Shown here piece after piece: positions 1 through 64,000 of a stretch of 64,000 nucleotides of DNA. Origin of the DNA: an uncultured Terriglobales bacterium (GTDB taxonomy: Bacteria > Acidobacteriota > Terriglobia > Terriglobales > Acidobacteriaceae); the NCBI GenBank assembly GCA_955652395.1, contig CATPBJ010000100.1, positions 497-64,496 on the forward strand, read 5' to 3'. A program made the translations under genes and the position numbers. The number at the start of each line of letters is the position of its first letter. Positions within the stretch are counted from its first letter, which is position 1. The notes below the pieces were generated by a model. That model did not search any database and was not told the origin of the DNA. It saw nothing but the letters and a program-made list of their open reading frames with translations.

Positions 1-773
1 CGGGTAATGGCCCCAAGAACATTTTCGTCTTTGGTTATCGCCTCAGGGTCGATATCAGTTACGAGCGATGTCACCTCCTTCGCGTCTGACTTGCGGTGCG
101 GGCTGGTAACTGGCTCTTCCGTTTCCGGCACGAACATTTTTGCCATCAGGATGGTGCCGGGCGCCGTCATAATTACCGCGCTAAGCAGATGCTTGGCCTC
201 GACGCCGTAGAGAATGTAGGCGCCCATAATGCCGCCGGAGACATGGGCCATGCCCGCGGTCATGACCGTCATCATTTCAGAGCGCGTCAGCGACGGCAGG
301 TAGGGACGAATGGTGAGCGGAGCCTCGGTCTGGCCCATGAAGATGCTGGCAGCGACGTCCAGCGATTCCGCCCCGCTCGCGCCCATGCGAATCATGAGCT
401 TTGCCATCTGGCGAATGATGAATTGCATCACGCCATAGTGATAGAGCACCGCAAAAAATGCCGAAATAAAAATTACGGTGGGCAAGACCTGGAAGGCAAA
501 GATCATTCCCAGCGAGCCCCCCTTGCGGCCCAATTCGCCAAATACAAGCTGGGAGCCCGCGAAAGAGTACTCCAAAAACTTCTCGACACCATGGCCTGCC
601 CACTCCAGCAAGTTACGGCCAAAGTTGAACCGCAAGACAAAGAGGGCAAACAGGAACTGCAGGAAAAGTCCCAAGGCCACAGTCTTGACCCGAATGGCGC
701 GCCGGTCGCTTGAAAACAGGTACGCCAGGCCCAGCATGGTAATCAGGCCCAAAAGCCCGGTCAGACGGCCCAT
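1..773 (-). CDS. nupC: NupC-family concentrative nucleoside transporter (3' end runs off the window)
   Basis: Absent from the ORF track because it has no in-window stop. The reverse-strand ATG at 773-771 opens a frame reading MGRLTGLLGLITMLGLAYLFSSDRRAIRVKTVALGLF... that stays hydrophobic to position 1. The SSDR-x-IR segment after TM1 matches my recollection of the E. coli NupC N-terminus. It lies 94 nt downstream of deoA on the same strand. Confidence 0.75.
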   Translation of the reverse strand, partial: MGRLTGLLGLITMLGLAYLFSSDRRAIRVKTVALGLFLQFLFALFVLRFNFGRNLLEWAGHGVEKFLEYSFAGSQLVFGELGRKGGSLGMIFAFQVLPTVIFISAFFAVLYHYGVMQFIIRQMAKLMIRMGASGAESLDVAASIFMGQTEAPLTIRPYLPSLTRSEMMTVMTAGMAHVSGGIMGAYILYGVEAKHLLSAVIMTAPGTILMAKMFVPETEEPVTSPHRKSDAKEVTSLVTDIDPEAITKDENVLGAIT

Positions 774-867
774 TCGCGCCTCCTGGCCATGCCGGTTGAA
801 AGTTGAGTTGCACTAAACTCGGGACAAGCAAAGATGAACCTACTGCCGAAGCGCCGAACTTGGACAT

Positions 868-2241
868 TCATGCCTGTGCTCCCTTACCTGAAATGACGCG
901 ATGGATCAATGGCCGCCTCACGGCCGGAGGCTTCTCCGCCACCCGATACGCTTGTTGCAGCAGACTCTGCGCGCTGCTCAGCCGGGCATCGGAATTGTAA
1001 TGAACGCTGCAGAAGGGTTCGTCCTTCTGCACCGGGTCGCCGACTTTCTTGTGCAGAACGAGGCCGACCGCAGGATCAATCACGTCATCTTTCTTTTCGC
1101 GGCCGCCGCCCAGCACCAGGCTGGCGATTCCCACTTGCTCGCATTGGATGGCGTCTACGAATCCGCTGGCCGGACTGAGGACGGGCACGCGATTTTGTGC
1201 CTGGGGCAAGCGCGCGGGATCGTCAATAGCGCGGGCGTCGCCGCCCTGTTGCACAACGATCTCACGAAATTTCTTAAGTGCGTACTGGTTACGGATAACT
1301 TCGTCCGCCAACTCGCGGCCCGCGTCAACGCTCGGGGTACGGCCGGCCAGGTAGAGCATCCAGGCGGCGAGTTCCACCGAGACCTCACGCAGATCGGCAG
1401 GACCTTTGCCATTCATCACCTCGATGCACTCTTCGACTTCGAGGGCATTGCCGACCTTCAGGCCTAAAGGCTGGTCCATGTCGGTGATGAGCGCGACCAT
1501 CTTTTTGCCCATGCGCTCGCCGGTTTCGACCATGAGTTCGGCAAGGTGAGCGGAGTCCTTTTCGGTCTTCATGAACGCCCCACTGCCGGTTTTCACATCC
1601 AGCACGAGACCGTCGATGCCCTCGGCCAGCTTCTTGCTCATGATGGAGGCACAAATCAGATTTGGGCTCTCCACCGTCGCCGTCACGTCGCGCAGAGCGT
1701 AGAGCTTCTTGTCGGCCGGGGCGATCTCGGCGGTCTGGCCAATCAGCCCGCAGCCACAACTCTTGAGTACGCGGCGAAATTCGCTCAGCGACAAATCAAT
1801 GTTGAAGCCGGGAATGGATTGCAGTTTGTCCAGCGTGCCGCCGGTGTGACCCAGGCCGCGGCCGCTGATCATCGGAACAGTGACACCTGCGGCGGCTACG
1901 ACCGGCGCGATGATGAGCGATGTCTTGTCCCCCACGCCACCGGTGGAATGTTTGTCCACCTTGGCGCCCGGAATGTCGGACAGATCCAGCACCTCGCCGG
2001 AATGGAGCATGGCAGAGGTGAGCGCGCTCAATTCGGGACGGCTCATCCCGCGGATAACCACGGCCATCAGCCAGGCCGCCATTTGATAGTCGGGAATTTC
2101 GTCACGGGTATAGGCGCGGACGAGGAATCCGATCTCGTCGGAGTACAGTTCACCCCCATCGCGTTTCTTGCGGATAAGGTCGAGCGGGCGCATGGTGGGA
2201 GCGGACGGACTGGGACTGACTGTGGTCGAGGGTTTGGACAT
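868..2241 (-). CDS. deoA: thymidine / pyrimidine-nucleoside phosphorylase
   Basis: 457-aa ORF with RPLDLIRKKRDGGEL, KHSTGGVGDK and SGRGLGHTGGTLDKL motifs typical of the family. A GGAGA Shine-Dalgarno sits 4 nt upstream of the ATG at 2241. An alternative start is Met17 at 2193. Confidence 0.93.
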   Translation of the reverse strand: MSKPSTTVSPSPSAPTMRPLDLIRKKRDGGELYSDEIGFLVRAYTRDEIPDYQMAAWLMAVVIRGMSRPELSALTSAMLHSGEVLDLSDIPGAKVDKHSTGGVGDKTSLIIAPVVAAAGVTVPMISGRGLGHTGGTLDKLQSIPGFNIDLSLSEFRRVLKSCGCGLIGQTAEIAPADKKLYALRDVTATVESPNLICASIMSKKLAEGIDGLVLDVKTGSGAFMKTEKDSAHLAELMVETGERMGKKMVALITDMDQPLGLKVGNALEVEECIEVMNGKGPADLREVSVELAAWMLYLAGRTPSVDAGRELADEVIRNQYALKKFREIVVQQGGDARAIDDPARLPQAQNRVPVLSPASGFVDAIQCEQVGIASLVLGGGREKKDDVIDPAVGLVLHKKVGDPVQKDEPFCSVHYNSDARLSSAQSLLQQAYRVAEKPPAVRRPLIHRVISGKGAQA

Positions 2242-2383
2242 CTATCTCCAGGCGTCACGAACAGGGAAGCTTACCCTGAGAGATGGCTTGCGGGAAAGGT
2301 CAATGAGTAACCGGAGGTGGTTAGTCAAACCCATGGGCATGAAGGTAGCGGGCTGTTTAAATTCCTCGAGATTCGAAATCAAG

Positions 2384-3058
2384 ATGCCCGATTTCCCTGA
2401 GAAATTTAGCAGCTACGAAAAAGGTGCTGGTGGGACACTCAGTCGCGGGGCAGGAATTGAGTTCGGTGGGCACCCGGACCGCGTCGAGGGGTTGGTGTAC
2501 CTCGATGCCATGTATCCGTACGCGTTCGATAACGGCAAGGGACCGACCATGAAGGAGTTTCTAGATATCAGCGGACCTCAACCTCCACCTCCAGGTGAAT
2601 CCGACTCGGCCAGCGTCAGTGCACTACAAAAGTATTATATGCGAGTTCTTGGATTCACATTTCCCGAGGGAGAGCTCCGCCAGCAATGGATTTCCACTCC
2701 AGACGGACGGGTTGGGAAGCGGCGCGACTTTCCGGGTAACGCGATTTTATCCGCGATTATTACGACGGGCATGAAGAAGTACACGGATATTCCGGTACCC
2801 GCGCTTGTCATTCTCGTGAACCCCCACAGTCAAGGGATTTGGGTCGATAAGAGTACGGATCCCAAGGTGAGTGAGGCGGCCAAGGCTTATTTCGCAGCGT
2901 TAGTGGTTCTGAGAGATAGGCAGGCAAAAGCGTTTGAAAACGGCGTGCCCACCGCGCGTGTGGTTAACCTGTCTGGTGCGAATCATTACGTCTACTTGTC
3001 AAACGAGGCGGACGTGCTCCGTGAAATGCGTTCCTTTTTTAGCGGTCTAAGCGAATGA
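2384..3058 (+). CDS. alpha/beta-hydrolase fold protein, N-terminally truncated (possible pseudogene remnant)
   Basis: The C-terminal two thirds look like an alpha/beta hydrolase (HPDRVEGLVYLDA after a degenerate nucleophile elbow LSRGAG; C-terminal GANHYVYLSNEADV with the His). Only about 40 codons exist before the elbow, and the upstream DNA is deoA. The first roughly 100 aa of a normal fold are therefore missing. The start is uncertain (ATG 2303 or 2384). Confidence 0.45.
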   Translation: MPDFPEKFSSYEKGAGGTLSRGAGIEFGGHPDRVEGLVYLDAMYPYAFDNGKGPTMKEFLDISGPQPPPPGESDSASVSALQKYYMRVLGFTFPEGELRQQWISTPDGRVGKRRDFPGNAILSAIITTGMKKYTDIPVPALVILVNPHSQGIWVDKSTDPKVSEAAKAYFAALVVLRDRQAKAFENGVPTARVVNLSGANHYVYLSNEADVLREMRSFFSGLSE

Positions 3059-3082
3059 ATCGCCAAAAACAGCCCCTACCGA

Positions 3083-3153
3083 CATGACCCACAAAGGACA
3101 CGGAGGGGTCTTGGATTGACCCTTTCGGCAAACTTCGTGTCCTCGTGGTCATG
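3083..3153. repeat. REP-like imperfect palindromic element
   Basis: CATGACCCACAAAGGACACG (3083-3102) and CGTGTCCTCGTGGTCATG (3136-3153) are imperfect reverse complements flanking a 33-nt core. The element lies between convergent genes. Confidence 0.6.
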
Positions 3154-3189
3154 CGGCAGGCTTTCTACCCAAACCCGCTGACTCTGCCC

Positions 3190-3957
3190 CTAGTGGGTGT
3201 ATTTAAAGTTGCTGATATACATGTACCGCGTGATTCCCGTGGTGGCCGCGCCTCCCCAAGTTGATTTGTTGGTTCCCCACATGTTGAAGAGGAAGGGCGC
3301 CGGAGCGCTGGGCACCGCACGGGTGTGATGGACGACGAGCTTTCCGTCAACGTACCAGTCGACATAACTAGATCGCCAGACAATCCTGAAGTTATGACTG
3401 TTGCCCTGGTTGTAGCCGGTGATCTCGGTGTCCTGAAAGTTGGAGACTCCTTTCCAGTTCGTGCAATCCACCGCGCTCGCCTTGTTTCCGACCTGCTCCA
3501 TGTCGATTTCGGTCGCGGAGTTTGGTGCGTACAGAAAGCCCGACGAAACCGAACCTGAAGCCACATTTGCGATCCGGGAGGTGAATTCGAACGTGCCATA
3601 AGTAAAGGTCTGCTTGGTCCCAACTTCCGAACCGCTCGACAGAATCTGAGAGCCTTGCCGAGTCTGCCTGAGTGACAAGACGAGCTGAGAACCGACACTG
3701 ACATTCGATGGATGAAACGTGCCCACATTTCCGTTGATATTGCCGACTCGGGGAGCGGAACCACTATGGGTTTGCCAGGTGTATCCCCCGAAATTAAATT
3801 GACTCGGGCCTACGACCGACGCGCGGGGCGAGGCGCTGGCGGACGATCTGCCGTCCGCTTCATCCCCGGCGTTGTGAGGTGGTACAAAGGGCATACTCCC
3901 TCCACCGCAACCTACAAGAAACAGAATTGCCAAAACTAAAACACTTGTCCTCAACAT
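3190..3957 (-). CDS. glycoside hydrolase family 16 (beta-glucanase-like) lipoprotein
   Basis: 255 aa. It has a signal peptide with lipobox LVGC, a GH16-type catalytic motif EIDMEQ (E-x-D-x-x-E), and a concanavalin-like beta-sandwich signature (GFLY, FRIVW, VDWYVDG). Confidence 0.8.
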   Translation of the reverse strand: MLRTSVLVLAILFLVGCGGGSMPFVPPHNAGDEADGRSSASASPRASVVGPSQFNFGGYTWQTHSGSAPRVGNINGNVGTFHPSNVSVGSQLVLSLRQTRQGSQILSSGSEVGTKQTFTYGTFEFTSRIANVASGSVSSGFLYAPNSATEIDMEQVGNKASAVDCTNWKGVSNFQDTEITGYNQGNSHNFRIVWRSSYVDWYVDGKLVVHHTRAVPSAPAPFLFNMWGTNKSTWGGAATTGITRYMYISNFKYTH

Positions 3958-4157
3958 AGAATGTCCTTTTGAATAGGGATAGGGATCGATGGACGAATCC
4001 CTTGGTGGCCAGAAAAAATGCAGGGGCCCAAGTACGAAAACAGGAGTTAATGTTGTAGACGAAGAAGCGGCCCGCAGAGTATAGCAAAATTTAGGCTTCT
4101 AGGGTTCCTTGCAGATTATTTATTTGCCGGCTCGGTGCGGCACGGTTCGCCACCTGG

Positions 4158-4562
4158 TCACAGCCGAAAACCCTCAGGCAGCAACTTTGTGATCGCCATT
4201 TGCTCAGTGCCGGACTGACCGCGAAACAGAATCAGAGCGTCCGGGCCGAATTCAAAGATGACCTGGCGGCAGGCTCCGCACGGAGCGCAGGGGCCATCGT
4301 TTGCGGTCGCCACCGCAACAGCCTTAATCGTCATGTCGCTTCCTTCGGCTGCGACTGCGGCAAAAATGGCGTTGCGCTCGGCGCAGATGGTCAGGCCGTA
4401 GGAGGCGTTCTCCACGTTGCAGCCCTGATACAGCGTGCCACGCTCGGTGAGTACTGTCGCTCCCACCTTGAAGTTGGAATATGGGGCGTGGGCATTCTTG
4501 AAGGCGGCGCGGGCTGCGGCCAGCATTTGTTCTTGTTGTTCGGCGGAAATGGTCATGGGCAT
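4158..4562 (-). CDS. cdd: cytidine deaminase
   Basis: The PYSNFKVGA, CAERNA and PCGACRQ zinc-ligand motifs are present. The ORF extends to 4769, but that N-terminal extension is Arg-rich junk. The ATG at 4562 is preceded by AAGAAAGAG; ATG 4583 and 4556 are alternatives. Confidence 0.9.
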   Translation of the reverse strand: MPMTISAEQQEQMLAAARAAFKNAHAPYSNFKVGATVLTERGTLYQGCNVENASYGLTICAERNAIFAAVAAEGSDMTIKAVAVATANDGPCAPCGACRQVIFEFGPDALILFRGQSGTEQMAITKLLPEGFRL

Positions 4563-4753
4563 CGGTCTAATCTCTTTCTTCATATGAGCAGTGGGCTGAA
4601 ACAGCCAACCGCAGCGGGCTAGAGCCGGATCTAATTTGGCGACTCGTGGCACGACTGAAGTCGTGCTCTTCCCAGAGCGGAGGAGCGTTTTTCGGCAACG
4701 ATAAAGTCGTGCCCTTCTAACTTGCGCGAAGCAAGAACTCCTCCACGGCCTAA

Positions 4754-6145
4754 CTAAATCGCCGGGCAAGCGCCGCGCTTGATGAACTCACCCTGTCCGC
4801 CGCGGCCAAAGAACTTGTCGCCTTCGACCAGGACACGTCCTCGGGACAGCACGACGTCCGGCATTCCCGTTACCTTTATACCTTCGAACATCGAATAATC
4901 CACACGCATATGATGGGTCTTGGCGCTGATGGTGTGCTCGCGCTTGGGGTCAAAGATGACCAGGTCGGCGTCGCTGCCGACTGCGACCGTGCCCTTGCGG
5001 GGATAGAGACCGAAAAGTTTGGCCGGGGTGGTCGAGACCAGTTCGACGAAGCGATTTACGCCGAAGCGTCCTTGCGCGACCCCACCCGAGAACACCAGGC
5101 TCATGCGATGCTCGATGCCGGGGCCGCCGTTGGGAATCTTAGTGAAGTCACCAATTCCCATTTCCTTCTGTTCCTTGTAACAAAACGGACAATGGTCGGT
5201 TGAGACTACCTGCAGATGGTCGTGCGTCAGCCCCTTCCACAATTTCTCCTGATGCCACTTTTCCCGCAGTGGCGGAGTGAAAACATACTTGGCGCCTTCA
5301 AATCCGGGCGCGTCCATGTTTTCGAGCGAGAGGTAAAGATATTGGGGACAGGTCTCGGCATAGACGGGCAGGCCGCGATCACGGGCCTCGCGAACTTTCT
5401 CCAGAGCATCGTTGCAACTGAGATGCACGATATAAACCGGCGAACCTGCCATTTCTGCCAGAGCGATGGCGCGAGACGTGGCTTCGGCCTCGGCGGTGGT
5501 CGGACGGGTGAGCGCGTGGTATTTGGGAGCGGTCTTGCCTTCGGCCAGGGCCTGCTTGACTATCACGTCAATGGCTCCTCCGTTTTCCGCATGCATGCAG
5601 ACCATGGCTCCGGCGTTGGCTGAAGTACGCATCGCCTTGAAGATGCTGGCATCGTCGAGCATGAACACACCCGGGTAGGCCATGAAGAGCTTGAAACTGC
5701 TGATGCCTTCGCGTACCAGTTGAGGCATTTCGGCCAGCTGCGCATCGGGGAGGTCGGTGATGATGCAGTGGAATCCGTAATCGGCAACCGCTTTGGAGGA
5801 CGCCTTCTGCATCCAGGCGTCGAAGGCGGTGCGCAGGGACTGGCCTTTGTACTGGATGGCAAAGTCGATCAGCGTGGTGGTGCCGCCGAAGGCGGCGGCG
5901 CGAGTGCCAGTTTCAAAATCGTCGGCGCTGGTGGTGCCTCCGAATGGCATATCGAGGTGGGTGTGCACATCGATTCCGCCGGGGAACACATACTTGCCTG
6001 CAGCGTCAATCAGGCGCTGGGCATTTTCGCGAGGCAGGCTGCTGCCGAGCGCGACCACTCTGCCGTTTTCGATCGCAACATCGGCCTGACAAGTGTCTGC
6101 AGCCGTGACCACGGTGCCGCCGGTAATGATGGTATCGAACCCCAT
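4754..6145 (-). CDS. hydA: dihydropyrimidinase / D-hydantoinase
   Basis: 463 aa. It shows the amidohydrolase metal motif GGIDVHTHLD and family-typical segments (FKLFMAY carbamylated-Lys region, VHLS, STDHCPF). Confidence 0.92.
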   Translation of the reverse strand: MGFDTIITGGTVVTAADTCQADVAIENGRVVALGSSLPRENAQRLIDAAGKYVFPGGIDVHTHLDMPFGGTTSADDFETGTRAAAFGGTTTLIDFAIQYKGQSLRTAFDAWMQKASSKAVADYGFHCIITDLPDAQLAEMPQLVREGISSFKLFMAYPGVFMLDDASIFKAMRTSANAGAMVCMHAENGGAIDVIVKQALAEGKTAPKYHALTRPTTAEAEATSRAIALAEMAGSPVYIVHLSCNDALEKVREARDRGLPVYAETCPQYLYLSLENMDAPGFEGAKYVFTPPLREKWHQEKLWKGLTHDHLQVVSTDHCPFCYKEQKEMGIGDFTKIPNGGPGIEHRMSLVFSGGVAQGRFGVNRFVELVSTTPAKLFGLYPRKGTVAVGSDADLVIFDPKREHTISAKTHHMRVDYSMFEGIKVTGMPDVVLSRGRVLVEGDKFFGRGGQGEFIKRGACPAI

Positions 6146-6259
6146 TGGCTATTCCCCTGTGCTGCGAGAGTCCCGTCTGCCGGACAGAAGCGTGATGTAT
6201 TCTATTCTACAAACTGAGGAACTCATTTTTGCCCTCCACGGGCCGCCAAAGAGAAGAGC

Positions 6260-7258
6260 ATGAAGTTCGGCATCACCCTCAAACCCGATATTTCAGTCGA
6301 GCGCATCGTCGCGCTGACCCAGCAGGCGGAAGGTGCGGGATTCGAATACGGCTGGATTTTCGACTCTCACGTGCTGTGGAAGGAGCCCTACCCGCTGCTT
6401 ACCTTGATGGCAAACGCGACGCGCAGCATGCGGCTGGGGCCGTGCGTGACCAATCCGGCGGTACGCGACCTTACCGTTACCGCCAGTCTTTTTGCGACTC
6501 TAAACCTGATTTCTGGCGGACGCATGGAGCTGGGTATCGGGCGTGGCGACAGCTCGCGGCGAGTGTTGGGCAAGAAGCCCGTCACTCCGGCGGAGTTGGA
6601 GCGCGCTGTCGTGACCTTTCGCGAACTCACCGCGGGACACGAAGTGCAATACGAAGGTCAGCCTGCCCGGCTCACCTGGGCAACCGGCTCTCCTCCGGTC
6701 TGGATCGCGGGTTATGGACCGAAGGTTTTGAGCCTGGCGGGGCGCATCGCGGATGGAGTGATCCTGCAATTTGCCGATCCCGACCTAATTGCCTGGTGCC
6801 TGGGTTTCGTCCGGCAAGGCGCTGCGGAAGCGGGTCGCGATCCAAAGTCGGTTGCAGTCATGGCAGCGGCCCCGGTGTGGGTTTCCGATGACCTTACGCT
6901 GGCGCGGCAACGGGTGAGGTGGTTTCCCGCGCTGGTTTCAAATCACGTGGTCGATCTGATCTCGCGCTACAAACCTGGGGAGCTGCCGGTGTCGCTGACT
7001 TCCTACGTGCAGGACCGCGCCGGATACGATTACCAGCATCATGCCGAGGTGGGCAGCGACAACGCAACCTTCGTTAGCGACGAAGTTGTCGACCGATTCT
7101 GCCTGCTGGGTTCGGTTGAGGCCCACCGTCAGAAACTGCGGAGGCTGGCGGAAGTGGGCGTAACGCAGTTCAATATTTATCTCATGTGCGGCGAGGAAGA
7201 GCAGACTTTGGAGAGTTACAAAAGGGAAGTGCTGCCGGGGTTTCTTGGAGTAGCTTAA
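6260..7258 (+). CDS. luciferase-like monooxygenase (LLM) class flavin/F420-dependent oxidoreductase
   Basis: 332 aa with MKFGITL...FEYGWIFDSH...RLGPCVTNP...GGRMELGIGRGDS, the typical LLM TIM-barrel N-terminal pattern. It is divergent from hydA. Confidence 0.8.
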   Translation: MKFGITLKPDISVERIVALTQQAEGAGFEYGWIFDSHVLWKEPYPLLTLMANATRSMRLGPCVTNPAVRDLTVTASLFATLNLISGGRMELGIGRGDSSRRVLGKKPVTPAELERAVVTFRELTAGHEVQYEGQPARLTWATGSPPVWIAGYGPKVLSLAGRIADGVILQFADPDLIAWCLGFVRQGAAEAGRDPKSVAVMAAAPVWVSDDLTLARQRVRWFPALVSNHVVDLISRYKPGELPVSLTSYVQDRAGYDYQHHAEVGSDNATFVSDEVVDRFCLLGSVEAHRQKLRRLAEVGVTQFNIYLMCGEEEQTLESYKREVLPGFLGVA

Positions 7259-7298
7259 GAAGTCGGGTGAACGAAAGCTCTGGGTGGTTCGATTTTCA

Positions 7299-7327
7299 GT
7301 TGTCAGTTTCCGGTTGTCAGTTGTCAG
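7299..7327. repeat. three copies of GTTGTCAG (short direct repeat)
   Basis: Copies lie at 7299-7306, 7313-7320 and 7320-7327, in the intergenic space after the LLM gene. Confidence 0.6.
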
Positions 7328-7359
7328 CGCGAACCGATTTCTGCTCGATCGAGTAACAT

Positions 7360-8991
7360 GTGCGGTTGGGAACGAACACTTTGGATTCGAACTCCGCGCA
7401 GATCGAAACCGGTTCCGATAAAACCACGGGCTCTGTGTGGTTTCGATTTCTGGTTCCCTCCACGACCGATCTGATCTTCATCATTCTGCTGCTGACTTTG
7501 AGTTGCGGGGTGCTGGCGCCGCGCCTGCTCGGGGATGCCAGCATTGGCTGGCATATCCGCAATGGCGAGCAGATGCTGCGCACGCAAGAGATCACGCGGA
7601 CCGACCCGTTTTCCACGACCATGGGCGGGCAGATTTGGTATGCGTGGGAATGGCTGTACGACGTCGTGATCGCCGGTATCCACCACTGGCTTGGGCTCAA
7701 CGGAGTCGTATTCTTCACCGCGGTGGTCATTGCCCTGACATTCGCTCTCGCCTTGCTCCTGTGCTTGCGGCGCGGCGCGGACCTGCCGATGGCGGCACTC
7801 CTCCTCGCCTTGACCCTGGGCGCTTCCATGATTCATCTGTTCGCCCGGCCCCACGTTCTGAGCTGGTTGTTCACCGTGATCTGGTTCCAAATCCTGGATA
7901 GCTCAGAGAGTGTGGATGGCCCTGAGCGCCAGCGGTTATGGTATCTGCCTGCACTGATGCTGCTGTGGGTCAACGTGCATGGTGGTTTTGTGTTGGGCTT
8001 TGTCCTGCTCGGACTCTATCTGCTGAGCAGCGCGATCCGCTACTTCCGGTGCCGAGATGAAGAAATGCACCAGCGCATTGCGACCCGGGTACGAGCCTTA
8101 GGAATCGTGACCCTGTGTTCGCTGGTGGCGAGTCTGATCAACCCCTACGGCTATGAACTCCACCTGCATGTTTACCGATATCTTTCCAGCCGCTGGCTGA
8201 TGAACCACATCGACGAGTTTCTCTCGCCCGATTTCCACGGCCTGGCCCAACAATGTTTTGTAGCGATTTTGTTGATCACGATCGTGGTGCTGGCTGTGGT
8301 GCGCAAAAAACCTTCACTCTCGCGGGTGCTGGTCTTGCTCTTTGCTACATATAGCGGCTTGTACGCCTCGCGTAGTCTTCCGGTTTCGACCCTGCTGCTC
8401 ACGCTGATTGTCGCGCCGCTCTGGACGCAAGCACTCGCAGATGCCAGCGCCAATCCGAGTCTCTCTTTAAGCCTAAGAGCGTTCCTTTCAGGATGGCAGT
8501 CGTTCACGTCGCGTGTGGGACACGTTGAACTGGGTTTCCGCGCTCATGGATGGCCGATGGCCGCGGTACTTTTGGGACTGCTGGTGTGTGCGCATCAGGG
8601 CCAGCTGGACTCGCGGCAATGGATGGGCGCGCAGTTCGACGCAGGACACTTTCCAGTGCAGGCCAGTGCCGTGATCGTCCATCTCGGCGTTCGCGAACCC
8701 ATCTTCGCTCCAGACTCCTGGGGCGGATACCTGATCTACCGTCTCTATCCTCAAAATAGAGTTTTCGTAGACGATCGCCACGACCTGTACGGGGAAGAAT
8801 TCCTGAGGAAGTACTTAAAGGCGATTCGGCTTACGCCCGACTGGGACGTGTTTCTGAACGAGAAGAAGGTAGATTGGGCGCTGCTGCCCACAGAATCCTC
8901 GCTGGCGAACATGCTGGAGGAGACGTCACAATGGAATCTGGTTTATCGGGATGGAACCGCGGTATTGCTGGAACGCAAGGAGAAAATGTAG
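7360..8991 (+). CDS. polytopic membrane protein, GT-C-glycosyltransferase-like (family uncertain)
   Basis: 543 aa with at least 10 hydrophobic segments. Motifs GWHIRNGE...TDPFS...WEWL and LLWVNVHGGF are followed by a C-terminal soluble domain (WGGYLIYRLYPQNRVFVDDR). It is a clear paralogue of ORF 19390-20859. The GTG start is uncertain. Confidence 0.6.
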   Translation: MRLGTNTLDSNSAQIETGSDKTTGSVWFRFLVPSTTDLIFIILLLTLSCGVLAPRLLGDASIGWHIRNGEQMLRTQEITRTDPFSTTMGGQIWYAWEWLYDVVIAGIHHWLGLNGVVFFTAVVIALTFALALLLCLRRGADLPMAALLLALTLGASMIHLFARPHVLSWLFTVIWFQILDSSESVDGPERQRLWYLPALMLLWVNVHGGFVLGFVLLGLYLLSSAIRYFRCRDEEMHQRIATRVRALGIVTLCSLVASLINPYGYELHLHVYRYLSSRWLMNHIDEFLSPDFHGLAQQCFVAILLITIVVLAVVRKKPSLSRVLVLLFATYSGLYASRSLPVSTLLLTLIVAPLWTQALADASANPSLSLSLRAFLSGWQSFTSRVGHVELGFRAHGWPMAAVLLGLLVCAHQGQLDSRQWMGAQFDAGHFPVQASAVIVHLGVREPIFAPDSWGGYLIYRLYPQNRVFVDDRHDLYGEEFLRKYLKAIRLTPDWDVFLNEKKVDWALLPTESSLANMLEETSQWNLVYRDGTAVLLERKEKM

Positions 8992-9027
8992 CGCCACTGC
9001 CGCCGTTCTGGAGTTGTGACTCGGACT

Positions 9028-10980
9028 CTAAAACCGATCGTTGGTGTCGATGTTGAAGCCGAGGATGGCGTTGACCTCGATCGGTTCGTTTCCACGCAGG
9101 ACGGGGCGAAACTTCCAACTGTTGAGCGCGGTCAGGACTTTGCTGGTCATGACCGCCGTGGCGGGTTCGAGCACTTGAGCTCTACGTAGCAAGCCCGTAC
9201 GGTCGAGGACGCAGGCGATCACCAGTCGCGACTTGGGTAGTCCCGCAGGCAGATCGGAGCGCATGGCTTGGGGCGCGGTAAGGTCCTCGGCGTAACCGTG
9301 TGCCGCGGAGGAGGGGTCCGCAAACTGCATTACGGCCGTGCCCAGCGTAGTGGTAATGTAAATGGTGTAAACCTTATCGCCCTTGAGTGCGCCGTAGAAA
9401 TTAAAGGCGCCACCCGAACGCGAGCTGGCGACGATTGTAATGTCTGGCCCGTGATTCCCCGGGCTGGTATTCGAACGTGCAGCGCTCCCGGCTGGCTTTG
9501 TGCCGGATCCGAAGCTGGGCAAGGTCACAACATTCGTGCTGCCGCCTTTTACCGAGACTCCGGGCATGGCTGGAGTTCCATTGGTACCAGTGCCAGCCCC
9601 GCCGGGTCCGGGATACGGCGAAATTCCTCCGTGTGCCATGGGATCTGATCCTGGACCGGTGCCTTCGTTACCTGCTCCCGAACCGGGGCCGGAGAATCCG
9701 CTGCCCGGTCCGTCGCCGCGGCCGACGCCACCGCCGCCGCCCGATCCACCTAGGCCGGGCTTGTCACCTCCAGTCGGAGACATGGCCAAGGATCCGCTTC
9801 CGCCGTTGCCGGGCAGGCCAAGTTTCGATCCGGGCTGGCTGGAAACCACCACTCCCGAGGCGCTTCCACCGCCGTTGCTGCCGGGCGGCGCTGCAGCCAT
9901 GCCAGCATCCAACGGTCCGCCTAGTCCCACGCCGCGATTTCCCCTGCCCTGGCCGGTGAGTGAACCTCCGCCAGATACCGCCGGCGGCGGCGGAACAACA
10001 GCCGTGCCTGTGCCCATTCCTCCCGCTACGGAACGTTGTGCCGAACCCGCTCCCAATTGGACCGCAGGAGGCACAACCGAAGTGTTGCCCAGGCCGCTGG
10101 TGTTCTGGCGCTCAGCCAAGGCGTTCCCGAACTGCACGGGAGGGGGAACGACCTGCTTCTGCAGCTCGCCCGGCCCGAAGCCGGGTCCGATTTTCGCAAC
10201 CTCCGGAGCCATTGTAGGGGGCGGTGCGACCACGCTCGGCGCCGGCATGGCGAGCCTTGGGTTCACACTGCTGACTTGTTCCGGAGCCGAGACCGGCGGC
10301 GGGACCACCTGCACCGTGTTTGATCCGGGCAGACGCAGCGTGGAGACCTCGCGCTGCGGCACGGCGGCGCTGGGCGGGACCGCGCCGACGTTCAACTGGG
10401 GTGTGGCCCGCAGTTGGTCGGACACCTGGGGAGCCGGCGGCACTGCGCTCTGTGGCAATACCGGAGCCCGCAAAGAAGACCGCATTCCTTCCGCCGGGGC
10501 GGGACCGGGAAGCGCCTTCAACGCGAGCAGGTTGGCCACCGCGGAATTGGATTTCGGCAGATCAAGCTTGGGCGCGTCCGCCACGGTTTCCCGCAAAGTG
10601 CTTCCGCGCGCGACGCGAATGGTTTGGGTGGGATGGTACGCCTCGCGCCCGCCGGAGCGGCCGGAACGGCCTGACTCCGCGCCGCCTACGTCTTCTGTGC
10701 GCGGCAGTTCGTTGCCCGAGTAGTAAATGATGTCGTACTTCGGCTTGGGGGGCGGCTCATAGGGTTGCATGCTGGCCAGCTTCGCCGGCACCACGATGAC
10801 GGCCACCAGCAGGAGCAGCTCAAGCGCCCAGCAGAGAAGAATTCCCCACCACGGAAACAGGCCAACCTGGGCTTCGCCCGCCAGACGCTTGGGCGATTTG
10901 CCCAAAGCGGGCCCGATGGCGGTGAGGAACTCGTCCCACCGCGAGGGCCACTCGACGAGAAAGTTGGGTGCGTCGTTCAC
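9028..10980 (-). CDS. membrane-anchored Pro/Gly-rich protein with TonB-C-like C-terminal domain
   Basis: 650 aa. One N-terminal TM (LFPWWGILLCWALELLLLVAVIVVP) is followed by repeated VPP/PPP tracts and then a roughly 170-aa Gly-rich tract. The C-terminus (RAQVLEPA...ALNSWKFRPVLRGNEPIEVNAILGFN) resembles the TonB C-terminal fold of ORF 44945-45943. The start overlaps the DUF192 stop by 4 nt. Confidence 0.6.
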   Translation of the reverse strand: MNDAPNFLVEWPSRWDEFLTAIGPALGKSPKRLAGEAQVGLFPWWGILLCWALELLLLVAVIVVPAKLASMQPYEPPPKPKYDIIYYSGNELPRTEDVGGAESGRSGRSGGREAYHPTQTIRVARGSTLRETVADAPKLDLPKSNSAVANLLALKALPGPAPAEGMRSSLRAPVLPQSAVPPAPQVSDQLRATPQLNVGAVPPSAAVPQREVSTLRLPGSNTVQVVPPPVSAPEQVSSVNPRLAMPAPSVVAPPPTMAPEVAKIGPGFGPGELQKQVVPPPVQFGNALAERQNTSGLGNTSVVPPAVQLGAGSAQRSVAGGMGTGTAVVPPPPAVSGGGSLTGQGRGNRGVGLGGPLDAGMAAAPPGSNGGGSASGVVVSSQPGSKLGLPGNGGSGSLAMSPTGGDKPGLGGSGGGGGVGRGDGPGSGFSGPGSGAGNEGTGPGSDPMAHGGISPYPGPGGAGTGTNGTPAMPGVSVKGGSTNVVTLPSFGSGTKPAGSAARSNTSPGNHGPDITIVASSRSGGAFNFYGALKGDKVYTIYITTTLGTAVMQFADPSSAAHGYAEDLTAPQAMRSDLPAGLPKSRLVIACVLDRTGLLRRAQVLEPATAVMTSKVLTALNSWKFRPVLRGNEPIEVNAILGFNIDTNDRF

Positions 10981-11369
10981 TCTTGGGCCGCCCGTCCTAA
11001 CGCAATCTCAATCTCATCTCCAATGGCGGTTTGAGTGGAAGTCAAAGTGTTGCCCGGCAACTCGAGCACAGAAGTGGCGCGCAGGCGAACCGGGGCAACG
11101 CGCCATGGCTTCAGATTTTCTTCCAGGTGGACAACAACTTTGTCGCCATCCAGATAGACCACGTCAATCGGAAAGCGCATGGCGAAAGTATGTACACCAC
11201 GTGAGGGAACGATCCACAACCCCTGTCCAACGGGGAAAGTTCCGGCATCAGTGCCCATCAAACCGCAGAGGCGGGACCAGTGGGTGTCCGCGACGCGCAG
11301 ATGCCGGGCCAGGTAAGCCTGCCGCGTTCTGTTGAGGGCAAATCCCGTGGGAAGGGGTACCGGCATCAC
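10977..11369 (-). CDS. DUF192 (COG1430) domain protein
   Basis: 130 aa. The pattern GLMG...GLWIVPSRGVHTFAMRFPIDVVYLD...V is characteristic of DUF192. It lies immediately downstream of tadC. Confidence 0.7.
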   Translation of the reverse strand: MMPVPLPTGFALNRTRQAYLARHLRVADTHWSRLCGLMGTDAGTFPVGQGLWIVPSRGVHTFAMRFPIDVVYLDGDKVVVHLEENLKPWRVAPVRLRATSVLELPGNTLTSTQTAIGDEIEIALGRAAQE

Positions 11370-11403
11370 AACTCCTGGACTGGACCCTGTAGCAAAGGCA
11401 TTT

Positions 11404-12306
11404 TCAGCGTCCTGCCTCTGGCATCAGGATACGGACCAACTGGATGATGGCCGGTCCCAGAGTCACGAAGATGATGGAGGGAAGAACAAACAGGACCAGG
11501 GGAACGATCATCTTGATGGTGGTTTTGGCGGCCTGTTCTTCGGCCCGTTGCCGGCGCTCAGTGCGCAGCGAATCAGAATGAATGCGGAGCGCCTGGCTGA
11601 CGCTGGTTCCGAAGCGATCGGTCTGCACCAGGGTGGCAACCAAAGCGCGCACGTCGTCGACACCGGTCCGTTCAACTAGATTTCGCAGCGCCTCGGCGCG
11701 GGGCTTGCCCGCCCGCATTTCGAGATTGATCAGATGGAACTCATCACTCAGGTCGGGGTGGGCGTGGCGCAAATCTTCGCCGACTCGCATCAGAGCCTGG
11801 TCCAGTGCCAGGCCAACTTCAACGCAGATTACGGTCAGATCCAACGCGTCCGGCAATGCCAGGGTGATGCGCCTCTGCCGGTTGCGGATCATGCGCTTCA
11901 GGATGAAGCGGGGTATGAAAAAGCCAACCCCTCCCACTCCGACCATCCACAGCAGGTCGAAGTTGCCCCTGACCACGATCACGCCCAAAATCCCTACCAG
12001 TGCCAGGAGCACCCGCGCGCCCACGTATATGGTCAGGTGCCGCGGTTCGCGATAACCGGCCTGAATCAGCCATTTTCGCGCTCGTGACACTTCACTGGGT
12101 GAGAGGGGAAGGGCCTTGCTCAGGGGATCGAGTGCCTGCTCCAGGCGGTCCTTGAAGGCTGGCTTTTCCCTGGTCTCGGTTTTCTGCCAACCCAGGGCGC
12201 GCAGGCGCGAGCCCAGCACCGAAAAGGGCGCGTAGGCGGCGGCCCCGAACGAAAACACCACTAGAGCGATGCTCAAAAACAATATGATTGCCAGTGCCAG
12301 AGCCAT
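11404..12306 (-). CDS. tadC: Flp pilus assembly inner-membrane protein TadC (T2SS F family)
   Basis: 300 aa with a GspF-like domain and terminal TMs. It follows tadB with a 3-nt gap. Confidence 0.85.
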   Translation of the reverse strand: MALALAIILFLSIALVVFSFGAAAYAPFSVLGSRLRALGWQKTETREKPAFKDRLEQALDPLSKALPLSPSEVSRARKWLIQAGYREPRHLTIYVGARVLLALVGILGVIVVRGNFDLLWMVGVGGVGFFIPRFILKRMIRNRQRRITLALPDALDLTVICVEVGLALDQALMRVGEDLRHAHPDLSDEFHLINLEMRAGKPRAEALRNLVERTGVDDVRALVATLVQTDRFGTSVSQALRIHSDSLRTERRQRAEEQAAKTTIKMIVPLVLFVLPSIIFVTLGPAIIQLVRILMPEAGR

Positions 12307-12309
12307 GCT

Positions 12310-13278
12310 TTAAACCTGAATCTGAATGATCTTTCGGATCACGAAATAGCCGATCGTCTGTAGGGTAATGCCCACCACGATCAAAGAGTGCCCGATAGGA
12401 TCGTTGAACAGCGGCTGGATAAAACTGGGGTTCATGGCCTGCATCGTGACCACAATAACGGGCGGCAGCCCCATTAGCAGCATCATGGTCATGCGTCCCT
12501 GGGCCGTGTGCACCCGTACCTGCCGCATGATCTTGAAGCGTTCCCGAATCACATAAGACAGGTTGTCAAGGATTTCCGCAAGATTACCGCCAGTCTCGCG
12601 CTGCAGCATGACTGCGGTGACGAAGAACTTTACGTCCACCAGGGGCACGCGTTCGGTGAGATTGACCAGCGCGTCCCGCACCGGCAGACCGAATTTCTGC
12701 TCTTCATACAACTTGCGGAACTCGGAAGCCACCGGCTCCGCAATCTCGCTGGCGATCAATTCCAGAGCGGTGGTGAAGGCGTGGCCGGCGCGCACTGCCC
12801 GGGCCAGTGTGTCGATGGCCTCGGGGAAAAGCTCCTCGAATTTCTGGAAGCGCTTGGTCCTTTTGTAGTTGGCGTAGGCGTAAGGCAGGAAAGCCCCCAT
12901 GAGCAGGCCCAACCAGGCAAATTGCGGGAAGCCGCTGAACAGGAGAACAATCAGCCCGAGCGCGGCTCCGCTGAGCAGACACAGGAGCACCACATTGCCG
13001 GCGCGGCTCTTCACATCGGCCTGCTCGAGCATGGTCTGGAAACTGGAAATACTGGAGGAGCGGCGCAGCAAGTTATCGAGCGCCGGAATCTTGCTCATTA
13101 CTTCATCGCGCAGCAGCGCCAGTTCCTGGCCGGGCTCGCGCTCTACCGTCTTCTGCACGGTCGAGAGCCGCTCGCGCAGCAGGCGAGCTTTGGAGCTGCG
13201 CTCGTCCAGCAGGGAAGCGATGACAAACACTGCCAGCGCGACCACCACGAAAACCGCGACCGCAATCAGGATGAACAT
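12310..13278 (-). CDS. tadB: Flp pilus assembly inner-membrane protein TadB (T2SS F family)
   Basis: 322 aa. It has a GspF-like domain with an N-terminal TM and C-terminal TMs, in the canonical position after the ATPase. Confidence 0.85.
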   Translation of the reverse strand: MFILIAVAVFVVVALAVFVIASLLDERSSKARLLRERLSTVQKTVEREPGQELALLRDEVMSKIPALDNLLRRSSSISSFQTMLEQADVKSRAGNVVLLCLLSGAALGLIVLLFSGFPQFAWLGLLMGAFLPYAYANYKRTKRFQKFEELFPEAIDTLARAVRAGHAFTTALELIASEIAEPVASEFRKLYEEQKFGLPVRDALVNLTERVPLVDVKFFVTAVMLQRETGGNLAEILDNLSYVIRERFKIMRQVRVHTAQGRMTMMLLMGLPPVIVVTMQAMNPSFIQPLFNDPIGHSLIVVGITLQTIGYFVIRKIIQIQV

Positions 13279-13362
13279 GTGTCTCTGAAAACCTCAAACT
13301 GCCCTAGCTGCTGAACCCGTCCCTAAAGTGTGATTCGGGCTCAAAAGACTTCAATTCAAGCG

Positions 13363-14658
13363 CTACACCTCCATGCGCGATTCAAACAAGGCAGGCCGGA
13401 GGCGGCAGCCCGCAGTGGCCAGGCGTTCGGCGAACTTCGGCCGGATTCCGCTGGCGCGAAACATACCGCACACTTTGCCGGCCTCGTCGATCCCCTGGCG
13501 ATCGAAAACAAAGATATCCTGCATGCAAATGACGTCACCTTCCATGCCGGTTACCTCGGCGATGGTGACCACTTTGCGGGTGCCGTCAGAGAGACGTGAC
13601 ACTTGGACCACGGCATGAATAGCAGCTGCGATCTGATGCCGCATGGCCCGCTCCGGGATGTTGAGATTGGCCATGGAGCACATGTTTTCGATACGGGCCA
13701 GCGCATCTCGCGGAGTGTTGGCGTGCACCGTGGTCAGGGAGCCCTCGTGACCCGTATTCATCGCTTGCAGCATGTCAAAGGCTTCTTCGCCGCGGACCTC
13801 GCCGACCACGATGCGGTCGGGACGCATACGGAGACTGTTGATGACCAGTTGCCGTTGCCGCACCGCGCCCTTGCCTTCGATGTTGGGCGGACGAGTTTCG
13901 AGGCGGACCACGTGTTCCTGTTTCATCTGCAACTCGGCCGCATCCTCGATGGTGACGATGCGGTCGGAGTTCGGAATGTAACCCGAGAGAACGTTCAGAA
14001 GGGTGGTCTTACCGGCGCCGGTTCCGCCGGAAATCAGGAAGTTGAGCCGCCCTTTCACCATGGCCGATAACAGTTCCAGCATGGGCTCGGTCAGGCTCTT
14101 GTTCTCGATCATGTTGCGGGCGGTAATTGGGTCGCGGCCGAAGCGCCGAATTGAAAGGCAGGGGCCATCGATGGCCAGAGGCGGAATAATGGCGTTCACA
14201 CGGGAGCCGTCGGCCAGACGCGCATCCACCATGGGCGAGGATTCATCGACGCGCCGTCCGATGCGCGAAACGATGCGGTCGATGATCTGCATCAGGTGCG
14301 CATCATCCTTGAAGCTCAGGCCGGTGGCTTCGAGCTTGCCTGCCCGTTCCACGTAGACCCGGTTGTAGCGGTTGACCAGGATGTCGGAGATGGTGGGGTC
14401 CTTGAGCAGCGGTTCCAGGGGGCCTAGACCGAATATCTCGTCCAGAATTTCGCGGGCCAGGCGCTCGCGCTCGGCGAAGCTCAGCGGCACGGCCTCGCTG
14501 TTCACCGTGTTCCGGATCAGCAGCAGAACTTCTTCGCGGGCCGCATCACTGGGGGTACGCCCCAGTTTCTCCAGGTCGAGCCGGTCTAGGATCTTGCGGT
14601 GGAGGTCGGCCTTGACCTGCTGGTATTCGGTTCTTTCGAAAGTCTGCAAATTCGCCAT
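13363..14658 (-). CDS. cpaF: Tad secretion ATPase CpaF/TadA
   Basis: 431 aa. It has Walker [13 protein letters not shown], an Asp box and Walker B (IVVGEVRG), and a His box ([13 protein letters not shown]). Confidence 0.93.
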
Positions 14659-14699
14659 ACGCTTCTAACCTGACACTAGATCAGCCGTTGCCGTTTCAC

Positions 14700-15872
14700 C
14701 TAAACTGTCTTGAACAGAGACCAGGCCTTACGCTTCACATCGATGTCGTTTTCGGTCAGGCTGGCGGCCAGCCCGGCAAAACATCTGGCCATCTCACTGT
14801 AGGCCTGTTGCATGAGCGGAACTCCGCGATCGATGGCGGCGGAGACTGCGAAATATTGATTGGGAATCTTCCACAGCAGCTTGGCGCCCGCGGCAGCCTC
14901 AGCATCGGCTTCGCTGAATCCGGCGATCTTGCGGAAGCGGTTCAGCACCAGGCGTACTCGCTCCCGGCTTCCGGTTTCGCCCAGAAATTGCTGGATACGA
15001 GTCGCGCTCCACAGGGACGCAACATCAGCGTGGGCCACCAACAGTACGGTTTCCGAAAGATTGCACACCAGGCGCGTGGTCGCGTCCACACGCGAAGACG
15101 CATCGACCACAACGTAGCGGAAGTGGCCGACCAGCAAATCAAACAGGCGCGCGAATTCGGCGGTAGCGGGGTCCACGACCAGCGGCGTGCTGGCGCCCGC
15201 CAGCAACTGCATACCGCCGCTGTGTCGAGTCATGAAGCTGTCCAGCAGCGAGCTGTCAAGGCGATGCAGATTGCGAATCGCATCCCCCACAGTGAACTGT
15301 GGTTTCAGATTCAGGTGCAGGGCGGCGTGCCCCAGAGGCGCAATGTCAACCAGAGCTACGTTGCCATGGGCGGAGTGCAGTGCCAGCGCCAGGTTCACGG
15401 CTGTGGTGGTGGCTCCACTCCCGCCCTTGGCGTTGACTACAGTGAAGACTTTTCCCCGAGGTCCTTCCCGGTCAACTTTCCGTTGGGCTGCAGTTAGCCG
15501 TACGAAAGCTTCGAGCAGGTCCGTGGTGGTGGTGGGGCGTTCGATAAATTCGCGCGCACCGGAACGCATTGCGCTGACAATGACCTGCGGCTGGGCCATG
15601 CTGCCCACCGCAAATATGACCGCGTCTCGTACTTCCTGATGGATCAATTCAATGGCCCGCAGCGCCAGGGTGTGACTTTCCGTGGGCACGTCGACCAGCA
15701 CGACCTGAGCACTTGCGCTCTGCACCCGGCGCAAAACCGGGTCTGTGACCACCACCGGATAACTGGTGCAGGTGTGCACTACGCGCGCCACACTGGTACC
15801 ATCCACCAGAACCTGCAGCACGGCACGCTGGTCGCTGTCCTGGGCGATGACTACGACGGAAAGTTCGGGCAT
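14700..15872 (-). CDS. cpaE: Flp pilus assembly protein CpaE/TadZ (REC-like N-domain plus ParA/MinD-like ATPase)
   Basis: 390 aa with a deviant Walker A NAKGGSGATTTAVNLA after a receiver-like N-terminal domain. Confidence 0.85.
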   Translation of the reverse strand: MPELSVVVIAQDSDQRAVLQVLVDGTSVARVVHTCTSYPVVVTDPVLRRVQSASAQVVLVDVPTESHTLALRAIELIHQEVRDAVIFAVGSMAQPQVIVSAMRSGAREFIERPTTTTDLLEAFVRLTAAQRKVDREGPRGKVFTVVNAKGGSGATTTAVNLALALHSAHGNVALVDIAPLGHAALHLNLKPQFTVGDAIRNLHRLDSSLLDSFMTRHSGGMQLLAGASTPLVVDPATAEFARLFDLLVGHFRYVVVDASSRVDATTRLVCNLSETVLLVAHADVASLWSATRIQQFLGETGSRERVRLVLNRFRKIAGFSEADAEAAAGAKLLWKIPNQYFAVSAAIDRGVPLMQQAYSEMARCFAGLAASLTENDIDVKRKAWSLFKTV

Positions 15873-15954
15873 CGTATTTCTGGCCCCCTACTGGTCCCTA
15901 TCCAACATTCTACGTGCCTGAACTATAGCTTCCAGATTACGCAGGTCATGCGTT

Positions 15955-17427
15955 TCACTTCTTGTCGCCAGACGGCTTCGGGCCGTCGAACTTCTCCCTG
16001 TTCATATAGGGTTTGGGAGCAACCGGTAGCGGCGGCGCCTGCGTGCTGGCAGAAATGCGATGCGCCGTGCATAGAACCATCAATTCAGAATTGGTTCTCT
16101 GCGCACTCTTGCTCTTGAAAAAATTCCCCAGGATCGGGATGTCGCCCAGCCCCGGTATCTTGCTGTACAGATCGGTCACCCGGTTATCGATCAATCCCGC
16201 GATTACAAAGCTTTGCCCGTCCTGCAGTTCGAACTCGGTTTCTGCCTTCCGTGTACTCAATGCGGGCACGGTGAAGCCGGAAATGGTGAGGGCGTTGGCG
16301 AAATCCAGGGCGCTGACCGACGGCGCCACCTTCAAATGGATATTCCCGTTGGGCATGATCACGGGGGTAAATTTCAACTGCACTCCGAATTCCTTGAATG
16401 AGATCGTAACCGCGGTAAAGCCCTGCCCGGGCTGGACGATGGGGAAGGGAAATTCCCCGCCGGCCAGAAAGCTCGCTTCCTTCCCGTTCACCGCGATCAG
16501 GTTGGGCTCGGCCAGGATCTGCAACAGGTTCTTCTGCTGCAGAGCCTTGATCACAGCGCCGATATTGACGTCGGTCCGGGTCACAAAGAGATTGAGAAAG
16601 TCAGAGATGGTCGTGGTGGGGGGGGTGGCCGTCGTCGTCGTCGTGGTCGTATTGCCGGTGGTCTGGGTGGTCGTGGCCGTATTGTGGATCTGGACGGAGC
16701 CGAATTGTCCGGTCTGGCTGGTGGCGATCGTGTTCCCCTGCCCTGGCATAAAGATGTTGATTCCAAGTTGCGTAATGACAGAGCGGTCTACTTCGGCGAA
16801 CTTCACCTCGAGCAACACTTCCTGCGCCCCTACCGGACCGAAAGTCAGCACATTGACAACGTTCTTGGAGTAGGCCTCAGCGATCATTCCGGCGCGTTTG
16901 GAAACATCCTCGGTCGACACGTGGCCGGAGAGCACAATAGCAGACCGCGACGGTGAAACTGTGATCTGTTCGTCCGGAAAGACCCGCTTTTCTTCTTCGG
17001 CTGCGGTGCTCACATCCACATCGACGCGCAAGTCGAAGCTGCGCGAGCGCTCCAGTTCGTCCCAGATCAGCAACGACACCTCGCCCGCGGCGCGGCCATG
17101 CACCAGAATCTGGGTTGGAGTAACGACGAGGGCATCGGCCACGGCATCATCGGTGACCGAAACTCGCCGGAGCCGCTCGGTCGTGTTGATGAGCAGCGAC
17201 TTGCCCACCATGACCCGCAGCGGGGCGGCGCCTTGGGCTGCGGCTTCCGGGGCTGATGAGCTGGCTTCCGGGCCAGGAGCCTGGGCGGGCGCGGGTTGGG
17301 TGCCAGGCTGCTCCTGAGAGAGAACCACGAGCGACGCCGTGAGGATTAACAGCACGGACAGCGCGCCTCGTATGACCGAGCTCAAGTTCACTTCGTGTTT
17401 CTCCCCCCTGCGGGAGCAGATCGACAT
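15955..17427 (-). CDS. cpaC: Tad secretin CpaC/RcpA
   Basis: 490 aa. It has a signal peptide, a BON-like domain and the secretin core (LLQILAEPNL...GGEFPFP...VPALSTRKAETEFELQDGQSFVIAGL). It also contains a Thr-rich tract. Confidence 0.9.
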   Translation of the reverse strand: MSICSRRGEKHEVNLSSVIRGALSVLLILTASLVVLSQEQPGTQPAPAQAPGPEASSSAPEAAAQGAAPLRVMVGKSLLINTTERLRRVSVTDDAVADALVVTPTQILVHGRAAGEVSLLIWDELERSRSFDLRVDVDVSTAAEEEKRVFPDEQITVSPSRSAIVLSGHVSTEDVSKRAGMIAEAYSKNVVNVLTFGPVGAQEVLLEVKFAEVDRSVITQLGINIFMPGQGNTIATSQTGQFGSVQIHNTATTTQTTGNTTTTTTTATPPTTTISDFLNLFVTRTDVNIGAVIKALQQKNLLQILAEPNLIAVNGKEASFLAGGEFPFPIVQPGQGFTAVTISFKEFGVQLKFTPVIMPNGNIHLKVAPSVSALDFANALTISGFTVPALSTRKAETEFELQDGQSFVIAGLIDNRVTDLYSKIPGLGDIPILGNFFKSKSAQRTNSELMVLCTAHRISASTQAPPLPVAPKPYMNREKFDGPKPSGDKK

Positions 17428-17450
17428 GTCGGGTTCCTCGAAATGCTGGC

Positions 17451-18296
17451 TTACTTGGGTGTAACTTCTTCTCTCTTCGTTCCCTTGATCACCTCTATCG
17501 AATAGACCGAGGGCGGCGGCACCGCCGGTGTCTTCACTACGTGCTTGGCGGTGGATTTGGGCCGCGGAGCCGCGGCGGGCGCTGCCATGGGAAGGCCTTT
17601 GTACAACGCATTGGTGCTCACCGAAGCCAGCTCCTGCTGCTTGGTATCCAACGGGTTGCGCAACGCCAGCTGAATCTTTCCTTGGGTGGTGGCCAGGGTA
17701 AGCTTCTGCGCGTCATCTGGCGACACCAGCAAGGTGATGACCGGGGTCAGTTGCGGTTCACCGGCGGTGTTACGCTCGAGTTTCTGGCCGGTGGCGATCA
17801 CCGCCACGTTCTCCAGAACGGTCGTGGTCTGCTGATCGGGCGCGCCGGACGGGTTGCCGGTGAGCAGCACATCCACCCGTGTTCCCGGCACCACAAAACC
17901 GGCGACGCCAATGACTTCGTTCACCCGCACCGAAACTGCGCGCATTCCCGGCGGAATCAGAGACTGCATTCCGGACCCCGCATTTTCCCCAGCCAGCTTG
18001 TTGGGCAGAAAGAACTCCCCCCTCGCGACGGGAAGGATCGCGCCCCGACCCACCACCGAGGTTTTCAGATGAAAGATGTTGGACGGCAGATCGGCTGCGG
18101 GAAAGCGCACCAGCTTTACGTCACTCTCGGCGACCTTGGCTCCTACGGGGATGTCATTGGCAGCTACCACCACCTCAACGCCAGGCGCCGTGTCGGCGCC
18201 GGTTCTGGTCTGCAGCGTGCGGTAAACGGCGTAGCTCACGATGGCGCCCAGGGCGAGGGCCACAAAGCCAATCAACAAAAGCCGGGTGCGATTCAT
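17451..18296 (-). CDS. cpaB: Flp pilus assembly protein CpaB/RcpC
   Basis: 281 aa. An N-terminal TM anchor is followed by a SAF-like domain (VVVAANDIPVGAKVAESDVK) and then an RcpC domain. Confidence 0.88.
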   Translation of the reverse strand: MNRTRLLLIGFVALALGAIVSYAVYRTLQTRTGADTAPGVEVVVAANDIPVGAKVAESDVKLVRFPAADLPSNIFHLKTSVVGRGAILPVARGEFFLPNKLAGENAGSGMQSLIPPGMRAVSVRVNEVIGVAGFVVPGTRVDVLLTGNPSGAPDQQTTTVLENVAVIATGQKLERNTAGEPQLTPVITLLVSPDDAQKLTLATTQGKIQLALRNPLDTKQQELASVSTNALYKGLPMAAPAAAPRPKSTAKHVVKTPAVPPPSVYSIEVIKGTKREEVTPK

Positions 18297-18534
18297 GACT
18301 GCTCCTCAAAGTCGAAATGGCAATCGCCCGAGACGCGACACCATCCAGCACACGGGCGGCGCCTGGCCGCGACCGCGGAACTTCGACTCACCGATTTGAT
18401 GTTGATACTAACTGACCGATCCCCAGCGCCATGGCGAACCAAGGCCTTTACAAAAGCTTCCCGGCGCGCTCGAACCTCGCTGCGCGGCAAACCCTCAAGC
18501 CAGGGCCGCCCGGGCTATCACGCTGACGTCGTCG

Positions 18535-18699
18535 CTACTGGACCGAACTGGCGACCGAAGAGAATACCTTGTTGGAATTGGAACCGATCAGCCGAATGGT
18601 TCCGACCACGATCACCAGAATCACAGCCAGCATCACGGCGTATTCCGCGATGTCCTGGCCCTGGTCTTCCCGCCACAGACTTATAGCCTTAGCTTTCAT
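18535..18699 (-). CDS. flp: Flp/Fap family pilin (copy 2; below the ORF-track size cutoff)
   Basis: Hand translation gives MKAKAISLWREDQGQDIAEYAVMLAVILVIVVGTIRLIGSNSNKVFSSVASSVQ*. It shows the Flp motif G-x4-EY plus a hydrophobic helix. A perfect SD AGGAGG lies 9 nt upstream of the ATG. Confidence 0.88.
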   Translation of the reverse strand: MKAKAISLWREDQGQDIAEYAVMLAVILVIVVGTIRLIGSNSNKVFSSVASSVQ

Positions 18700-19079
18700 T
18701 TTTTTCGTCCTCCTATCGAATCAGCCTGATAGACAGTGAACTCCATCCTGATACCGTTGGGATAGTCCTTCGCACTCCAGAACGCGATTTTTATTGTTGT
18801 TTCTGAATCAAGACTTTACGCGCCGCCGGAGCGAAAGCTCCCGAATCCCCACGCTCATAATACCCTGCTGCCATCCTGCTAAGCGACAATTCTTGCACCT
18901 TTCGCCGATATTGGTGGTGGCTGACCGGATACCAACCCGACGGTCATTTTAGGGCTCAAGGGGGCGGTACAGGCCTATTCCCAGTCGCAAAGAGAGGCGA
19001 TTGGCACTCTGTGGACGGTCTGCTTCCCCGGCCCGAAGACCTGGCTGGCTCTCAGGGCAAACCCGAACTGCGGCCTGGC

Positions 19080-19241
19080 TTACTGGATCGAACTGGCAAC
19101 AGAGGAAAAAACGTTGTTGGAACCCGATCCGATCAACCGGATGGTGCCTACAACGACCGCGAGGATCACAGCCAGCATGACCGCGTACTCTGCGACATCC
19201 TGGCCCTCTTCCTCCCACAACCTGTCCAAAGCACGGATCAT
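19080..19241 (-). CDS. flp: Flp/Fap family pilin (copy 1)
   Basis: Inside the 80-aa ORF 19080-19322. From Met28 it reads MIRALDRLWEEEGQDVAEYAVMLAVILAVVVGTIRLIGSGSNNVFSSVASSIQ*, nearly identical to copy 2 in the mature part. Confidence 0.88.
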   Translation of the reverse strand: MIRALDRLWEEEGQDVAEYAVMLAVILAVVVGTIRLIGSGSNNVFSSVASSIQ

Positions 19242-19389
19242 GATTGACCTCACTTTGCCCAAAGCGGAGATGGACGCCGAGCGACCCAAAACCAAGAAAT
19301 CAGACGAAATGATAATGTCCACTGCGCAATGTTTTGCAGTTCAAAGTTGATGCAGGGGATTACCTAACTTGGTTCCTGCTCGGGGAGGA

Positions 19390-20859
19390 CTACGGGGTCC
19401 GGGTCAAAATGACGGCCTCGGAATCTGCATAAACCTGCTTCCATTCCTTACTGGATCGAAGGGCAATCATCAGGGGAGCATCCGGTGGCAGGACCAAAGT
19501 TCGAATGCCCCAAGTCTGCAGGGATTTTCTCCAATCGTGGGTCACGTAATAGCACGCGCTGAAATCAGTCATGAAGGCGTCACCATAAACATCGGCTCGA
19601 CCGTCCATGAAGACGCGATATTGGGGGTACAGCTTCCAGATGAAATACCCGCCCCAGTTGTAGTGGTTCATCATCGGGCCGGGCGGATGATGCTGCTGGA
19701 GGAAGGTGGCCGCCGTCATGGGAAAGTGTTTCGCTTCGGTTTCTGCCTGCCCGCTCACCACGTGTCGGACCCGGAAGACGGTGAAGGCGGCAAAAGTAAA
19801 GAGCACAAGAAAATTAATCACAAGAGTGCGCGAGGCCGACCCGGTCATCGGCGTCCTGAATAACCGGGTAGCGATCGGCTCCTGCAGTGACGACTGGGCC
19901 AGCTCCGCGAGGACCGGGACGATGACCAACACCAGGATCGGGATGTGGCGGATGGAGCGCAGGGCGGCCGGGACGGTGGCCAGCAACAGCACGAGATTGC
20001 GAAGGCGTGGGCGCCGGGGCGATAGGGCCAGACCGGCGACGAGCGCCAGCAGCATGAGCATCAGCGGCCAGTACGTGGGATCATGGAAATCCGGAGAAAA
20101 CCACTCATGAATGAAGCGGTGCATGGAAGCCGAACGGAGAGTCTCAAACGGGTACCAGTAAATTCGGACCCCATTCGGATTTACGACCACCAGTGCCAGG
20201 CAAAGCGCGAAAGCCATCGCCAATCGTTTAAGGCGTGGTAAGGATTTCTGCCATGGTTCCGGACGAACCGCCGCCTCGAACTTTTCGCCGACCAGAAACA
20301 TTGCGATGAAAGCTAATCCAATTGGATATCCCGCGTGCAGGTTGACCCACAAGAGCATCAAGGGAGCAGTCCACCACAGTAGGTTGGGGCGCTCTTCGGA
20401 GGCTTCGAGCAGAACCAGAAAAATGCTGGCCAGCAGGAGAGAAAACATCTGCGGACGAACTCCCCACGTTGTGGCTGAAGTCACCGCTCCCCAAAGCGTC
20501 ATCAGGGCGGCAAGGTAGGGCCGGCCCGATGAGCGCAGGAAAACCAGAAGCAAGGTGGCCGCTATGACAGCGGCAAAGACTACGATCAATCCACCGAATC
20601 CCGAAAACCGATAGATGCCGAACAGCAAGACTTCCGAGAGCCACTCGTGGTTGATCCAGGGCTGGCCATAGCGGGTGAAGGAGTACGGATCGGTATGGAA
20701 GAGGCTGTGATTCTGGAGTATCAGTTGTCCGGTGCGAAGGTGCCACCAGACGTCCGGGTCGGTAATGCCGCGAGCGGCCATGGTGAAAAGGCCGAGGGCG
20801 AGGATAGCTACGAATATCCGGCGGGTTTGTAAGAGCCTGATCACGGTCCGAAAAAGCAA
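19390..20859 (-). CDS. polytopic membrane protein, GT-C-glycosyltransferase-like (paralogue of 7360-8991)
   Basis: 489 aa. It has DPDVWWHLRTGQ...TDPYSF...HEWL, LLWVNLHAGY and C-terminal WGGYFIWKLYPQYRVFMDGR, the same motif order as ORF 7360-8991. Confidence 0.6.
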   Translation of the reverse strand: MLFRTVIRLLQTRRIFVAILALGLFTMAARGITDPDVWWHLRTGQLILQNHSLFHTDPYSFTRYGQPWINHEWLSEVLLFGIYRFSGFGGLIVVFAAVIAATLLLVFLRSSGRPYLAALMTLWGAVTSATTWGVRPQMFSLLLASIFLVLLEASEERPNLLWWTAPLMLLWVNLHAGYPIGLAFIAMFLVGEKFEAAVRPEPWQKSLPRLKRLAMAFALCLALVVVNPNGVRIYWYPFETLRSASMHRFIHEWFSPDFHDPTYWPLMLMLLALVAGLALSPRRPRLRNLVLLLATVPAALRSIRHIPILVLVIVPVLAELAQSSLQEPIATRLFRTPMTGSASRTLVINFLVLFTFAAFTVFRVRHVVSGQAETEAKHFPMTAATFLQQHHPPGPMMNHYNWGGYFIWKLYPQYRVFMDGRADVYGDAFMTDFSACYYVTHDWRKSLQTWGIRTLVLPPDAPLMIALRSSKEWKQVYADSEAVILTRTP

Positions 20860-20986
20860 CTACTATTATTAGCACCGTTGCAGAGTGTACTGTTTCAGCG
20901 ATGGGTGGGAATAGAAGTATTCGACCATCCGCGCGCTGTGTTGGCACTACTCGAGCTGGCCACCCACGCCCGCCAAGAACTCTTGC

Positions 20987-22186
20987 ATGAAACGGCTCGC
21001 TCCAATCTTTGGCGCTGGACTAGTTCTTCGTCTCGCTTTGGTTGCGTATCTCGCGCGCGCAATCCCCCACATGCTCTCCTGGGGCACCAACGAGGCCGGA
21101 GGTATAGCTCGTTGGATCGTAACGAACCACACGTTTTCCTCTCCCTTCCATGATGCCTACGGACCTACCGCCTGGTTAGGACCTATCTACCCTGGCATCA
21201 TCGCCGTTGTTTTTCTCATATTTGGCGTCCAAACCCCGGTCTCGGCTCTAGTGGTGATGTGCTTTAATGCGACTTGTTCAGCGGCGACGGGAATCATCGT
21301 GTATGAGATCGGCAAAGCAATTCGCAGCGAGAGAGCTGGACTATTCGCGGGTTGGATGTGGGCTCTTTCACCGTACGTCGCGATCCTGCCGTATGTCTTG
21401 TGGGACACCGCCTTGTCGGCTCTGCTCTTTAGTGGAGCCCTGTTGCTGACGACGAGGTTGGGCGCGTCAAGCGCGCTCACGCCTTGGATTGTATGCGGAG
21501 CAACCTGGGGCGTGGCAGCTCTAGTCAGTCCCGCCTTGCTCACACCATTGCCGGTTCTGGCATTGCTGTTGTCCGATCGTGGAAGAAGGTGGGGACGGGT
21601 AATCGTACTGGCCATGTGCACAGGTTTGGTGATCGTTCCCTGGACCATTCGGAACTACGTGGTCTTTCATGAGATCATGCCGATTCGCAGTAACGGGTTA
21701 GCCGAAGTGTATTTCGCCAATTGTGGATTTGAAACCCACCCTTTAGGGCCGAGTATGGAGTATCAAACTCTGGGCGAAGCCGCATTTACAGCGCAGGCGG
21801 GTCGCGCGGCAGTCGAATATGTACGATCTCATCCGGCGACCTTCGTCCGTGATTCTCTTCGTCGAGCGCTATTGTTCTGGATTTACCCGATCAATTTTTG
21901 GCCACTTTCGCTTGCGATTGACTTCGGCGCCCTCACGGGTTTGATTCTAGTGTTCAGAAAAACCAGGCAGTTGGCCCTGCCCCTTATCGCGGTGCTTGCC
22001 CTTTACCCGCTGATTTACTATGCATCGCAAGTGGTATCACGGTACCGGCACCCTATTGACCCAATACTTTATGTCCTTAGCGGCGTCGCCGTATCCCGAA
22101 TCTTACAACTCGGTGGGAAGGGCTGGGCCTCAACCGACGACAGGAAGCCCGGGGCCAGCGCCGCGGTTGCATCTCGATTCCCTTGA
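20987..22186 (+). CDS. GT39/PMT_2 (ArnT-like) family membrane glycosyltransferase
   Basis: 399 aa and multi-TM. The N-terminal pattern (RLALVAYL..., first periplasmic loop, IVYEIGK...RAGLFAGWMWALSPY) is typical of ArnT/PMT_2-type proteins. Confidence 0.6.
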   Translation: MKRLAPIFGAGLVLRLALVAYLARAIPHMLSWGTNEAGGIARWIVTNHTFSSPFHDAYGPTAWLGPIYPGIIAVVFLIFGVQTPVSALVVMCFNATCSAATGIIVYEIGKAIRSERAGLFAGWMWALSPYVAILPYVLWDTALSALLFSGALLLTTRLGASSALTPWIVCGATWGVAALVSPALLTPLPVLALLLSDRGRRWGRVIVLAMCTGLVIVPWTIRNYVVFHEIMPIRSNGLAEVYFANCGFETHPLGPSMEYQTLGEAAFTAQAGRAAVEYVRSHPATFVRDSLRRALLFWIYPINFWPLSLAIDFGALTGLILVFRKTRQLALPLIAVLALYPLIYYASQVVSRYRHPIDPILYVLSGVAVSRILQLGGKGWASTDDRKPGASAAVASRFP

Positions 22187-22189
22187 CCC

Positions 22190-22936
22190 ATGAGAAGTCT
22201 GGAGCGCGGGTCAGAGCCGGCCTTGGGGAGATGGTTGGCGTTGGGATTGTACAAGTATCCACTCATCGTCCCATTTGTCTTGCTGTGGTTACGGCGCAAG
22301 AAGTTGATCGCCGGCTTTCTGTCTGTGGCCACAATCCTGGGTCACATCAGCCTGGTCATTACCGGATGGCCGAGTCTTCTGGGCTATCCGCGCTACGTGT
22401 GGGGAACCGAGCACGACCTGAAGTACGCTTTTAATACGCTGCCCGGACTCACTCCGAACCTGCGTGGGCTGATTTCGGCTGTGGTCCCCATGGATCACCC
22501 CGGGATCAAAATCGGATTGACCATATTGCTTTCGGCAATCGTGCTGCGATTGATGATGTACGCAGCGGGCAAGACTTCTTCGGCTGACTCCGAAGGCCAG
22601 CGGGCACTATTTGCTCTCGGCCTGGCGGGGACGGTCCTGGTGAGTTATCACATCTATGTCCACGATCTGAGTTTGTTGTTTCTATCCCTTGTTCTTGTGC
22701 TTGAGACCCTGCTCTCGGATCCTCCCATTCCGAAATGGACGAGGACCATGCTCTATGTCTGCATCGCGCTCCTGTTTTGCAGCCCGTTGTACCTCGTACT
22801 GACGTTGCGGTATGGCCCATTGCGACTGATGGCGATCCTCCTCCTGGCTTTCTTTCTAGGACTGCTGAGGCGGATCAGCTCTCGGCGGATGCAAACGGGC
22901 GGAGTAATATCAGCGCCAGCATCGGCAGGTAGATGA
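22190..22936 (+). CDS. membrane protein resembling the C-terminal half of a GT87/DUF2029 glycosyltransferase
   Basis: 248 aa and multi-TM. It has the central YKYPLIVPFVLLWLRRKK motif but no N-terminal catalytic half. It starts 4 nt after the preceding stop, and its 3' end overlaps the convergent ORF by 62 nt. Confidence 0.45.
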   Translation: MRSLERGSEPALGRWLALGLYKYPLIVPFVLLWLRRKKLIAGFLSVATILGHISLVITGWPSLLGYPRYVWGTEHDLKYAFNTLPGLTPNLRGLISAVVPMDHPGIKIGLTILLSAIVLRLMMYAAGKTSSADSEGQRALFALGLAGTVLVSYHIYVHDLSLLFLSLVLVLETLLSDPPIPKWTRTMLYVCIALLFCSPLYLVLTLRYGPLRLMAILLLAFFLGLLRRISSRRMQTGGVISAPASAGR

Positions 22937-23858
22937 ACACTACGGTGAATCGTCCCACTTCCACAAAGCTGTGCGGGATGTGATACCAGCGCCAGATGCC
23001 GGCTCCCCAACTCAGGGCGGCGGTGAAAAGAATCTCCCGGCGCGACTTGGGAATGAGCCACAGGATAAAAGCGTCGAAGAACCAGCGTTGCGGCATCAGC
23101 GCCGTCAGCACCAGAAACCAGGCGTCCCTGTCCCGGTAGCGCCACAGCGCCATGGCGAGCAGCGGTCCGGGCAGGACCAGCAGTGGAATAAAGTGCTCGT
23201 AGTTCTTCAGTTGTCCCAGCCAAAGCTGCGGCCAGCGTGGCAACGCGACCAGAGTCAGTAGTGCGACCGCGACACAAGCCAGCACGCCGCGCCGGCTCAA
23301 ATTCGTGAGCGCCACCGGCAACCCGAGCTGGGGCTTGACCATGGTCACGGGCAGCAAAAGAGGGAAGAAGGCGCTGGCGAAGATTAGCGTCGACCACTGC
23401 ACCGCCAACAATCCTCCCCAGTAGGGATAGGCCAGAAATACCAACAGACGATGATGTCCGTGGCGCGTGAGACCAAACGCCAACATGGCCGAGCTGACGC
23501 CGTAGAACAAAGACCCCGCGACCTCGGGTCGCAAGCCGACGAAGGGCAATCCGAAAAGCGCCGCGGTCAGCGGATATTGTTCCAGCGGAGTGTCGTAAGG
23601 ATTTTGTCCAGCTAGCAGACGCTGTGCAAGGTGGATGGCCCAACCGAAATCGCCGGCGCCCTGATGGAAATGCAGCAGCAAAAAAAGGCAGAACGCCGCA
23701 CTCGCCACTCCAATCGCCGCGGAGATGCAGATTCGCAATCGCAACGGAAGTTCGCTCGCATAAGTTGTAACATGGAGTGGCTCTTGTTTCCGCCACCCAC
23801 GATTGCCCAAAGACTTCAGACTCGGGCTGCTCCTGGCGCTGCTGTTCGCCGGAGGCAT
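22875..23858 (-). CDS. GT87/DUF2029-like membrane glycosyltransferase
   Basis: Up to 327 aa with GDFGWAIHLAQRLLAGQNPYD, YPL and VKPQLGLP motifs. The true start is probably an internal TTG near 23744/23738, which would remove the overlap with the divergent gene. Confidence 0.55.
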   Translation of the reverse strand: MPPANSSARSSPSLKSLGNRGWRKQEPLHVTTYASELPLRLRICISAAIGVASAAFCLFLLLHFHQGAGDFGWAIHLAQRLLAGQNPYDTPLEQYPLTAALFGLPFVGLRPEVAGSLFYGVSSAMLAFGLTRHGHHRLLVFLAYPYWGGLLAVQWSTLIFASAFFPLLLPVTMVKPQLGLPVALTNLSRRGVLACVAVALLTLVALPRWPQLWLGQLKNYEHFIPLLVLPGPLLAMALWRYRDRDAWFLVLTALMPQRWFFDAFILWLIPKSRREILFTAALSWGAGIWRWYHIPHSFVEVGRFTVVFIYLPMLALILLRPFASAES

Positions 23859-25119
23859 GTGGTTCTACGTGCAGCGGGTGCTCGTGCCCTACCAGAAGGC
23901 CGACGCAGCCGCTCACGGACGGCCACGAGGAAATCTGTCCGATCTTTATCCGCGCTGGCTGGGAACCCGCGAGCTGCTGCTGCACCATCGCGACCCTTAC
24001 AGCCCTGAAGTCACGCGGGAAATCGAGCGCGGATATTACGGGCGCCCGCTCGATCCACATCGCGCTGACGATCCCCGGGTTGACGAGCCTAAAGATCAGC
24101 AGGGCTTTGCCTACCCGGTGCATGTAGTTTTTCTGCTGGCGCCGACAATAGGTTTACCGTTTCCTGAGGTTCAGGCAGGCTTTCGCTGGCTGCTCGTAGG
24201 ACTGACGCTCTCGAGTGTCTTTCTGTGGTTGCGGGTATTGCACTGGCGGCCTTCGCCCACAGTCACCACGATCCTGATCGTCCTGACCTTTGGTAGCTAC
24301 GCCGTGGTGCAGGGAATCAAGCTGCAGCAGTTGACCCTGGTGGTGAGCGCACTTCTCGCGGGGTGCGGCGCGGCGCTGGTGGCCGGGCATTTCTCGCTTG
24401 CGGGTTTCTTGCTGGCCCTGGCGACGATCAAACCTCAACTGGCGTTGCCAGTCGCGGGATGGCTCGCGCTGTGGGCACTCAGCGACTGGCGCCGGCGTCA
24501 GATCTTTGCCTGGAGTTTCGGGTTGACCACTGCAATTTTTCTCGTCGCCTCCGAATGCGTCCTGCACGGATGGTTTGGACGGTTTTGCGACGCCATCGCC
24601 GCCTATCGCCAGTACACCGGCGGCGCGGGTTCACTGCTCGACGTCCTGGCCACGCCGACGCTGGGAAAAGTCCTTGCCGGGGTGGCCGTGATCGTGGTTG
24701 CCATCACCGGCTGGTACGTTCGGCACGCATCTCATGATTCAGTGGCCTTCAGCACCATGCTGGCGCTGGTTCTTGCGGTAACTCTGGTGATCGTGCCCAC
24801 GTTTGCACCTTATAACCAGGTGCTTCTACTGCCTGCGGTGTTTCTGATCGCCGCTTCATGGAAAGACTTGTGGCGCCGAAACCGCCTTACACGCATCGCC
24901 TGTGGACTGGCATTGCTGGTGGTTTTCTGGCCCTGGCTGGCATCCTGCGGGCTGATGCTGGCTTCGTTCTTCTTACCCGCGAGTTCGGTTCAAAAAGCCT
25001 GGGCTGTTCCTCTCTATACCAGCCTGGGTATTCCACTGGTGATTCTGGGGCTGCTCACTGCGTGCGCGGTCGATCGATTGCGAACTCCGTCCGCAGTTTC
25101 TGCGGAGGAACTGGGGTGA
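23803..25119 (+). CDS. GT87/DUF2029 family membrane glycosyltransferase
   Basis: 438 aa with SDLYPRWLGTRELLLHHRDPYSPE, YPVHV and IKPQLALPVAGW motifs and about 10 TMs. The start is TTG; the alternative is Met19. Confidence 0.65.
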   Translation: MPKDFRLGLLLALLFAGGMWFYVQRVLVPYQKADAAAHGRPRGNLSDLYPRWLGTRELLLHHRDPYSPEVTREIERGYYGRPLDPHRADDPRVDEPKDQQGFAYPVHVVFLLAPTIGLPFPEVQAGFRWLLVGLTLSSVFLWLRVLHWRPSPTVTTILIVLTFGSYAVVQGIKLQQLTLVVSALLAGCGAALVAGHFSLAGFLLALATIKPQLALPVAGWLALWALSDWRRRQIFAWSFGLTTAIFLVASECVLHGWFGRFCDAIAAYRQYTGGAGSLLDVLATPTLGKVLAGVAVIVVAITGWYVRHASHDSVAFSTMLALVLAVTLVIVPTFAPYNQVLLLPAVFLIAASWKDLWRRNRLTRIACGLALLVVFWPWLASCGLMLASFFLPASSVQKAWAVPLYTSLGIPLVILGLLTACAVDRLRTPSAVSAEELG

Positions 25120-25307
25120 CATCCTGCATGCCTCTCGAGGCTCGGGACAAATATGCATGAAGCCGCAACCACATGCCAGGCTGTTGGGGCACGACTAGAG
25201 TAGGTCCCTTTCCCGTCCCGCCCGGGCCGTATCGGCCTTGCATTGGGTTGCGATCACAGGTTAGTCTTCTCCCACGCGGCGGCCACGAGGACGTTTCGGA
25301 GGACGAC

Positions 25308-25661
25308 ATGAACCTCAAACTCGAGAAACGCCAGGTCGGCGGGGTCACCATAGTGTCATGTCAGGGCCGCATCATGTTCGGAGACGAGGCCAACGCTTTG
25401 CGCGATTTCCTCAAACAGACTTTGACCGAAAGCCCGCGCATGGTCCTGAACCTTTCAGGAGTGACTTATATTGATAGTGGCGGTCTGGGGACCCTGGTTG
25501 GGGTCTATTCCTCCTCCCGCGCGGCGGGGGCCGAAATCAAGCTCACCGGTCTGGGCCAGCGCCTGCACGATGTACTGCAGGTTACCAAGCTGGCGACAGT
25601 TTTCGAGGTTTTCAATAGTGAGCAGGAAGCGCTCACCGCCTTGGGTCGTGGGGTCGCTTGA
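25308..25661 (+). CDS. STAS-domain anti-sigma-factor antagonist
   Basis: 117 aa from the ATG at 25308 (SD GGAGG 5 nt upstream). It has LSGVTYIDSGGLGTLV with the phosphorylatable Ser in the DSGG context. Confidence 0.85.
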   Translation: MNLKLEKRQVGGVTIVSCQGRIMFGDEANALRDFLKQTLTESPRMVLNLSGVTYIDSGGLGTLVGVYSSSRAAGAEIKLTGLGQRLHDVLQVTKLATVFEVFNSEQEALTALGRGVA

Positions 25662-25776
25662 GCTTTTGAAGTAACCTTCCCGTGCGCCTGACGGTTTAGG
25701 ACCGGGAAGGCAGAGATCGAACTCCTTGCCTGCCGAGGGCGACTCTCTTGAAAACTAACGCGAGCAGGCCAGCCAA

Positions 25777-27447
25777 ATGGCTTTTCAACCTATAACGGGC
25801 CCGATTTCGTCCCCGGGGTCAGGAATTTTTCCCACCCTGGTTTTCGTGCAAGGCAACGACCAGCGCACCATCAACCTCGACCACACTCCGTTCACCGTGG
25901 GTCGCAAGGTCGATAAGGATCTGGTCATCGCTGATCCTCGCGTCTCCCGCGACCATGCTTTGATCACCTCAGAGGACGGACAGTTCTGCGTGGTGGACCA
26001 GGGCAGTAAACACGGAACTTTCGTCAACGGCGAACGGGTACAGCGCAAGACTCTGGAGAGAAACGATCGCGTCGAGTTCGGCGTCCGCGACGTTTCTTAC
26101 GTCATCTTCCATCCCCATCATGCCAGCTCCAACACCGCCCGTGAGTTTTTGAGCCAGATCTCGGGGATTCAAATCTCGACCGACACCACGGACCTGGAAA
26201 AGCTGACGCTTTTTCTCGAAGCGGCCCGCAAGCTGAACACCACCGGCGTTCTCGATGAGATTCTGGTGACTTTGCTCGACGCTACCCTGAAACTTACCCG
26301 CGCCGAGCGCGGCTACGTCTTCATGCGGGACGAAGAGAACAACCTGCGCCTGGCCGCAGGGCGCAACTCCAAGGGCGAACCGCTGCTCGATGACACGACG
26401 ATTTCACACTCCATTCTGGATGAAGGAGTGAAGTCGAACTCGGAGTTCGTCATCACGGATACCAGTCAGTCACTCGATCTGGCGGGCCGGCACAGCATCG
26501 TGGCGTACGATCTACGCACGGTGATCTGCATTCCGTTGCGGAAACCTCAGGTGCAGACCACGCGGGACACGGCTGCGGTACCCATCGAAAGCGCAGCCGA
26601 GGTTATGGGCGCCCTCTATGTGGACTCGCGCTTCGCCTCGCGAGACATCTCGAGTGTGAGCAACGACATTCTGCGGGCCATCGCAACCGAAGCGGCCTCA
26701 CTGATCGAGAACGCGCGCCTGGTGCAGGCCGAAGAAACGTCTCGCCGCTACCAGCAGGAACTCTCCATCGCCGCTTCCATTCAGCAGGGGCTGATGGCAG
26801 TCTCGATTCCTGAGGTCCCCTTTGCGCGCTTGAAGGGCAGGAATCTTTCTTGCAAGGAGATTGGAGGTGACTTCTTCGATGCCGTCAATACCGCGGAGGG
26901 CCTTGCCGTGGTGTTAGCGGATGTCAGCGGAAAGGGAGTTTCGGCCGCCCTCCTGGCGAATACTCTGCAAGGGATGATCTATTCCCAACTCACCGCCGGC
27001 ATGCCCCTGACAGAGATCGTGATCGCTGCCAACCGGTTTTTTACCCACAAGCACATCGGAGAAAAGTACGCCACCATGATCATTGCCCGTCTTCGCCGGG
27101 ACGGGGAACTGGAATACGTCAACTGCGGCCATGTACCTCCATTGCTGGTGTGCAACAAAGAAGTGATCCGACCGCCCCATGGCAACCTACCGGTCGGCCT
27201 GCTGGCCGATGCCACTTACGAAAGCGACCACGTCAGTCTGCACGCCGGCGATCGCCTGATTCTGGTCACGGACGGGGTCACCGAAGCGGAGAATGCTCGA
27301 GGCGACTTTTTTGAGGATTCACGCCTGGAAGCGGTGGCCGCCAAGAGTTCGTCGCTGGAAGATATTTTTGCCGCTGTGGCTAATTTCTGCGGTGGCACTC
27401 CGCTCAGTGATGATTGCACTGTGGTGGAACTGGTGTACTCGGGTTAA
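25777..27447 (+). CDS. FHA-GAF-PP2C (SpoIIE/RsbU-type) serine phosphatase
   Basis: 556 aa. The N-terminal FHA domain (FTVGR...VSRDHA...GSKHGTFVNG) is followed by a central GAF-like region and a C-terminal PP2C domain (GGDFFD...VLADVSGKG...TDGVTEA). Confidence 0.85.
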   Translation: MAFQPITGPISSPGSGIFPTLVFVQGNDQRTINLDHTPFTVGRKVDKDLVIADPRVSRDHALITSEDGQFCVVDQGSKHGTFVNGERVQRKTLERNDRVEFGVRDVSYVIFHPHHASSNTAREFLSQISGIQISTDTTDLEKLTLFLEAARKLNTTGVLDEILVTLLDATLKLTRAERGYVFMRDEENNLRLAAGRNSKGEPLLDDTTISHSILDEGVKSNSEFVITDTSQSLDLAGRHSIVAYDLRTVICIPLRKPQVQTTRDTAAVPIESAAEVMGALYVDSRFASRDISSVSNDILRAIATEAASLIENARLVQAEETSRRYQQELSIAASIQQGLMAVSIPEVPFARLKGRNLSCKEIGGDFFDAVNTAEGLAVVLADVSGKGVSAALLANTLQGMIYSQLTAGMPLTEIVIAANRFFTHKHIGEKYATMIIARLRRDGELEYVNCGHVPPLLVCNKEVIRPPHGNLPVGLLADATYESDHVSLHAGDRLILVTDGVTEAENARGDFFEDSRLEAVAAKSSSLEDIFAAVANFCGGTPLSDDCTVVELVYSG

Positions 27448-27573
27448 AGCTGTCAACTCTCAGCTATCAGCGTCAGAAGTTCGATCTTAAATTAGATCTG
27501 AGACCTGCCTGGCATTTCCTGCTGCGCGTTTCATGAATGCGGTGTCGGTCGCTCAAGATGGAGGCCCGGTCCG

Positions 27574-28677
27574 GTGAAGAATCCTGTCTTGCGTTTGCTG
27601 ATGGTTGGAGTGATTATTGCGGGCCAGGCGTTTGGCCAGGCTTCCGGCTCGCCGCCCGACGCCGTCGCGCAGTACGTAAACGCGGAGATGGTGCGGCAGC
27701 AAATCCCTGGAATCGCCCTGCTAGTGTCGCGTAACGGAGAAATTGTCCGGGCTCAGGGTTTTGGCCTCTCCAACGTAGAGCTTCAGGTGCCGGTTAGACC
27801 CGAGACCGTGTTCCAATCAGGGTCCGTCGGCAAGCAGTTCACCGCTACCGCCATCATGATGCTGGTCGAAGACGGAAAAATCAGCCTGGATGGCTCGATC
27901 ACGAAATATTTTCCTGAGGCTCCATCCAGCTGGACGCCGGTTACTGTACGTCATCTCCTGAGTCATACCGGGGGTTTCACGGACTATCCGAAAGACTTCG
28001 ATTTCCACAAAGACTATACCGAAGACGATCTCCTTAAAGTGGTCGCCGCGATCCCGCTGTCCTTTCCGTCGGGTACAAAGTGGAGCTACAGCAATCTCGG
28101 CTATCTGACTCTGGGCATTCTGATCCACCATGTGACCGGAAACTTTTACGGCGACATGCTGCAGGCACGAATCTTCCGACCGCTGGGGATGCAGACTACG
28201 CGCATCATGAGCGAGGCTGACATCATCCCCAATCGCGCGGCCGGTTATCGTCTGGTCAAGGGTGAACTGAAGAATCAGGAGTGGGTCTCGCCGCTTGTGA
28301 ATACCACCGCCGACGGAAGTCTCTACTTTTCGATTCTGGATTTGGCGAAGTGGGACGCGGCCTTGTACGACGAGAAACTTCTGAAGCGCTCCAGCCTGGA
28401 ACAGATGTGGACTGTGGTCAAGCTCAACAACGGTCAACCGAATTCCGGCCACTATGGATTTGGCTGGGAGATCGCTAACGTTGACGGCCATCGGGTCATC
28501 GGTCACGATGGAGCCTGGCAAGGCTTCAAGGCTCAGATCTCCCGCTACGTGGACGACAAGCTTACCGTCGTGGTCCTGGCCAATCTGGCGGAGGCTCACC
28601 CGCGAGAGATTGCAGAGCACGTAGCTGAGCTTTACTTAAAGGGAAAAAGCGACGCAGGACCTGCCTCAGGGCAATAA
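27574..28677 (+). CDS. secreted serine hydrolase, class-C beta-lactamase/DD-peptidase family
   Basis: 367 aa with a signal peptide. It has the SxxK motif SVGK, a YSN motif (WSYSNLGY) and an HDG third motif. Confidence 0.85.
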
Positions 28678-28763
28678 ACTCCGATTCTCACATTGGTCAG
28701 TGCTCGTCTGATCCCTGCTTTTTCTCCCGCACCCGGCCCGGCTCGGGTATATTCTTTCCCGCC

Positions 28764-30560
28764 ATGAATTTCACTCTTCTTGACTGGTCGGCCATCGTTC
28801 TCTATCTGGGTATCACTCTTGCGCTGGGCCTCTATTTCCGCTCCCGCTCGGGCAAGAGTGTGGACGACTATTTCGTGTCCGGGCGCAACGTTTCCTGGTG
28901 GCTGGCGGGTACGTCGATGGTGGCGACCACATTTGCCGCCGACACCCCGCTGGTGGTTACCGGCCTGGTCTATACGCAGGGAATCGCGGGGAACTGGTTG
29001 TGGTGGGCTTTTCTCCTCTCCGGCATGATGACGGTGTTTCTGTTCGCCCGTCTGTGGCGCCGCTCCGGACTTCTGACCGACGTACAGTTCGCTGAGATGC
29101 GTTATTCCGGCAAGCCCGCTGCGTTTCTGCGTGGCTTCCGAGCCATCTACCTGGGCCTGCTGATGAACTGTCTGATCCTAGGCTGGGTGACCAAGGCCAT
29201 GACCAGCATTGTGGCGGTGACGCTGGGGGTGAGCGATCGCAACGCATTGGCCATCTGCGTTCTATTCTTGATTCCATTCACCGGCCTCTATGTCGCGCTG
29301 GGTGGATTGTGGGGCGTGCTGTGGACCGATCTATTTCAGTTCGCGCTCAAGATGGCCATCGTGATCGGAGTCGCGTGGTACGCGGTCGCGGCTGCCGGTG
29401 GTATGAGTACGCTGCTGGCACGTCTGGCGGAAATGCGGGCTGCCGCGGGATCGGGCGCCGGCGATGCGACGGCTTTCTTTCCTGATTTCTCCCGTCCATT
29501 TTCGCAGGAAGGACTGTGGCTCCTGCCAGTGATAACATTTGTGGTGAATATCGGATTGCAGTGGTGGGCTTTCTGGTATCCCGGAGCAGAGCCGGGTGGC
29601 GGCGGCTATATCGCGCAGCGCATCTTCAGTGCGAAGGACGAAAAGAACGGACTGCTGGCTGTGCTCTGGTTCAACGTCGCGCACTACGCTTTGCGTCCCT
29701 GGCCCTGGATTCTGACTGCTCTGGCAGCGGCCGTTTTATACCCGCACCTGGAACACCCGGAAACTGGCTACATGCTCGTGGTCAGCCAGCACGTGCCGCC
29801 GGCCCTGCGCGGCATCGTGATCGCCGGCTTTATGGCGGCGTTCATGTCCACCATCGCGACGCAGCTGAACTGGGGCGCTTCTTATCTGGTCTCGGATTTC
29901 TATCGCCGCTTCATCAACCGCGACGGTGACGACAAACACTACGTGTTGATCTCCCGTCTGGCCACCGTGCTGCTGGTCATCGCGTCCGCTGGGATTTCGG
30001 TTCTGCTGTCTGACATTCGTTCGGGATGGCAGGTCGTGCTGGAAGTGGGCGCGGGCACCGGCGGTGTCTACCTGTTGCGCTGGTACTGGTGGCGCATTAA
30101 TGCCTGGAGCGAAATCTCAGCCATGGCGACGGCACTGGTGGTGACCATCGGGCTGCGCTGGGCCGAGCCTTTCTCCGGGACCAATCCGGTGGTTTTTGCC
30201 AAGACGGCTTTGACTACGACCCTCATCACCTCTCTACTCTGGCTCGTGGTCACCTACATGACCAACGCGGAGCCCGCGGCGGTGCTATTAAAGTTTTACC
30301 GCAGTGTTAGGCCGCAAATAACAGGCTGGCAGCCGGTTGCCAGCCTCGCTCCTGAGGTGCCGCCGACCCGCGACCTAGGGAGCAACCTGCTTTCCTGGGT
30401 ACTCGGGTGCTTGATGGTTTACCTGGCACTGTTCGGTTTGGGACACGTGCTGATTGGGCCTCTCTGGGAAGGAGTGGGGTTGCTGGCGATTTCTGCGATT
30501 TGCGCGGGCGCACTGTATTCCAACATCTCCCGCAGTTGGGGCGCAGAGGCGTCGTCCTGA
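28764..30560 (+). CDS. sodium:solute symporter (SSS) family transporter
   Basis: 598 aa with about 13-14 TMs. The N-terminal pattern SVDDYFVSGRNVSWWLAGTSMVATTFAADTPL is typical of SSS proteins. Confidence 0.85.
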   Translation: MNFTLLDWSAIVLYLGITLALGLYFRSRSGKSVDDYFVSGRNVSWWLAGTSMVATTFAADTPLVVTGLVYTQGIAGNWLWWAFLLSGMMTVFLFARLWRRSGLLTDVQFAEMRYSGKPAAFLRGFRAIYLGLLMNCLILGWVTKAMTSIVAVTLGVSDRNALAICVLFLIPFTGLYVALGGLWGVLWTDLFQFALKMAIVIGVAWYAVAAAGGMSTLLARLAEMRAAAGSGAGDATAFFPDFSRPFSQEGLWLLPVITFVVNIGLQWWAFWYPGAEPGGGGYIAQRIFSAKDEKNGLLAVLWFNVAHYALRPWPWILTALAAAVLYPHLEHPETGYMLVVSQHVPPALRGIVIAGFMAAFMSTIATQLNWGASYLVSDFYRRFINRDGDDKHYVLISRLATVLLVIASAGISVLLSDIRSGWQVVLEVGAGTGGVYLLRWYWWRINAWSEISAMATALVVTIGLRWAEPFSGTNPVVFAKTALTTTLITSLLWLVVTYMTNAEPAAVLLKFYRSVRPQITGWQPVASLAPEVPPTRDLGSNLLSWVLGCLMVYLALFGLGHVLIGPLWEGVGLLAISAICAGALYSNISRSWGAEASS

Positions 30561-30574
30561 TGTGTTTATCTTCG

Positions 30575-30747
30575 CGTGTCATCCTGAAGCGGAGCAGTCG
30601 AAGGACCCTAACCGTTGATCGATCGGCGAGTAGGGCAAGGGTCGTTTTAGATTGCCCCAGACGTAATCAAGTGTGGGAAGAGTAGAGGTCCTTCGACTGC
30701 GTGTCTGCTTCGCCAGGCGAAGCAAACACTTCGCTCCGGATGACGTG
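30575..30747. repeat. MITE/REP-like element with long imperfect terminal inverted repeats
   Basis: The left arm CGTGTCATCCTGAAGCGGAGCAGTCGAAGGACC pairs with the right arm GGTCCTTCGACTGC...TCGCTCCGGATGACGTG. The right arm carries an extra internal hairpin (TGCTTCGCCAGGCGAAGCA). It sits between convergent genes. Confidence 0.65.
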
Positions 30748-30787
30748 GTTTTTACCGCTCGGCGCTTTTGTACTTTTGGCGATTTGC

Positions 30788-33190
30788 TCATTCGACCGTG
30801 ACGGTGTAGTTCAGGCCCTCCCAGCGCTGTTCCTGCGGCCAGTAGAAGGTAAAGACAATCTCGCGTCCCACTGCAAGCTGGTCGGCGGGCAGGTCTGCGA
30901 CGAAAACCCCTAGGGGGTCGCGGGTGGTCGTGTCTTGCGCGGTCTGCCATCCATCGAAGCTCCAGTGCACCGACGCGGGCGACGGCAGCAGCAGGCGCAG
31001 CTTCTTTCCCTGGGGGATGTTCCGGCATTTGTTGTTGAATCGCCATTCGAAGTGAGTAGCTTTCTGCCGCTCCACCTGGTAGCGCTGTACGGTTTGCGGC
31101 GGCTGGTCGAAGATCTTGCCGTCGCGCAACGATCTCCGCAGCTTGACGTACTCGGAGTGTGCCCACACCAGCGGACACGCCGAACCCGATGGCTTTCCGC
31201 GAAACAACTCGAGCGCCGGAATATCCTCCGCATCCCAGACCTGCTCGGGAATCAATCGTCCGCCCTCGGTCGAAAGCTCCATCACATTGAGCAAATCTTC
31301 CGCCGCCTGGGGACGTCCAGCCGCCAGTTCGTAGTGTGCCCGCTCGCCGGCCAGCAAAGGCCACGGTCGTCCAATTCCGGTTCCGTCAAAGGGCGAGCCA
31401 TCTTCGTGCTCGCCATAGCCGTCGCCATTGTAGCGGTACCAGCAGGGGCCCTGGGGCAAGTTCACTTTGAGCAGAGCGTCAATGACTTTGATCGTGTTCA
31501 GAATTCGCGAATCATCCGGCGCACGCAAACCAAATCGCACCAGGGCGAGGGAGTCGGGGCTAATCAGATGCACAGCCCGCGATTGGTTTTGTCCGGGCGG
31601 ACGGTTCTTGATAGGGACAAATCCCTCCAGGGGCGATGGTGCGCAGTCCGATTCCGGTGGCGCGATCCGCACATAGTAGCCTTCAACTCCGAGTTGCCGC
31701 GCCAGATCGCTGTCTTTGGCGTAGGCCCAACGTTCAATGTTGTCGTTCCAGCAATCCGCGGTCTGGCGCAGATGGGTCGCAACATCCTTTTGTCCCACTG
31801 CGTCGGCAAGATCAGCGGCGGCCAACAATCCTGATATTTCTACCGCCAAAGTAAACGGCGAATAGCCGGCGTCTTCTTCCCAACGATCCTGTTGGGTCAC
31901 GGGACCATTGCGAAGGACGAAGCCCGCAGCCCGACTGACCAAAGCCCACCAGCGTGTGAGCTCTCCCAGAACAAACGGAGAGTGCCGGCGCAGCATGTCG
32001 AACAGCAAGATCGGGAATGCGGCCTCGTCCATCTGCATGCCATTCCAATATGGACGTCCGTCCAGCCACATGTTCTGGGCCCAATGTCCATCCGGTTCTT
32101 GGGTAACTTCCAGATAGCGCAGGATGCGCAGGGCGTCTGGTTCGGCGCCCGCGGCCAGGAGACCAAAAGCAGTTTCCACCAGATCCCGAGGCCAAACCAG
32201 ATGGTATCCACCCAGGTCTTCATCGCCCTTGTTGAATCCCCAGGGAATGGACAGGCTGGCGATTACGCCTCCCAGGAACTCTTTGGACTCGTGCGACCGC
32301 ATTACGCACACGCTGGCTCGATACAGATCAACCTCGCGGTGTGGCTCGTCCAGTTTCAGCAGACTGTCCTGCCAATGTTCCCAGTGCCAGACGTAGTGCT
32401 TGCGCAGTTCGTCGTAAGACTCAAGCAGACTGGAGCGCGCCTCTTGTCCAGCCTCGGCCCATATGCCGCCGAAGCCGAGCGCCAGGGCGAACTCACCGTT
32501 ACAGGCTGCCAGGTCAATCTCGCCGGTGAGCGCTACATTTCCGTTTTCCGCGCGGGTATAGTTCCAGGTCATCTGGTAATGCTGAGAGAGGTCCTGCCAT
32601 CCATCGGAGAATCCGGCGAAGCCCACGGACATCTTCCGCCAGGGGACCGAGCAGGCAAAGGCCAGAGAGGTCGAGTTACGGTGCGCAAACAGTGTGGGCG
32701 TGCCTTTGTAGTTCCCGACCCAGCCGGTATTTTCCCGGCCGCAATTCGCCAGGTGGGGCGCCAATAGCGCGTAGAGGCGATAGTCGGCCAGCGTGCCCAG
32801 CAACGGCACGAAGCGGATCCTTTGCAGCACGACATTCCGGTAGGGATCGGAGAATACTTCTTTCTCGATCCGGTAATGTCCCTGCAGTTCTGTGTTGGTC
32901 AGTTTGTAAACTGGAACGCCGGGCTCAATCGCATGGTTTTCGAACTTGCAGTGGCGCTTTTCTTCGGAGAAATAACCGGAACCGTCGGTAACAATCAGCC
33001 CCTGATCCCGGGTGCAGGCCTGGTCCACTCGAGGATAGTAAACCTCGTTCAAGATGCCGTGGCTGAGCGTGAACCACACCCGGGTGTGCAGGTTGAGTGC
33101 CGTCCCCACGGCGCCTTTGGCGCTCGAAGTCCAGCGCGGCGAAATTCCCGGCCAGCCGGGGGCAAAGCGTTCAATTTCGTTCTCACTCAC
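30788..33190 (-). CDS. GH15 glucoamylase / glucodextranase-type glycoside hydrolase
   Basis: 800 aa. The N-terminus (FAPGWPGISPRWTSSAKG...ILNEVYYPRVD) is that of bacterial glucoamylases, and the (alpha/alpha)6 core has WPRDL and EQ..W motifs. Confidence 0.88.
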   Translation of the reverse strand: MSENEIERFAPGWPGISPRWTSSAKGAVGTALNLHTRVWFTLSHGILNEVYYPRVDQACTRDQGLIVTDGSGYFSEEKRHCKFENHAIEPGVPVYKLTNTELQGHYRIEKEVFSDPYRNVVLQRIRFVPLLGTLADYRLYALLAPHLANCGRENTGWVGNYKGTPTLFAHRNSTSLAFACSVPWRKMSVGFAGFSDGWQDLSQHYQMTWNYTRAENGNVALTGEIDLAACNGEFALALGFGGIWAEAGQEARSSLLESYDELRKHYVWHWEHWQDSLLKLDEPHREVDLYRASVCVMRSHESKEFLGGVIASLSIPWGFNKGDEDLGGYHLVWPRDLVETAFGLLAAGAEPDALRILRYLEVTQEPDGHWAQNMWLDGRPYWNGMQMDEAAFPILLFDMLRRHSPFVLGELTRWWALVSRAAGFVLRNGPVTQQDRWEEDAGYSPFTLAVEISGLLAAADLADAVGQKDVATHLRQTADCWNDNIERWAYAKDSDLARQLGVEGYYVRIAPPESDCAPSPLEGFVPIKNRPPGQNQSRAVHLISPDSLALVRFGLRAPDDSRILNTIKVIDALLKVNLPQGPCWYRYNGDGYGEHEDGSPFDGTGIGRPWPLLAGERAHYELAAGRPQAAEDLLNVMELSTEGGRLIPEQVWDAEDIPALELFRGKPSGSACPLVWAHSEYVKLRRSLRDGKIFDQPPQTVQRYQVERQKATHFEWRFNNKCRNIPQGKKLRLLLPSPASVHWSFDGWQTAQDTTTRDPLGVFVADLPADQLAVGREIVFTFYWPQEQRWEGLNYTVTVE

Positions 33191-33367
33191 TCCACAAGTC
33201 CTTGTGATCGGCGGCTAGCGGATGGGCGCTGTCCGGGCAACAACAGGGCGCACCAAACCACAACGCTTGCCGCGTTGGGCGGAATGGCGCATCCTAGTGG
33301 CAAGGATTCTACCAAGTCTCGGGATGGGAAACGGGCTGTCCGCCACCGCATAAATCTGGAGGTCAAA

Positions 33368-33955
33368 ATGATTGCCAGCGCCAGGCGAAACTGGGTGTAC
33401 GCCGCGCTCCTGCTACCAACTTGGTTGTGGGCTGCCGATTTGGGATCGCCCAGAGAGATCGACACCCAAAAGTCGGTGATGACGGTGCGGGTGTTCAAGT
33501 CAGGGCTGTTCTCAGCTTTTGGCCACGAGCACGAGATCGGCACACCGATCCGGGCCGGAAAGTTCAGCGAAAGCGACCGGTCGGTCGAATTGACCGTCGA
33601 TGCGCGCCAGATGCGAGTCATGGACCAAGACGTGTCAGCAAAGGACCGCGCGGAGATACAGGAAACCATGCTGGGTCCGAAGGTGCTCGATACCGGCCAG
33701 TTTCCGGAAATACGCTTCCGCTCAACTACGGTCGAGCCCGCTGGCAGCGGGCGCTGGTTGGTAAGCGGAGATCTGACGCTGCACGGCCAAACCCGCCCGG
33801 TAAGGCTAGCGGTTCAGCCACAAAACGGACACTATCACGGCTCAGTAGAGTTGAAACAAAGGGACTTCGGAATCGAACCCATCACCGTTGGCGGCGGGGC
33901 GGTGAAGGTAAAAAATGAGCTGCGCGTGGAATTTGACATCGTCGGAAAACCGTAA
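33368..33955 (+). CDS. YceI family periplasmic protein
   Basis: 195 aa from the ATG at 33368 (SD GGAGG). It has a signal peptide and YceI motifs (FGHEH, FPEIRF, GDLTLHG). The 5' part of ORF 32822-33955 is antisense to the glucoamylase and is not coding. Confidence 0.85.
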   Translation: MIASARRNWVYAALLLPTWLWAADLGSPREIDTQKSVMTVRVFKSGLFSAFGHEHEIGTPIRAGKFSESDRSVELTVDARQMRVMDQDVSAKDRAEIQETMLGPKVLDTGQFPEIRFRSTTVEPAGSGRWLVSGDLTLHGQTRPVRLAVQPQNGHYHGSVELKQRDFGIEPITVGGGAVKVKNELRVEFDIVGKP

Positions 33956-34093
33956 ACATTTACCCTGGAGGTAACCCTGGTGCGGAATCCTGCGTCCAAC
34001 TCTACATAGGTAAATCCAGGGTATTGGTGTTTCCTAGCGGGCGTATAATTCGTACTAGGATCTTGGGGCGGGACAGAATACAGGGAGTCCATT

Positions 34094-35212
34094 ATGAAGT
34101 TACGGCGCTTAGCACTATCGGCGGTGTTGTTAACCTTGAGTTACGCGGCGCCACAGAGTTGGGCACAGGACCAGGGTAGTGTCGCTTCCAAGGACCAACC
34201 AACCTCCAATAGCGCAGCCAAAAGCAGCGCGCCCGAGAAGATCGATGCTGCCGACCCGGAAAAAGTCAAACATGACGGTGGCAGGGAAGACGTAGATGCC
34301 GTCGGCAATCGGAATGTGGGCTGCAAGACCGGCTTGGGCAACTGGTACGGCGTGGAGAAGCAGATCGCCATGGGCAAGCAGTATGCCCAACAGGTGGAAT
34401 CCAGCGTCAAGTTGATCCAGGACCCAGTCATCACGGAATACGTGAACCGGGTGGGGCAGAACCTGGTGCGCAACTCCGATGCCCAGGTTCCATTCACGAT
34501 CAAGGTCATCGACTCCGACGACATCAATGCGTTTGCGCTCCCTGGCGGCTTTTTCTATGTGAATTCCGGCCTGATTCTGGCGGCGGATGAGGAAGCGGAA
34601 CTCGCGGGCGTGATGGCGCACGAAATTGCCCACGTGGCGGCCTGCCATGCGGCGCGTGAAAATACCCGCGGCAATCTGATGAACATGGCGTCCATTCCGC
34701 TGATCTTCGTAGGCGGAGCCATCGGCTATGCCGGCTACGAGGCTGCGGGTTTGGCGCTTCCCCTGACCTTCCTGCACTTCTCGCGAGGCTTCGAGGCCGA
34801 AGCTGACTATCTGGGACTGCAGTACATGTACAAGTCAGGATACGATCCTCAAGCCTTTATTGCCTTCTTCGAAAAGGTGCAGGCCCAGGAGAAGAAGAAA
34901 CCCGGGAGTCTGGCCAAGGCCTTCTCCACTCATCCCCAGACCCCGGATCGGATCGCCAAGTCGCAGGAAGAGATTGCAACCATTCTGCCGGCGCGCGCGC
35001 AGTACACGGTTTCAACATCGGAGTTTGACGACGTCAAGGCGCGGCTGGCGACGATCGAGAACCGCCACAAGATACTGGACAAGAAGGAAGACAAGAACAG
35101 ACCGAGCCTGCGACGAACATCCACGCCCGACAAGAATGGCAGCGACGACAAGGGAACGAATGATGATGATCGGCCCACGCTGAAGCGGCGGGATGACAGC
35201 AGCAGCAACTGA
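34094..35212 (+). CDS. M48 family zinc metalloprotease (secreted)
   Basis: 372 aa with a signal peptide, an HEIAH zinc motif (AHEIAHVAA) and a downstream EAEAD. The C-terminal tail is Lys/Asp-rich and low-complexity. Confidence 0.85.
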   Translation: MKLRRLALSAVLLTLSYAAPQSWAQDQGSVASKDQPTSNSAAKSSAPEKIDAADPEKVKHDGGREDVDAVGNRNVGCKTGLGNWYGVEKQIAMGKQYAQQVESSVKLIQDPVITEYVNRVGQNLVRNSDAQVPFTIKVIDSDDINAFALPGGFFYVNSGLILAADEEAELAGVMAHEIAHVAACHAARENTRGNLMNMASIPLIFVGGAIGYAGYEAAGLALPLTFLHFSRGFEAEADYLGLQYMYKSGYDPQAFIAFFEKVQAQEKKKPGSLAKAFSTHPQTPDRIAKSQEEIATILPARAQYTVSTSEFDDVKARLATIENRHKILDKKEDKNRPSLRRTSTPDKNGSDDKGTNDDDRPTLKRRDDSSSN

Positions 35213-35237
35213 GCTCAGTTTCCGTGTGAGATCGATT

Positions 35238-35266
35238 CCGGCGGCTTCGGCCGCCGGTTTTTATTT
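35238..35266 (+). terminator. rho-independent terminator
   Basis: CCGGCGGC-TTCG-GCCGCCGG is followed by TTTTTATTT, 26 nt after the M48 stop. Confidence 0.8.
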
Positions 35267-35321
35267 GGGTCGCCATTCTGCCGGAAAATAAAAAGCCGGG
35301 AGAAAACTCGCGGCATTACCT

Positions 35322-35594
35322 TCAACCAGAGCTGAGGAGTTTATGCAGCAGCCCTCGGGGCAATGATGCGACGTGATTACGCTGTTCAGCCGGCGAGGTG
35401 ATGACCTTCATCTCTTGCCAGTCATACGGAAATTCCCTGCCGCAATCCAGACAGGCGACATAGGTGCCGGTCACCTTGGCGGCCGCATTGCGCCGCGAAC
35501 CGGGCCGAACCGACATAGGAAAACTATAATGAGAATGTTTACAACCGAAGACGGTATCGAACAATTCCGCGATCATAACTCCCTCCCCAACCAC
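35322..35594 (-). CDS. small Cys/His-containing hypothetical protein (zinc-ribbon-like)
   Basis: Up to 90 aa with GCKHSHYSFP...CLDCGREFPYDW (C-x-H ... C-x2-C). The coding call rests only on ORF length and the motif. The start may be the internal Met7. Confidence 0.45.
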   Translation of the reverse strand: MVGEGVMIAELFDTVFGCKHSHYSFPMSVRPGSRRNAAAKVTGTYVACLDCGREFPYDWQEMKVITSPAEQRNHVASLPRGLLHKLLSSG

Positions 35595-35761
35595 CCTATG
35601 ATTCGGGTCACCAAACGCAAATTATTAGATTCAGTCTGCTTCAAAAAGGTTCGACTGGGATACGGGACAGACCGGTAAGGTGGATTGCCCAGGCCGGAAG
35701 CGGCGGCGGATAAGGCAGTGACGCTTTGGAGGTGGGAGGAAGGCTGGTTACTGTAGCTCGG

Positions 35762-36019
35762 TCAGGCTTCCCGGGGGCCGGTCTTCTTGTGGGCCTCGCA
35801 CTTTGCCACAATGGCGGAGCGAAGGCGGTTGCGGAGGTCGTCGGGAAGTTCGTAGAGCTGAGAGTCGCGGTAGATCTCGATGGTCTTCTTGGTGGTGTCG
35901 CAAACCACATAGCAGTTGTGGCACCAAGCCAGATGGTCTTCCAGTTCGGCCTTGGTCCGATCGTCGAGGACGCCGTCCAGATAGTTCGTCAGTTCCTGTA
36001 GGAATTCAGCGCACTTCAC
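35762..36019 (-). CDS. zinc-binding anti-sigma factor (ZAS, zf-HC2), soluble
   Basis: 85 aa with the H-x3-C-x2-C motif HLAWCHNC and no TM segment. The GTG start overlaps the sigma-factor stop (GTGA). Confidence 0.8.
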   Translation of the reverse strand: MKCAEFLQELTNYLDGVLDDRTKAELEDHLAWCHNCYVVCDTTKKTIEIYRDSQLYELPDDLRNRLRSAIVAKCEAHKKTGPREA

Positions 36020-36645
36020 TGTTTGCCATCTCCGCTCTCACGCTTCTGGAAGTAACGGCTGAGCCGTTCGCGCAACTGCAACCGGGCTCGCAGGAGCCGC
36101 GATTTAACCGCTGGAATGCTGAGGTCTAATGCCTCAGCGGTCTCCTCGGTCGACAGCCCTTCCACATCTCGCAGGACAAAAACCGTGCGAAAACTTGGAG
36201 GCAGCCCCTGAATGGTCTTACTCAGGATTTCCTTCAACTCCGCCTGGTTGTACTGCTGTTCCGGGTTCGGACTCCAATCCGCGACTTCGCGTGGGACCGA
36301 ATCCTCTTCGGTCTTTACATCTTCATCCAACGAGACCATGCGCTCGGGACGACGGCGCCGCAACTTCATCAGCGCTTCGTTGACCGCAATACGCACCAGC
36401 CAGGTATAGAACTTCGACTGACCCTGAAACTGATTCAGGTTGGTGTAAGCCTTAAGGAACGCATCCTGCACCACATCTTCCGCGTCTTCGCGGTTCTGCG
36501 TGATGTGCTGTGCGATACGGAACACATTCCGGTCGTAACGTCGGACGAGCTCCTCGAATGCGCTTACATCGCCGCCCTTGGCGGCCTGAACCAGCGCCAG
36601 CTCATCGCTGACCGGCTCGCTTACCTTTTGTTGGATGGCTGCCAT
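36016..36645 (-). CDS. ECF-type RNA polymerase sigma-70 factor
   Basis: 209 aa from the ATG at 36645 (SD GGAAGGAAG). It has region 2 (DAEDVVQDAFLKAY...FYTWLVRIAVNEAL) and region 4 (VFVLRDVEGLSTEETAEALDLSIPAVKSRL). Confidence 0.9.
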   Translation of the reverse strand: MAAIQQKVSEPVSDELALVQAAKGGDVSAFEELVRRYDRNVFRIAQHITQNREDAEDVVQDAFLKAYTNLNQFQGQSKFYTWLVRIAVNEALMKLRRRRPERMVSLDEDVKTEEDSVPREVADWSPNPEQQYNQAELKEILSKTIQGLPPSFRTVFVLRDVEGLSTEETAEALDLSIPAVKSRLLRARLQLRERLSRYFQKRESGDGKQ

Positions 36646-36808
36646 CTTCCTTCCGATGCAACAATTTTCACGCCCTGGGACTGGCGGCAGAAATGTTATT
36701 TTACTTGGTAACCTCGGTTTCGGCTTATTTGTTTTGACGTATCTAAAACTGGGCGGTTTGCGATAAATTCCAAGGAGCGGCCATTCCGCATTAGAACACG
36801 TCCTTAGG

Positions 36809-36842
36809 TGACCGGAAAACACCGGTCAAGTGACCCTATAAT
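36809..36842 (+). promoter_or_regulatory. candidate -10 box (TATAAT) preceded by a 7-6-7 palindrome
   Basis: TGACCGG-aaaaca-CCGGTCA lies at 36809-36828 and TATAAT at 36837-36842, 15 nt before the ATG at 36858. There is no good -35 box, so this is weak. Confidence 0.25.
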
Positions 36843-36857
36843 CAAGGCTTAACCGAG

Positions 36858-38075
36858 ATGAAGGGCAAGAAAGCCGGATCCAGCGGCCGAACTGCCGACC
36901 TGACCATGGCGGAGCGAAGCGGTTTCGAACAAATCGTTGAGAGAGTGGTGTCGCAGGTCCTGGACAACCACGTCCCCGAGTTGCGAAACGATTTGATACG
37001 GCGGGTGCTGGAGGAGCTCCCGCATGCGCCGGGTGCAGCGGCAGCAAGCATTTCTGAAGAAGGCGGATCGGCCAATCTGCTGAAAGCGATTTCAGGCATT
37101 CAATCGGGTACGACGCAACGCGAGATTCTGCGCGCGCTGCTGGACAATACCGTGCGCTACAGCGGGCGCGGGGCCCTATTCGTGGTCAAGGCAGGCGCGG
37201 CCACCGGCTGGCAGGGACGGGGCTTCACTAAAGACGGCGACGATACCATCAAGGATTTTGCCCTCAACGTGACCGTGGGAGTGCCGGAGCAGGCCCTGCG
37301 ATCGCGGATGCCCTTCCGGGGCACGACCCGCGACATCGATCCGGATTTTGTTTCAACATTCGGTGCGCCGGCCGATGACCAGGTCCTGGTGCTGCCCCTG
37401 TTACTGAAGGAAAAGGTTGCGGCGCTGGTCTACGCCGACGGTGGCGTGGAAGGTGGCGGAAAGCTGGACGCCGCCGCCGTCGAGTTGCTGGTCCTGGCAA
37501 CCAGTGCGTGGCTGGAAGTCGCCTCGCTGCGCAAACAGGCACACAAAGAAGAAAAGGAAGAGTCCACCGAGGCGGCCGGCGAGAAGGCTGAAAGCCCGCC
37601 ACCGCCGGTGCATACAGCTCCAGCCCATTCGGATCCTTTTGCGGCGCATGCGCCCAAGCACGTTGTACCCATTCCCGAAGCCATTCCTGTTCCACCTGCG
37701 GTCGTCGAGCATCCCGTCGCAGTCGCCCAAGACGAGCCGGTGGTGACGGGTGCAGCCGCGGCTCCCGCTTCCGCGACTGATGCCTTTGCCAACCTCTCAC
37801 CTGAAGACGCCGACGTTCACCGCAAGGCGCAGCGCTTTGCCCGGCTGCTGGTGGATGAGATCAAGCTGTACAACCAGGTAAAAGTCACCGAGGGACGTCA
37901 GAGCAAGGATTTGTACGACCGGCTCAAGGAAGACATCGAGAAGAGCCGGGCAACCTTCCAGAAACGATACGGTAACACGGCTGCCGGCGGAGCCGATTAC
38001 TTCAGCCAGGAGCTGGTGCGCAGCCTGGCTGAGGATGACACTTCCATCATGGGCGCCAATTTTCGGCGAAATTAA
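36858..38075 (+). CDS. hypothetical protein (GAF-like N-domain, Pro/Ala-rich linker, conserved helical C-terminal domain)
   Basis: 405-aa ORF with clean coding character. The C-terminal HRKAQRFARLLVDEIKLYNQ...DLYDRLKEDIEKSR is a recurrent uncharacterised module. It is divergent from the ECF sigma operon. Confidence 0.6.
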   Translation: MKGKKAGSSGRTADLTMAERSGFEQIVERVVSQVLDNHVPELRNDLIRRVLEELPHAPGAAAASISEEGGSANLLKAISGIQSGTTQREILRALLDNTVRYSGRGALFVVKAGAATGWQGRGFTKDGDDTIKDFALNVTVGVPEQALRSRMPFRGTTRDIDPDFVSTFGAPADDQVLVLPLLLKEKVAALVYADGGVEGGGKLDAAAVELLVLATSAWLEVASLRKQAHKEEKEESTEAAGEKAESPPPPVHTAPAHSDPFAAHAPKHVVPIPEAIPVPPAVVEHPVAVAQDEPVVTGAAAAPASATDAFANLSPEDADVHRKAQRFARLLVDEIKLYNQVKVTEGRQSKDLYDRLKEDIEKSRATFQKRYGNTAAGGADYFSQELVRSLAEDDTSIMGANFRRN

Positions 38076-38080
38076 TCAGA

Positions 38081-40390
38081 GTGGTCCTTCATCGTTGGCA
38101 ATCGGTCCTGATTAGATTTTCTTTGATCGTGGCCGTCCTGTGCGTCGATCCGGCTTCCTTCGCCTTGCCTGCGGCCGTGCAGTCTTCTACCCAAAAGGTT
38201 CAGCCCCGAAAAAAAAGCAACAAGGTCTCGGCCAAGCGCCGCCGTCGTGCGACCCCCCGGTCGCGCCGGATGCACGCGGCATTCGTGGCCTCCACGAGTC
38301 TGAAACCGATGGCACGGCAACTGCTGCAGGACCGCACTCCCGCCGCCTATGCGGGAGTAGAGGCCTACGCCCGGCGTCACCACCAGGAAGATGCGGGCGC
38401 GCTGGCCTGGCTGGTGCTGGGATATGCGCACGCCCTCGACAAGGACTACGCCAAGGCTGTGGATCCCCTGAATCGCGCCAAACCTCGGGCGGGAGATCTG
38501 GGGGATTACATCAGCTTTTATCTGGGCACCGCGTACTCTCAAAGTGGGAGGACGGCGGAGGCCGTTACCACCCTGAGTGATTTCGAGAAGCAATATCCGG
38601 AGTCGTTGCTGTTACGCGACGCGCACGTTCTATATGGCACCGGGCTGCTGGCCGAAAACCGGTCGCAGGAGGCGATCACCGTTCTCGAGAAGAATCGGCA
38701 ACCGCCCCGAGCCGATCTGGAGTTGGCGTTGGGACGAGCCTATGCCGCGGCGGGACAGCCCATCCAAGCGGCTGAGATCCTGCGCAACCTGTACATCACC
38801 ATGCCGCTTAGCGCGGAGGCCAGTCAGGCCGATGTAGAAGTCAAGAAGCTGGCTTCGACCACGCCCTTACCACCACTCGGGCTGAACGGACGCAGAACGC
38901 GTGCCGATCTGCTGGCTAAAGGCAAGCGATTCAGCGATGCCGCGGACGAGTATCGCGATCTGCTCAGCGTGGCGAGTCCGAGCGACCGTCCCGAGATCCA
39001 ACTGGCGTTCGCGGTGGCGTTGCGTCGATCCGGACAAGACAAGGAAGCGAAGAAGGCCCTGGAAACTCTGGACAGCTCGGCGCTGGAAATCAACACCCAG
39101 CGGCTTTACAACCTGGGTGAAATAGCGCGCAACAGCGGGGATGAGGAAGGCTTCTTGCGCTATCTGGCAGAGTTGCGCCAAGCCGCGCCCACCAGCTTGT
39201 GGCTGCAACAGGCGTTGCTTTCCGCGGGCAATTTCTACCTGCTCAAACCCGACTACGACAAGGCGATTGATGCGTATCGAGAGTTGCAGCAACGCTTTCC
39301 CAACGCGGGCCGCGCCTCGTACGCGCATTGGAAGGTGGCATGGCTCAGCCTTCGCCAAGGCAGGGCCGCCGAAGCCAAAACCGGATTTGAGCAGCAAATC
39401 GGTTTGTACCCCGCCTCGGCGGAGGTTCCTGCGGCACTGTACTGGCGAGCCCGCCTGGCGGAAGAAGACAAAGATACTAGCATGGCGCGCGCGTATTACC
39501 AGAAGCTTTCTGAACGATTCCGCAATTTCTACTACGGCGAACTGGCGCGCCGCCGTCTGCGAGAACTCAAGGCAGACGACGAGCCGGCGCGCGATCTTCC
39601 GCGCGATTTTCCGCACTATGCTTTGCTGGACCGGGTTCCGCCCATCAGCGCCGGAACCAGCATCACCACTAGTGATCCGCCGACGGACAACCTGCGTTAT
39701 CAGAAAGCGCAAGTGCTGGAGAACGGTGGGCTGCTGGACTTTGCCGTGCTCGAACTGCAAGCCGCCGCCCGGGAAGACCAGGGAAACTGGGTCGCGGCTG
39801 AGACGGCGAAACTCTACGAAGATGCGGGACGCTATGACGGCGCGATTCAGGTATTCAAACGGGCCGTGCCCAACTATTTTGCTGTCGATTTGCCGACGCT
39901 GCCGCGCCCTTACTGGGAGGCCCTGTTCCCCAAGCCCTACTGGCCTGACCTGAAGAAGTTTTCGTCACAGAATGCCCTGGATCCCTATCTGGTGGCATCC
40001 CTGATACGGCAGGAGTCGGAATTCAATCCCAGCGCGGTATCGCGAGCCAATGCGCTGGGGCTGATGCAGCTGCTGCCCAAGGTCGGCACTGCGGTCGCGA
40101 AACAGGAGAAGCTTAGGCATTTTTCTTCGGCGCAATTGTTTACTCCCGAGGTCAATCTCCAGCTGGGCCCCCGCTATTTCCGCGAGATGGTGGACAAGTT
40201 TGGTGCCTTCGAATACGCCCTGGCCGCCTACAACGCGGGTACGAACCGGGTAGATGATTGGCTGGGACAGGGGAAATATCGCGATCCGCAGGAGTTTGTA
40301 GAGTCGATCCCGTTTACCGAGACCCGGGAATACGTGCAGGCCATTCTCCGGAACGCCAATGTATACCGGCAGTTGTATGGGACGCCATAG
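38081..40390 (+). CDS. slt: soluble lytic murein transglycosylase (Slt70-like)
   Basis: 769 aa. A signal peptide and a long TPR/superhelical region precede a C-terminal SLT domain (IRQESEFNPSAVSRANALGLMQL...AYNAG). Confidence 0.9.
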   Translation: MVLHRWQSVLIRFSLIVAVLCVDPASFALPAAVQSSTQKVQPRKKSNKVSAKRRRRATPRSRRMHAAFVASTSLKPMARQLLQDRTPAAYAGVEAYARRHHQEDAGALAWLVLGYAHALDKDYAKAVDPLNRAKPRAGDLGDYISFYLGTAYSQSGRTAEAVTTLSDFEKQYPESLLLRDAHVLYGTGLLAENRSQEAITVLEKNRQPPRADLELALGRAYAAAGQPIQAAEILRNLYITMPLSAEASQADVEVKKLASTTPLPPLGLNGRRTRADLLAKGKRFSDAADEYRDLLSVASPSDRPEIQLAFAVALRRSGQDKEAKKALETLDSSALEINTQRLYNLGEIARNSGDEEGFLRYLAELRQAAPTSLWLQQALLSAGNFYLLKPDYDKAIDAYRELQQRFPNAGRASYAHWKVAWLSLRQGRAAEAKTGFEQQIGLYPASAEVPAALYWRARLAEEDKDTSMARAYYQKLSERFRNFYYGELARRRLRELKADDEPARDLPRDFPHYALLDRVPPISAGTSITTSDPPTDNLRYQKAQVLENGGLLDFAVLELQAAAREDQGNWVAAETAKLYEDAGRYDGAIQVFKRAVPNYFAVDLPTLPRPYWEALFPKPYWPDLKKFSSQNALDPYLVASLIRQESEFNPSAVSRANALGLMQLLPKVGTAVAKQEKLRHFSSAQLFTPEVNLQLGPRYFREMVDKFGAFEYALAAYNAGTNRVDDWLGQGKYRDPQEFVESIPFTETREYVQAILRNANVYRQLYGTP

Positions 40391-40641
40391 ATCCTGCTTA
40401 TCCCCTGGTCGTTCGGTGGCGTGGCGGGAGGGCACGGCGTGCAGCCGTACCAGGAAGGGTTTTGGACAGTTTCGGCATGGCTGAAGCGGTGCCCTCCCGA
40501 TTCTCAACCGCCCTGCTGTTACGTCTTTTTACAATCTTTTGTTATTCCCCTACAGCAGGTGAGGATTAAGATGTCGCTCTGAGCCATAGGTAGAGTTTCT
40601 ACTCCAGCCAATGGTCACGAAAATACGAAGGAGACAATCTA

Positions 40642-41130
40642 ATGACAGCTTCTGCGAAACCCGTTCCTGACAACTTCCACACCGCAACTCCCTCGCTGGT
40701 GGTTCGCAACGCCGCGAAGGCCATCGACTTCTACAAGAAAGCATTCGGCGCGGAGGAACTCATGCGGATGCCGAGTCCGGACGGAAAGATCATGCACGCT
40801 GAAATAAAAATCGGCGATTCGATCATCTTTTTATCGGATGAAATCCCCAACATGGGCGGCAAGGCCCCAGAATCTGTAGGCGCATACACCGGGGGCATCT
40901 ATCTTTACGTACCCGATGTCGACGAAGTCTTCCAACGGGCGGTGGACGCCGGCGGCAAACCCACCGGGTCTGTGAATGACATGTTCTGGGGAGACCGCGT
41001 GGGTCACTTCGTCGATCCGTTCGGTCATGCCTGGACGGTCAGTACGCACGTGGCCGACCTGACCGAGGTGGAAATGGAAAAGGGAGCCCAGGACTTCTAC
41101 GCCCAGATGGCTCAAAAGAAGACGGCGTAG
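40642..41130 (+). CDS. VOC (glyoxalase/bleomycin-resistance, PhnB-like) family protein
   Basis: 162 aa with AIDFYKKAFGAEE...HAEIKIGDSIIFLSDE...FGHAW, typical of PhnB-like VOC proteins. SD AAGGAG lies upstream. Confidence 0.8.
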   Translation: MTASAKPVPDNFHTATPSLVVRNAAKAIDFYKKAFGAEELMRMPSPDGKIMHAEIKIGDSIIFLSDEIPNMGGKAPESVGAYTGGIYLYVPDVDEVFQRAVDAGGKPTGSVNDMFWGDRVGHFVDPFGHAWTVSTHVADLTEVEMEKGAQDFYAQMAQKKTA

Positions 41131-41150
41131 CTGTACGGGAAACACTTAGA

Positions 41151-41190
41151 CCGCAAAGAGCGCAAAGCGCTCTTTGCGGTTAAGCTTTTT
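41151..41190 (+). terminator. rho-independent terminator (13-bp stem) between convergent genes
   Basis: CCGCAAAGAGCGC-AAA-GCGCTCTTTGCGG is followed by TTAAGCTTTTTT. It abuts the lspA stop on the other strand. Confidence 0.8.
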
Positions 41191-41694
41191 TCAGGCCGAC
41201 TTTTCCGGTGCCGGAGATTTTCCAAAGAGGATTTCTATTACAAGCAGTCCGGCGCCGACCACGATGGCACTGTCGGCCACATTGAACGCGGGCCATTGAT
41301 ATTGGCCGACGTAAAACAGCAGGAAATCGACGACCCGGCCGCTGAGCAGGCGGTCCCAGAGATTGCCCACCGCACCCCCCAGAATCAACGCCAAACCAAT
41401 TCCTGTGCTCTGCATGGAGTGACTGTTTCGCCACAACAGAACCGAGACGATGGCGAGCGCCACAATCGAGAAAAGGACCAGGGCAGCAATCTTCCAGTCT
41501 GACGTCGAGTCAGCGAAAAGACCGAAGGCTGCGCCCCGATTCTCCACGTGAGTCAGACGGAAGAACCGCGGGATGATCTGGATGTTGTCATGCAACGAGA
41601 TGTTCTTTGCGACAGCCCATTTCGCCGCCTGGTCGAGGACCACCACCAACGCTGCAATCAGGAAGTGGAAGCTACGTGTGGATTGAGTCGTCAT
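41191..41694 (-). CDS. lspA: lipoprotein signal peptidase II
   Basis: 167 aa with 4 TMs. It has NRGAAFG and FNVADSAI motifs and lies downstream of ileS, as in many bacteria. Confidence 0.92.
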   Translation of the reverse strand: MTTQSTRSFHFLIAALVVVLDQAAKWAVAKNISLHDNIQIIPRFFRLTHVENRGAAFGLFADSTSDWKIAALVLFSIVALAIVSVLLWRNSHSMQSTGIGLALILGGAVGNLWDRLLSGRVVDFLLFYVGQYQWPAFNVADSAIVVGAGLLVIEILFGKSPAPEKSA

Positions 41695-41761
41695 TCAGGT
41701 TTATTAAAATCTCGAACCTCAAAGAACGGAAAGCAAAGCCTTCCCGTGATCGGCACTGGGT

Positions 41762-44605
41762 TCACCCGCCGATATCTTTCAGTACGGCGCTGCAACGTTC
41801 ACACACCGTGGGATAGACGGCGTCTTCCCCCACGCGGGTGGAGTAATTCCAGCAGCGCTCACATTTCTTGCCGTCGGCCTTACTCACCTGAACCCTGACT
41901 CCGCCGGTCCCGTTTCCTGAATTGCCCTGCTGCAGAGTGACCGCCGACACAATGAACAGATAGCGCAACCGATCCTTGAGGCGCGTTAGAACCGAGAACA
42001 CAGGCTCGGCGGCCGTCACCGTAACTTGCGCCTCGAGATTGGCGCCGCCAATCAGGTTGCTTTGCCGGGCTTCTTCCAGAGCCTTCAACACCTCGGTGCG
42101 GACCGCCAGCAGGGTGTTCCAATCCTCGCGCTGCTTGGGGTCCTCTGCGGGGGATGCACCGCCCAGTATGTCAGATGCGACAGGGAAGTTTGCGAGATGC
42201 ACACTGGCGTCACGATCGGGTAGCGCGGGCAAATACTGCCACACTTCGTCGCTCGTGAAGCTTGTGATGGGCGCAAGCAAGCGGACCAGGGCCTCGCCGA
42301 TGCGCCAGATCGCTGTCTGCGCTGCCCGGCGGGCACGTGACTTTGGGGCTGAGGTGTACAGGCGATCTTTCAACACGTCGAAATAGAACGCGCTCAACTC
42401 CACGACGCAGAAGTCATTGATGCGATGGTAAATCTTGTGAAAGGCGAACTCGTCGTACCAGCGGGTGACATCTGCGGCCATGGCCACGGTCTGGCGCAGC
42501 ATGTACTGATCGAGGATGTCCATTTCATCGAATGCGACCGCATTCTTTTGCGGATCAAAATCGTGGAGGTTACTCAGAATGTAGCGAAACAGGCTGTTGC
42601 GAATCTTGCGGTAGCTCTCAGCCACCCGTTGCATCAGTTGCTCGGAACCAACCACATCCTCGCGAAAATCGACGGAGGCCACCCAGAGGCGAACGATCTC
42701 TCCGCCCAGGCGGCTGGCAATATCGACGGGATCTACATCGTTGCCGCGAGACTTGGACATGGCTTGTCCTTTCTCGTCGAGCGTCCAACCGGGAGTGACG
42801 ACTCCACGGTAGGGCGGGCTGCCGCGAGTGCCCATGGCGCAGAGCAGGGAAGACTGGAACCATCCCCTGTACTGGTCGCCGCCTTCGAGATAAAGATCGG
42901 AGGGCCAGGGATAACTGGGTTCATCGTCGCACAGGGCGAGATAGCTGGCGCCTGACTCGAGCCATACGTCGAAAATATCCGTCTCCCGCTCAAAGCTGGT
43001 ACCGCTGCAGTGCGGGCACTTGGCGCTGGCGGGAAGGACCGCATCGGCTTCGGGCGTGTACCATGCGTCGGCTCCGGAGCGAGCGAACAGCTCGGCTACC
43101 TTGGCATTGATGGCGGGGTCGTTCAGTGGCTTGCCGCAGCTCTTGCAAAGAAAAACCGCAATGGGCACACCCCAGACGCGCTGCCGCGAGATGCACCAAT
43201 CGGGGCGGGTGGCAATCATGTTGTGCATACGTTCTTTGCCCCAGGCCGGGTCCCACTTCACTTTCTCAACGTCTTCCAGAGTGCGGCTGCGCAGGGTTCC
43301 TCCGCCCGGCATGGCAGCTTCCATCGAGATGAACCACTGCTCGGTGGCGCGAAAAATGATGGGATTGTGGCAGCGCCAGCAATGCGGATAGGAATGCACG
43401 AGTTTTTCCGTGTGCAGCAGGGCGCCGCGCCTTTTGAGCAGCTCGATAATGGGCGCATTGGCGTCCCAAACTTTCAAACCGTTGTACTCGGGAAGACCGT
43501 TGCGCATGATGCCCTTTTCGTCCACATTACTGGTAACGTCGAGGCCATACTTCACGCCGGTAGCGAAGTCTTCCGCACCATGCGAGGGCGCGGTGTGGAC
43601 AATGCCCGTGCCGGTGTCCATGGTCACATAGTCGGCCAGCACGCCAAGAATCTGGCGATCGAGGAAGGGATGCTGAAAATTCAGCCGCTCCATCTTGCTC
43701 CCCGAGAAGCGTGCGATTTCGCGCGCGTCCTGGAGATGGCATTTCTGAGCAACATCGGTCGCTAGCCTGGCCGCGACTATATAGACTTCGCCCCCAGATT
43801 CGAGCGCAACGTATGGCTCGTTGGGATGGAAGGCCACAGCCATGGAAGCGGGAAGCGTCCAGGGAGTGGTGGTCCAGATGATGGTGGATACTTTTTTCCC
43901 CGCCAGCGCAGCATCAATCTTCACCGGATCGTCGAGCAGCGCGTACTTCACCCAGACCGTTTGGGTGGTGTCGTTCTCGTATTCAACTTCGGCTTCGGCC
44001 AGCGCCGTCTCGTCGTGCATGCACCAATAGACGGCGCGCAGACCCTTGTACACGAAGTTGTTTTCGTAAAAGCTGTAAAAGGTTTTGAGCACCACCGACT
44101 CGTACTGCGGGGTCATGGTGGAATAGGGCCGGTCAAAACGCCCGAAGACGCCGATACGCTTGAACTGCTCCCGTTGCAGGTCGAGATACTTTTCGGCAAA
44201 CTTGCGGCACTCGCGGCGCACATCCAGCGGCCGCATCTGGAGCTTCTTGCCGCCGAGCATCTGGTCAACTTTGATCTCGATGGGCAGGCCGTGACAGTCC
44301 CATCCCGGGACATAAGGGGCGTCGTATCCGGCCATGGTCTTGGACTTGACCACGAAATCCTTCAGGCACTTGTTGAGCGCGGTACCCAGATGGATGGGTC
44401 CGCTGGTGTAGGGCGGCCCATCATGGAGGACGTAAAGCTTCGCCCCGCGACGCGCCTCGCGAATACGCTCGTAAATCCGCATCTGCTCCCAGCGGGCCAG
44501 AGCCCTAGGCTCGTTCTGGGGCAGGTTGGCCTTCATGGGAAAGTCGGTCTTAGGCAGATTAATGGTGGATTTCAGGTCGAGCGGCACTCGGTTGGTTTCT
44601 CCCAA
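41762..44605 (-). CDS. ileS: isoleucine--tRNA ligase
   Basis: 947 aa with a HIGH-type motif (PIHLGTALN), a KMSKS motif (AMSKSRGN), an editing domain and a C-terminal CxxC...CxxC zinc finger. The likely real start is GTG 44587 (SD GGGAGA) rather than TTG 44605. Confidence 0.95.
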   Translation of the reverse strand: MGETNRVPLDLKSTINLPKTDFPMKANLPQNEPRALARWEQMRIYERIREARRGAKLYVLHDGPPYTSGPIHLGTALNKCLKDFVVKSKTMAGYDAPYVPGWDCHGLPIEIKVDQMLGGKKLQMRPLDVRRECRKFAEKYLDLQREQFKRIGVFGRFDRPYSTMTPQYESVVLKTFYSFYENNFVYKGLRAVYWCMHDETALAEAEVEYENDTTQTVWVKYALLDDPVKIDAALAGKKVSTIIWTTTPWTLPASMAVAFHPNEPYVALESGGEVYIVAARLATDVAQKCHLQDAREIARFSGSKMERLNFQHPFLDRQILGVLADYVTMDTGTGIVHTAPSHGAEDFATGVKYGLDVTSNVDEKGIMRNGLPEYNGLKVWDANAPIIELLKRRGALLHTEKLVHSYPHCWRCHNPIIFRATEQWFISMEAAMPGGGTLRSRTLEDVEKVKWDPAWGKERMHNMIATRPDWCISRQRVWGVPIAVFLCKSCGKPLNDPAINAKVAELFARSGADAWYTPEADAVLPASAKCPHCSGTSFERETDIFDVWLESGASYLALCDDEPSYPWPSDLYLEGGDQYRGWFQSSLLCAMGTRGSPPYRGVVTPGWTLDEKGQAMSKSRGNDVDPVDIASRLGGEIVRLWVASVDFREDVVGSEQLMQRVAESYRKIRNSLFRYILSNLHDFDPQKNAVAFDEMDILDQYMLRQTVAMAADVTRWYDEFAFHKIYHRINDFCVVELSAFYFDVLKDRLYTSAPKSRARRAAQTAIWRIGEALVRLLAPITSFTSDEVWQYLPALPDRDASVHLANFPVASDILGGASPAEDPKQREDWNTLLAVRTEVLKALEEARQSNLIGGANLEAQVTVTAAEPVFSVLTRLKDRLRYLFIVSAVTLQQGNSGNGTGGVRVQVSKADGKKCERCWNYSTRVGEDAVYPTVCERCSAVLKDIGG

Positions 44606-44619
44606 ATGGTTGATTTTTC

Positions 44620-44648
44620 ATTATAGGGAGCGGGAGAACGAACGTCCA
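44620..44648 (-). promoter_or_regulatory. candidate sigma-70 promoter of ileS-lspA
   Basis: On the minus strand it reads TGGACG-17 nt-TATAAT. The -10 box ends about 30 nt upstream of the ileS start region. Confidence 0.4.
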
Positions 44649-44944
44649 TTGAACCGGAGAATCAGGGCCCCTAAACGGTGCCCGCAGAATCTGCCAACAA
44701 GTGGATCGGGCGGGCGGGAGTCGCAAAAGCACTGCAGAACGACCGTGGAAACGTGTACAATTTTAATATGGTAGCATTCGCGTGAACGCAGCATCTAAAG
44801 AACTTGGGAAGGGCTGTCGAGGAGCGTTGGTTGCGCAGAATGGGTAACTAAAGTATTCGGTGCCGCCAAAGCAACTTGGCAGATAATGTGCTCATCAAGT
44901 TTAAAATAGGCTAACGCTTAGAGAAAGCCGAATTCGGGTTAACT

Positions 44945-45943
44945 ATGCCAACACTCGACGTCAAACCCCGCAGCGGAGCGGAACCCGAACTCAATTTGCT
45001 GCTTTCAAAGAGCGTATTGGAAGAACCGCTGTGGAAGTCCTTGTTCCAGAACCTGGACGAATTTTTCTTCCCTAAAAAATTACCCCCTCTGGTCCTAACT
45101 TCGAAGCCGGTCCCGGTCAAGGATATCTGGGGTTTCTACGATTACAAGAAAAACGGCGTCCTCGGAACTACCGCCCTGCATTTGCTCGCGATTGCAGCCA
45201 TAGTCGGCCTTACGCTGCTCGGAAGGCGAATGGTGCAGCCGATTGTGAAGGCGCACGAGGCCATTGCGCTGGTCTCTCCCGACGATATCCCTCCGTTAGA
45301 GCCGTCGAAGACGGTCTCGGGTGGTGGCGGCGGTGGCGGCGATCGTGACAAGTTTCAGGCGCCGAAGGGCAAGTTGCCCAAGCAGTCGATGGAACAGATC
45401 ACACCACCGATGGTGGTGGTGCGGAACGATAATCCCAAGCTCACGGCTGAGCCTACGGTCGTGATTCCGCCACAGGTCAAGCTGGCTTTGAATAACCTGC
45501 CGAATCTGGGCGACCCGATGTCGCATTTGCCCTCCGGACCTCCCTCGAATGGCACCGGTTCGGGCGGTGGCATTGGTTCAGGCTCGGGCGGCGGCGTGGG
45601 CGTGGGCACAGGTCCCGGCGTGGGTGAGGGCCGTGGCGGTGGTGTTGGCGGCGGCGTGTTCCGCGTAGGCGGCGGAGTGAGCGCACCGCGAGTCGTCTAT
45701 CAGCCCGACCCGGAGTATTCGGAGGAAGCCCGCAAAGCGAAGTACCAGGGCACCTGCGTCCTTTGGCTGGTGGTCGGGCCGGATGGCAGACCGCGAGATA
45801 TTCGTGTGGCCCGCAGCCTGGGACTGGGACTGGACGAAAAGGCTATCGAGGCAGTGAAGACCTGGAAGTTTGAGCCGGCCATGAAAGACGGGAAGCCGGT
45901 GGCGGTGCAGATTAACGTGGAAGTCAGCTTCCGGCTGTACTAG
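44945..45943 (+). CDS. tonB: energy transducer TonB
   Basis: 332 aa. One TM is followed by Pro- and Gly-rich spacers and a TonB C-terminal domain (YPEEARKAKYQGTCVLWLVVGPDGRPRDIRV...KTWKFEPAMKDGKPV). Confidence 0.88.
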   Translation: MPTLDVKPRSGAEPELNLLLSKSVLEEPLWKSLFQNLDEFFFPKKLPPLVLTSKPVPVKDIWGFYDYKKNGVLGTTALHLLAIAAIVGLTLLGRRMVQPIVKAHEAIALVSPDDIPPLEPSKTVSGGGGGGGDRDKFQAPKGKLPKQSMEQITPPMVVVRNDNPKLTAEPTVVIPPQVKLALNNLPNLGDPMSHLPSGPPSNGTGSGGGIGSGSGGGVGVGTGPGVGEGRGGGVGGGVFRVGGGVSAPRVVYQPDPEYSEEARKAKYQGTCVLWLVVGPDGRPRDIRVARSLGLGLDEKAIEAVKTWKFEPAMKDGKPVAVQINVEVSFRLY

Positions 45944-45963
45944 TTTTATTTTTATTGGCGTCC

Positions 45964-46118
45964 TGTCACCCTGAGCGAGTCAGGATCGTCCGCGGGCGGA
46001 CGATCCAGGGCCGGCTCGATGAGAAAGCCCAGGAATACACGCACTGATCAATTTAATAGGCGCCCTTCGAGTGTATGGCTGCTTCATGAAGCGAGCGGCC
46101 ACTCCGCTCAGGGTGACA
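45964..46118. repeat. MITE-like element with perfect 14-bp terminal inverted repeats
   Basis: TGTCACCCTGAGCG at 45964-45977 has its exact reverse complement at 46105-46118. There is an internal 10-bp-stem hairpin (GGATCGTCCG-cggg-CGGACGATCC). It lies between convergent tonB and murI. Confidence 0.7.
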
Positions 46119-46946
46119 CTATTCTTTCAGTTCCACGTGCTCTACATCCTCGATCGGACCGCCCAGAAATTGGGCGCCCAGGCGGCGAAATTTTTCCACT
46201 GAATCGGTCACAAAGAATTTCAGGCGAGGCACTCGGCGGCGTTCTGTTTCAGAAGAAGGATTTGGCAGTCCTTGACGGAGTAACTGGCCGACTACGCGGG
46301 CCGTGGAATCGGCAGAATCGACGATGGTGACACGACGTGGCACCAGCCGGTCCAGCAGCGGTTTCAGCAGGGGATAGTGGGTGCAGCCCAGCACCAGGAT
46401 GTCCGCAGCCTCGAAGTCGCCGACGAACGCCTGATCGAGATAGATCCGGGCTACCTGTTCGGTGACCGAGTGTTCCGCCCATCCTTCTTCAACCAACGGC
46501 ACGAATAGGGGGCAAGCCTTCTCTGTGGCCTCAATGCCGTGACCCTGCAAAGCCTTCGCGTAGGCATGGCTGCTCACCGTAGCCTCAGTGCCAATGACCA
46601 CCACGCGGCGAGTCTGGCTGGCCGCGGCGGCGCGAGCAGCGCCGGGCTCCACGACGCCCACCACCGGAACGCTGGAAGCTTGCTCAATCCGGTCGAGAGC
46701 CAGCGCAGTCGCTGTGTTGCAGGCGATGATCAGCATATGGGCGCCGTGTTGCTCGAGATACTGCGCCGCGCCGATAGCGTACTTGGCAACGGTCTCGGCC
46801 GACTTTGCGCCGTACGGAAGCCGCGCCGTGTCCCCGAAGTAGATGTAGTCGGCCTCGGGCGCAAGCGCGACCAGTTCCTTGAGGACAGTCAGCCCGCCAA
46901 AGCCCGAATCGAACACACCGATGCAGGGTCGTCGAGTGGTCGTCAT
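46119..46946 (-). CDS. murI: glutamate racemase
   Basis: 275 aa from the ATG at 46946. Motifs are IGVFDSGFGGLTV, ACNTA and GCTHYP. Confidence 0.92.
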   Translation of the reverse strand: MTTTRRPCIGVFDSGFGGLTVLKELVALAPEADYIYFGDTARLPYGAKSAETVAKYAIGAAQYLEQHGAHMLIIACNTATALALDRIEQASSVPVVGVVEPGAARAAAASQTRRVVVIGTEATVSSHAYAKALQGHGIEATEKACPLFVPLVEEGWAEHSVTEQVARIYLDQAFVGDFEAADILVLGCTHYPLLKPLLDRLVPRRVTIVDSADSTARVVGQLLRQGLPNPSSETERRRVPRLKFFVTDSVEKFRRLGAQFLGGPIEDVEHVELKE

Positions 46947-47053
46947 GATGGAGTCATGGAACGAAGGAACATCATAACGGCGCATTGCGGTTTTGCGCCG
47001 ACAATCCGCCGCAGCCTGCGAAATCCCAATGGTTTCGCCGGACAACACCGGGC

Positions 47054-48280
47054 CTACGTGTAGCGCGATGCCTGCATCTGCTGTTGTGTCCGCGACGGCA
47101 GATTACGCTCACAGCAAGGTCCGAGCGGGATGGGCGCACCGTGGGGACAAGTGCGGGGATGACCGAGGAAGCTGCAAATCTTGTCGGTAGCTTCGGGCGA
47201 GAGAATGTGCTCGAATTTGCAGGCCTGCTGCTCGATCTCTGATTCGCTGTCGAGAGCCAGGCTGTCGGTGAAAAGCCGCTCGGCCAGGCGATGGCGGCGG
47301 ATGATGTCGGCGGCGCGCAAGCGGCCGCGCGGGGTGAATTCCACGATCATGCTGCCGTCGCCTGTGGACACTCCGGAAGGCTTGAGCGCATCGTGGCACG
47401 GGTTCACGAACGGCTTGTGATTGTGGACTTCCGGCGGATGCGGTCGGGTGGTGAGCAGACCCAGAGCAGTCATCTTCTCGACCGCGATACTTACCGGCAG
47501 AGCGCCATGAACTTCCATGCGCTCGATTTCGGCAATCTCTCCGTGCTCCTCGACCGCCCAGAGTTCTTCGAGGACTTCGTCGAACTGCTCCTCGTCAGCC
47601 ATAGCGAAGACTTCCTGATCGGCAATCTTGCCGTGATGCAATTCAATGCGGCGATCCGCCAGGCGGGCGACGACCGGGTCGTGGGTGACCATCACGATGG
47701 TGCGTCCCTGGCGGTGCAGCTCGCGCAGCAGGCGTAGGACAATCTCTTCGTTGACCGCGTCCAGATTCCCGGTGGGCTCATCGGCCAGAACAATTTTGGG
47801 GTCATTGATCAGGGCGCGAGCGATGCAAACCCGTTGCTGCTCCCCGCCGGAGAGATGGGCCGGTAGATGCCAAGCACGGTCTTTCAATCCGACGTGGGCC
47901 AGCGCCGCGAGTGCTTCCGGCTCGTCGGTCATGCTGTGAAAGTATTGCGCCAGCATGACGTTTTCGAGCGCGGTGAGGTAGGGAATCAGGTGGAATTGCT
48001 GAAAGATAAAGCCGACTTTTTCCGCCCTGGCGCGGTTCAAGTCCTGCGTGGAAATCCTGGCGACGTCTTCGCCGTCGAGCCAGATTTCACCTGAAGCGGG
48101 ACGATCGAGGCATCCAATCAGGTTGACCAGGGTGGACTTCCCGGAACCGGAGGGGCCCATAACGGCCAGCCACTCGCCGGGTGCAACCTCGAGAGAAACG
48201 TCGTCCAGGGCACGAATGATACCGGCATTGGTCTCGGCCTGGGCCGGATAAAGGCGGGTGACATGGCTGAGCTTGATCAT
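47054..48280 (-). CDS. ABC transporter ATP-binding protein (MacB/LolD-like) fused to a DtxR/MntR-family metal-dependent regulator module
   Basis: 408 aa. The N-terminal 225 aa carry Walker A GPSGSGKST, signature LSGGEQQR, Walker B ILADEPTGNLD and H-loop VTHD. The C-terminal 180 aa carry a wHTH-like EVLEELWAVEEHGE...MTALGLL, then IRRHRLAERLFTD...ACKFEHILSPE...GHPRTCPHGAPIP (the DtxR metal-binding/dimerisation signature). Confidence 0.85.
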   Translation of the reverse strand: MIKLSHVTRLYPAQAETNAGIIRALDDVSLEVAPGEWLAVMGPSGSGKSTLVNLIGCLDRPASGEIWLDGEDVARISTQDLNRARAEKVGFIFQQFHLIPYLTALENVMLAQYFHSMTDEPEALAALAHVGLKDRAWHLPAHLSGGEQQRVCIARALINDPKIVLADEPTGNLDAVNEEIVLRLLRELHRQGRTIVMVTHDPVVARLADRRIELHHGKIADQEVFAMADEEQFDEVLEELWAVEEHGEIAEIERMEVHGALPVSIAVEKMTALGLLTTRPHPPEVHNHKPFVNPCHDALKPSGVSTGDGSMIVEFTPRGRLRAADIIRRHRLAERLFTDSLALDSESEIEQQACKFEHILSPEATDKICSFLGHPRTCPHGAPIPLGPCCERNLPSRTQQQMQASRYT

Positions 48281-48281
48281 G

Positions 48282-49430
48282 TCATTCTCCCCTCAGGATG
48301 TTAGCAGGTTGAACCCGCCGGAGCAGCGATATTGGCACAATCGCGGCGATGAGGGCGATAACTATCCCGCCTACCAGAACCACCGGCAGGACGCCGACGC
48401 GCGGACTGACTGGGGCGTGAAAATTCACGCGACCGATCCAGATGGCGACTCCAACTCCGATGGCAAAGCCCAAGGTCGAGCCAATCGCGCCCAGGGCTGC
48501 GGCTTCGGCGGCGAAGAACCCTTGCAGCATCTTGCCGGAAGCTCCCAAGGCCTTCATGAGGGCAAAGTCGCGACGTCGATCCGAGACCCATCCCATTAGG
48601 GTGGAGAGCACACAAACCGCGGCGGTGAAAATGATGAGAATGGCAGCGACGAGGAGTGTGGTCCGCATTTTACCCAACACGTTAGCCTCGCCCTCCGTGA
48701 CCTGCCGCACGGGGTGGACGTCGGCTGCGGGAAGGGCGCGTCCAAGGCGCTGGACGGTGGCGATCACCTCTTCCGGCGCGCCCGAGGCTGATATCTCAAC
48801 CGTCGAATACGGTAAATGGGTCCAGTCGGTGAAATCGCCGAGCGATACATAGACACGACTATCTTCGGCGGCTCCAGTCTTTAGTACGCCGACTGGATTC
48901 AGCCGAACCGTGCGACCCTGAAAGCTTAGGTCGAACGGCCTGCCCGGCGGGCCGATAACACTGACGGCGCGAGTGCCAATGAGTGCATCGTGGAACGCTT
49001 TCGGCCAACGAGTCACTGACCACCAGGTGCGGTCCAGCTTCTGCACCCGATCGAGATCCGTTCCGGCGACGACCACCGAACGCCCATCGGGGGTGCGAGC
49101 CACGGCATACGCGAAGGGAACAGCGATGCCGCTGCCTAACACCGATCCGATTGTCTCCAGAGTATCGGCCGGCAGGCTCTGTCCGTCCTTAACGACTACC
49201 ACGACGTTGGCGCCATACTTGCGAAATTCGCGACGCAGCTTGGCCTGGACGTCCAAGGAGAGGTTCAGCATCGCTGTGGCCACGGCAGCAGCCACCACCA
49301 TCGCCAGCAGGGCCGAGGCGGCGCGGCCACGCCGCAGGACGGCGGCACGCACCAGCATGCGCAGGAACATCGAGGTGTGGGGCGCAGCCGAGCGGCGCCG
49401 GGCGACGTGGCTGGTGTCAACCGAGTTCAC
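48282..49430 (-). CDS. ABC transporter permease, FtsX/MacB-like
   Basis: 382 aa. TM1 is followed by a large periplasmic domain and three C-terminal TMs (FtsX fold). The GTG start overlaps the upstream stop (GTGA); the alternative is Met21 at 49370. Confidence 0.85.
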   Translation of the reverse strand: MNSVDTSHVARRRSAAPHTSMFLRMLVRAAVLRRGRAASALLAMVVAAAVATAMLNLSLDVQAKLRREFRKYGANVVVVVKDGQSLPADTLETIGSVLGSGIAVPFAYAVARTPDGRSVVVAGTDLDRVQKLDRTWWSVTRWPKAFHDALIGTRAVSVIGPPGRPFDLSFQGRTVRLNPVGVLKTGAAEDSRVYVSLGDFTDWTHLPYSTVEISASGAPEEVIATVQRLGRALPAADVHPVRQVTEGEANVLGKMRTTLLVAAILIIFTAAVCVLSTLMGWVSDRRRDFALMKALGASGKMLQGFFAAEAAALGAIGSTLGFAIGVGVAIWIGRVNFHAPVSPRVGVLPVVLVGGIVIALIAAIVPISLLRRVQPANILRGE

Positions 49431-50683
49431 ACATCACCTCGCAGCGCGTACACCGGATCAAATTTTACCGCCCGCCGGATCGCAGCGGCACTGCCGGCAA
49501 ACGTCACCAGCACGGCGATGGTCAGAATGACGGGCAAGAGCACAGGCTGGACGGCAATCTGCGAGTCGAAGATGGAATGTCCGATCTGGCGAGCCAGGAG
49601 CGCGCCTCCGCCGAAGCCTACCGCTCCGGCCAGCAAGGCCAGCAGCGTACCCTCGGCAAAAAACAATGCGGCCACCGCCAGATTGCCGGCGCCCAGAGCT
49701 TTCATCAACCCAACTTCGCTGCGCCGTTCAATAACCGCCGTCGCCATGGAAGCTGAAACTGCCAGCGCGGAGGCCAGCAATGCCGCGAGCGTAATCAGGA
49801 GCATGAGTCCCTGAATGCGGGAGAGTACGGTGCCCTCGTTCTGCGCCACCTGACGAATCTGCTCGGCGTGCGAGTGCGGGATGGCCTCTTGCAACTGAAA
49901 TGCGATGGACTGCGCATAAGGAGAGCAGTACCAGCGGTCGTACATCGCAGGGGATAGGCTTTTCGGATCGCGGCGGGCAAAAGCATCCTCGGGCTTGGTC
50001 ACGGCGCTGACATAGATGCGGCGTACGGCACCGGGCTTGCCGAGCATCTGCTGCGCCAGGGCAAGCGGAGCAACGATCTGATCATCTTCGGCTCCACCGG
50101 TCGAGAGAATCCCTGAAATCCGGCGCGACCTGCCCGCGATCTCAATTTCCTGGCCAGGCGACTTGTTGAGCCTTGCCGCCAGATGATCGCCGAGGAGAAC
50201 GTCCTCCGAGTGATCGTCGGGCCAGGTACCCTGCACTTTCCACCAGGGATGCGTGGTACGAACGCCGGTGACGAAATCCTGCTGTCCGAATACCACACGC
50301 CGGGAGAAGTATGTTCCAAGCAGAGTCAGTTTCTTTTCATCGCCCAGTGTGACGCTAACCGGCAACATGGGAGAGAAGCCTACGATGTTGTTGCGCCAGA
50401 ACATGCCTTTGATCTTCGGCAGATCCGCTTCGTTCAGGTACGCGCCGTCGCTGGGTGGCTTCAGATTCACGCCGCCAATCTCGACGTCCAGCGTGTCTTC
50501 CTGGGGAGTGACAATCAGGTTGGCGCCGTAGGTACGCAACTCGCGGCTGATCTTGTCGCCGATATCTGTGGCGACGGCGATCATGGCGGTGGCCACGCCC
50601 ACGCCCAGCATGATGGCGACCCCGGCCAGCAGCTTGCGCCGCTTCTGCCGCCGGAAGGACTCATAAAGTAGGCGCAAGAACAT
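49427..50683 (-). CDS. ABC transporter permease, FtsX/MacB-like
   Basis: 418 aa with the same architecture (MFLRLLYESFRRQKRRKLLAG..., periplasmic domain, C-terminal FtsX TMs). Confidence 0.85.
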   Translation of the reverse strand: MFLRLLYESFRRQKRRKLLAGVAIMLGVGVATAMIAVATDIGDKISRELRTYGANLIVTPQEDTLDVEIGGVNLKPPSDGAYLNEADLPKIKGMFWRNNIVGFSPMLPVSVTLGDEKKLTLLGTYFSRRVVFGQQDFVTGVRTTHPWWKVQGTWPDDHSEDVLLGDHLAARLNKSPGQEIEIAGRSRRISGILSTGGAEDDQIVAPLALAQQMLGKPGAVRRIYVSAVTKPEDAFARRDPKSLSPAMYDRWYCSPYAQSIAFQLQEAIPHSHAEQIRQVAQNEGTVLSRIQGLMLLITLAALLASALAVSASMATAVIERRSEVGLMKALGAGNLAVAALFFAEGTLLALLAGAVGFGGGALLARQIGHSIFDSQIAVQPVLLPVILTIAVLVTFAGSAAAIRRAVKFDPVYALRGDV

Positions 50684-50687
50684 GGGT

Positions 50688-51935
50688 TTATGGTTGGAAA
50701 ATGTGGGTGCCCGCCGCGATGTCGGCCTCCCGAATGATGACCGCGTCGGCGGTCTGTTCAGCGCGCAGCGGAATCGGGTTGCAGCCGCCCGTCATGCCCA
50801 CTGATTGCCCGTTGATCGGCGCGGCACAGTTCTTACAAACCACGCCGTTCGGCCCTTTGTAAAAGCCTACAGGTCCGCAAATCTGGCAAGCGTCAAATAC
50901 CGTGGCAACTTTGCCGTCGGTCTTCTTGTAGAGCCAGAAGCGAACCCCAACCCCATTTTCTCTGGCCTCGAAGCGATGAAGATCGCCATCAGCGACCTGA
51001 GCCAACGGAATACTCACCTGCCCATTCTGGAAGGTCACTTCGGTCGCGGGCGATAGCGCGCTTACGCTCTTGGCGTAGATGAATTCTGCGGTCACCATCA
51101 GGATGAACAAGAACGAACTGGCATAGACCGAAACCATCCACAGACGTTCGCGGCGGGCACTCCACAGAGCCTTGCGGCGCTCGGCCGGAGAATCGGGAAG
51201 GGCAGCGGGCTGCCGGCGCTTGACCTCAAACAACACCATCAGCGCGGCCAGAGCCACGATCGTGACGAAAAAGAACAAGTCGTTGCGTACGATGGGGCCG
51301 ATCAGGGCCATCTCCTCGCGCGAGGAGGGAAGCACGCCGTTTTCAGAAAGCTCGTGCAGGCCGGAGATGATTAACTGCGCCGCCACAAAGAACAGAATGG
51401 CGGTCGTGACCCGGAAGAATTTCTGCAGATTGATGCGCACGCTGCCCTTGACGAACATCACGCCAAAGACGATGGCCACGATGACGCCCGACAAGGTGCC
51501 GAGGAAGCTGAGCAGCGCCGTGGAGTTCAGCGATACCGCTCCCAGGATGAGGACGGTTTCCACACCCTCGCGCAGAACCATCAGAAAGACGAATAGAAAG
51601 AGACCAAATCTGGCATTGCGCCCGGCCAGGAGGCTCACTTTGCCTTCAATCTGTCCCTTGAGCGCGCGTCCCGTCTTCATCATGAAAACAATCATGGTGA
51701 CGACGAAGAAGGCGGCCATCAGCATGATCCAGCCTTCGAAGATGTCCTGATTCCATTGCGTCCGCGAAAGCAGGATGGCGATCCCGATGCTGCCGACAAA
51801 TGCGGCAACCAGGGCGGTGAAAACGGATTTGCGCAGTTCAGGCCGCTCAATCTTGGTCAGATAGGCCAGGGTGATGCCAACGATGAGCGCGGCTTCGACC
51901 CCCTCGCGCAAAGTTATGATGAATGCTTGCAACAT
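50688..51935 (-). CDS. FTR1/EfeU-type iron permease fused to a DUF2318-like Cys-rich domain
   Basis: 415 aa from the ATG at 51935. It has two REGVE motifs (TLREGVEAALIVG, VLREGVETVLILG) in a 6-7 TM N-terminal part. The C-terminal roughly 130 aa carry CQICG...CKNCAAP...GGCNPIP. The ORF-track start at 51971 is only a TTG inside the upstream palindrome. Confidence 0.8.
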   Translation of the reverse strand: MLQAFIITLREGVEAALIVGITLAYLTKIERPELRKSVFTALVAAFVGSIGIAILLSRTQWNQDIFEGWIMLMAAFFVVTMIVFMMKTGRALKGQIEGKVSLLAGRNARFGLFLFVFLMVLREGVETVLILGAVSLNSTALLSFLGTLSGVIVAIVFGVMFVKGSVRINLQKFFRVTTAILFFVAAQLIISGLHELSENGVLPSSREEMALIGPIVRNDLFFFVTIVALAALMVLFEVKRRQPAALPDSPAERRKALWSARRERLWMVSVYASSFLFILMVTAEFIYAKSVSALSPATEVTFQNGQVSIPLAQVADGDLHRFEARENGVGVRFWLYKKTDGKVATVFDACQICGPVGFYKGPNGVVCKNCAAPINGQSVGMTGGCNPIPLRAEQTADAVIIREADIAAGTHIFQP

Positions 51936-51953
51936 TTTGTGGAAAATCCCGTT

Positions 51954-51972
51954 ATTGCAACTGAGTTGCAAT
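51954..51972. promoter_or_regulatory. 19-bp perfect palindrome, candidate metalloregulator operator
   Basis: ATTGCAAC-TGA-GTTGCAAT has 8-bp perfect arms. It lies 19-37 nt upstream of the FTR1 ATG and downstream of the candidate -10 box. Confidence 0.45.
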
Positions 51973-51997
51973 TACTAGCTTTGGCATCGCTTCTGTA

Positions 51998-52027
51998 AGA
52001 ATAGTCTCCCCCTAGTGCAGGCGTCAA
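51998..52027 (-). promoter_or_regulatory. candidate sigma-70 promoter of the FTR1-ABC operon
   Basis: On the minus strand it reads TTGACG-18 nt-TATTCT. Confidence 0.35.
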
Positions 52028-52059
52028 CGGACGAACCTTTGGGAGTTGGGTTTCGCACC

Positions 52060-52170
52060 AGTGCGTTTGCGTCCTTTGCGGTCTTCGTTGGCGCACTTTG
52101 CGGTTAAAGGGTTTGATCTTGCTCTATAGCAAGCAAGATCTTTTGCCGCAAAGGGCGCAAAGGGCGCGAA
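52060..52170. repeat. REP-like palindromic element rich in CTTTGCGG / GCAAAGGGCGC units
   Basis: GCGCACTTTGCGGTTAAAGGGTTTGATCTTGC (52091-52122) pairs with GCAAGATCTTTTGCCGCAAAGGGCGC (52132-52157). Additional CTTTGCGG and GCAAAGGGCGC copies flank the pair. Confidence 0.65.
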
Positions 52171-52217
52171 GAAAAACCGGACGAACGAATTCAATCATTG
52201 CCGCCTGAAGACCAGCG

Positions 52218-52904
52218 CTACAGCTGCTTCAAAAATTGCTTTACTTCTTCCAGTTGCGGGAACAGTTTTTCTTCGGCCTGAAATTCCGCGGAGTGAACGC
52301 ACCTGCGGCTGCCTCGCAACCTTACCGGATACTTCAGATGCAGCATCTCGTGATACACGATGTACTCGACTGCAAAGCGGGGAACCCGGGGGTGGTCAAA
52401 GATTCGACTGACGACGATGGCATTGTGCGCAGGATCGTAATGGCCAAGGCTATTGCGGGTACAGTCGCGGCTCCAGGTCATTTGCGGGCGAGCCAGCAGG
52501 CCATGAAAAAACCTTAGGTTGAGATCCTCAAAAACGACTTTCAGGTCATAACTGTGGCCTTGGGCCGAATGGAGACGCTTGCGTCCGCGCATTTGGCGCA
52601 CCAGGTGAGCCTTCCGGCTGATGTTGCGGCTGGAAACGTAACGGTGGTAGCGGCTTGCGGCGTCGCGGTCAACCGGCTTGCGGTACATCTTGGCTACAAG
52701 GATGTGGGCGATGGCTTGCAAGACGGGTTCGGGGGCGCCTTCCAGCAGGTCTGAGAGCCGCACCAGCAGCCTGCCTTCGCGCATCCGGATGGTGTTCTTG
52801 ATGCTGGTGAAAGCAAAGAATTCAACCCTCAGCTCGGGGATGTCTGCATTGGGGCGGATCTCGCGGCAGGTTTCCTGGAAGATGTGGAGAAGGCTATGCC
52901 TCAC
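52218..52904 (-). CDS. YgjP/DUF45-like zinc metallohydrolase (HExxH)
   Basis: 228 aa with C-terminal YHEMLHLKYP...VHSAEFQAEEKLFP, matching the DUF45 pattern HExxH...HS..F...P. Confidence 0.65.
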   Translation of the reverse strand: MRHSLLHIFQETCREIRPNADIPELRVEFFAFTSIKNTIRMREGRLLVRLSDLLEGAPEPVLQAIAHILVAKMYRKPVDRDAASRYHRYVSSRNISRKAHLVRQMRGRKRLHSAQGHSYDLKVVFEDLNLRFFHGLLARPQMTWSRDCTRNSLGHYDPAHNAIVVSRIFDHPRVPRFAVEYIVYHEMLHLKYPVRLRGSRRCVHSAEFQAEEKLFPQLEEVKQFLKQL

Positions 52905-52983
52905 GTTGGAGGTAGATTAGCACGAGGAACGTTCTCCCGCGTGAGACCGCGGTGCATGCGAAATGAAAACTCGGCCTGCTGCT

Positions 52984-53529
52984 CTAAGGTTTTGCCGGCT
53001 TCTCCGACTTCTTATGCTTGAAAGCTTCTTCCTGTTCGCTCAAGAGCTGGCGGTGGTCCTGCACACTGCTATCCAAGGTATCGAGCGCGTTTGAAAGCAG
53101 GAACTGGTATTGTTCCGTCTCTTCCTTCTTGGCGGTGGCGTCGTCTCGCAGGGCCCGCAGCTTGGCCTGAAACTCGGTGTCGTCCTCAATGACCGTTTTC
53201 AGCACCTTGCGCAAGTCTGATTTGCGACCGACGTAGGTATCGATGTTGTCGTTCAATTCGTCATAAACGTCTAGGAAATCCTGCAGGCCATCGTGGGTCG
53301 CCAAACCGCGGTTAGCCGTCTTGGGATCGGACCGCGCCTGCTCGAGGGCCGCCAGCCGGGCGCGCGCAAACGTGACATACAGTTTGAGGCGGAGATCCGG
53401 ATCCATCGCGGTATCCCGCAACTGATCGATTTCCGGGGCGGTGAGCGGATCGCGTTTTTGCCCGGCCGCCGCCGGTGAAAGCAGGAGTAAAAGAGCGCAC
53501 CATGCGAAACTGACGCGAAGACAGGTCAT
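52984..53529 (-). CDS. secreted helical hypothetical protein
   Basis: 181 aa with a signal peptide (ALLLLLSPAAAGQ) and a charged helical body. Its start overlaps the upstream stop by 4 nt. Confidence 0.6.
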   Translation of the reverse strand: MTCLRVSFAWCALLLLLSPAAAGQKRDPLTAPEIDQLRDTAMDPDLRLKLYVTFARARLAALEQARSDPKTANRGLATHDGLQDFLDVYDELNDNIDTYVGRKSDLRKVLKTVIEDDTEFQAKLRALRDDATAKKEETEQYQFLLSNALDTLDSSVQDHRQLLSEQEEAFKHKKSEKPAKP

Positions 53530-54002
53530 TTACTTCTCTTTTTTCCAAACATGGCCGAGAGCAGGTCGGTCCGCATCTTTTCCAGTTCATCGACCGTCTG
53601 CTGAATCGGGGCCTGATCGTCAAAGGCAAGGGTACGTTTGATATCGCGAAACTTCTCCGCCATCTTGCGCAGTGTAATTTCGGTGTTCTTTAATTTCTTT
53701 CCAGTATTAATCGAGCCATCCGTGGCCTTCTTGGAAAAGGTCACCACATCCTGCAGGGCAGCGTTGCCTGCTTCTGTGTTGCCTTCTTTGTATAGCGTGT
53801 CGGCTGTTTCTGCCTTCTGCCGGGCGATCTCGAGATAGAGGGCCGGGCGATCCTCCGGGCGGGCCGATTCGGCTCGGGCAATGAGCTGATTAAGGGTCTC
53901 GTCTTTGGCTGCGAATGCGGGTGGTGCGACCGCAGCCAGTGCGAATGCGGCCAGGAAAGCCGCGACCAGGAGCATGAGAATCGATACCCGAATGCGCATC
54001 AT
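53526..54002 (-). CDS. secreted helical hypothetical protein
   Basis: 158 aa with a signal peptide (LLVAAFLAAFALAAVAPPAFA) and a charged helical body. It starts 3 nt after the TPR gene. Confidence 0.6.
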   Translation of the reverse strand: MMRIRVSILMLLVAAFLAAFALAAVAPPAFAAKDETLNQLIARAESARPEDRPALYLEIARQKAETADTLYKEGNTEAGNAALQDVVTFSKKATDGSINTGKKLKNTEITLRKMAEKFRDIKRTLAFDDQAPIQQTVDELEKMRTDLLSAMFGKKRSK

Positions 54003-54005
54003 GGG

Positions 54006-55304
54006 CTATCTTTTGGGCTCGATCGCGATCAGACGATGGCGGGCCTGCCATTCCTGATCAGGAAAGTTCCCAGTCGCCGTCTCGAGGAAGCGATGGTAAT
54101 TCTCTGCTGCAGGCTTGTATTCACGCAAGTGGTCGTAAGCCGTGGCCCGCAAAAAGTAGCCAATGGGAAGCTCGGGCAGAAGTTTGGCGCGGGCATCCAG
54201 GGCCTTGATCACCAGTTCGTAGTTCTTGTTCTCGTTGGCGGCGGCGGCCAGATCGCCGTAGGCCGCACCCATGCCGGGTTTGAGTTGGATCGCAGCCAGC
54301 AATTCCTGCTGCGCGTCGGGAAACTTCCGTTGATTGAGCAAAACCCTGCCCAACCCGTAGCGCAAGTCGGGATCATTGGGCTTGGCCGCGAGCAGCGAGC
54401 GATACTGCGCTTCCGCCAAGTCGTACTTCTTGGCATTGGCATACAGGTCCGCCAAGTCGAGCTGCAGCGTTGGATCGGAGGGAGCCAGCTTCAGCGATTC
54501 CTGTAGTTCGGCCATGGCCGGATCGTTCTGCCCATCCGCGGCCAACATGCGGCCCAGTTGCATATGGGCTCCTGCGTCACTGGGATGGAACCGGACCAGC
54601 TTGCGCAGAATTTCCTCCGCCTCGGTGTAGCGATGGCCCCGCATGTAGATGTTGGCCAAGCCGGTGAGCGCGTCGGTGGATGAGGGATCAAGGGCGAAGG
54701 CTTGCTTGTACTCCTGTTCGGCGTCGGCAAAGCGGTTTTGACTCTCCAAGAGTGGTCCGGAAGAAAGGTGCGGTTCCGGGTCTTTCGGATCCAGTAGAGC
54801 AGCCTGCTTGTAGGCCACGATGGCCCCGTCAGGGTTGCTGCTCTCGAGCACGTGGCCCAGGGAGAGCCAGGCGCGCGCTTGCCCTTCCGCAACGTGCGAA
54901 GTGGGTTTCAGTTTTGTCGCTGCGCGGAGAAACTGTTCGGCGTCGGGCTGGTGCTCTTTCACCAGCATTAGGCCAAGATTCAGATTGGATTCGAACACGG
55001 CCGGTTTGGCGGCCACGGATTTACGGTAGGCGGCAATCGAGTCTTCGGTCTTGCCTAGAGCGTTGTAGAGAAATCCCAGGTCAAACCAGGCGGCGTAGTT
55101 GTCGGGATCCTGTTCGACAACTCTTTTTAGCAAAGGCTCCGCGGTGGAATAATCCTGCTTTTCGATCGCGCTTTCGGCCTGTACAAGTTCCGGCGGGGAG
55201 GAGGGATCGTCGACCGCAACTTTGTGATGGCGGACGGTCTTGCTGGAGCTTTGGGCTTGTGCGAGGCCGGTGGTCACCGCAAATGCCGTGACCGCCACGA
55301 TCAC
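54006..55304 (-). CDS. secreted tetratricopeptide-repeat (TPR) protein
   Basis: It carries about 10 TPR units (repeated A..Y......P....A...LG). The ORF extends to 55481, but that part overlaps uvrA and a GC hairpin. GTG 55304 (preceded by AAGGG) gives a signal-like N-terminus IVAVTAFAVTTGLAQA. The start is uncertain. Confidence 0.7.
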   Translation of the reverse strand: MIVAVTAFAVTTGLAQAQSSSKTVRHHKVAVDDPSSPPELVQAESAIEKQDYSTAEPLLKRVVEQDPDNYAAWFDLGFLYNALGKTEDSIAAYRKSVAAKPAVFESNLNLGLMLVKEHQPDAEQFLRAATKLKPTSHVAEGQARAWLSLGHVLESSNPDGAIVAYKQAALLDPKDPEPHLSSGPLLESQNRFADAEQEYKQAFALDPSSTDALTGLANIYMRGHRYTEAEEILRKLVRFHPSDAGAHMQLGRMLAADGQNDPAMAELQESLKLAPSDPTLQLDLADLYANAKKYDLAEAQYRSLLAAKPNDPDLRYGLGRVLLNQRKFPDAQQELLAAIQLKPGMGAAYGDLAAAANENKNYELVIKALDARAKLLPELPIGYFLRATAYDHLREYKPAAENYHRFLETATGNFPDQEWQARHRLIAIEPKR

Positions 55305-55406
55305 ACGTAGGCCCTTCTGTCCTCGTCTGGGCGGGCGAGCGCAGCTCGCCGATGTGGGGATCGCCTCAAATTGCGGCGTGCTCCCCAACTTTGCCGAGCT
55401 GCGCTC

Positions 55407-55436
55407 GGAGGGGCAGGTGAGGACACCTGCCCCTCC
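55407..55436. repeat. 13-bp-stem GC hairpin (REP-like, possible uvrA terminator or stabiliser)
   Basis: GGAGGGGCAGGTG-agga-CACCTGCCCCTCC lies 11 nt downstream of the uvrA stop on the minus strand. It has no U-tract. Confidence 0.55.
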
Positions 55437-55446
55437 GTGGGCGTTG

Positions 55447-58400
55447 CTACTTCCGGCCGTTGGTGGGAAATTCATTTCCATTCAACACTCGCGCCAGAAA
55501 CGTTCCGGTGTACGAATTGGGCAGCTTCGCGATAACCTCCGGCGGACCAGCGCCCACCACGTATCCGCCGCGTTCACCGCCTTCCGGGCCAAGGTCAATG
55601 ACCCAGTCTGCCGTCTTGATCACTTCCAGATTATGTTCGATAACCAGGATCGAGCCCCCTGCTTCAATTAGACGGCGGAAGGCAGAGAGTAGTTTGCTGA
55701 CATCGTCGAAATGGAGCCCGGTTGTGGGCTCGTCAAAAATATAAAGCATGCGATTACGGCGGCGGGTGGGTGCGGCTGAATTGGACGGACGGCCGATGTC
55801 CCGCGACGCAGGTTGCAGGTGAGCCGCCAGCTTCATGCGCTGCGCCTCGCCACCGGAGAGCGTGGTGGCGGATTGGCCCAGGCGCAGATAGCCCAGACCC
55901 ACTTCCTCCAGCACGCGCAGCTTCTCCACGACTTTGTGCACCCCGGAGAAGAAATGCAGCGCCTCTTTTACCGTAAGGTTCAGGACTTCGTGAATGTTCT
56001 TGCCGCGATATCGTACTTCCAGTACTTGTGGCTTGTAGCGTGCGCCCTTGCACTCCTCGCAGACCAGTTCGACGTCGGCTAGAAATTGCATTTCGACCGT
56101 GACGGTGCCGTCGCCCTGGCAGGTTTCGCAACGGCCTCCGGGAATGTTGAAAGAAAAATGCCCGGCGGTGAAGCCTCGCTTTTTGGACTCGGGCAGGGAG
56201 GCAAACAGGTCACGGATTCCATCAAAGGCTTTGATGTAGGTGACTGGATTCGAGCGCGGGGTTCGCCCGATCGGAGACTGGTCCACCAGGATAACGTCGT
56301 CGATGAGATCGTCGCCTTCCAGTTCACTCCAGTCGGGAGAAGGCAAAGGCTCGCCGTTGGTCTGTCTCTTGGCAGCGGACAAGGCCTGGAACAGCACATC
56401 GTGCAACAGCGTGGATTTGCCCGACCCGGACACGCCCGTGATGGCAACCAGCATTCCCAGGGGCACTGCAAAGTCGATATTTTTGAGGTTGTGCGCCCGC
56501 GCTCCGAAGATTTTGATTTGCCGCGAGCCCGGTTTGCGGCGCGCCGCGGGGAACTGGATCCGTAGTTCGCCGGAAAGGTAGCGTCCGGTGAGGGACCCAG
56601 GGGCCCTCAGTATTTCGTCGTAGCTTCCCACCGCGATCACCTGGCCGCCGCTCTCTCCCGCGCCCGGTCCAAGGTCGAGAATGCGATCCGAGGCGCGCAT
56701 GACGTCGGGATCGTGCTCGACCACCAGGATGGTGTTTCCCAGGTCACGCAGGTCGTGCAGAATCTTGATCAGGCGATGGGTGTCGCGGCTGTGCAATCCA
56801 ATGGAGGGCTCGTCCAGCACATACAACGTTCCTACCAGACGCGAGCCCAGCGACGTTGCCAGCTGAATGCGCTGGGCCTCGCCTCCCGAGAGAGTCGAAG
56901 CCAGACGGTCGAGCGTCAGATATTCCAGACCGACGTCAATCAGGAACTGCAAACGTTCGTGGATTTCCTCCAGCAGCTTGTCCGCAATGGCGGACTCCTG
57001 ATCGGTTAGTTTGGCCTCGGAGAAAAACTTCGAGGCCTCTTCGACCGTCATGCTGGTGATCTGGCAGATGTTCTTGCCGTTGATCTTGACCTGTTGCGCT
57101 TCTATGCGAAGCCGGGCGCCGCCGCAGGCCGAGCAGGTAGAGTAGCCGCGATATCGACTGAGGAAGACGCGCACGTGCAGCTTATATTTCTTGCGCTCGA
57201 GATGATTGAAAAAACCGCGTATGCCGAGAAACTTGGCCTCGCCCTCGACCACCATCCGACGCTGCTCGGGATCAAGCTCAGCCCAAGGGACATCGAGCGG
57301 GATGTTTGCTTGCTTGGCGAAGCGTTTGAGCTCGGCGAAGAGCGTCCGATATTTGGGCTTGGTCCAGGGATCGATTGCGCCTTCGTTAAAGGACTTCGAC
57401 TTGTCGGGAATTACCAGGTCGAGATCGAAGTCGATGGTGTTGCCGAAGCCCTGACAGCGCGGACAGGCGCCATACGGGTTATTGAAAGAGAACAGGCGTG
57501 GCTCGGGCTCCTCGTAACGCAGGTCGCAGTGTTTGCACTCAAAACGCTGGGAAAAACGGAGGCGTTGTGAGACTTGGTCGTCGCGTGCGGCTGTTTCGAA
57601 AATGACCTCGCCAGCCTCGCGATAGCTGATTTCAATGGCGTCTACGATCCGGGCACGGGCATCTGGGGAGACGACCAGACGGTCGACCAGCAGGAAGACC
57701 GGCTGGCTGAAATCAACGTCGAGCAGCGACTCTGGGGTGGAGAATTCGAAGATCTGGCCGTTCTGGTAGAGGCGATTGAAACCGCGCTGGCGGAGTTCGA
57801 ACAGGCGGGTGCGCAGTTGATCGGAAAGAGTCACGTCGGGATTGCTCTTGCGGCGCGGGCGAGCCTGCCCTGAGCCAAGCCGAAGGGACGCCCCGGCGAC
57901 CGCCGGCGGGACGCCAGCGCTACTGTTGGTGGTCCGTTTCGTGGCGCGCGGTTCTTCGTCCTTGGGGCTGCTTGGGGAAGCTCCGGCCTGTAACGGGAAT
58001 AGAGCGTTCGCGCGGGTGCCTTCGCCTAGAGCCTGCACGGCCGCGGTTACTTCGTCTACCGTGTCTTTCTTGACTTCCTGGCCGCACTGCAAGCAGGAAG
58101 TGCGGCCGACCCGGGCAAAGAGCAGCCTGAGATAGTCGTAAATCTCGGTGGCCGTACCTACCGTCGATCGGGGGTTGCGGGTGGTGTTTTTCTGGCGGAT
58201 GGCTACCGCCGGAGCGATGCCGTCGATCGAATCGGCATCCGGCTTCTCGATGCGCTCCAGAAACTGGCGCGCATAGGCGGAGAGCGACTCCACATAGCGT
58301 CGCTGACCTTCGGCGTAGATAGTGTCGAAAGCCAGGGACGACTTGCCGGAGCCGGACACGCCGGTGACGACCGTCAATGAATTATGCGGGATTTCGAAGT

Positions 58401-58458
58401 CCACGTTTTTGAGGTTGTGAACCCGGGCACCGCGAACCACTATCGTTTCCGTGGACAT
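55447..58458 (-). CDS. uvrA: excinuclease ABC subunit A
   Basis: 1003 aa with two ABC modules ([14 protein letters not shown]; [11 protein letters not shown]), zinc-finger Cys pairs and LSGGEAQR twice. It is longer than typical UvrA because of two low-complexity insertions. Confidence 0.95.
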
Positions 58459-58648
58459 CAGTTAAGAGGGACCCGTCACCGCCGCTTTGACCTCACCCTT
58501 CGGTGGGCGCTCAGAAAGCTCCAACCGGACTGGCGAATCTTTCTATTATAAAGCAGGGTGAGGTGATGCGGAGGCTTGCCGGGGGACCGAGCCGAGCTCC
58601 GCTCGGCCTGGACGGGTCGGAGACCCGTCCCCACATGGCTTGAGGTTG

Positions 58649-58885
58649 CTACTTCCTGACCTGTTCTTCGTCCCGCCTCTTGCCGTAGCGGAATGCGAAA
58701 CCTGCGCCCAGGGTCATGAACGCAACTGGAGGAAGCAGCAATACCAGCACGCCTCGGCTGATTGCGTTCTGGCCTTCTTTGCTGGTGCCCTTGGCATTGC
58801 TGTAGCACATGGCACAGCCCTGACTGAAGGCGGGCGCTGCCCACAACAGCAGAAATACCGCGAGCGTGCAAAGACGCAGCTTCAT
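58649..58885 (-). CDS. small membrane-anchored CxxC protein coupled to the cytochrome oxidase operon
   Basis: 78 aa. A signal peptide (cleavage after AFS) is followed by a short periplasmic QGCAMCYSNAKG..., one C-terminal TM and a basic tail. Its ATG overlaps the subunit IV stop (ATGA). Confidence 0.6.
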   Translation of the reverse strand: MKLRLCTLAVFLLLWAAPAFSQGCAMCYSNAKGTSKEGQNAISRGVLVLLLPPVAFMTLGAGFAFRYGKRRDEEQVRK

Positions 58886-59226
58886 TTCACTCCTACTCCC
58901 AGGTGCAGAATTCGAAATGCGTCAGGCAGAAAGACCAGCATCATGGCCAGGCAAAAGACCAGCGAACTCATGGTAACCCACTTCATGGCGGAGATCTCAA
59001 ACTTCAGGTGCATGAAGTAGCCGATGATGAGCCCGGCTTTTATGAGTGACAGCCCCATCAGAATCGACAACATCCGGACCGGTTCCATGTTCTGATAAGC
59101 CAGGTAAACCTCAATGCCGGTCATCAGCAGCAAAGCGGCCCAGACCCACAGGAATTGTCCCTTGGAATGATGCCGTTGTTCTTCGGCCGATCGCTGTTCC
59201 AACGCTAACTGGGTGGCGTCCATCAT
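58882..59226 (-). CDS. cytochrome c oxidase subunit IV (bacterial CoxD/CtaF type)
   Basis: 114 aa with three TMs. The GYFMHLKFE motif is typical of prokaryotic COX4. Confidence 0.8.
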   Translation of the reverse strand: MMDATQLALEQRSAEEQRHHSKGQFLWVWAALLLMTGIEVYLAYQNMEPVRMLSILMGLSLIKAGLIIGYFMHLKFEISAMKWVTMSSLVFCLAMMLVFLPDAFRILHLGVGVK

Positions 59227-59255
59227 TTGACGTAGAGCTCCTCAAAGTTTGTCGG

Positions 59256-60050
59256 CTACACAATCCTTGTCGACATCAGGTACACCAGCGGGAAAATGAA
59301 CATCCACACCAGATCTACGAAATGCCAGTAGAGACCGGCGACTTCAACATCCGAGGAATCGTATACCTTGGGCTTCAACCACAGAATGAGGGAGATCACC
59401 ACCGCCGCCACCAACAGTACGTCAGCGCCGTAGTGGAACGGACTGTAGCTGGGGGTGCCCAACCATGCCACCAGCCACAATCCCAGCAAAACCGGAATGA
59501 ACCATTTTCGCAAGGCAATCACCCCCAGGTAGACCACACCCAGGGTAACGTGCACCATGTGCATTCCAGTCAAGCCAAAGAAGGTGGCGGCAAATTGCGG
59601 CACACTTTTGGTGACATTCACAAACTCCGCACTGCCAGCCCCCCCGGGAGGAGTGGGGAAGACCGGCAAGGACAATCCTTCCGCGATGAGATTGGTCCAC
59701 TCGCGACCGTGAAGCACGACGAATCCCAGGCCGCACGCCATGGTGGCGAACAGCCATAGGCGCTGCGCTTTGGCGTTTCCCATCACCGCCGAGCGCACGG
59801 CAAACACCATGGTCAACGAACTGGTAAGCAGAAAAGCAGTCATGAGCGTCGCGTTCCGGATGCTCTCGGAATGAAACGGCGTAGGCCAGTTCGGCGTGGA
59901 GACGCGGCCGTAGGTATAGGCGTACAGCAGGGCACCGAACGTCAGCGAGTCGGAGAGCAGGAACAGCCACATCCCGATTTTCTTGGAATAGGTGCCAAAC
60001 AGGGAAGGCTCGTAAACGCCTGGCACTTGCTGCACCGCCAAATCAGACAT
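59256..60050 (-). CDS. cytochrome c oxidase subunit III
   Basis: 264 aa and multi-TM, with C-terminal YWHFVDLVWMFIFPLVYL typical of subunit III. Confidence 0.85.
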   Translation of the reverse strand: MSDLAVQQVPGVYEPSLFGTYSKKIGMWLFLLSDSLTFGALLYAYTYGRVSTPNWPTPFHSESIRNATLMTAFLLTSSLTMVFAVRSAVMGNAKAQRLWLFATMACGLGFVVLHGREWTNLIAEGLSLPVFPTPPGGAGSAEFVNVTKSVPQFAATFFGLTGMHMVHVTLGVVYLGVIALRKWFIPVLLGLWLVAWLGTPSYSPFHYGADVLLVAAVVISLILWLKPKVYDSSDVEVAGLYWHFVDLVWMFIFPLVYLMSTRIV

Positions 60051-60105
60051 GGGTTAATCTCCCGGGTCTTAATCGGTTCAAAATCTGTGCCTCGTCAAAT
60101 CGTGT

Positions 60106-60867
60106 CTAGCGCACAAATTCCAAAAGGGCAAAGATGTAAAGCCAAACCAAAGCCATGAAGTGCCAGTACCAGGCGGTCACGTCGACCACGATACGGCGAT
60201 CTTCCACCGGCTGGTGACGTAACGCAGTGCCCCCCGCATAGAGCAATACCAGCAAACCTCCCGCCAGGTGAATGGCGTGCGCCGCGGTGAGCACATAAAC
60301 CATGGAACTGCTGGGACTGGTTGCGAGGTAGAATCCACGATTCCCGAGCTCACGCCAAGCCATCCACTGTCCAGCCAGGAAGGACAGACCCAGCGCGACG
60401 GTGGTACCGAGCCAGGGGAAATTTCGTTCCTTCCCGATAGAAACTCCCGGTATGGATCGAACTGGGGCCAAAGCCGCCTGGCGAGTGATCTGCCGGCGCG
60501 CTAGCTCCACCGTAACGCTGCTGAGCAGCAGCAGGAAAGTGTTCACCAGGAGCAAGTTGGTCGGCAGATTGACCTGCAGCCAGTCGCGGACATAGCCGCC
60601 GGTGCGCTCGTCCAACGTGGGCAGCCCCCTGCGCATGATGTACACGCTGGTGAACGAAACAAACAGCATGGTGCTGGCGACCAGGCCGACGATCAGCCCC
60701 AGACGGGTACGACGCAAGCGCTCGCCAGGGTCGGAGGACCCATTACCGCCGCGATCACCACCACCACCGCCCGGGACAGGGGGACGCGTGCCGCCGCTGC
60801 CGCGGCCGGTCTTGGGATCCTTGACACCCGGATCCGTGATCGTGACTGTGGAACTGAGGGTTGCCAT
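60106..60867 (-). CDS. cytochrome c oxidase subunit III family protein (second copy, Gly-rich N-terminal extension)
   Basis: 253 aa with C-terminal WYWHFMALVWLYIFALL. The N-terminal roughly 60 aa are Gly/Pro-rich. Confidence 0.8.
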   Translation of the reverse strand: MATLSSTVTITDPGVKDPKTGRGSGGTRPPVPGGGGGDRGGNGSSDPGERLRRTRLGLIVGLVASTMLFVSFTSVYIMRRGLPTLDERTGGYVRDWLQVNLPTNLLLVNTFLLLLSSVTVELARRQITRQAALAPVRSIPGVSIGKERNFPWLGTTVALGLSFLAGQWMAWRELGNRGFYLATSPSSSMVYVLTAAHAIHLAGGLLVLLYAGGTALRHQPVEDRRIVVDVTAWYWHFMALVWLYIFALLEFVR

Positions 60868-60876
60868 GTGCCTTTT

Positions 60877-60970
60877 GTAGCGCCGCCGTCCCGGCGGCTG
60901 TCGCGTGGGCGTCTCGCCTGCGCTGGTGGGCAGGGATGCCTCCCGACAGCCGGCAGGATGCTGGCGCTAT
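60877..60970. repeat. GC-rich palindromic intercistronic element
   Basis: GTAGCGCCGCCGTCCCGGCGGCTGTCG (60877-60903) is an imperfect reverse complement of CGACAGCCGGCAGGATGCTGGCGCTAT (60944-60970). The element abuts the ctaD stop. Confidence 0.65.
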
Positions 60971-60971
60971 C

Positions 60972-62741
60972 TCAATGTGACGTCACCGTCGCCGGATCGT
61001 TCTGCATTACATAATCCTTCGGCGCTCCCGTAACGCTGTACTCATACGGTCCGTGATAGACCACTGGAGTGCGCCCGCCAAAGTTGTCATGCGGAGGCGG
61101 CGTCGCCGTAGTCCATTCCAGCGTGGTCGCTTCCCAAGGATTGTCGCTCGCCTTCGGCCCCTTGAACATGCTCCAGAAGAGATTGATCACAAAGATGAAC
61201 TGGGCGGCAATGGTCACGAATGCGGCATAGGTCATGAATCGGTTCAGCGGAATGAGGTGCTGCAGATAGGCAAGCTCGGTGAACTGGGAATAGCGCCGAG
61301 GCTGTCCCGCCATGCCCAGATAATGCATGGGCATGAAGATGGCATAGGTTCCCGCCAGCGTAAGGAAGAAGTGCACCCGACCCCACTTCTCGTTCATCAT
61401 GCGGCCAAACATTTTGGGGAACCAGTAATACGTTGCGGCAAACATGCCGAAGATCGCCGCCACGCCCATGATCAGATGGAAGTGTCCAACTACGAACGCG
61501 GTGTCGTGCAGAGGAATATCGAGCACCGGCTGAGCCAGGAACGGGCCGCTCAGCCCGCCGGACACGAACAGGGAAACAAACCCGATGGCGTAGAGCATTG
61601 GAGTCTGAAAACGTACCCGCCCCCCGCGAATTGTCCCCAGCCAGTTAAAGGTCTTGATCGCCGAGGGTACGCCAATGGCCATGGTCATGATGGAAAAGGC
61701 AAACGCCGAGTACGGACTCATACCGCTCATAAACATGTGATGGCCCCAGACCATGAATCCGAGAAAGCCAATGCCCATGAGGGCGTAAACCATCGCCTTG
61801 TATCCGAAGATCGGCTTGCGGGAGAACGTGGAGAGCAACTGTGAAGCCACACCCATGCCCGGCAGGATCGCAATGTACACCTCAGGATGTCCGAAAAACC
61901 AGAATAGGTGTTGCCAGAGCAGCGGCGAGCCGCCCTTGTGTCCCATGATCTGGCCATTCACTACCACCAGCGGAACGTAGAAGCTGGTGCCAAGATTGCG
62001 ATCGAGGAGCAACAGAATTCCTGCCGAAAGCAGAACGCCAAAGGCCAGCAGACCCAGGATGGCAGTGATGAACCAGGCCCAGACAGTCAGCGGCATTCGC
62101 ATCATGGTCATGCCCTTGGCGCGCAGATCCAGCACGGTCGTGATGAAGTTCAGAGCGCCCATCAGCGACGCGACACAGAATATCGCAATGCTGGTGATCC
62201 ACAAATCCGCGCCCAGCTGCTCGCCGGGGCCGGCGCTCTGCAACGCGCTGAGCGGCGCATAGCCTGTCCAGCCGTGCAGCGGAGCGCCGCCGGTCACGAA
62301 GAAGGCAGCGAGAATCACCATGAACGCGATGAACGTGGTCCAGAACGAAAGCATGTTCAAGACTGGAAACGCCATGTCCGGCGCGCCAATCTGGATGGGC
62401 AGAAAGTAATTCCCGAATCCGCCCTGGGGCGCCGTGGTCAGCACGAAAAACACCATGATGGTGCCGTGCATGGTCAGCAGGCTGAGGTAGGTTTCCGGCT
62501 TGATTTCGCCAATCAGCGGCAGATTCGCGGTCGGCCAAATCATGTGGATACGCATCAGCAGCGAAAGGAACATGCCGACAAACACTGCCGCGAGCGCCAG
62601 AAAGTAATATTGGAGCCCGATGACTTTGTGATCCAGACTGAAGATGTACTTACGAATGAAGCTGGTCGGGGCCGCGTGAGCGTGGATTGCGTGTGCGTGC
62701 GGGTCGTTTCCGTGCGGGTCGTGAGCGTCCTGGGCAACCAT
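60972..62741 (-). CDS. ctaD: cytochrome c oxidase subunit I
   Basis: 589 aa from the ATG at 62741, which overlaps the subunit II stop as TAATG. Heme-copper motifs are WFFGHPEVYI, GHHMF and HFHLIM. Confidence 0.95.
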   Translation of the reverse strand: MVAQDAHDPHGNDPHAHAIHAHAAPTSFIRKYIFSLDHKVIGLQYYFLALAAVFVGMFLSLLMRIHMIWPTANLPLIGEIKPETYLSLLTMHGTIMVFFVLTTAPQGGFGNYFLPIQIGAPDMAFPVLNMLSFWTTFIAFMVILAAFFVTGGAPLHGWTGYAPLSALQSAGPGEQLGADLWITSIAIFCVASLMGALNFITTVLDLRAKGMTMMRMPLTVWAWFITAILGLLAFGVLLSAGILLLLDRNLGTSFYVPLVVVNGQIMGHKGGSPLLWQHLFWFFGHPEVYIAILPGMGVASQLLSTFSRKPIFGYKAMVYALMGIGFLGFMVWGHHMFMSGMSPYSAFAFSIMTMAIGVPSAIKTFNWLGTIRGGRVRFQTPMLYAIGFVSLFVSGGLSGPFLAQPVLDIPLHDTAFVVGHFHLIMGVAAIFGMFAATYYWFPKMFGRMMNEKWGRVHFFLTLAGTYAIFMPMHYLGMAGQPRRYSQFTELAYLQHLIPLNRFMTYAAFVTIAAQFIFVINLFWSMFKGPKASDNPWEATTLEWTTATPPPHDNFGGRTPVVYHGPYEYSVTGAPKDYVMQNDPATVTSH

Positions 62742-63547
62742 TATTGTTTCTCCGCCTCTCGAGCTGCCAGCCATTTGTCAAAATCTTCCTGGCTGACGAC
62801 CTTCAGCATGCCGTGCATTTTGTAATGGCCGAGACCGCAAAGCTCGGCGCAGGCAATTTCGTAGTCCCCGACTTCGGTGGGAGTGAAGTGCATGCGGATC
62901 TCCAGACCGGGGACGGCGTCCTGCTTAAAGCGCATGTTCGGAACAAAGAAGCTGTGGATCACATCCACGGCGCGCAGCCTGAGGTCCACCTGCCGATTCA
63001 CGGGCAGATACATGGTACCCGTGACCACGTCGTCTTTCGCCGCCGGATCGGACGTATCGAGACCGACCGCAGCTTCGTTGCCAGCGGAGGGATCCATCAA
63101 CTTAGGACTGGTGGCGCCAAACTTGCCGTCTGCACCGGGGTAGCGGAAGTACCAGGCAAACTGCATGCCCGTCACTTCTACCGGAACAGACCCGGATTCC
63201 GCCGGCGCAAAGCGCTCGCGAGCCCAAACATTGCTGCCCATGAGGTTCAGTCCGACAAAAAGAACGGCGGTGAGCACCGTCCACACCACTTCCAGCTTGA
63301 CGTTGCCGTGGGAGTACTCGACCTTCTTCGCGTCCGCCCGGTCGCGGTACTGCCACACGAATAGTCCCAGGGCGCCCTGCGCCGCTACAAACACGACTCC
63401 CATCAGCACATAAGTCAGGGCGAACTGATTGTCGATAAAAGCGGCTGCAGTGGAGGCGCCGTGAGGCAACCACCAGGTTTTGGCCACGAAGAAGTAGGTG
63501 CTAAAGAAGGTGATCAGCCAGATAATCGCGAGCAGAGCGAGGCCCAT
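62741..63547 (-). CDS. coxB: cytochrome c oxidase subunit II (no fused cytochrome c domain)
   Basis: 268 aa. Two N-terminal TMs are followed by a CuA site (HSFFVP ... CAELCGLGHYKMHG). There is no CxxCH motif. Confidence 0.92.
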   Translation of the reverse strand: MGLALLAIIWLITFFSTYFFVAKTWWLPHGASTAAAFIDNQFALTYVLMGVVFVAAQGALGLFVWQYRDRADAKKVEYSHGNVKLEVVWTVLTAVLFVGLNLMGSNVWARERFAPAESGSVPVEVTGMQFAWYFRYPGADGKFGATSPKLMDPSAGNEAAVGLDTSDPAAKDDVVTGTMYLPVNRQVDLRLRAVDVIHSFFVPNMRFKQDAVPGLEIRMHFTPTEVGDYEIACAELCGLGHYKMHGMLKVVSQEDFDKWLAAREAEKQ

Positions 63548-63761
63548 CTACCAGACCTCCTAAAGGTCATGGAATTCGGACAACGATTCGGGTGAATCAA
63601 AAACACATCTGCGGATCGCCGGGAAGTCTATCACAGCTACGTGTGATGGACGCAAGACTTCGCGCCAAAGAAGATAATCACGAAGGGCAGAAGCATGGGC
63701 CCTGCAGCACGGGTGGGACGCCCGCGCCTACATTACGCGGACGGTATAAAATTTCTCGCTT

Positions 63762-64000
63762 ATGCCGACGAAACCGGAAGGCCGCGGTCACGGTGTCCGC
63801 CTCGCAAAGAACGAATGCTTTGCCTGCGGGCCGGACAACGCAGCTGGTATGCATCTGAAATTTACCTTCGACAAGCAACGCCAGCGATTTGTCTGTCGCT
63901 TCCGTCTCGATCAGCGCTATACCGGCCCTCCGGGACACTGTCATGGCGGCATCATCGCCACCATTCTCGACGAGGCGATGGGCAAAGTGAACAAACTGCG
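63762..64000 (+). CDS. PaaI-family (hotdog fold) thioesterase, 3' end outside the window
   Basis: Hand translation from the ATG at 63762 gives MPTKPEGRGHGVRLAKNECFACGPDNAAGMHLKFTF...GHCHGGIIATILDEAMGKVNKL. The CFACG..N..G and HGG...LDE patterns are typical. It is not in the ORF track because there is no in-window stop. Confidence 0.7.
   Translation, partial: MPTKPEGRGHGVRLAKNECFACGPDNAAGMHLKFTFDKQRQRFVCRFRLDQRYTGPPGHCHGGIIATILDEAMGKVNKL

Follow-up and report, generated by a model that had tools for sequence, protein, structure and literature searches.

Several ABC importers carry a dimerising domain behind the nucleotide-binding domain (NBD) that senses a substrate-related cytoplasmic ligand and exerts post-translational feedback, termed trans-inhibition; the C2 domain of MetN and the TOBE-type domains of ModC and MalK are examples. 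In Chlamydia trachomatis, cleavage of a fusion between an ABC permease, YtgC, and a DtxR-family repressor, YtgR (YtgC-YtgR, CT069), frees the latter, which represses its own operon with Fe2+, and the fusions reported alongside it span 11 phyla (PMC5599777). Uptake of iron by operons that combine the permease FTR1 with an ABC system has been demonstrated (Liu et al., 2018; PMC6083913). The FTR1-P19 system of Campylobacter jejuni (cj1658-1665/CJJ81176_1649-1656; fetMP-flp in Yersinia) is required for iron acquisition, and the substrates of the permeases and the ATPase in such systems are unknown (Liu et al., 2018; PMC6083913).

The gene described here lies in a 64-kb window, by which we mean the whole stretch of 64,000 nucleotides of acidobacterial DNA that was analyzed, and it encodes a 408-residue protein (Table 1). 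The original prediction had read this protein as a MacB/LolD-type NBD joined to a DtxR-type metal sensor, and Pfam, NCBIfam and fold matches bear that reading out. ABC_tran was matched at residues 25-170 (E = 9e-36) and the DtxR-type dimerisation domain Fe_dep_repr_C (PF02742) at residues 316-385 (E = 1e-25, above the gathering score); the third family anticipated for such a fusion, PF01325, had no match in the protein even at E ≤ 10. The NBD found its best NCBIfam matches in MacB, LolD and FtsE, and Foldseek aligned it with MJ0796, MacB, LolD and YbbA at TMt 0.87-0.90. A Foldseek search with the full-length model returned matches to the NBD only, and the C-terminal module was modelled separately. 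The nucleotide-binding motifs GPSGSGKS, Q94/95, LSGGEQQR, D167-E168 (Walker B with the catalytic glutamate) and H200 (H-loop) are all present and invariant in homologues. Judged by these motifs, the ATPase half is catalytically complete and of type VII (MacB/LolD/FtsE-like). The additional domain follows the NBD directly: in the AF2 model the final NBD strand spans residues 218-224 and helix 1 of the module begins at 228, a join of about 3 residues.

The start codon of the fusion lies 1 nt past the stop of the upstream FtsX gene, and open reading frames and Pfam domains agree with the prediction that it is the last gene of an FTR1 operon. The gene order FTR1-FtrD, FtsX, FtsX, NBD-DtxR was conserved in 81 of 86 loci and in one distant locus (L004). 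The first gene likely starts with the ATG at 51935, homologues of its product are 415-416 aa long, and its translation contains the motif CxxC-x13-CxxC-x14-C, which agrees with that given for DUF2318 proteins (PMC6083913).

The fusion of ATPase and DtxR-like module is a genuine and widespread architecture. A single frame runs across the junction in 75 of 80 Terriglobia species-level genomes, these being the best 80 of at least 577 species matches. The fusion also occurs in two further acidobacterial clades, Ca. Acidoferrum and Ca. Polarisedimenticolia, with more than 115 full-length clusters in each, so that hundreds of protein clusters in three acidobacterial clades share it, annotated generically. 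Its abundance among uncultured Acidobacteriota from soil and peat (Terriglobales, Ca. Sulfotelmatobacter, Ca. Acidoferrum and Ca. Polarisedimenticolia) makes it relevant to iron cycling there. A search covering part of the literature found no publication on an NBD-DtxR fusion, and its occurrence in FTR1-linked systems of soil Acidobacteriota is apparently undescribed. The combination is not rare, however, and it has a conceptual precedent in YtgC-YtgR (PMC5599777).

Table 1. Features of the FTR1-linked locus. Coordinates are positions in the 64-kb window.
Feature	Start	End	Strand	Basis or remarks
NBD-DtxR fusion gene	47054	48280	-	408 aa plus stop codon
Type VII (MacB/LolD/FtsE-like) NBD	47606	48280	-	residues 1-225; Pfam, NCBIfam, Foldseek, motifs
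Possible internal translation start	47600	47617	-	SD-like motif and M227 ATG
Diverged acidic winged-helix-like domain, probable homologue of DtxR domain 1	47333	47602	-	residues 227-316
Wing-tip insertion, candidate extra metal-binding loop	47351	47440	-	residues 281-310, 30 aa, clade-specific
Fe_dep_repr_C dimerisation/metal-binding domain	47126	47335	-	residues 316-385; Pfam, PDB alignments
Invariant Cys/His motif	47111	47176	-	residues 369-390
Unconserved C-terminal tail	47057	47110	-	residues 391-408; 26% column identity
FtsX-type permease 2	48282	49430	-	FtsX domain and weak MacB_PCD match; synteny
FtsX-type permease 1	49427	50683	-	MacB_PCD and FtsX; 4-nt overlap with permease 2; synteny
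FTR1 iron permease fused to FtrD-like (DUF2318) domain	50688	51935	-	Pfam
Presumed operator dyad ATTGCAACT-N-AGTTGCAAT	51954	51972	.	between promoter-like site and FTR1 start
Sigma-70-like promoter match TTGACG-18-TATTCT	51998	52027	-	consensus match only

How much of a DtxR protein is present? The AF2 model of the C-terminal module (pLDDT 86.8) matched the two-domain structures of IdeR, DtxR and DR2539 in Foldseek at TM 0.73-0.78, and the family profile is colinear with residues 12-133 of DtxR/IdeR, 7-131 of SloR and 6-114 of MntR. The description of the module as a complete DtxR protein therefore holds for the two-domain core, as recovered by profile and fold, but not beyond it, as PF01325 is unmatched, the winged helix-turn-helix (wHTH) has diverged and the third (SH3/FeoA) domain is absent from the fusion protein.

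The metal-binding residues are better preserved. Alignments with IdeR and DtxR place H330, E334, C354, E357 and H358 at the positions of DtxR H79, E83, C102, E105 and H106, the five ligand counterparts that had been named at the outset, and E334, C354, E357 and H358 are invariant across clades. The position of DtxR M10 is taken by E235 (Glu or His in the family), with D234/E235 at least 90% conserved; a glutamate here presumably resembles the carboxylate of Mn-type members such as MntR. By these alignments, the primary (activating) metal site of DtxR is retained in the module. The ancillary site is incomplete. In DtxR, the SH3 domain supplies two of its ligands, E170 and Q173; here H330 and E334 are present, the H98 position holds Glu and the SH3 domain is missing, and across the fusion family the His79 equivalent varies between H, Q and R. 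Further toward the C-terminus lies an invariant motif, C369-x4-H374-P-x2-C378-P-H380-G-x2-I-P-x-G-x-C389-C390, which does not occur in canonical DtxR and is common to stand-alone, FeoA-containing relatives of the module.

The N-terminal part of the module has the outline of a wHTH. By profile, it aligned with DtxR/IdeR residues 12-75, and in the AF2 model it consists of helix 1 (228-245), a vestigial helix 2 (about 252-254), helix 3 (263-272) and a beta-hairpin (276-280/311-315). PF02742 was matched in all 25 family members scanned, and PF01325 reached E = 0.035 in only two of the 25. Weak Pfam matches to AAA_assoc_C and HTH_27 were seen in 2 of the 25 members. Profile and model together indicate that this part is homologous to the DtxR DNA-binding domain, yet diverged. 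Its column identity among 76 Terriglobia sequences is 84%, compared with 87% for the NBD; being as conserved as the NBD, it must be under selection and have some function.

We propose from alignment and model that the DNA-reading parts of the module have been remodelled or eroded. In the profile alignment, the counterparts of IdeR R27, R29, R33, R50 and R60 are gaps or acidic or neutral consensus residues. The wHTH has a net charge of -13, compared with about -3 to -4 for provisional reference sequences of DtxR and IdeR; because these references are provisional and the stand-alone relatives are acidic too (median charge -7), net charge alone is a weak argument against DNA binding. The wing tip, an insertion hotspot in the family, carries in the window's clade an insertion in which H281, H286, H288, C295 and H296 are 95-100% conserved; it is modelled with low confidence and is absent from clade 2. 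Conserved Cys/His elements were in fact gained independently beside the module in two clades, in the wing and in the linker between the NBD and helix 1. Helix 3, for its part, is 95-100% conserved in the window's clade and retains the IdeR-like residues PVS, K269-M270 and G274-L-L, and in clade 2 it is more basic (RMRARG).

We favor the reading that the fusion is a metal-gated ATPase providing post-translational iron feedback, to which we give close to an even chance. The fusion protein would act as the motor of a compact iron-uptake machine whose other parts are the FTR1-DUF2318 permease and two FtsX/MacB-type permeases. Its DtxR-derived module retains the fold, dimerisation domain and activating metal site of the family, with remodelled DNA-reading hardware. 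Two copies of the module would pair up below the NBD dimer, with cytoplasmic Fe2+ or a comparable divalent metal bound at a site formed by helix 1 (D234/E235) together with C354, E357 and H358. Metal would then lock helix 1 onto the dimerisation domain, shift the spacing or orientation of the NBDs and thereby switch ATP hydrolysis; such a lock would be expected to move the NBDs because helix 1 begins only about 3 residues past the final NBD strand. The likeliest direction is that the ATPase is switched off when iron is replete, although this sign is a guess.

A metal-gated NBD was one of two readings offered by the original prediction, and it remains the best supported; the parts that we infer are dimerisation, which metal binds, how binding couples to ATP hydrolysis and in which direction it acts. 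We favor it because the fusion is obligate, the operon is of an iron-uptake type and the primary metal site is invariant; because the tether is tight, the features for DNA binding are eroded and helix 3 does not co-vary with the operator (see below); and because extra candidate Cys/His ligands were gained in two clades. A DtxR-fold domain that originally served a repressor in binding DNA may have become an allosteric Fe2+ gate on a type VII ATPase, a proposal that we hold tentatively and on which we would not bet. Other observations count against a metal gate. A conserved helix 3 with IdeR-like residues also fits a DNA-reading helix, as does the basic helix 3 of clade 2. To our knowledge, trans-inhibition domains sit on importers (types I and II) and not on type VII mechanotransmitters. 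The closest precedent, YtgC-YtgR, is moreover a bona fide repressor (PMC5599777).

That precedent leads to the strongest rival, which we nonetheless consider unlikely: a metal-dependent, YtgC-YtgR-like repressor that controls the FTR1 operon or a larger regulon. Such a repressor might work from the membrane complex to which it is tethered, once freed by proteolysis or, in the window's clade, in the form of a separate 182-aa product started at M227. A whole two-domain DtxR fold with an activating metal site and a helix 3 that is 95-100% conserved within the clade count in its favor, and YtgR sets the example of a repressor cut from a transporter subunit that shuts down its own operon with Fe2+ (PMC5599777). 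The operon also has a candidate target. The palindrome to which self-repression had been attributed does exist; it is a 19-bp dyad (9-1-9, perfect over 8-1-8, with 0.24 matches expected by chance) that has the geometry of DtxR and Fur operators and lies between promoter and start codon. The promoter-like element TTGACGC...TATTCT/TATCCT recurs in three further loci (L001-L003). A near-copy of the palindrome at 5412-5428 was rejected as a second operator, since it sits inside a 463-aa ORF, and so was a match at 49889, inside an FtsX gene.

Comparison among relatives weakens the case for self-repression through this dyad. The TTGCAAC dyad is kept in 8 loci, and 62 loci have instead a Fur-box-like dyad, TTGAAATTGAAATTCATTTTCAA, yet the sequence from helix 2 to helix 3 is identical between the two groups. 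A Fur-like box in 62 loci suggests a separate global regulator; elsewhere in the 64-kb window no match to it was found within 3 mismatches. The module itself fits poorly as well: PF01325 is unmatched, helix 2 is vestigial, most of the basic positions for backbone contacts are gone from a strongly acidic domain, a conserved 30-aa insertion sits at the wing tip, and in two clades only about 3 residues tether the module to the NBD. Taken together, this indirect evidence leans against a free homodimer that binds specific DNA sequences in response to metal.

There is a hint that a free module could arise by internal initiation. An SD-like CAGGAAG (47611-47617) stands 8 nt upstream of the M227 ATG (47600-47602); among 80 loci (the best 80 of at least 577), the ATG is kept in 73 and the SD-like motif in 72. 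In a post hoc ranking of 102 synonymous sites, those of Q222 and E223 came 6th and 2nd. The internal Met is missing from clades 2 and 3, so that internal initiation is not a family-wide release mechanism. A clade-specific internal start at M227 is thus possible, and in Terriglobales the same gene may, in addition to the gated ATPase, express a free sensor.

A third reading takes the module as an iron acceptor on the cytoplasmic side of the complex that receives Fe2+ from FTR1 and passes it on to acceptors in the cell, or as a structural Zn or Fe-S clamp that dimerises the NBDs, and we regard it as distinctly improbable. It would account for the invariant C369, H374, C378, H380, C389 and C390 and for the clade-specific His/Cys loops. 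The nearest stand-alone relatives, moreover, carry FeoA, and where the upstream gene is visible (two of five loci) they follow feoB immediately and a separate feoA is missing in both cases, which suggests that the subfamily works physically with iron transporters. This linkage comprises two loci, however, and would be equally expected of a regulator gene beside its target; the site that is conserved coincides with the regulatory one through which metal activates DtxR-family sensors, and we know of no chaperone role for the DtxR fold.

The idea that an assembly or frameshift artefact joins two separate genes, a concern raised with the original prediction, can be dismissed with near certainty: separate C-module entries of 182-212 aa do occur in databases (P0001, P0038 and P0075), but they start inside the NBD or carry frameshifts and all belong to a single assembly series that is prone to errors and has fragmented neighboring genes too, whereas the single frame is kept in independent genomes, both in the surveyed species (75 of the best 80 of at least 577) and in hundreds of short-read contigs.

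How, then, does the metal-gated ATPase that we favor compare with known systems? With DtxR, IdeR and MntR the module shares colinear wHTH and dimerisation homology, a fold similarity of TM 0.73-0.78, PF02742 and the ligands corresponding to C102, E105, H106 and E83. Those regulators are free proteins, whereas the module is fused, lacks a PF01325 match, has a truncated helix 2 and has lost basic contacts. Relative to DtxR it also has the wing insertion, Glu in place of both M10 and H98, no SH3 domain to provide E170/Q173, and the extra CPHG...CC motif. Its closest sequence relatives are stand-alone Fe_dep_repr_C plus FeoA proteins, an uncharacterized subfamily, which have the same acidic helix 1 (EE.LE.LW..E.G), likewise lack a PF01325 match and share the invariant Cys/His motif (CPHG..CC); they differ in being free and in having a C-terminal FeoA/SH3 domain in place of the N-terminal NBD. 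If the gate is real, it would be a natural example of evolution leading a DtxR module away from DNA binding.

The C. jejuni FTR1-P19 operon is comparable in combining FTR1 with an FtrD-like DUF2318 membrane protein (CxxC-x13-CxxC-x14/15-C), a pair of ABC permeases and a single ATPase. It differs from the present operon, which fuses FTR1 to DUF2318, has the DtxR module on its ATPase and lacks P19 and the thioredoxins. A metal sensor built into the ATPase argues for a motor that works according to the iron status of the cytoplasm; with a metal gate, cytoplasmic iron would directly throttle the FTR1-dependent uptake machine. In mechanism, the analogy would be with MetN, ModC and MalK, which also have an extra domain after the NBD. 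Their domains have an ACT/NIL or TOBE fold and not the helical DtxR fold, the ligand here would be a metal ion, and the host is a type VII mechanotransmission system and not a type I importer. A true gate would give an ABC motor a regulatory domain that senses metal, and the MacB/FtsX class a trans-inhibition-like control, each for the first time, extending C-terminal regulatory domains to a new fold, ligand class and transporter type.

YtgC-YtgR resembles the fusion in placing a DtxR-family module with conserved metal-ligand residues at the C-terminus of a metal-uptake ABC subunit encoded in the transporter operon. Its partner, though, is a TroC-like importer-type membrane permease; here the module joins the cytoplasmic ATPase that belongs to a type VII (FtsX/MacB) system, whose permeases have genes of their own. 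YtgR has been shown to bind DNA as a repressor and is set free by cleavage, whereas the genes described here encode a diverged, acidic wHTH on a tether of about 3 residues. Should the module bind DNA after all, DtxR repressors tethered to transporters would include a second, independent kind alongside YtgC-YtgR.

The original prediction of an ABC-transporter ATPase fused in one reading frame to a DtxR-type metal sensor proved to be real. The fusion gene's ATG sits 1 nt past the stop codon of the upstream FtsX gene, and the encoded protein matches ABC_tran at residues 25-170 (E 9e-36) and Fe_dep_repr_C (PF02742) at residues 316-385 (E 1e-25) in Pfam. NCBIfam groups the N-terminal 225 aa, the nucleotide-binding domain (NBD), with MacB, LolD and FtsE. 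Every predicted ABC motif is found, including the catalytic glutamate and H-loop histidine, and all are invariant among homologues.

The C-terminal half had been read as a complete DtxR-family protein, which holds only for its core. In a phmmer alignment to solved structures, the C-terminal ~90 aa align to IdeR/DtxR residues ~48-135 (E 2e-15), bearing out the proposed metal-ligand counterparts H330, E334, C354, E357 and H358. A family profile built from 25 fused C-modules is colinear with DtxR/IdeR residues 12-133, SloR 7-131 and MntR 6-114, and the AlphaFold2 model of the module (pLDDT 86.8, pTM 0.81) fits the two-domain structures of IdeR, DtxR and DR2539 end to end (target-normalised TM 0.73-0.78; for 2isy_A, rmsd 2.9 Å). 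Because of this colinearity and predicted fold match, we take the module to be a homologue of the complete winged-helix (wHTH) and dimerisation core, minus the third, SH3/FeoA domain. Its wHTH nevertheless departs from the norm. The DNA-binding domain PF01325 has no Pfam match in the window's protein even at E ≤ 10, and among 25 family members just 2 give one, at E 0.035. Helix 2 is cut down to one turn, the positions of IdeR R27, R29, R33, R50 and R60 face gaps or acidic or neutral consensus residues in the profile alignment, and the wing tip bears a 30-aa insertion (residues 281-310). The region's net charge is -13, versus about -3, -4 and +1 in DtxR, IdeR and MntR.

Residues E334, C354, E357 and H358 (DtxR E83, C102, E105 and H106) are invariant in all clades, as are L237, E238 and E245 of helix 1, M270 of helix 3, and a further Cys/His set (C369, H374, C378, H380, C389, C390). 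The equivalent of DtxR M10 is E235 (E or H across the family), and D234/E235 are at least 90% conserved. The His79 equivalent varies (H/Q/R), the H98 position is Glu and the SH3-borne ligands are missing; the ancillary site is therefore not a family feature. Across the 76 Terriglobia sequences compared, conservation is 84% in the wHTH-like part versus 87% in the NBD, the wing insertion is 82% conserved with H281, H286, H288, C295 and H296 near-invariant, and the C-terminal tail is unconserved (26%). The Ca. Acidoferrum clade has a different Cys/His element, in the linker between NBD and helix 1, with H232, C240, C248 and C249 at 100%. This segment reads H-x7-H-G-P-x-H-P-L-x-C-P-x5-D-C-C in protein P0151 of locus L004 and in 120 relatives.

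The module shares a CPHG..IP.G.CC motif with its nearest stand-alone relatives, Fe_dep_repr_C plus FeoA proteins that have the same acidic helix 1 and likewise no PF01325 match. In both of the two visible upstream regions these lie directly 3' of feoB, without a separate feoA. There are hints that a DtxR subfamily with the CPHG..CC motif may serve as FeoB's FeoA partner. In P0177, a 428-aa metagenomic protein, transketolase-like domains precede Fe_dep_repr_C and FeoA, probably because the gene call is a chimera or contains a frameshift.

The gene order FTR1-FtrD, FtsX, FtsX, NBD-DtxR is kept in 81 of 86 loci, the divergent L004 among them, and in the window the operon's genes overlap or lie 1-4 nt apart. 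The FtrD-like domain has the motif CxxC-x13-CxxC-x14-C, the same DUF2318 motif as C. jejuni 1651; because of it the operon is, judged on sequence, a compact form of the FTR1/P19-associated system. Liu et al. (PMC6083913) showed iron acquisition to depend on that system and described the role of its ABC part as unknown. Unlike the C. jejuni-type cluster, the window's operon is without P19 and thioredoxin genes and has FTR1 fused to DUF2318. The mechanical FTR1 start likely overextends the ORF; ATG 51935, which agrees with homologues, is the likely true start. An upstream SprT-like gene, syntenic in 49 of 86 loci, is probably not an operon member, since a promoter region intervenes.

Coordinates of features in the window and in related loci
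Feature	Sequence	Position	Strand	Remark
NBD-DtxR fusion	window	47054-48280	-	408 aa
Possible internal start at M227 with SD-like CAGGAAG	window	47600-47617	-	
FTR1 permease + FtrD-like (DUF2318) ferredoxin-like domain	window	50688-51971	-	one 415-aa protein; mechanical ORF start TTG 51971
Perfect dyad	window	51954-51972		
SprT-like metallopeptidase	window	52218-52904	-	
CRP/FNR-like dyad	L002	about 1540-1556		
CRP/FNR-like dyad	L003	about 1558-1574		
Fusion with Acidoferrum linker segment	L004	5665-6870		
Stand-alone relative adjoining feoB	L087	5001-5660		
Stand-alone relative adjoining feoB	L089	5001-5678		

In DtxR-family proteins, the activating metal site needs a residue from helix 1 to be complete. 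Here only about 3 residues tether the module to the NBD (last strand 218-224, helix 1 from 228). Given this short tether, the role of helix 1, the erosion of features for DNA binding and the gain of metal-ligand loops, a metal-gated ATPase, one of the two readings originally proposed, is the best-supported reading, if somewhat short of an even chance. A pair of modules would dimerise beneath the NBD dimer, bound metal, presumably iron, would fix helix 1 against the dimerisation domain, and this locking would shift the NBDs and toggle ATP hydrolysis. The most plausible direction would be inhibition by replete iron, since excess Fe2+ is toxic and MetN/ModC trans-inhibition offers an analogy.

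An autorepressor is an unlikely but serious alternative. In Chlamydia YtgC-YtgR, cleavage frees a DtxR repressor from the ABC permease to which it is fused, and the repressor autoregulates (PMC5599777); here a free module might also arise from an internal start at M227. What lends a repressor role some probability is that the module's fold is complete and that helix 3 is strongly conserved, keeps some IdeR-like residues and is more basic in the Ca. Polarisedimenticolia/Acidobacteriota clade. In the window's clade, M227 is an ATG in 73 of 80 loci, with the SD-like motif 8 nt 5' of it in 72; in a post hoc test, synonymous third positions of the motif's two codons rank 2nd and 6th among 102 conserved two-fold codons. 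These are hints of a start that would give a free 182-aa module; the other two clades lack this Met.

The palindrome proposed as the module's own operator does exist, as a perfect dyad, ATTGCAACT-N-AGTTGCAAT, flanked by a promoter-like site and the likely FTR1 start, but in only 8 related Terriglobia loci, window included. A near-identical AT-rich dyad, TTGAAATTGAAATTCATTTTCAA, takes the same position in 62 others (about 45 nt 5' of the FTR1 start in L007-L086), and L004 has another variant, AGTTGCAAAT-C-ATTTACAACT; by these sequences, operators turn over among close relatives. A recognition helix that reads the operator should shift with it, yet the helix 2-helix 3 segment MEVHGALPVSIAVEKM is unchanged between the two groups, which argues against repression through this site. 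The 19-bp core of TTGAAATTGAAATTCATTTTCAA matches the classical Fur box at 14 of 19 positions (manual count), and such a Fur-like box in most loci suggests that a separate global regulator controls transcription in most genomes. A CRP/FNR-like dyad, TGTGATGCAAATCACA, lies 5' of the FTR1 operon's promoter-like element in some relatives (L002, L003); L001 has a degenerate copy, and none is obvious in the window.

Less probable still is a role for the module in iron hand-off or as a structural clamp. The suspected join of two genes by assembly or frameshift error is ruled out for practical purposes, the frame being single and unbroken, with Walker A and ABC signature, in 75 of the best 80 of at least 577 species matches (one genome per GTDB species), and the other five being truncated at contig ends (2) or apparently frameshifted (3).

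Terriglobia MAGs account for every one of those best 80, among them Acidobacteriaceae, Ca. Sulfotelmatobacter and Ca. Acidiferrales. Searching with just the C-module gave 974 relatives, the best 120 at ≥74% identity and many with both PF00005 and PF02742. The seemingly stand-alone matches of 182-212 aa trace to a single assembly series whose neighbouring genes are also broken up, and their starts fall within the NBD. Full-length fusions also occur in proteins annotated as Ca. Polarisedimenticolia/Acidobacteriota (about 360 aa) and Ca. Acidoferrum (401 aa), with both domains in essentially all 120 listed clusters for each. When 1.84 billion representatives were searched exhaustively, most other relatives proved to be ordinary DtxR-type proteins of 210-250 aa.

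The fusion is thus not rare, spanning three acidobacterial clades; the claim that it is undescribed stands in that we found no description in the literature searched and only generic database annotation. Were the allosteric-gate reading true, the finding would be considerably more interesting. ABC subunits with regulatory domains and fusions of a transporter to DtxR are already known kinds of arrangement, YtgC-YtgR being the closest described precedent. There the partner is an ABC permease and here an ATPase; what appears to be new is the type VII NBD as partner, the remodelling of the wHTH and the additional Cys/His elements.

Follow-up and report, generated by a model that had tools for sequence, protein, structure and literature searches.

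The window, the 64-kb stretch of DNA analysed here as a whole, comes from an uncultured bacterium of the order Terriglobales. It contains a cluster of four genes on the minus strand, designated A to D, that is preceded by a promoter-like site and a candidate operator. The features are listed in the direction of transcription, with their basis in brackets.

51998..52027, minus strand: sigma-70-type promoter, TTGACG, 18-nt spacer, TATTCT (sequence, orthologous loci)
51955..51971, palindromic, no strand assigned: candidate operator TTGCAA-N5-TTGCAA, TTGCAACTGAGTTGCAA, a 6-5-6 palindrome (sequence)
51201..51935, minus strand: gene A, seven-TM FTR1-type permease domain, residues 1-245 (Pfam FTR1, hhalign, AF2)
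51060..51200, minus strand: gene A, basic linker (AERRK) and TM8, residues 246-292 (AF2; linker common to canonical FetA)
50688..51059, minus strand: gene A, FtrD-like/DUF2318 domain, residues 293-415 and stop (Pfam PF10080, domain model)
49427..50683, minus strand: gene B, FetB-like type VII (MacB/FtsX-type) ABC permease with periplasmic core domain (Pfam)
48282..49430, minus strand: gene C, FetC-like second FtsX-type permease (Pfam)
47054-48280, minus strand: gene D, ABC ATPase (Pfam ABC_tran)
47597..48280, minus strand: gene D, FetD-like nucleotide-binding domain, residues 1-228 (Pfam ABC_tran, E 9e-36)
47054..47596, minus strand: gene D, DtxR/IdeR-like module, residues 229-408 and stop (Pfam, PDB sequence search)
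47126-47335, minus strand: gene D, Fe_dep_repr_C metal-binding/dimerisation domain, residues 316-385 (PF02742)

The open reading frame of gene A spans 50688-51971. Translation from the ATG at 51935 yields 415 aa, and nearly all of the 120 closest homologues have this length. A and B are separated by 4 nt, B and C overlap by 4 nt, and C and D are separated by 1 nt. The next gene is murI. Its longest open reading frame starts 5 nt after D, but murI was rejected as a fifth operon gene: its homologues align from about residue 35, and in other genomes insertions lie between D and murI.

Genes B, C, and D together display the features of a type VII (MacB/FtsX-type) ABC system. In Pfam, B matches both MacB_PCD (E 7e-14) and FtsX (E 7e-15) above cut-off, and its sequence shares 35-48% identity with the leading permease of the canonical fet and other-phylum loci; for canonical loci alone the values are 36-44%. 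C matches FtsX (E 2e-16); its MacB_PCD match, at 22.6 bits, lies under the 27-bit cut-off. The nucleotide-binding domain of D is 53-66% identical to canonical FetD, and the closest NCBIfam models are those for MacB, LolD, and FtsE ATPases. The Walker A, Q-loop, signature (LSGGEQQR), Walker B, and H-loop elements are all evident in its sequence. A preliminary description, made from the sequence alone, had proposed that A heads a tightly packed group of four and had assigned a family to each gene product; the spacings and the HMM searches uphold both proposals.

The promoter was the only such site found between positions 46000 and 52300, and its layout, TTGACG...TAT(C/T)CT, is kept in orthologous loci. 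The candidate operator lies downstream of the predicted transcription start, ahead of the ATG of gene A. It is the single match to TTGCAA-N5-TTGCAA in the 64-kb window, where about 0.18 would be expected by chance. The sequence is identical to the box consensus for the Fur-family protein Nur (tTGCaa-N5-ttGCAA; PMC2691836), and this type of box is tied to nickel in Streptomyces. Among 174 distinct upstream regions, 36 carry a Nur-type box with at most one mismatch; a further 99, from sister clades, carry at the same position a Fur-box-like sequence, GAAATTGAAATTCATTTTC, that agrees with the E. coli consensus at 14 of 19 positions. Formation of an RNA hairpin by the palindrome was considered and rejected. 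The two hexamers are conserved, whereas the pair closing the loop is disrupted in many cases, so a DNA operator is preferred. Pfam scans of plausible genes in the window (at least about 130 aa) revealed no fur-family gene.

Gene A and its relation to FetA and FetM

The amino-terminal part of A belongs to the FTR1 family (PF03239, residues 1-200, E 7e-38, 131 bits against a cut-off of 25.3). It carries two REGVE motifs: R10-E14 in TM1, and R122-E126 in TM4. The carboxyl-terminal part is an FtrD-like/DUF2318 domain (PF10080, residues 314-413, E 6.9e-28, 97.2 bits against 26.3), whose cysteine motif, CQIC-x13-CKNC-x14-C, agrees with the published pattern CxxC-x13-CxxC-x14/15-C (PMC6083913). Both assignments had been made in the preliminary description; the motifs and the Ftr1-type amino-terminal part are as it claimed, and the contrary outcome for the Cys-rich domain, a failure to resemble DUF2318 by HMM, did not occur.

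Conservation is strong in both parts. Across 58 representatives of A (25-50% identity), the five DUF2318 cysteines are invariant, and the REGxE pair is kept in 52. This pattern points to clear purifying selection on the REGxE motifs, down to about 30% identity. Their loss is confined to one branch, that in which FetM and P19 adjoin.

The AF2 model of A has a pLDDT of 90.4. Its membrane helices (about 85-96) span residues 2-240, followed by TM8, which forms part of a long helix at residues 250-290. By the positive-inside rule, the AERRK linker would be cytoplasmic, and TM8 would return the carboxyl terminus to the periplasm. Against the NCBIfam EfeU equivalog NF041756, A scores 153.9 bits, under the cut-off of 255, and so is a relative of EfeU rather than an EfeU orthologue. 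No YHS domain follows DUF2318 in A, whose sequence stops there; Pfam detects this domain in 4 of the 58 representatives, and a Cys-rich tail is present in about 10. Sequence search of the PDB with A returned no solved relative. An exact-sequence look-up was also without match, and close homologues were used instead.

The DUF2318 domain was modelled with a pLDDT of 96. In a Foldseek search of the PDB, its best 50 matches are all Rieske domains, with probabilities of 0.69-1.0 (0.9 or higher for 45 of the 50) and with moderate scores (TMq 0.36-0.58, E 0.015-0.1). The model thus predicts a Rieske-like β fold with four cysteine ligands, the similarity being moderate. As in Rieske oxygenase α subunits, a predicted β-sandwich would present two metal-binding knuckles 13-17 residues apart. 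The Rieske ligands CxH...CxxH are not found in A, which has instead CxxC...CxxC without a conserved histidine. The domain differs from a Rieske 2Fe-2S protein not only in this replacement of histidine by cysteine but also in being periplasmic without Tat export, so 2Fe-2S may not be its cofactor. A periplasmic domain that follows a Sec-inserted helix would be hard to supply with a preformed cluster, which makes the label "Fe-S" doubtful. The Cys4 site may instead hold iron, zinc, or a disulfide pair.

How does A relate to the FetA and FetM proteins of canonical loci? Its membrane domain aligns with canonical FetM (hhalign 99.9%, E 7.8e-36), and its amino-terminal part aligns with that of canonical FetA over 264 columns that include the AERRK linker (99.6%, E 5.9e-25). 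Canonical FetA and FetM align with one another more weakly (89.8%, E 1.7e-6). Moreover, phmmer matches A over its full length to the representatives that lack the motifs (E 1e-43 to 1e-47). Canonical FetA has the layout of A: seven TM segments, linker, TM8, and DUF2318. Its seven-TM part, as read from these alignments, is a degenerate FTR1 fold from which both REGxE motifs have been lost. Because canonical FetA is already an eight-TM protein with DUF2318 and a degenerate FTR1 part, A is best read as a member of the FetA lineage in which the permease motifs have been kept, and not as a recent fusion of fetM and fetA genes. The preliminary description was therefore right to place FTR1 and DUF2318 in one protein, but its view of DUF2318 as normally a separate membrane protein passes over the same layout in canonical FetA and needs correction.

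Missing partners and distribution

Canonical loci have the order FetM-P19-FetA-FetB-FetC-FetD, with a separate FTR1 match about 2 kb upstream. At the REGxE-type loci there is one FTR1 match per locus, within A, and no separate FetM upstream of it. A P19 HMM was built from 66 canonical loci and gave values of 1e-77 to 1e-97 with positive controls. With this HMM, neither the window, translated in six frames, nor 86 acidobacterial loci gave a match at E<=10, and another 80 loci gave none at E<=1; the first of these searches covered 90 sources in all. Pfam scans of plausible genes (at least about 130 aa) likewise found neither EfeO/EfeB nor thioredoxin in the window, where COX2, encoded in a cytochrome oxidase operon, is the only protein with a cupredoxin fold. 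No gene for a thioredoxin or an FMN-binding protein ends the cluster, which is followed by murI.

Two places in which a partner might hide were considered and set aside. In some Terriglobales, insertions of 3-7 kb separate the SprT-like gene from A; they hold transposases and unrelated genes, and the P19 HMM is negative there. Upstream, two small secreted proteins (158 and 181 aa) form part of a string of TPR and SprT genes. They match no Pfam family and by inspection are helical in composition, unlike the β-rich P19.

These results bear out the preliminary description on several counts. The window lacks P19, EfeO, thioredoxin, and free cupredoxin partners, within the scope of the P19 HMM and of the Pfam scans (genes of at least about 130 aa). 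No P19 or EfeO gene lies beside the operons of relatives, in about 170 acidobacterial or other-phylum loci. The parts list does resemble the C. jejuni ftr1-p19 locus (fetMP-fetABCDEF, ftr1-p19-cj1660-65). The reading as a streamlined variant is supported: FetA, FetB, FetC, and FetD parts are present without P19, FetM, or thioredoxin.

Relatives' loci were inspected over 8-10 kb on either side, and this genome over 64 kb; the locus search patterns were drawn from small alignments. The arrangement is common, occurring in more than 530 species-level Terriglobales genomes; at least 533 genomes were matched. Operon and synteny are kept in 80 Terriglobales loci. The A-B-C-D arrangement is thus the norm in this order, not a rarity. 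At least five other phyla also have relatives without P19: the cluster is seen in Nitrospirota, Omnitrophota, Deferrimicrobium, Myxococcales, and Planctomycetota, and a TA06 contig holds A and the start of B, where the contig ends. The Nitrospirota cluster adjoins feoB, a gene for a DtxR-like/FeoA protein, and an outer-membrane channel gene. A genome scan with one distant representative of A yielded no confirmed locus.

Given the 64 kb covered here and the 8-10 kb on either side in relatives, genes for P19, EfeO, and thioredoxins could sit elsewhere, and acidobacterial genomes are reported to carry several FTR1-family genes (PMC7661733). One might then suppose that this is simply a canonical locus rearranged, with P19/FetP, a second FetM, and thioredoxins acting in trans, and with A serving as FetA only, its REGxE motifs a leftover. 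Such a leftover would hardly be expected to persist in 52 of 58 representatives and to vanish exactly where FetM and P19 adjoin. Nor is P19 found near about 170 REGxE-type loci from at least six phyla, and Liu et al., who surveyed 33 species, found the first six genes of the canonical cluster together in every one (PMC6083913). Rearrangement is accordingly the account we find hardest to credit, and we judge it quite improbable.

The DtxR-like module of the ATPase

Arguably the operon's most unusual feature, overlooked in the preliminary description, is the module that follows the nucleotide-binding domain of D. It matches Fe_dep_repr_C (PF02742) with E 1e-25 (89.9 bits against a cut-off of 27), and sequence search of the PDB finds IdeR/DtxR at E 2e-15. 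Residues E235, H330, E334, E350, C354, E357, and H358 are each kept in 123-131 of 133 distinct sequences. We take H330, E334, C354, E357, and H358 to be the DtxR ligands H79, E83, C102, E105, and H106, and E235 and E350 presumably stand in place of DtxR M10 and H98. Also conserved are Cys369, Cys389, Cys390, and His380. The window sequence has in addition a cysteine at position 378.

The amino-terminal part of the module is divergent, with an insertion of about 30 residues in the wing region. The DtxR winged helix-turn-helix (wHTH, PF01325) is not matched in Pfam at E<=5, either in this module or in its standalone Nitrospirota relative. The region ERMEVHGALPVSIAVEKMTALGLLTT aligns in the PDB search to the recognition-helix segment of IdeR, weakly and without significance. 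Fusion of ATPase to DtxR-like module was called in 138 acidobacterial loci, and three more were scored as separate solely through an alignment artefact. There is no such fusion among 63 canonical loci; among the loci compared, it is seen in Acidobacteriota only.

What might the module do? In MetN (the C2 domain), ModC, and MalK, the ATPases of ABC importers bear carboxyl-terminal regulatory domains that mediate trans-inhibition. By analogy, the DtxR-like module may be a ligand-binding, dimerising domain on the nucleotide-binding domain, placed so that it could hold the two halves of the dimer of these domains away from each other once product is plentiful in the cytoplasm. The module would alternatively be a membrane-tethered transcription factor that, once loaded with metal, represses at its own or other operators. 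It does span the whole two-domain region of DtxR, and the standalone Nitrospirota homologue aligns with residues 3-162 of the module; the DtxR ligand positions are conserved; and there is the weak alignment of ERMEVHGALPVSIAVEKMTALGLLTT to the IdeR recognition helix. Set against these points are the missing PF01325 match and the wing insertion. Furthermore, the upstream sites are of Fur/Nur rather than DtxR/IdeR type, and both operator classes accompany the same fusion. Finally, the closest standalone relative found is fused to FeoA and encoded beside feoB, which suggests a protein-regulatory role. A tethered repressor thus seems unlikely, and control of the ATPase is the preferred reading of the module.

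Proposed mechanism and related systems

Taken together, these features probably describe a metal-regulated iron-uptake operon, a minimal and P19-less form of FetMP-FetABCDEF, in which A would be the channel, BCD the motor, and control would act at two levels. The four genes would provide inner-membrane iron uptake, most likely of Fe2+ or Fe3+ handled in the periplasm. A would be a working Ftr1-type channel, with TM8 setting the four-Cys Rieske-fold domain directly over it; this domain would bind or redox-process the metal and pass it to the channel. In this way, A would do in cis the job done in trans by P19/FetP and FetA in Campylobacter. B and C with two copies of D would form a MacB-like type VII machine that probably does not itself carry metal. 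Rather, ATP hydrolysis in the cytoplasm would, by mechanotransmission, move the periplasmic domains of BCD and thereby load or reset the Cys-rich domain. At the first level of control, a Fur-family repressor would act on the Nur-type box in the 5' leader. At the second, the DtxR-like module of D would bind cytoplasmic Fe2+ (or Mn2+), and the metal-loaded module would dimerise or re-orient to shut the ATPase off, an allosteric trans-inhibition like that of MetN, ModC, and MalK.

The choice of iron rests on several observations that must be weighed against a different assignment, in which the operon serves another metal (Ni, Zn, Mn, Pb, or Cd), or efflux and detoxification, with the Cys domain as soft-metal site and BCD as extruder. 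MacB-type ABC systems are mostly exporters or extractors, and one member of the FTR1/ILT superfamily, PbrT, takes up lead. A Cys4 site, with YHS in relatives, is typical of soft-metal binding, and the box in this clade is that of the nickel-responsive Nur; given its link to nickel in Streptomyces, the metal sensed or transported could differ in this clade. Nevertheless, REGxE motifs are the hallmark of the iron-transporting Ftr1, EfeU, and FetM proteins, and A has both. The ligand set of D, with the equivalent of Cys102 retained, is presumably of the Fe-sensing type. The operator at the same position in sister clades resembles the Fur box (agreement at 14 of 19 E. coli consensus positions), and feoB is clustered with the Nitrospirota version. 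In C. jejuni, the orthologous fetA, fetB, fetC, and fetD are each required for growth under iron limitation (PMC10783030). Another substrate, or outward transport, therefore appears rather improbable, and iron uptake is the reading retained.

A bolder proposal joins regulation with evolution, and is offered tentatively, as possible more than as probable. It holds that the fused DtxR sensor turns the type VII ATPase off when cytoplasmic Fe2+ is high; and that FetA-type proteins represent the ancestral Ftr1 permease, which was self-sufficient, its Rieske-like Cys4 domain being the first partner to handle iron in the periplasm. FetM and P19 of pathogens would be later add-ons whose arrival let FetA decay to a pseudo-permease.

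The roles of FetA and FetBCD in the P19 systems of Campylobacter, Yersinia, and E. coli are a standing puzzle, despite the need for these proteins under iron limitation. Since A is both channel and DUF2318 carrier, and its operon has no P19 or thioredoxin, the acidobacterial version isolates what DUF2318 and a MacB-like motor do for an Ftr1. Three testable ideas emerge: canonical FetA is a decayed Ftr1 paralogue; DUF2318 sits on the channel as a Rieske-like Cys4 site for metal binding or redox chemistry; and a fused DtxR-type sensor gates ATPase activity. If true, a DtxR-type sensor on an ATPase would add a new class to the trans-inhibition domains, and would supply the first regulatory logic proposed for the FetBCD motor. 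The order is among the most abundant in soil, and hundreds of its species have the system, which is therefore likely a major route of iron acquisition there. A literature search on FTR1 joined to DUF2318, on fusion of an ATPase to DtxR, and on FTR1 in acidobacteria returned only the two Campylobacter papers and generic mentions. As judged from its genes, the operon is a pared-down version, widespread and undescribed, of an iron-uptake machine that is poorly understood.

Comparison with known systems places the operon most closely to FetMP-FetABCDEF of C. jejuni (Cj1658-Cj1665), a family that includes FetMP of Yersinia and E. coli. Shared features are the order of A, two FtsX/MacB_PCD permeases, and ABC ATPase, and a candidate Fur-family-type operator in front. 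A and FetA have in common TM8, the AERRK linker, and a DUF2318 domain whose Cys motif is the same in both. The acidobacterial operon differs in having no FetM, P19/FetP (PF10634), thioredoxins (FetE/F), or FMN-binding protein; the YHS domain of C. jejuni FetA is likewise missing from A. Conversely, the membrane domain that is degenerate in canonical FetA is an intact REGxE permease in A, and the DtxR-like module of D has no counterpart in the canonical systems (63 loci).

With Ftr1, EfeU, FetM, and FtrC (PF03239, ILT superfamily; the EfeUOB and FtrABCD systems), A shares the seven-helix core and the REGxE motifs in TM1 and TM4. It departs from them in its additional TM helix and its periplasmic, Rieske-like Cys4 domain in cis, and in having no ferroxidase, cupredoxin, P19, or peroxidase partner at its locus. 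The module of D, for its part, is unlike DtxR, IdeR, and MntR in that it is fused to a nucleotide-binding domain, has no SH3/FeoA third domain, and has no wHTH match in Pfam. Its proposed regulatory role would parallel that of the MetN, ModC, and MalK domains, with the difference that the domain is of DtxR/IdeR type and the ABC system is type VII rather than a type I importer.

A four-gene operon without P19

The operon consists of four closely spaced genes, A to D (47054-51935, minus strand), separated by gaps or overlaps of 4, 4 and 1 nt. Its features are:

52027-51998, minus: promoter TTGACG-18-TATTCT, the sole sigma-70-like promoter within 46000-52300
51955-51971: Nur-type box TTGCAACTGAGTTGCAA (TTGCAA-N5-TTGCAA), between promoter and ATG
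50688-51935, minus: gene A, ATG at 51935, 415 aa, FTR1 plus FtrD-like (formerly DUF2318)
49427-50683, minus: gene B, permease, MacB_PCD plus FtsX (Pfam)
48282-49430, minus: gene C, permease, FtsX, with a MacB_PCD match below threshold (Pfam)
47054-48280, minus: gene D, ABC ATPase; nearest curated models MacB, LolD and FtsE
47054-47596, minus: DtxR-like module, the C-terminal 180 aa of D

Protein A has the length of essentially all of its 120 closest homologues (415 aa). Pfam assigns residues 1-200 to FTR1 (E 7e-38) and residues 314-413 to FtrD-like (E 6.9e-28), and REGVE motifs occupy residues 10-14 and 122-126. The preliminary description, in which an FTR1 plus DUF2318-like protein heads a four-gene operon, is thus borne out by domains, motifs and spacing. 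The cysteine pattern, CQIC-x13-CKNC-x14-C, agrees with the DUF2318 motif published for Campylobacter jejuni Cj1660/FetA (PMC6083913).

AlphaFold2, supplied with a 58-sequence alignment, models A with pLDDT 90.4 and pTM 0.83. The model shows seven helices followed by a long one (250-290), and its C-terminal domain, rich in beta structure, reaches pLDDT 96 when modelled alone. The predicted fold of this domain is Rieske-like, since its top 50 Foldseek matches in the PDB are all Rieske domains of Rieske oxygenases (probability 0.69-1.0, 45 of the 50 at 0.9 or above; query-normalised TM 0.36-0.58; E 0.015-0.1). The full-length model retrieves the same matches more weakly; no solved structure related in sequence to A was found in the PDB. 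However, Rieske domains carry CxH...CxxH ligands, whereas the A domain carries CxxC...CxxC, and it follows a Sec-type transmembrane helix and is no Tat substrate. These two features cast doubt on a 2Fe-2S cluster; a mononuclear Fe/Zn(Cys)4 site or redox-active CxxC pairs would be at least as likely.

The canonical Fet system of C. jejuni includes the periplasmic protein P19 (FetP). An HMM was built from 66 P19 proteins of canonical loci and scores 1e-77 to 1e-97 in control loci. Six-frame translations of the window and of 86 acidobacterial loci gave it no match at E<=10, and another 80 loci none at E<=1. Pfam detects no EfeO, EfeB, Fur or thioredoxin among the remaining plausible window genes of roughly 130 aa or more, and no cupredoxin apart from COX2. 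The absence from the window of P19/EfeO and thioredoxin, as first described, therefore holds for the genes covered. P19-less clusters also occur in several phyla, so the possibility that relatives keep P19 or EfeO beside the operon finds no support in the acidobacterial and other-phylum loci searched. A rival reading is that P19 acts in trans.

COX2, the sole cupredoxin-fold protein in the window, belongs to a cytochrome c oxidase operon (58882-63547, minus: COX2, COX1, two COX3-like genes, COX4_pro) unrelated to the Fet-like one.

A metal-sensor module and two operator types

ATPase D has 408 aa, against roughly 220 for a plain nucleotide-binding domain (NBD). The excess, missing from the preliminary description, is a DtxR-like module. 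Fe_dep_repr_C, the domain with which DtxR-type repressors bind metal and dimerise, matches residues 316-385 (E 1e-25, Pfam); residues 227-408 match IdeR and DtxR in a PDB sequence search (E 2e-15 to 1e-10), in an alignment spanning the wing, the RHRLAERL helix, and the AC(K/R)(F/W)EH motif. In DtxR numbering, ligands H79, E83, C102, E105 and H106 correspond to H330, E334, C354, E357 and H358 of D; M10 and H98 correspond to the Glu substitutions E235 and E350. Each of the seven equivalents is kept in 123-131 of 133 distinct fused ATPases. Past the DtxR ligands, Cys369, Cys389, Cys390 and His380 are additional conserved residues, and Cys378 is found in the D sequence of the window.

NBD and module share one reading frame in 138 loci, all acidobacterial, that were called fused; a further three scored as separate solely because the alignment slightly overruns a stop codon. 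No DtxR-like part occurs in 63 canonical loci or in the five other-phylum loci whose D is complete. In a Nitrospirota metagenome-assembled genome, the homologous module stands apart from D: joined to FeoA, it has a gene of its own (235 aa) with feoB on one side and an outer-membrane channel gene on the other, immediately upstream of A-B-C-D:

Nitrospirota locus in JAWOJY010000021.1, 4222-12744 of the locus: feoB, DtxR-like-FeoA, Phenol_MetA_deg-family outer-membrane channel, then A (FTR1 + FtrD-like + YHS), B, C, D

This looks like one composite iron-uptake island uniting Feo with a P19-less Fet-like system. The separate, adjoining gene suggests that the acidobacterial ATPase captured a Feo-associated DtxR-like sensor once encoded beside the operon.

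The Nur-type box occurs once in the window and is identical to the 6-5-6 box of Nur, the Fur-family nickel regulator of Streptomyces (PMC2691836). A rival reading of the system is that it transports another metal, or works in efflux. Upstream regions of A-type genes (174 distinct) were surveyed for the Nur-type box (at most 1 mismatch) and GAAATTGAAATTCATTTTC (at most 3 mismatches). The former occurs in 36 and the latter, straight after the -10 hexamer, in 99; the 39 with neither are mostly from other phyla or canonical FetA genes. GAAATTGAAATTCATTTTC shares 14 of 19 positions and the hexamer architecture with the classical Fur box consensus. Sister Terriglobales clades carry this Fur-box-like 19-mer at the place equivalent to the Nur-type box; judged by these sequences, operator type has been exchanged within one order.

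In a further rival reading, the module would be a tethered transcription factor. The roughly 85 residues ahead of Fe_dep_repr_C, where DtxR has its winged helix, match no Pfam winged helix even at E<=5. Since the same ATPase-DtxR fusion accompanies either operator type, the operators probably serve free Fur-family regulators, not the fused module; the window itself holds no fur-like gene.

If the operon is read as an iron-uptake system, the parts in evidence are as follows. A supplies an Ftr1-type channel with its motifs intact and, tethered to it in cis, a periplasmic Cys4 domain predicted to be Rieske-like. B, C and D make up a heteromeric ABC module of MacB type whose ATPase is intact; D also bears the metal-sensor module with its conserved ligands, and a candidate operator of Fur-family type lies in front of the genes. 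The Cys4 domain would capture or redox-process periplasmic iron and pass it to the REGxE channel. Mechanotransmission is established for MacB, LolCDE and FtsEX; likewise, ATP would move the periplasmic domains of a B/C/D2 motor, loading or resetting the Cys4 domain. A metal-loaded Fur-family protein would repress transcription. By analogy with MetN, ModC and MalK, Fe2+ (or Mn2+) on the DtxR-like modules beneath the NBD dimer may turn the pump off.

Distribution and genomic surroundings

Close homologues of A all come from Terriglobales/Terriglobia (Acidobacteriota) metagenome-assembled genomes. A genome scan confirmed at least 533 stretches encoding relatives, the best 80 of them 78-94% identical. 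These 80 loci keep one gene order: uvrA, a TPR gene, two small secreted proteins, a SprT-like gene, A-B-C-D, murI, tonB (opposite strand), and ileS. Additional DNA between the SprT-like gene and A, where present, consists of transposases and unrelated genes.

The two signal-peptide proteins (181 and 158 aa; 52984-54002, minus), directly upstream of the operon, match no Pfam family and are helix-rich judged by composition; their placement between TPR and SprT-like genes is kept in nearly all Terriglobales loci. About 1 kb past gene D, on the opposite strand, a TonB_C protein whose long linker is rich in Gly and Pro (44945-45943, plus) is conserved in most related loci. A link to iron uptake across the outer membrane is possible, but its surroundings showed no TonB-dependent receptor.

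Elsewhere, the window holds a Tad/Flp-type pilus or type II secretion-like string (11404-17427, minus: two T2SSF genes, T2SSE ATPase, ParA/CpaE-like AAA protein, secretin) with DUF192 downstream (10977-11369). Four large ORFs of 405-650 aa have gene-like GC3 (0.69-0.71) and no Pfam family at E<=1e-4: 7360-8991 (+), 9028-10980 (-), 19390-20859 (-), and 36858-38075 (+). ORFs in 22100-25200 have low third-position GC (0.40-0.56 vs about 0.7 elsewhere) and no Pfam matches; this region may be of foreign origin, may not code for protein, or may have been mis-called.

Searched exhaustively with A, 1.84 billion cluster representatives yielded 4,579 matches, 255 at E<=1e-30. About 58 are full-length relatives (25-50% identity), with FtrD-like in 58/58, FTR1 in 53/58, and a YHS tail in 4/58. 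P19-less clusters with a REGxE-type A, retaining both channel motifs, also occur in Nitrospirota, Omnitrophota, Deferrimicrobium and a 'delta proteobacterium', Myxococcales, and Planctomycetota, often with YHS. One TA06 contig ends early, showing only A and the start of B. In the Candidatus Deferrimicrobium locus, another, more distantly related cluster follows A-B-C-D at about 2.4 kb on the downstream side (14922-17219 of that locus): a DUF2318-like domain (27% identity to the C-terminal part of A), a MacB-type permease, and an ATPase (40% identity).

Relation to canonical FetA and FetM

The genes are not unseen, being labelled automatically in databases: 'high-affinity iron transporter', 'Fe-S-containing protein', 'ATP-binding cassette domain-containing protein'. 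In the literature searched, no account was found of a FetA branch with REGxE motifs, of a FetABCD operon lacking P19, of an FTR1 ancestry for FetA, of a Rieske-like fold for DUF2318, or of an ATPase fused to a DtxR part. The acidobacterial operon is a minimal natural model in which FetA and FetBCD can be dissected, and the module on D may represent a new kind of regulatory domain for ABC systems.

Neither REGxE motif is present in the six full-length representatives at the greatest distance. Used as queries, these six retrieved 80 loci (Bacillota, Gilliamella/Orbaceae, Treponema, Coriobacteriales, others) in textbook order: FetM (FTR1 match about 2 kb upstream), P19, FetA, FetB, FetC, FetD. 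In Gilliamella, Pfam identifies FTR1, Iron_transport (P19, E 1e-66), a 406-aa FetA whose sole match is FtrD-like, two MacB_PCD+FtsX permeases, and an ATPase. This ATPase has 219 aa and no DtxR part, whereas D of the window has 408 aa with the module.

In the two C. jejuni papers, the account of FetA stops at a protein with eight TM helices, DUF2318 and YHS (PMC10783030); no statement that its membrane part is FTR1-like was found in the literature searched. In profile-profile comparison, the membrane part of REGxE-type proteins matches canonical FetA (99.6%, E 5.9e-25, 264 columns), including the cytoplasmic AERRK linker outside the FTR1 core, and canonical FetM (99.9%, E 7.8e-36). Canonical FetA and FetM match each other weakly (89.8%, E 1.7e-6), and the REGxE positions of FetM fall on non-conserved FetA positions. 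The simplest reading of these profiles is that all FetA-type proteins are Ftr1 paralogues bearing TM8 and DUF2318. Protein A would then belong to a branch that retains the channel motifs, which would have been lost in the FetA branch that adjoins FetM and P19.
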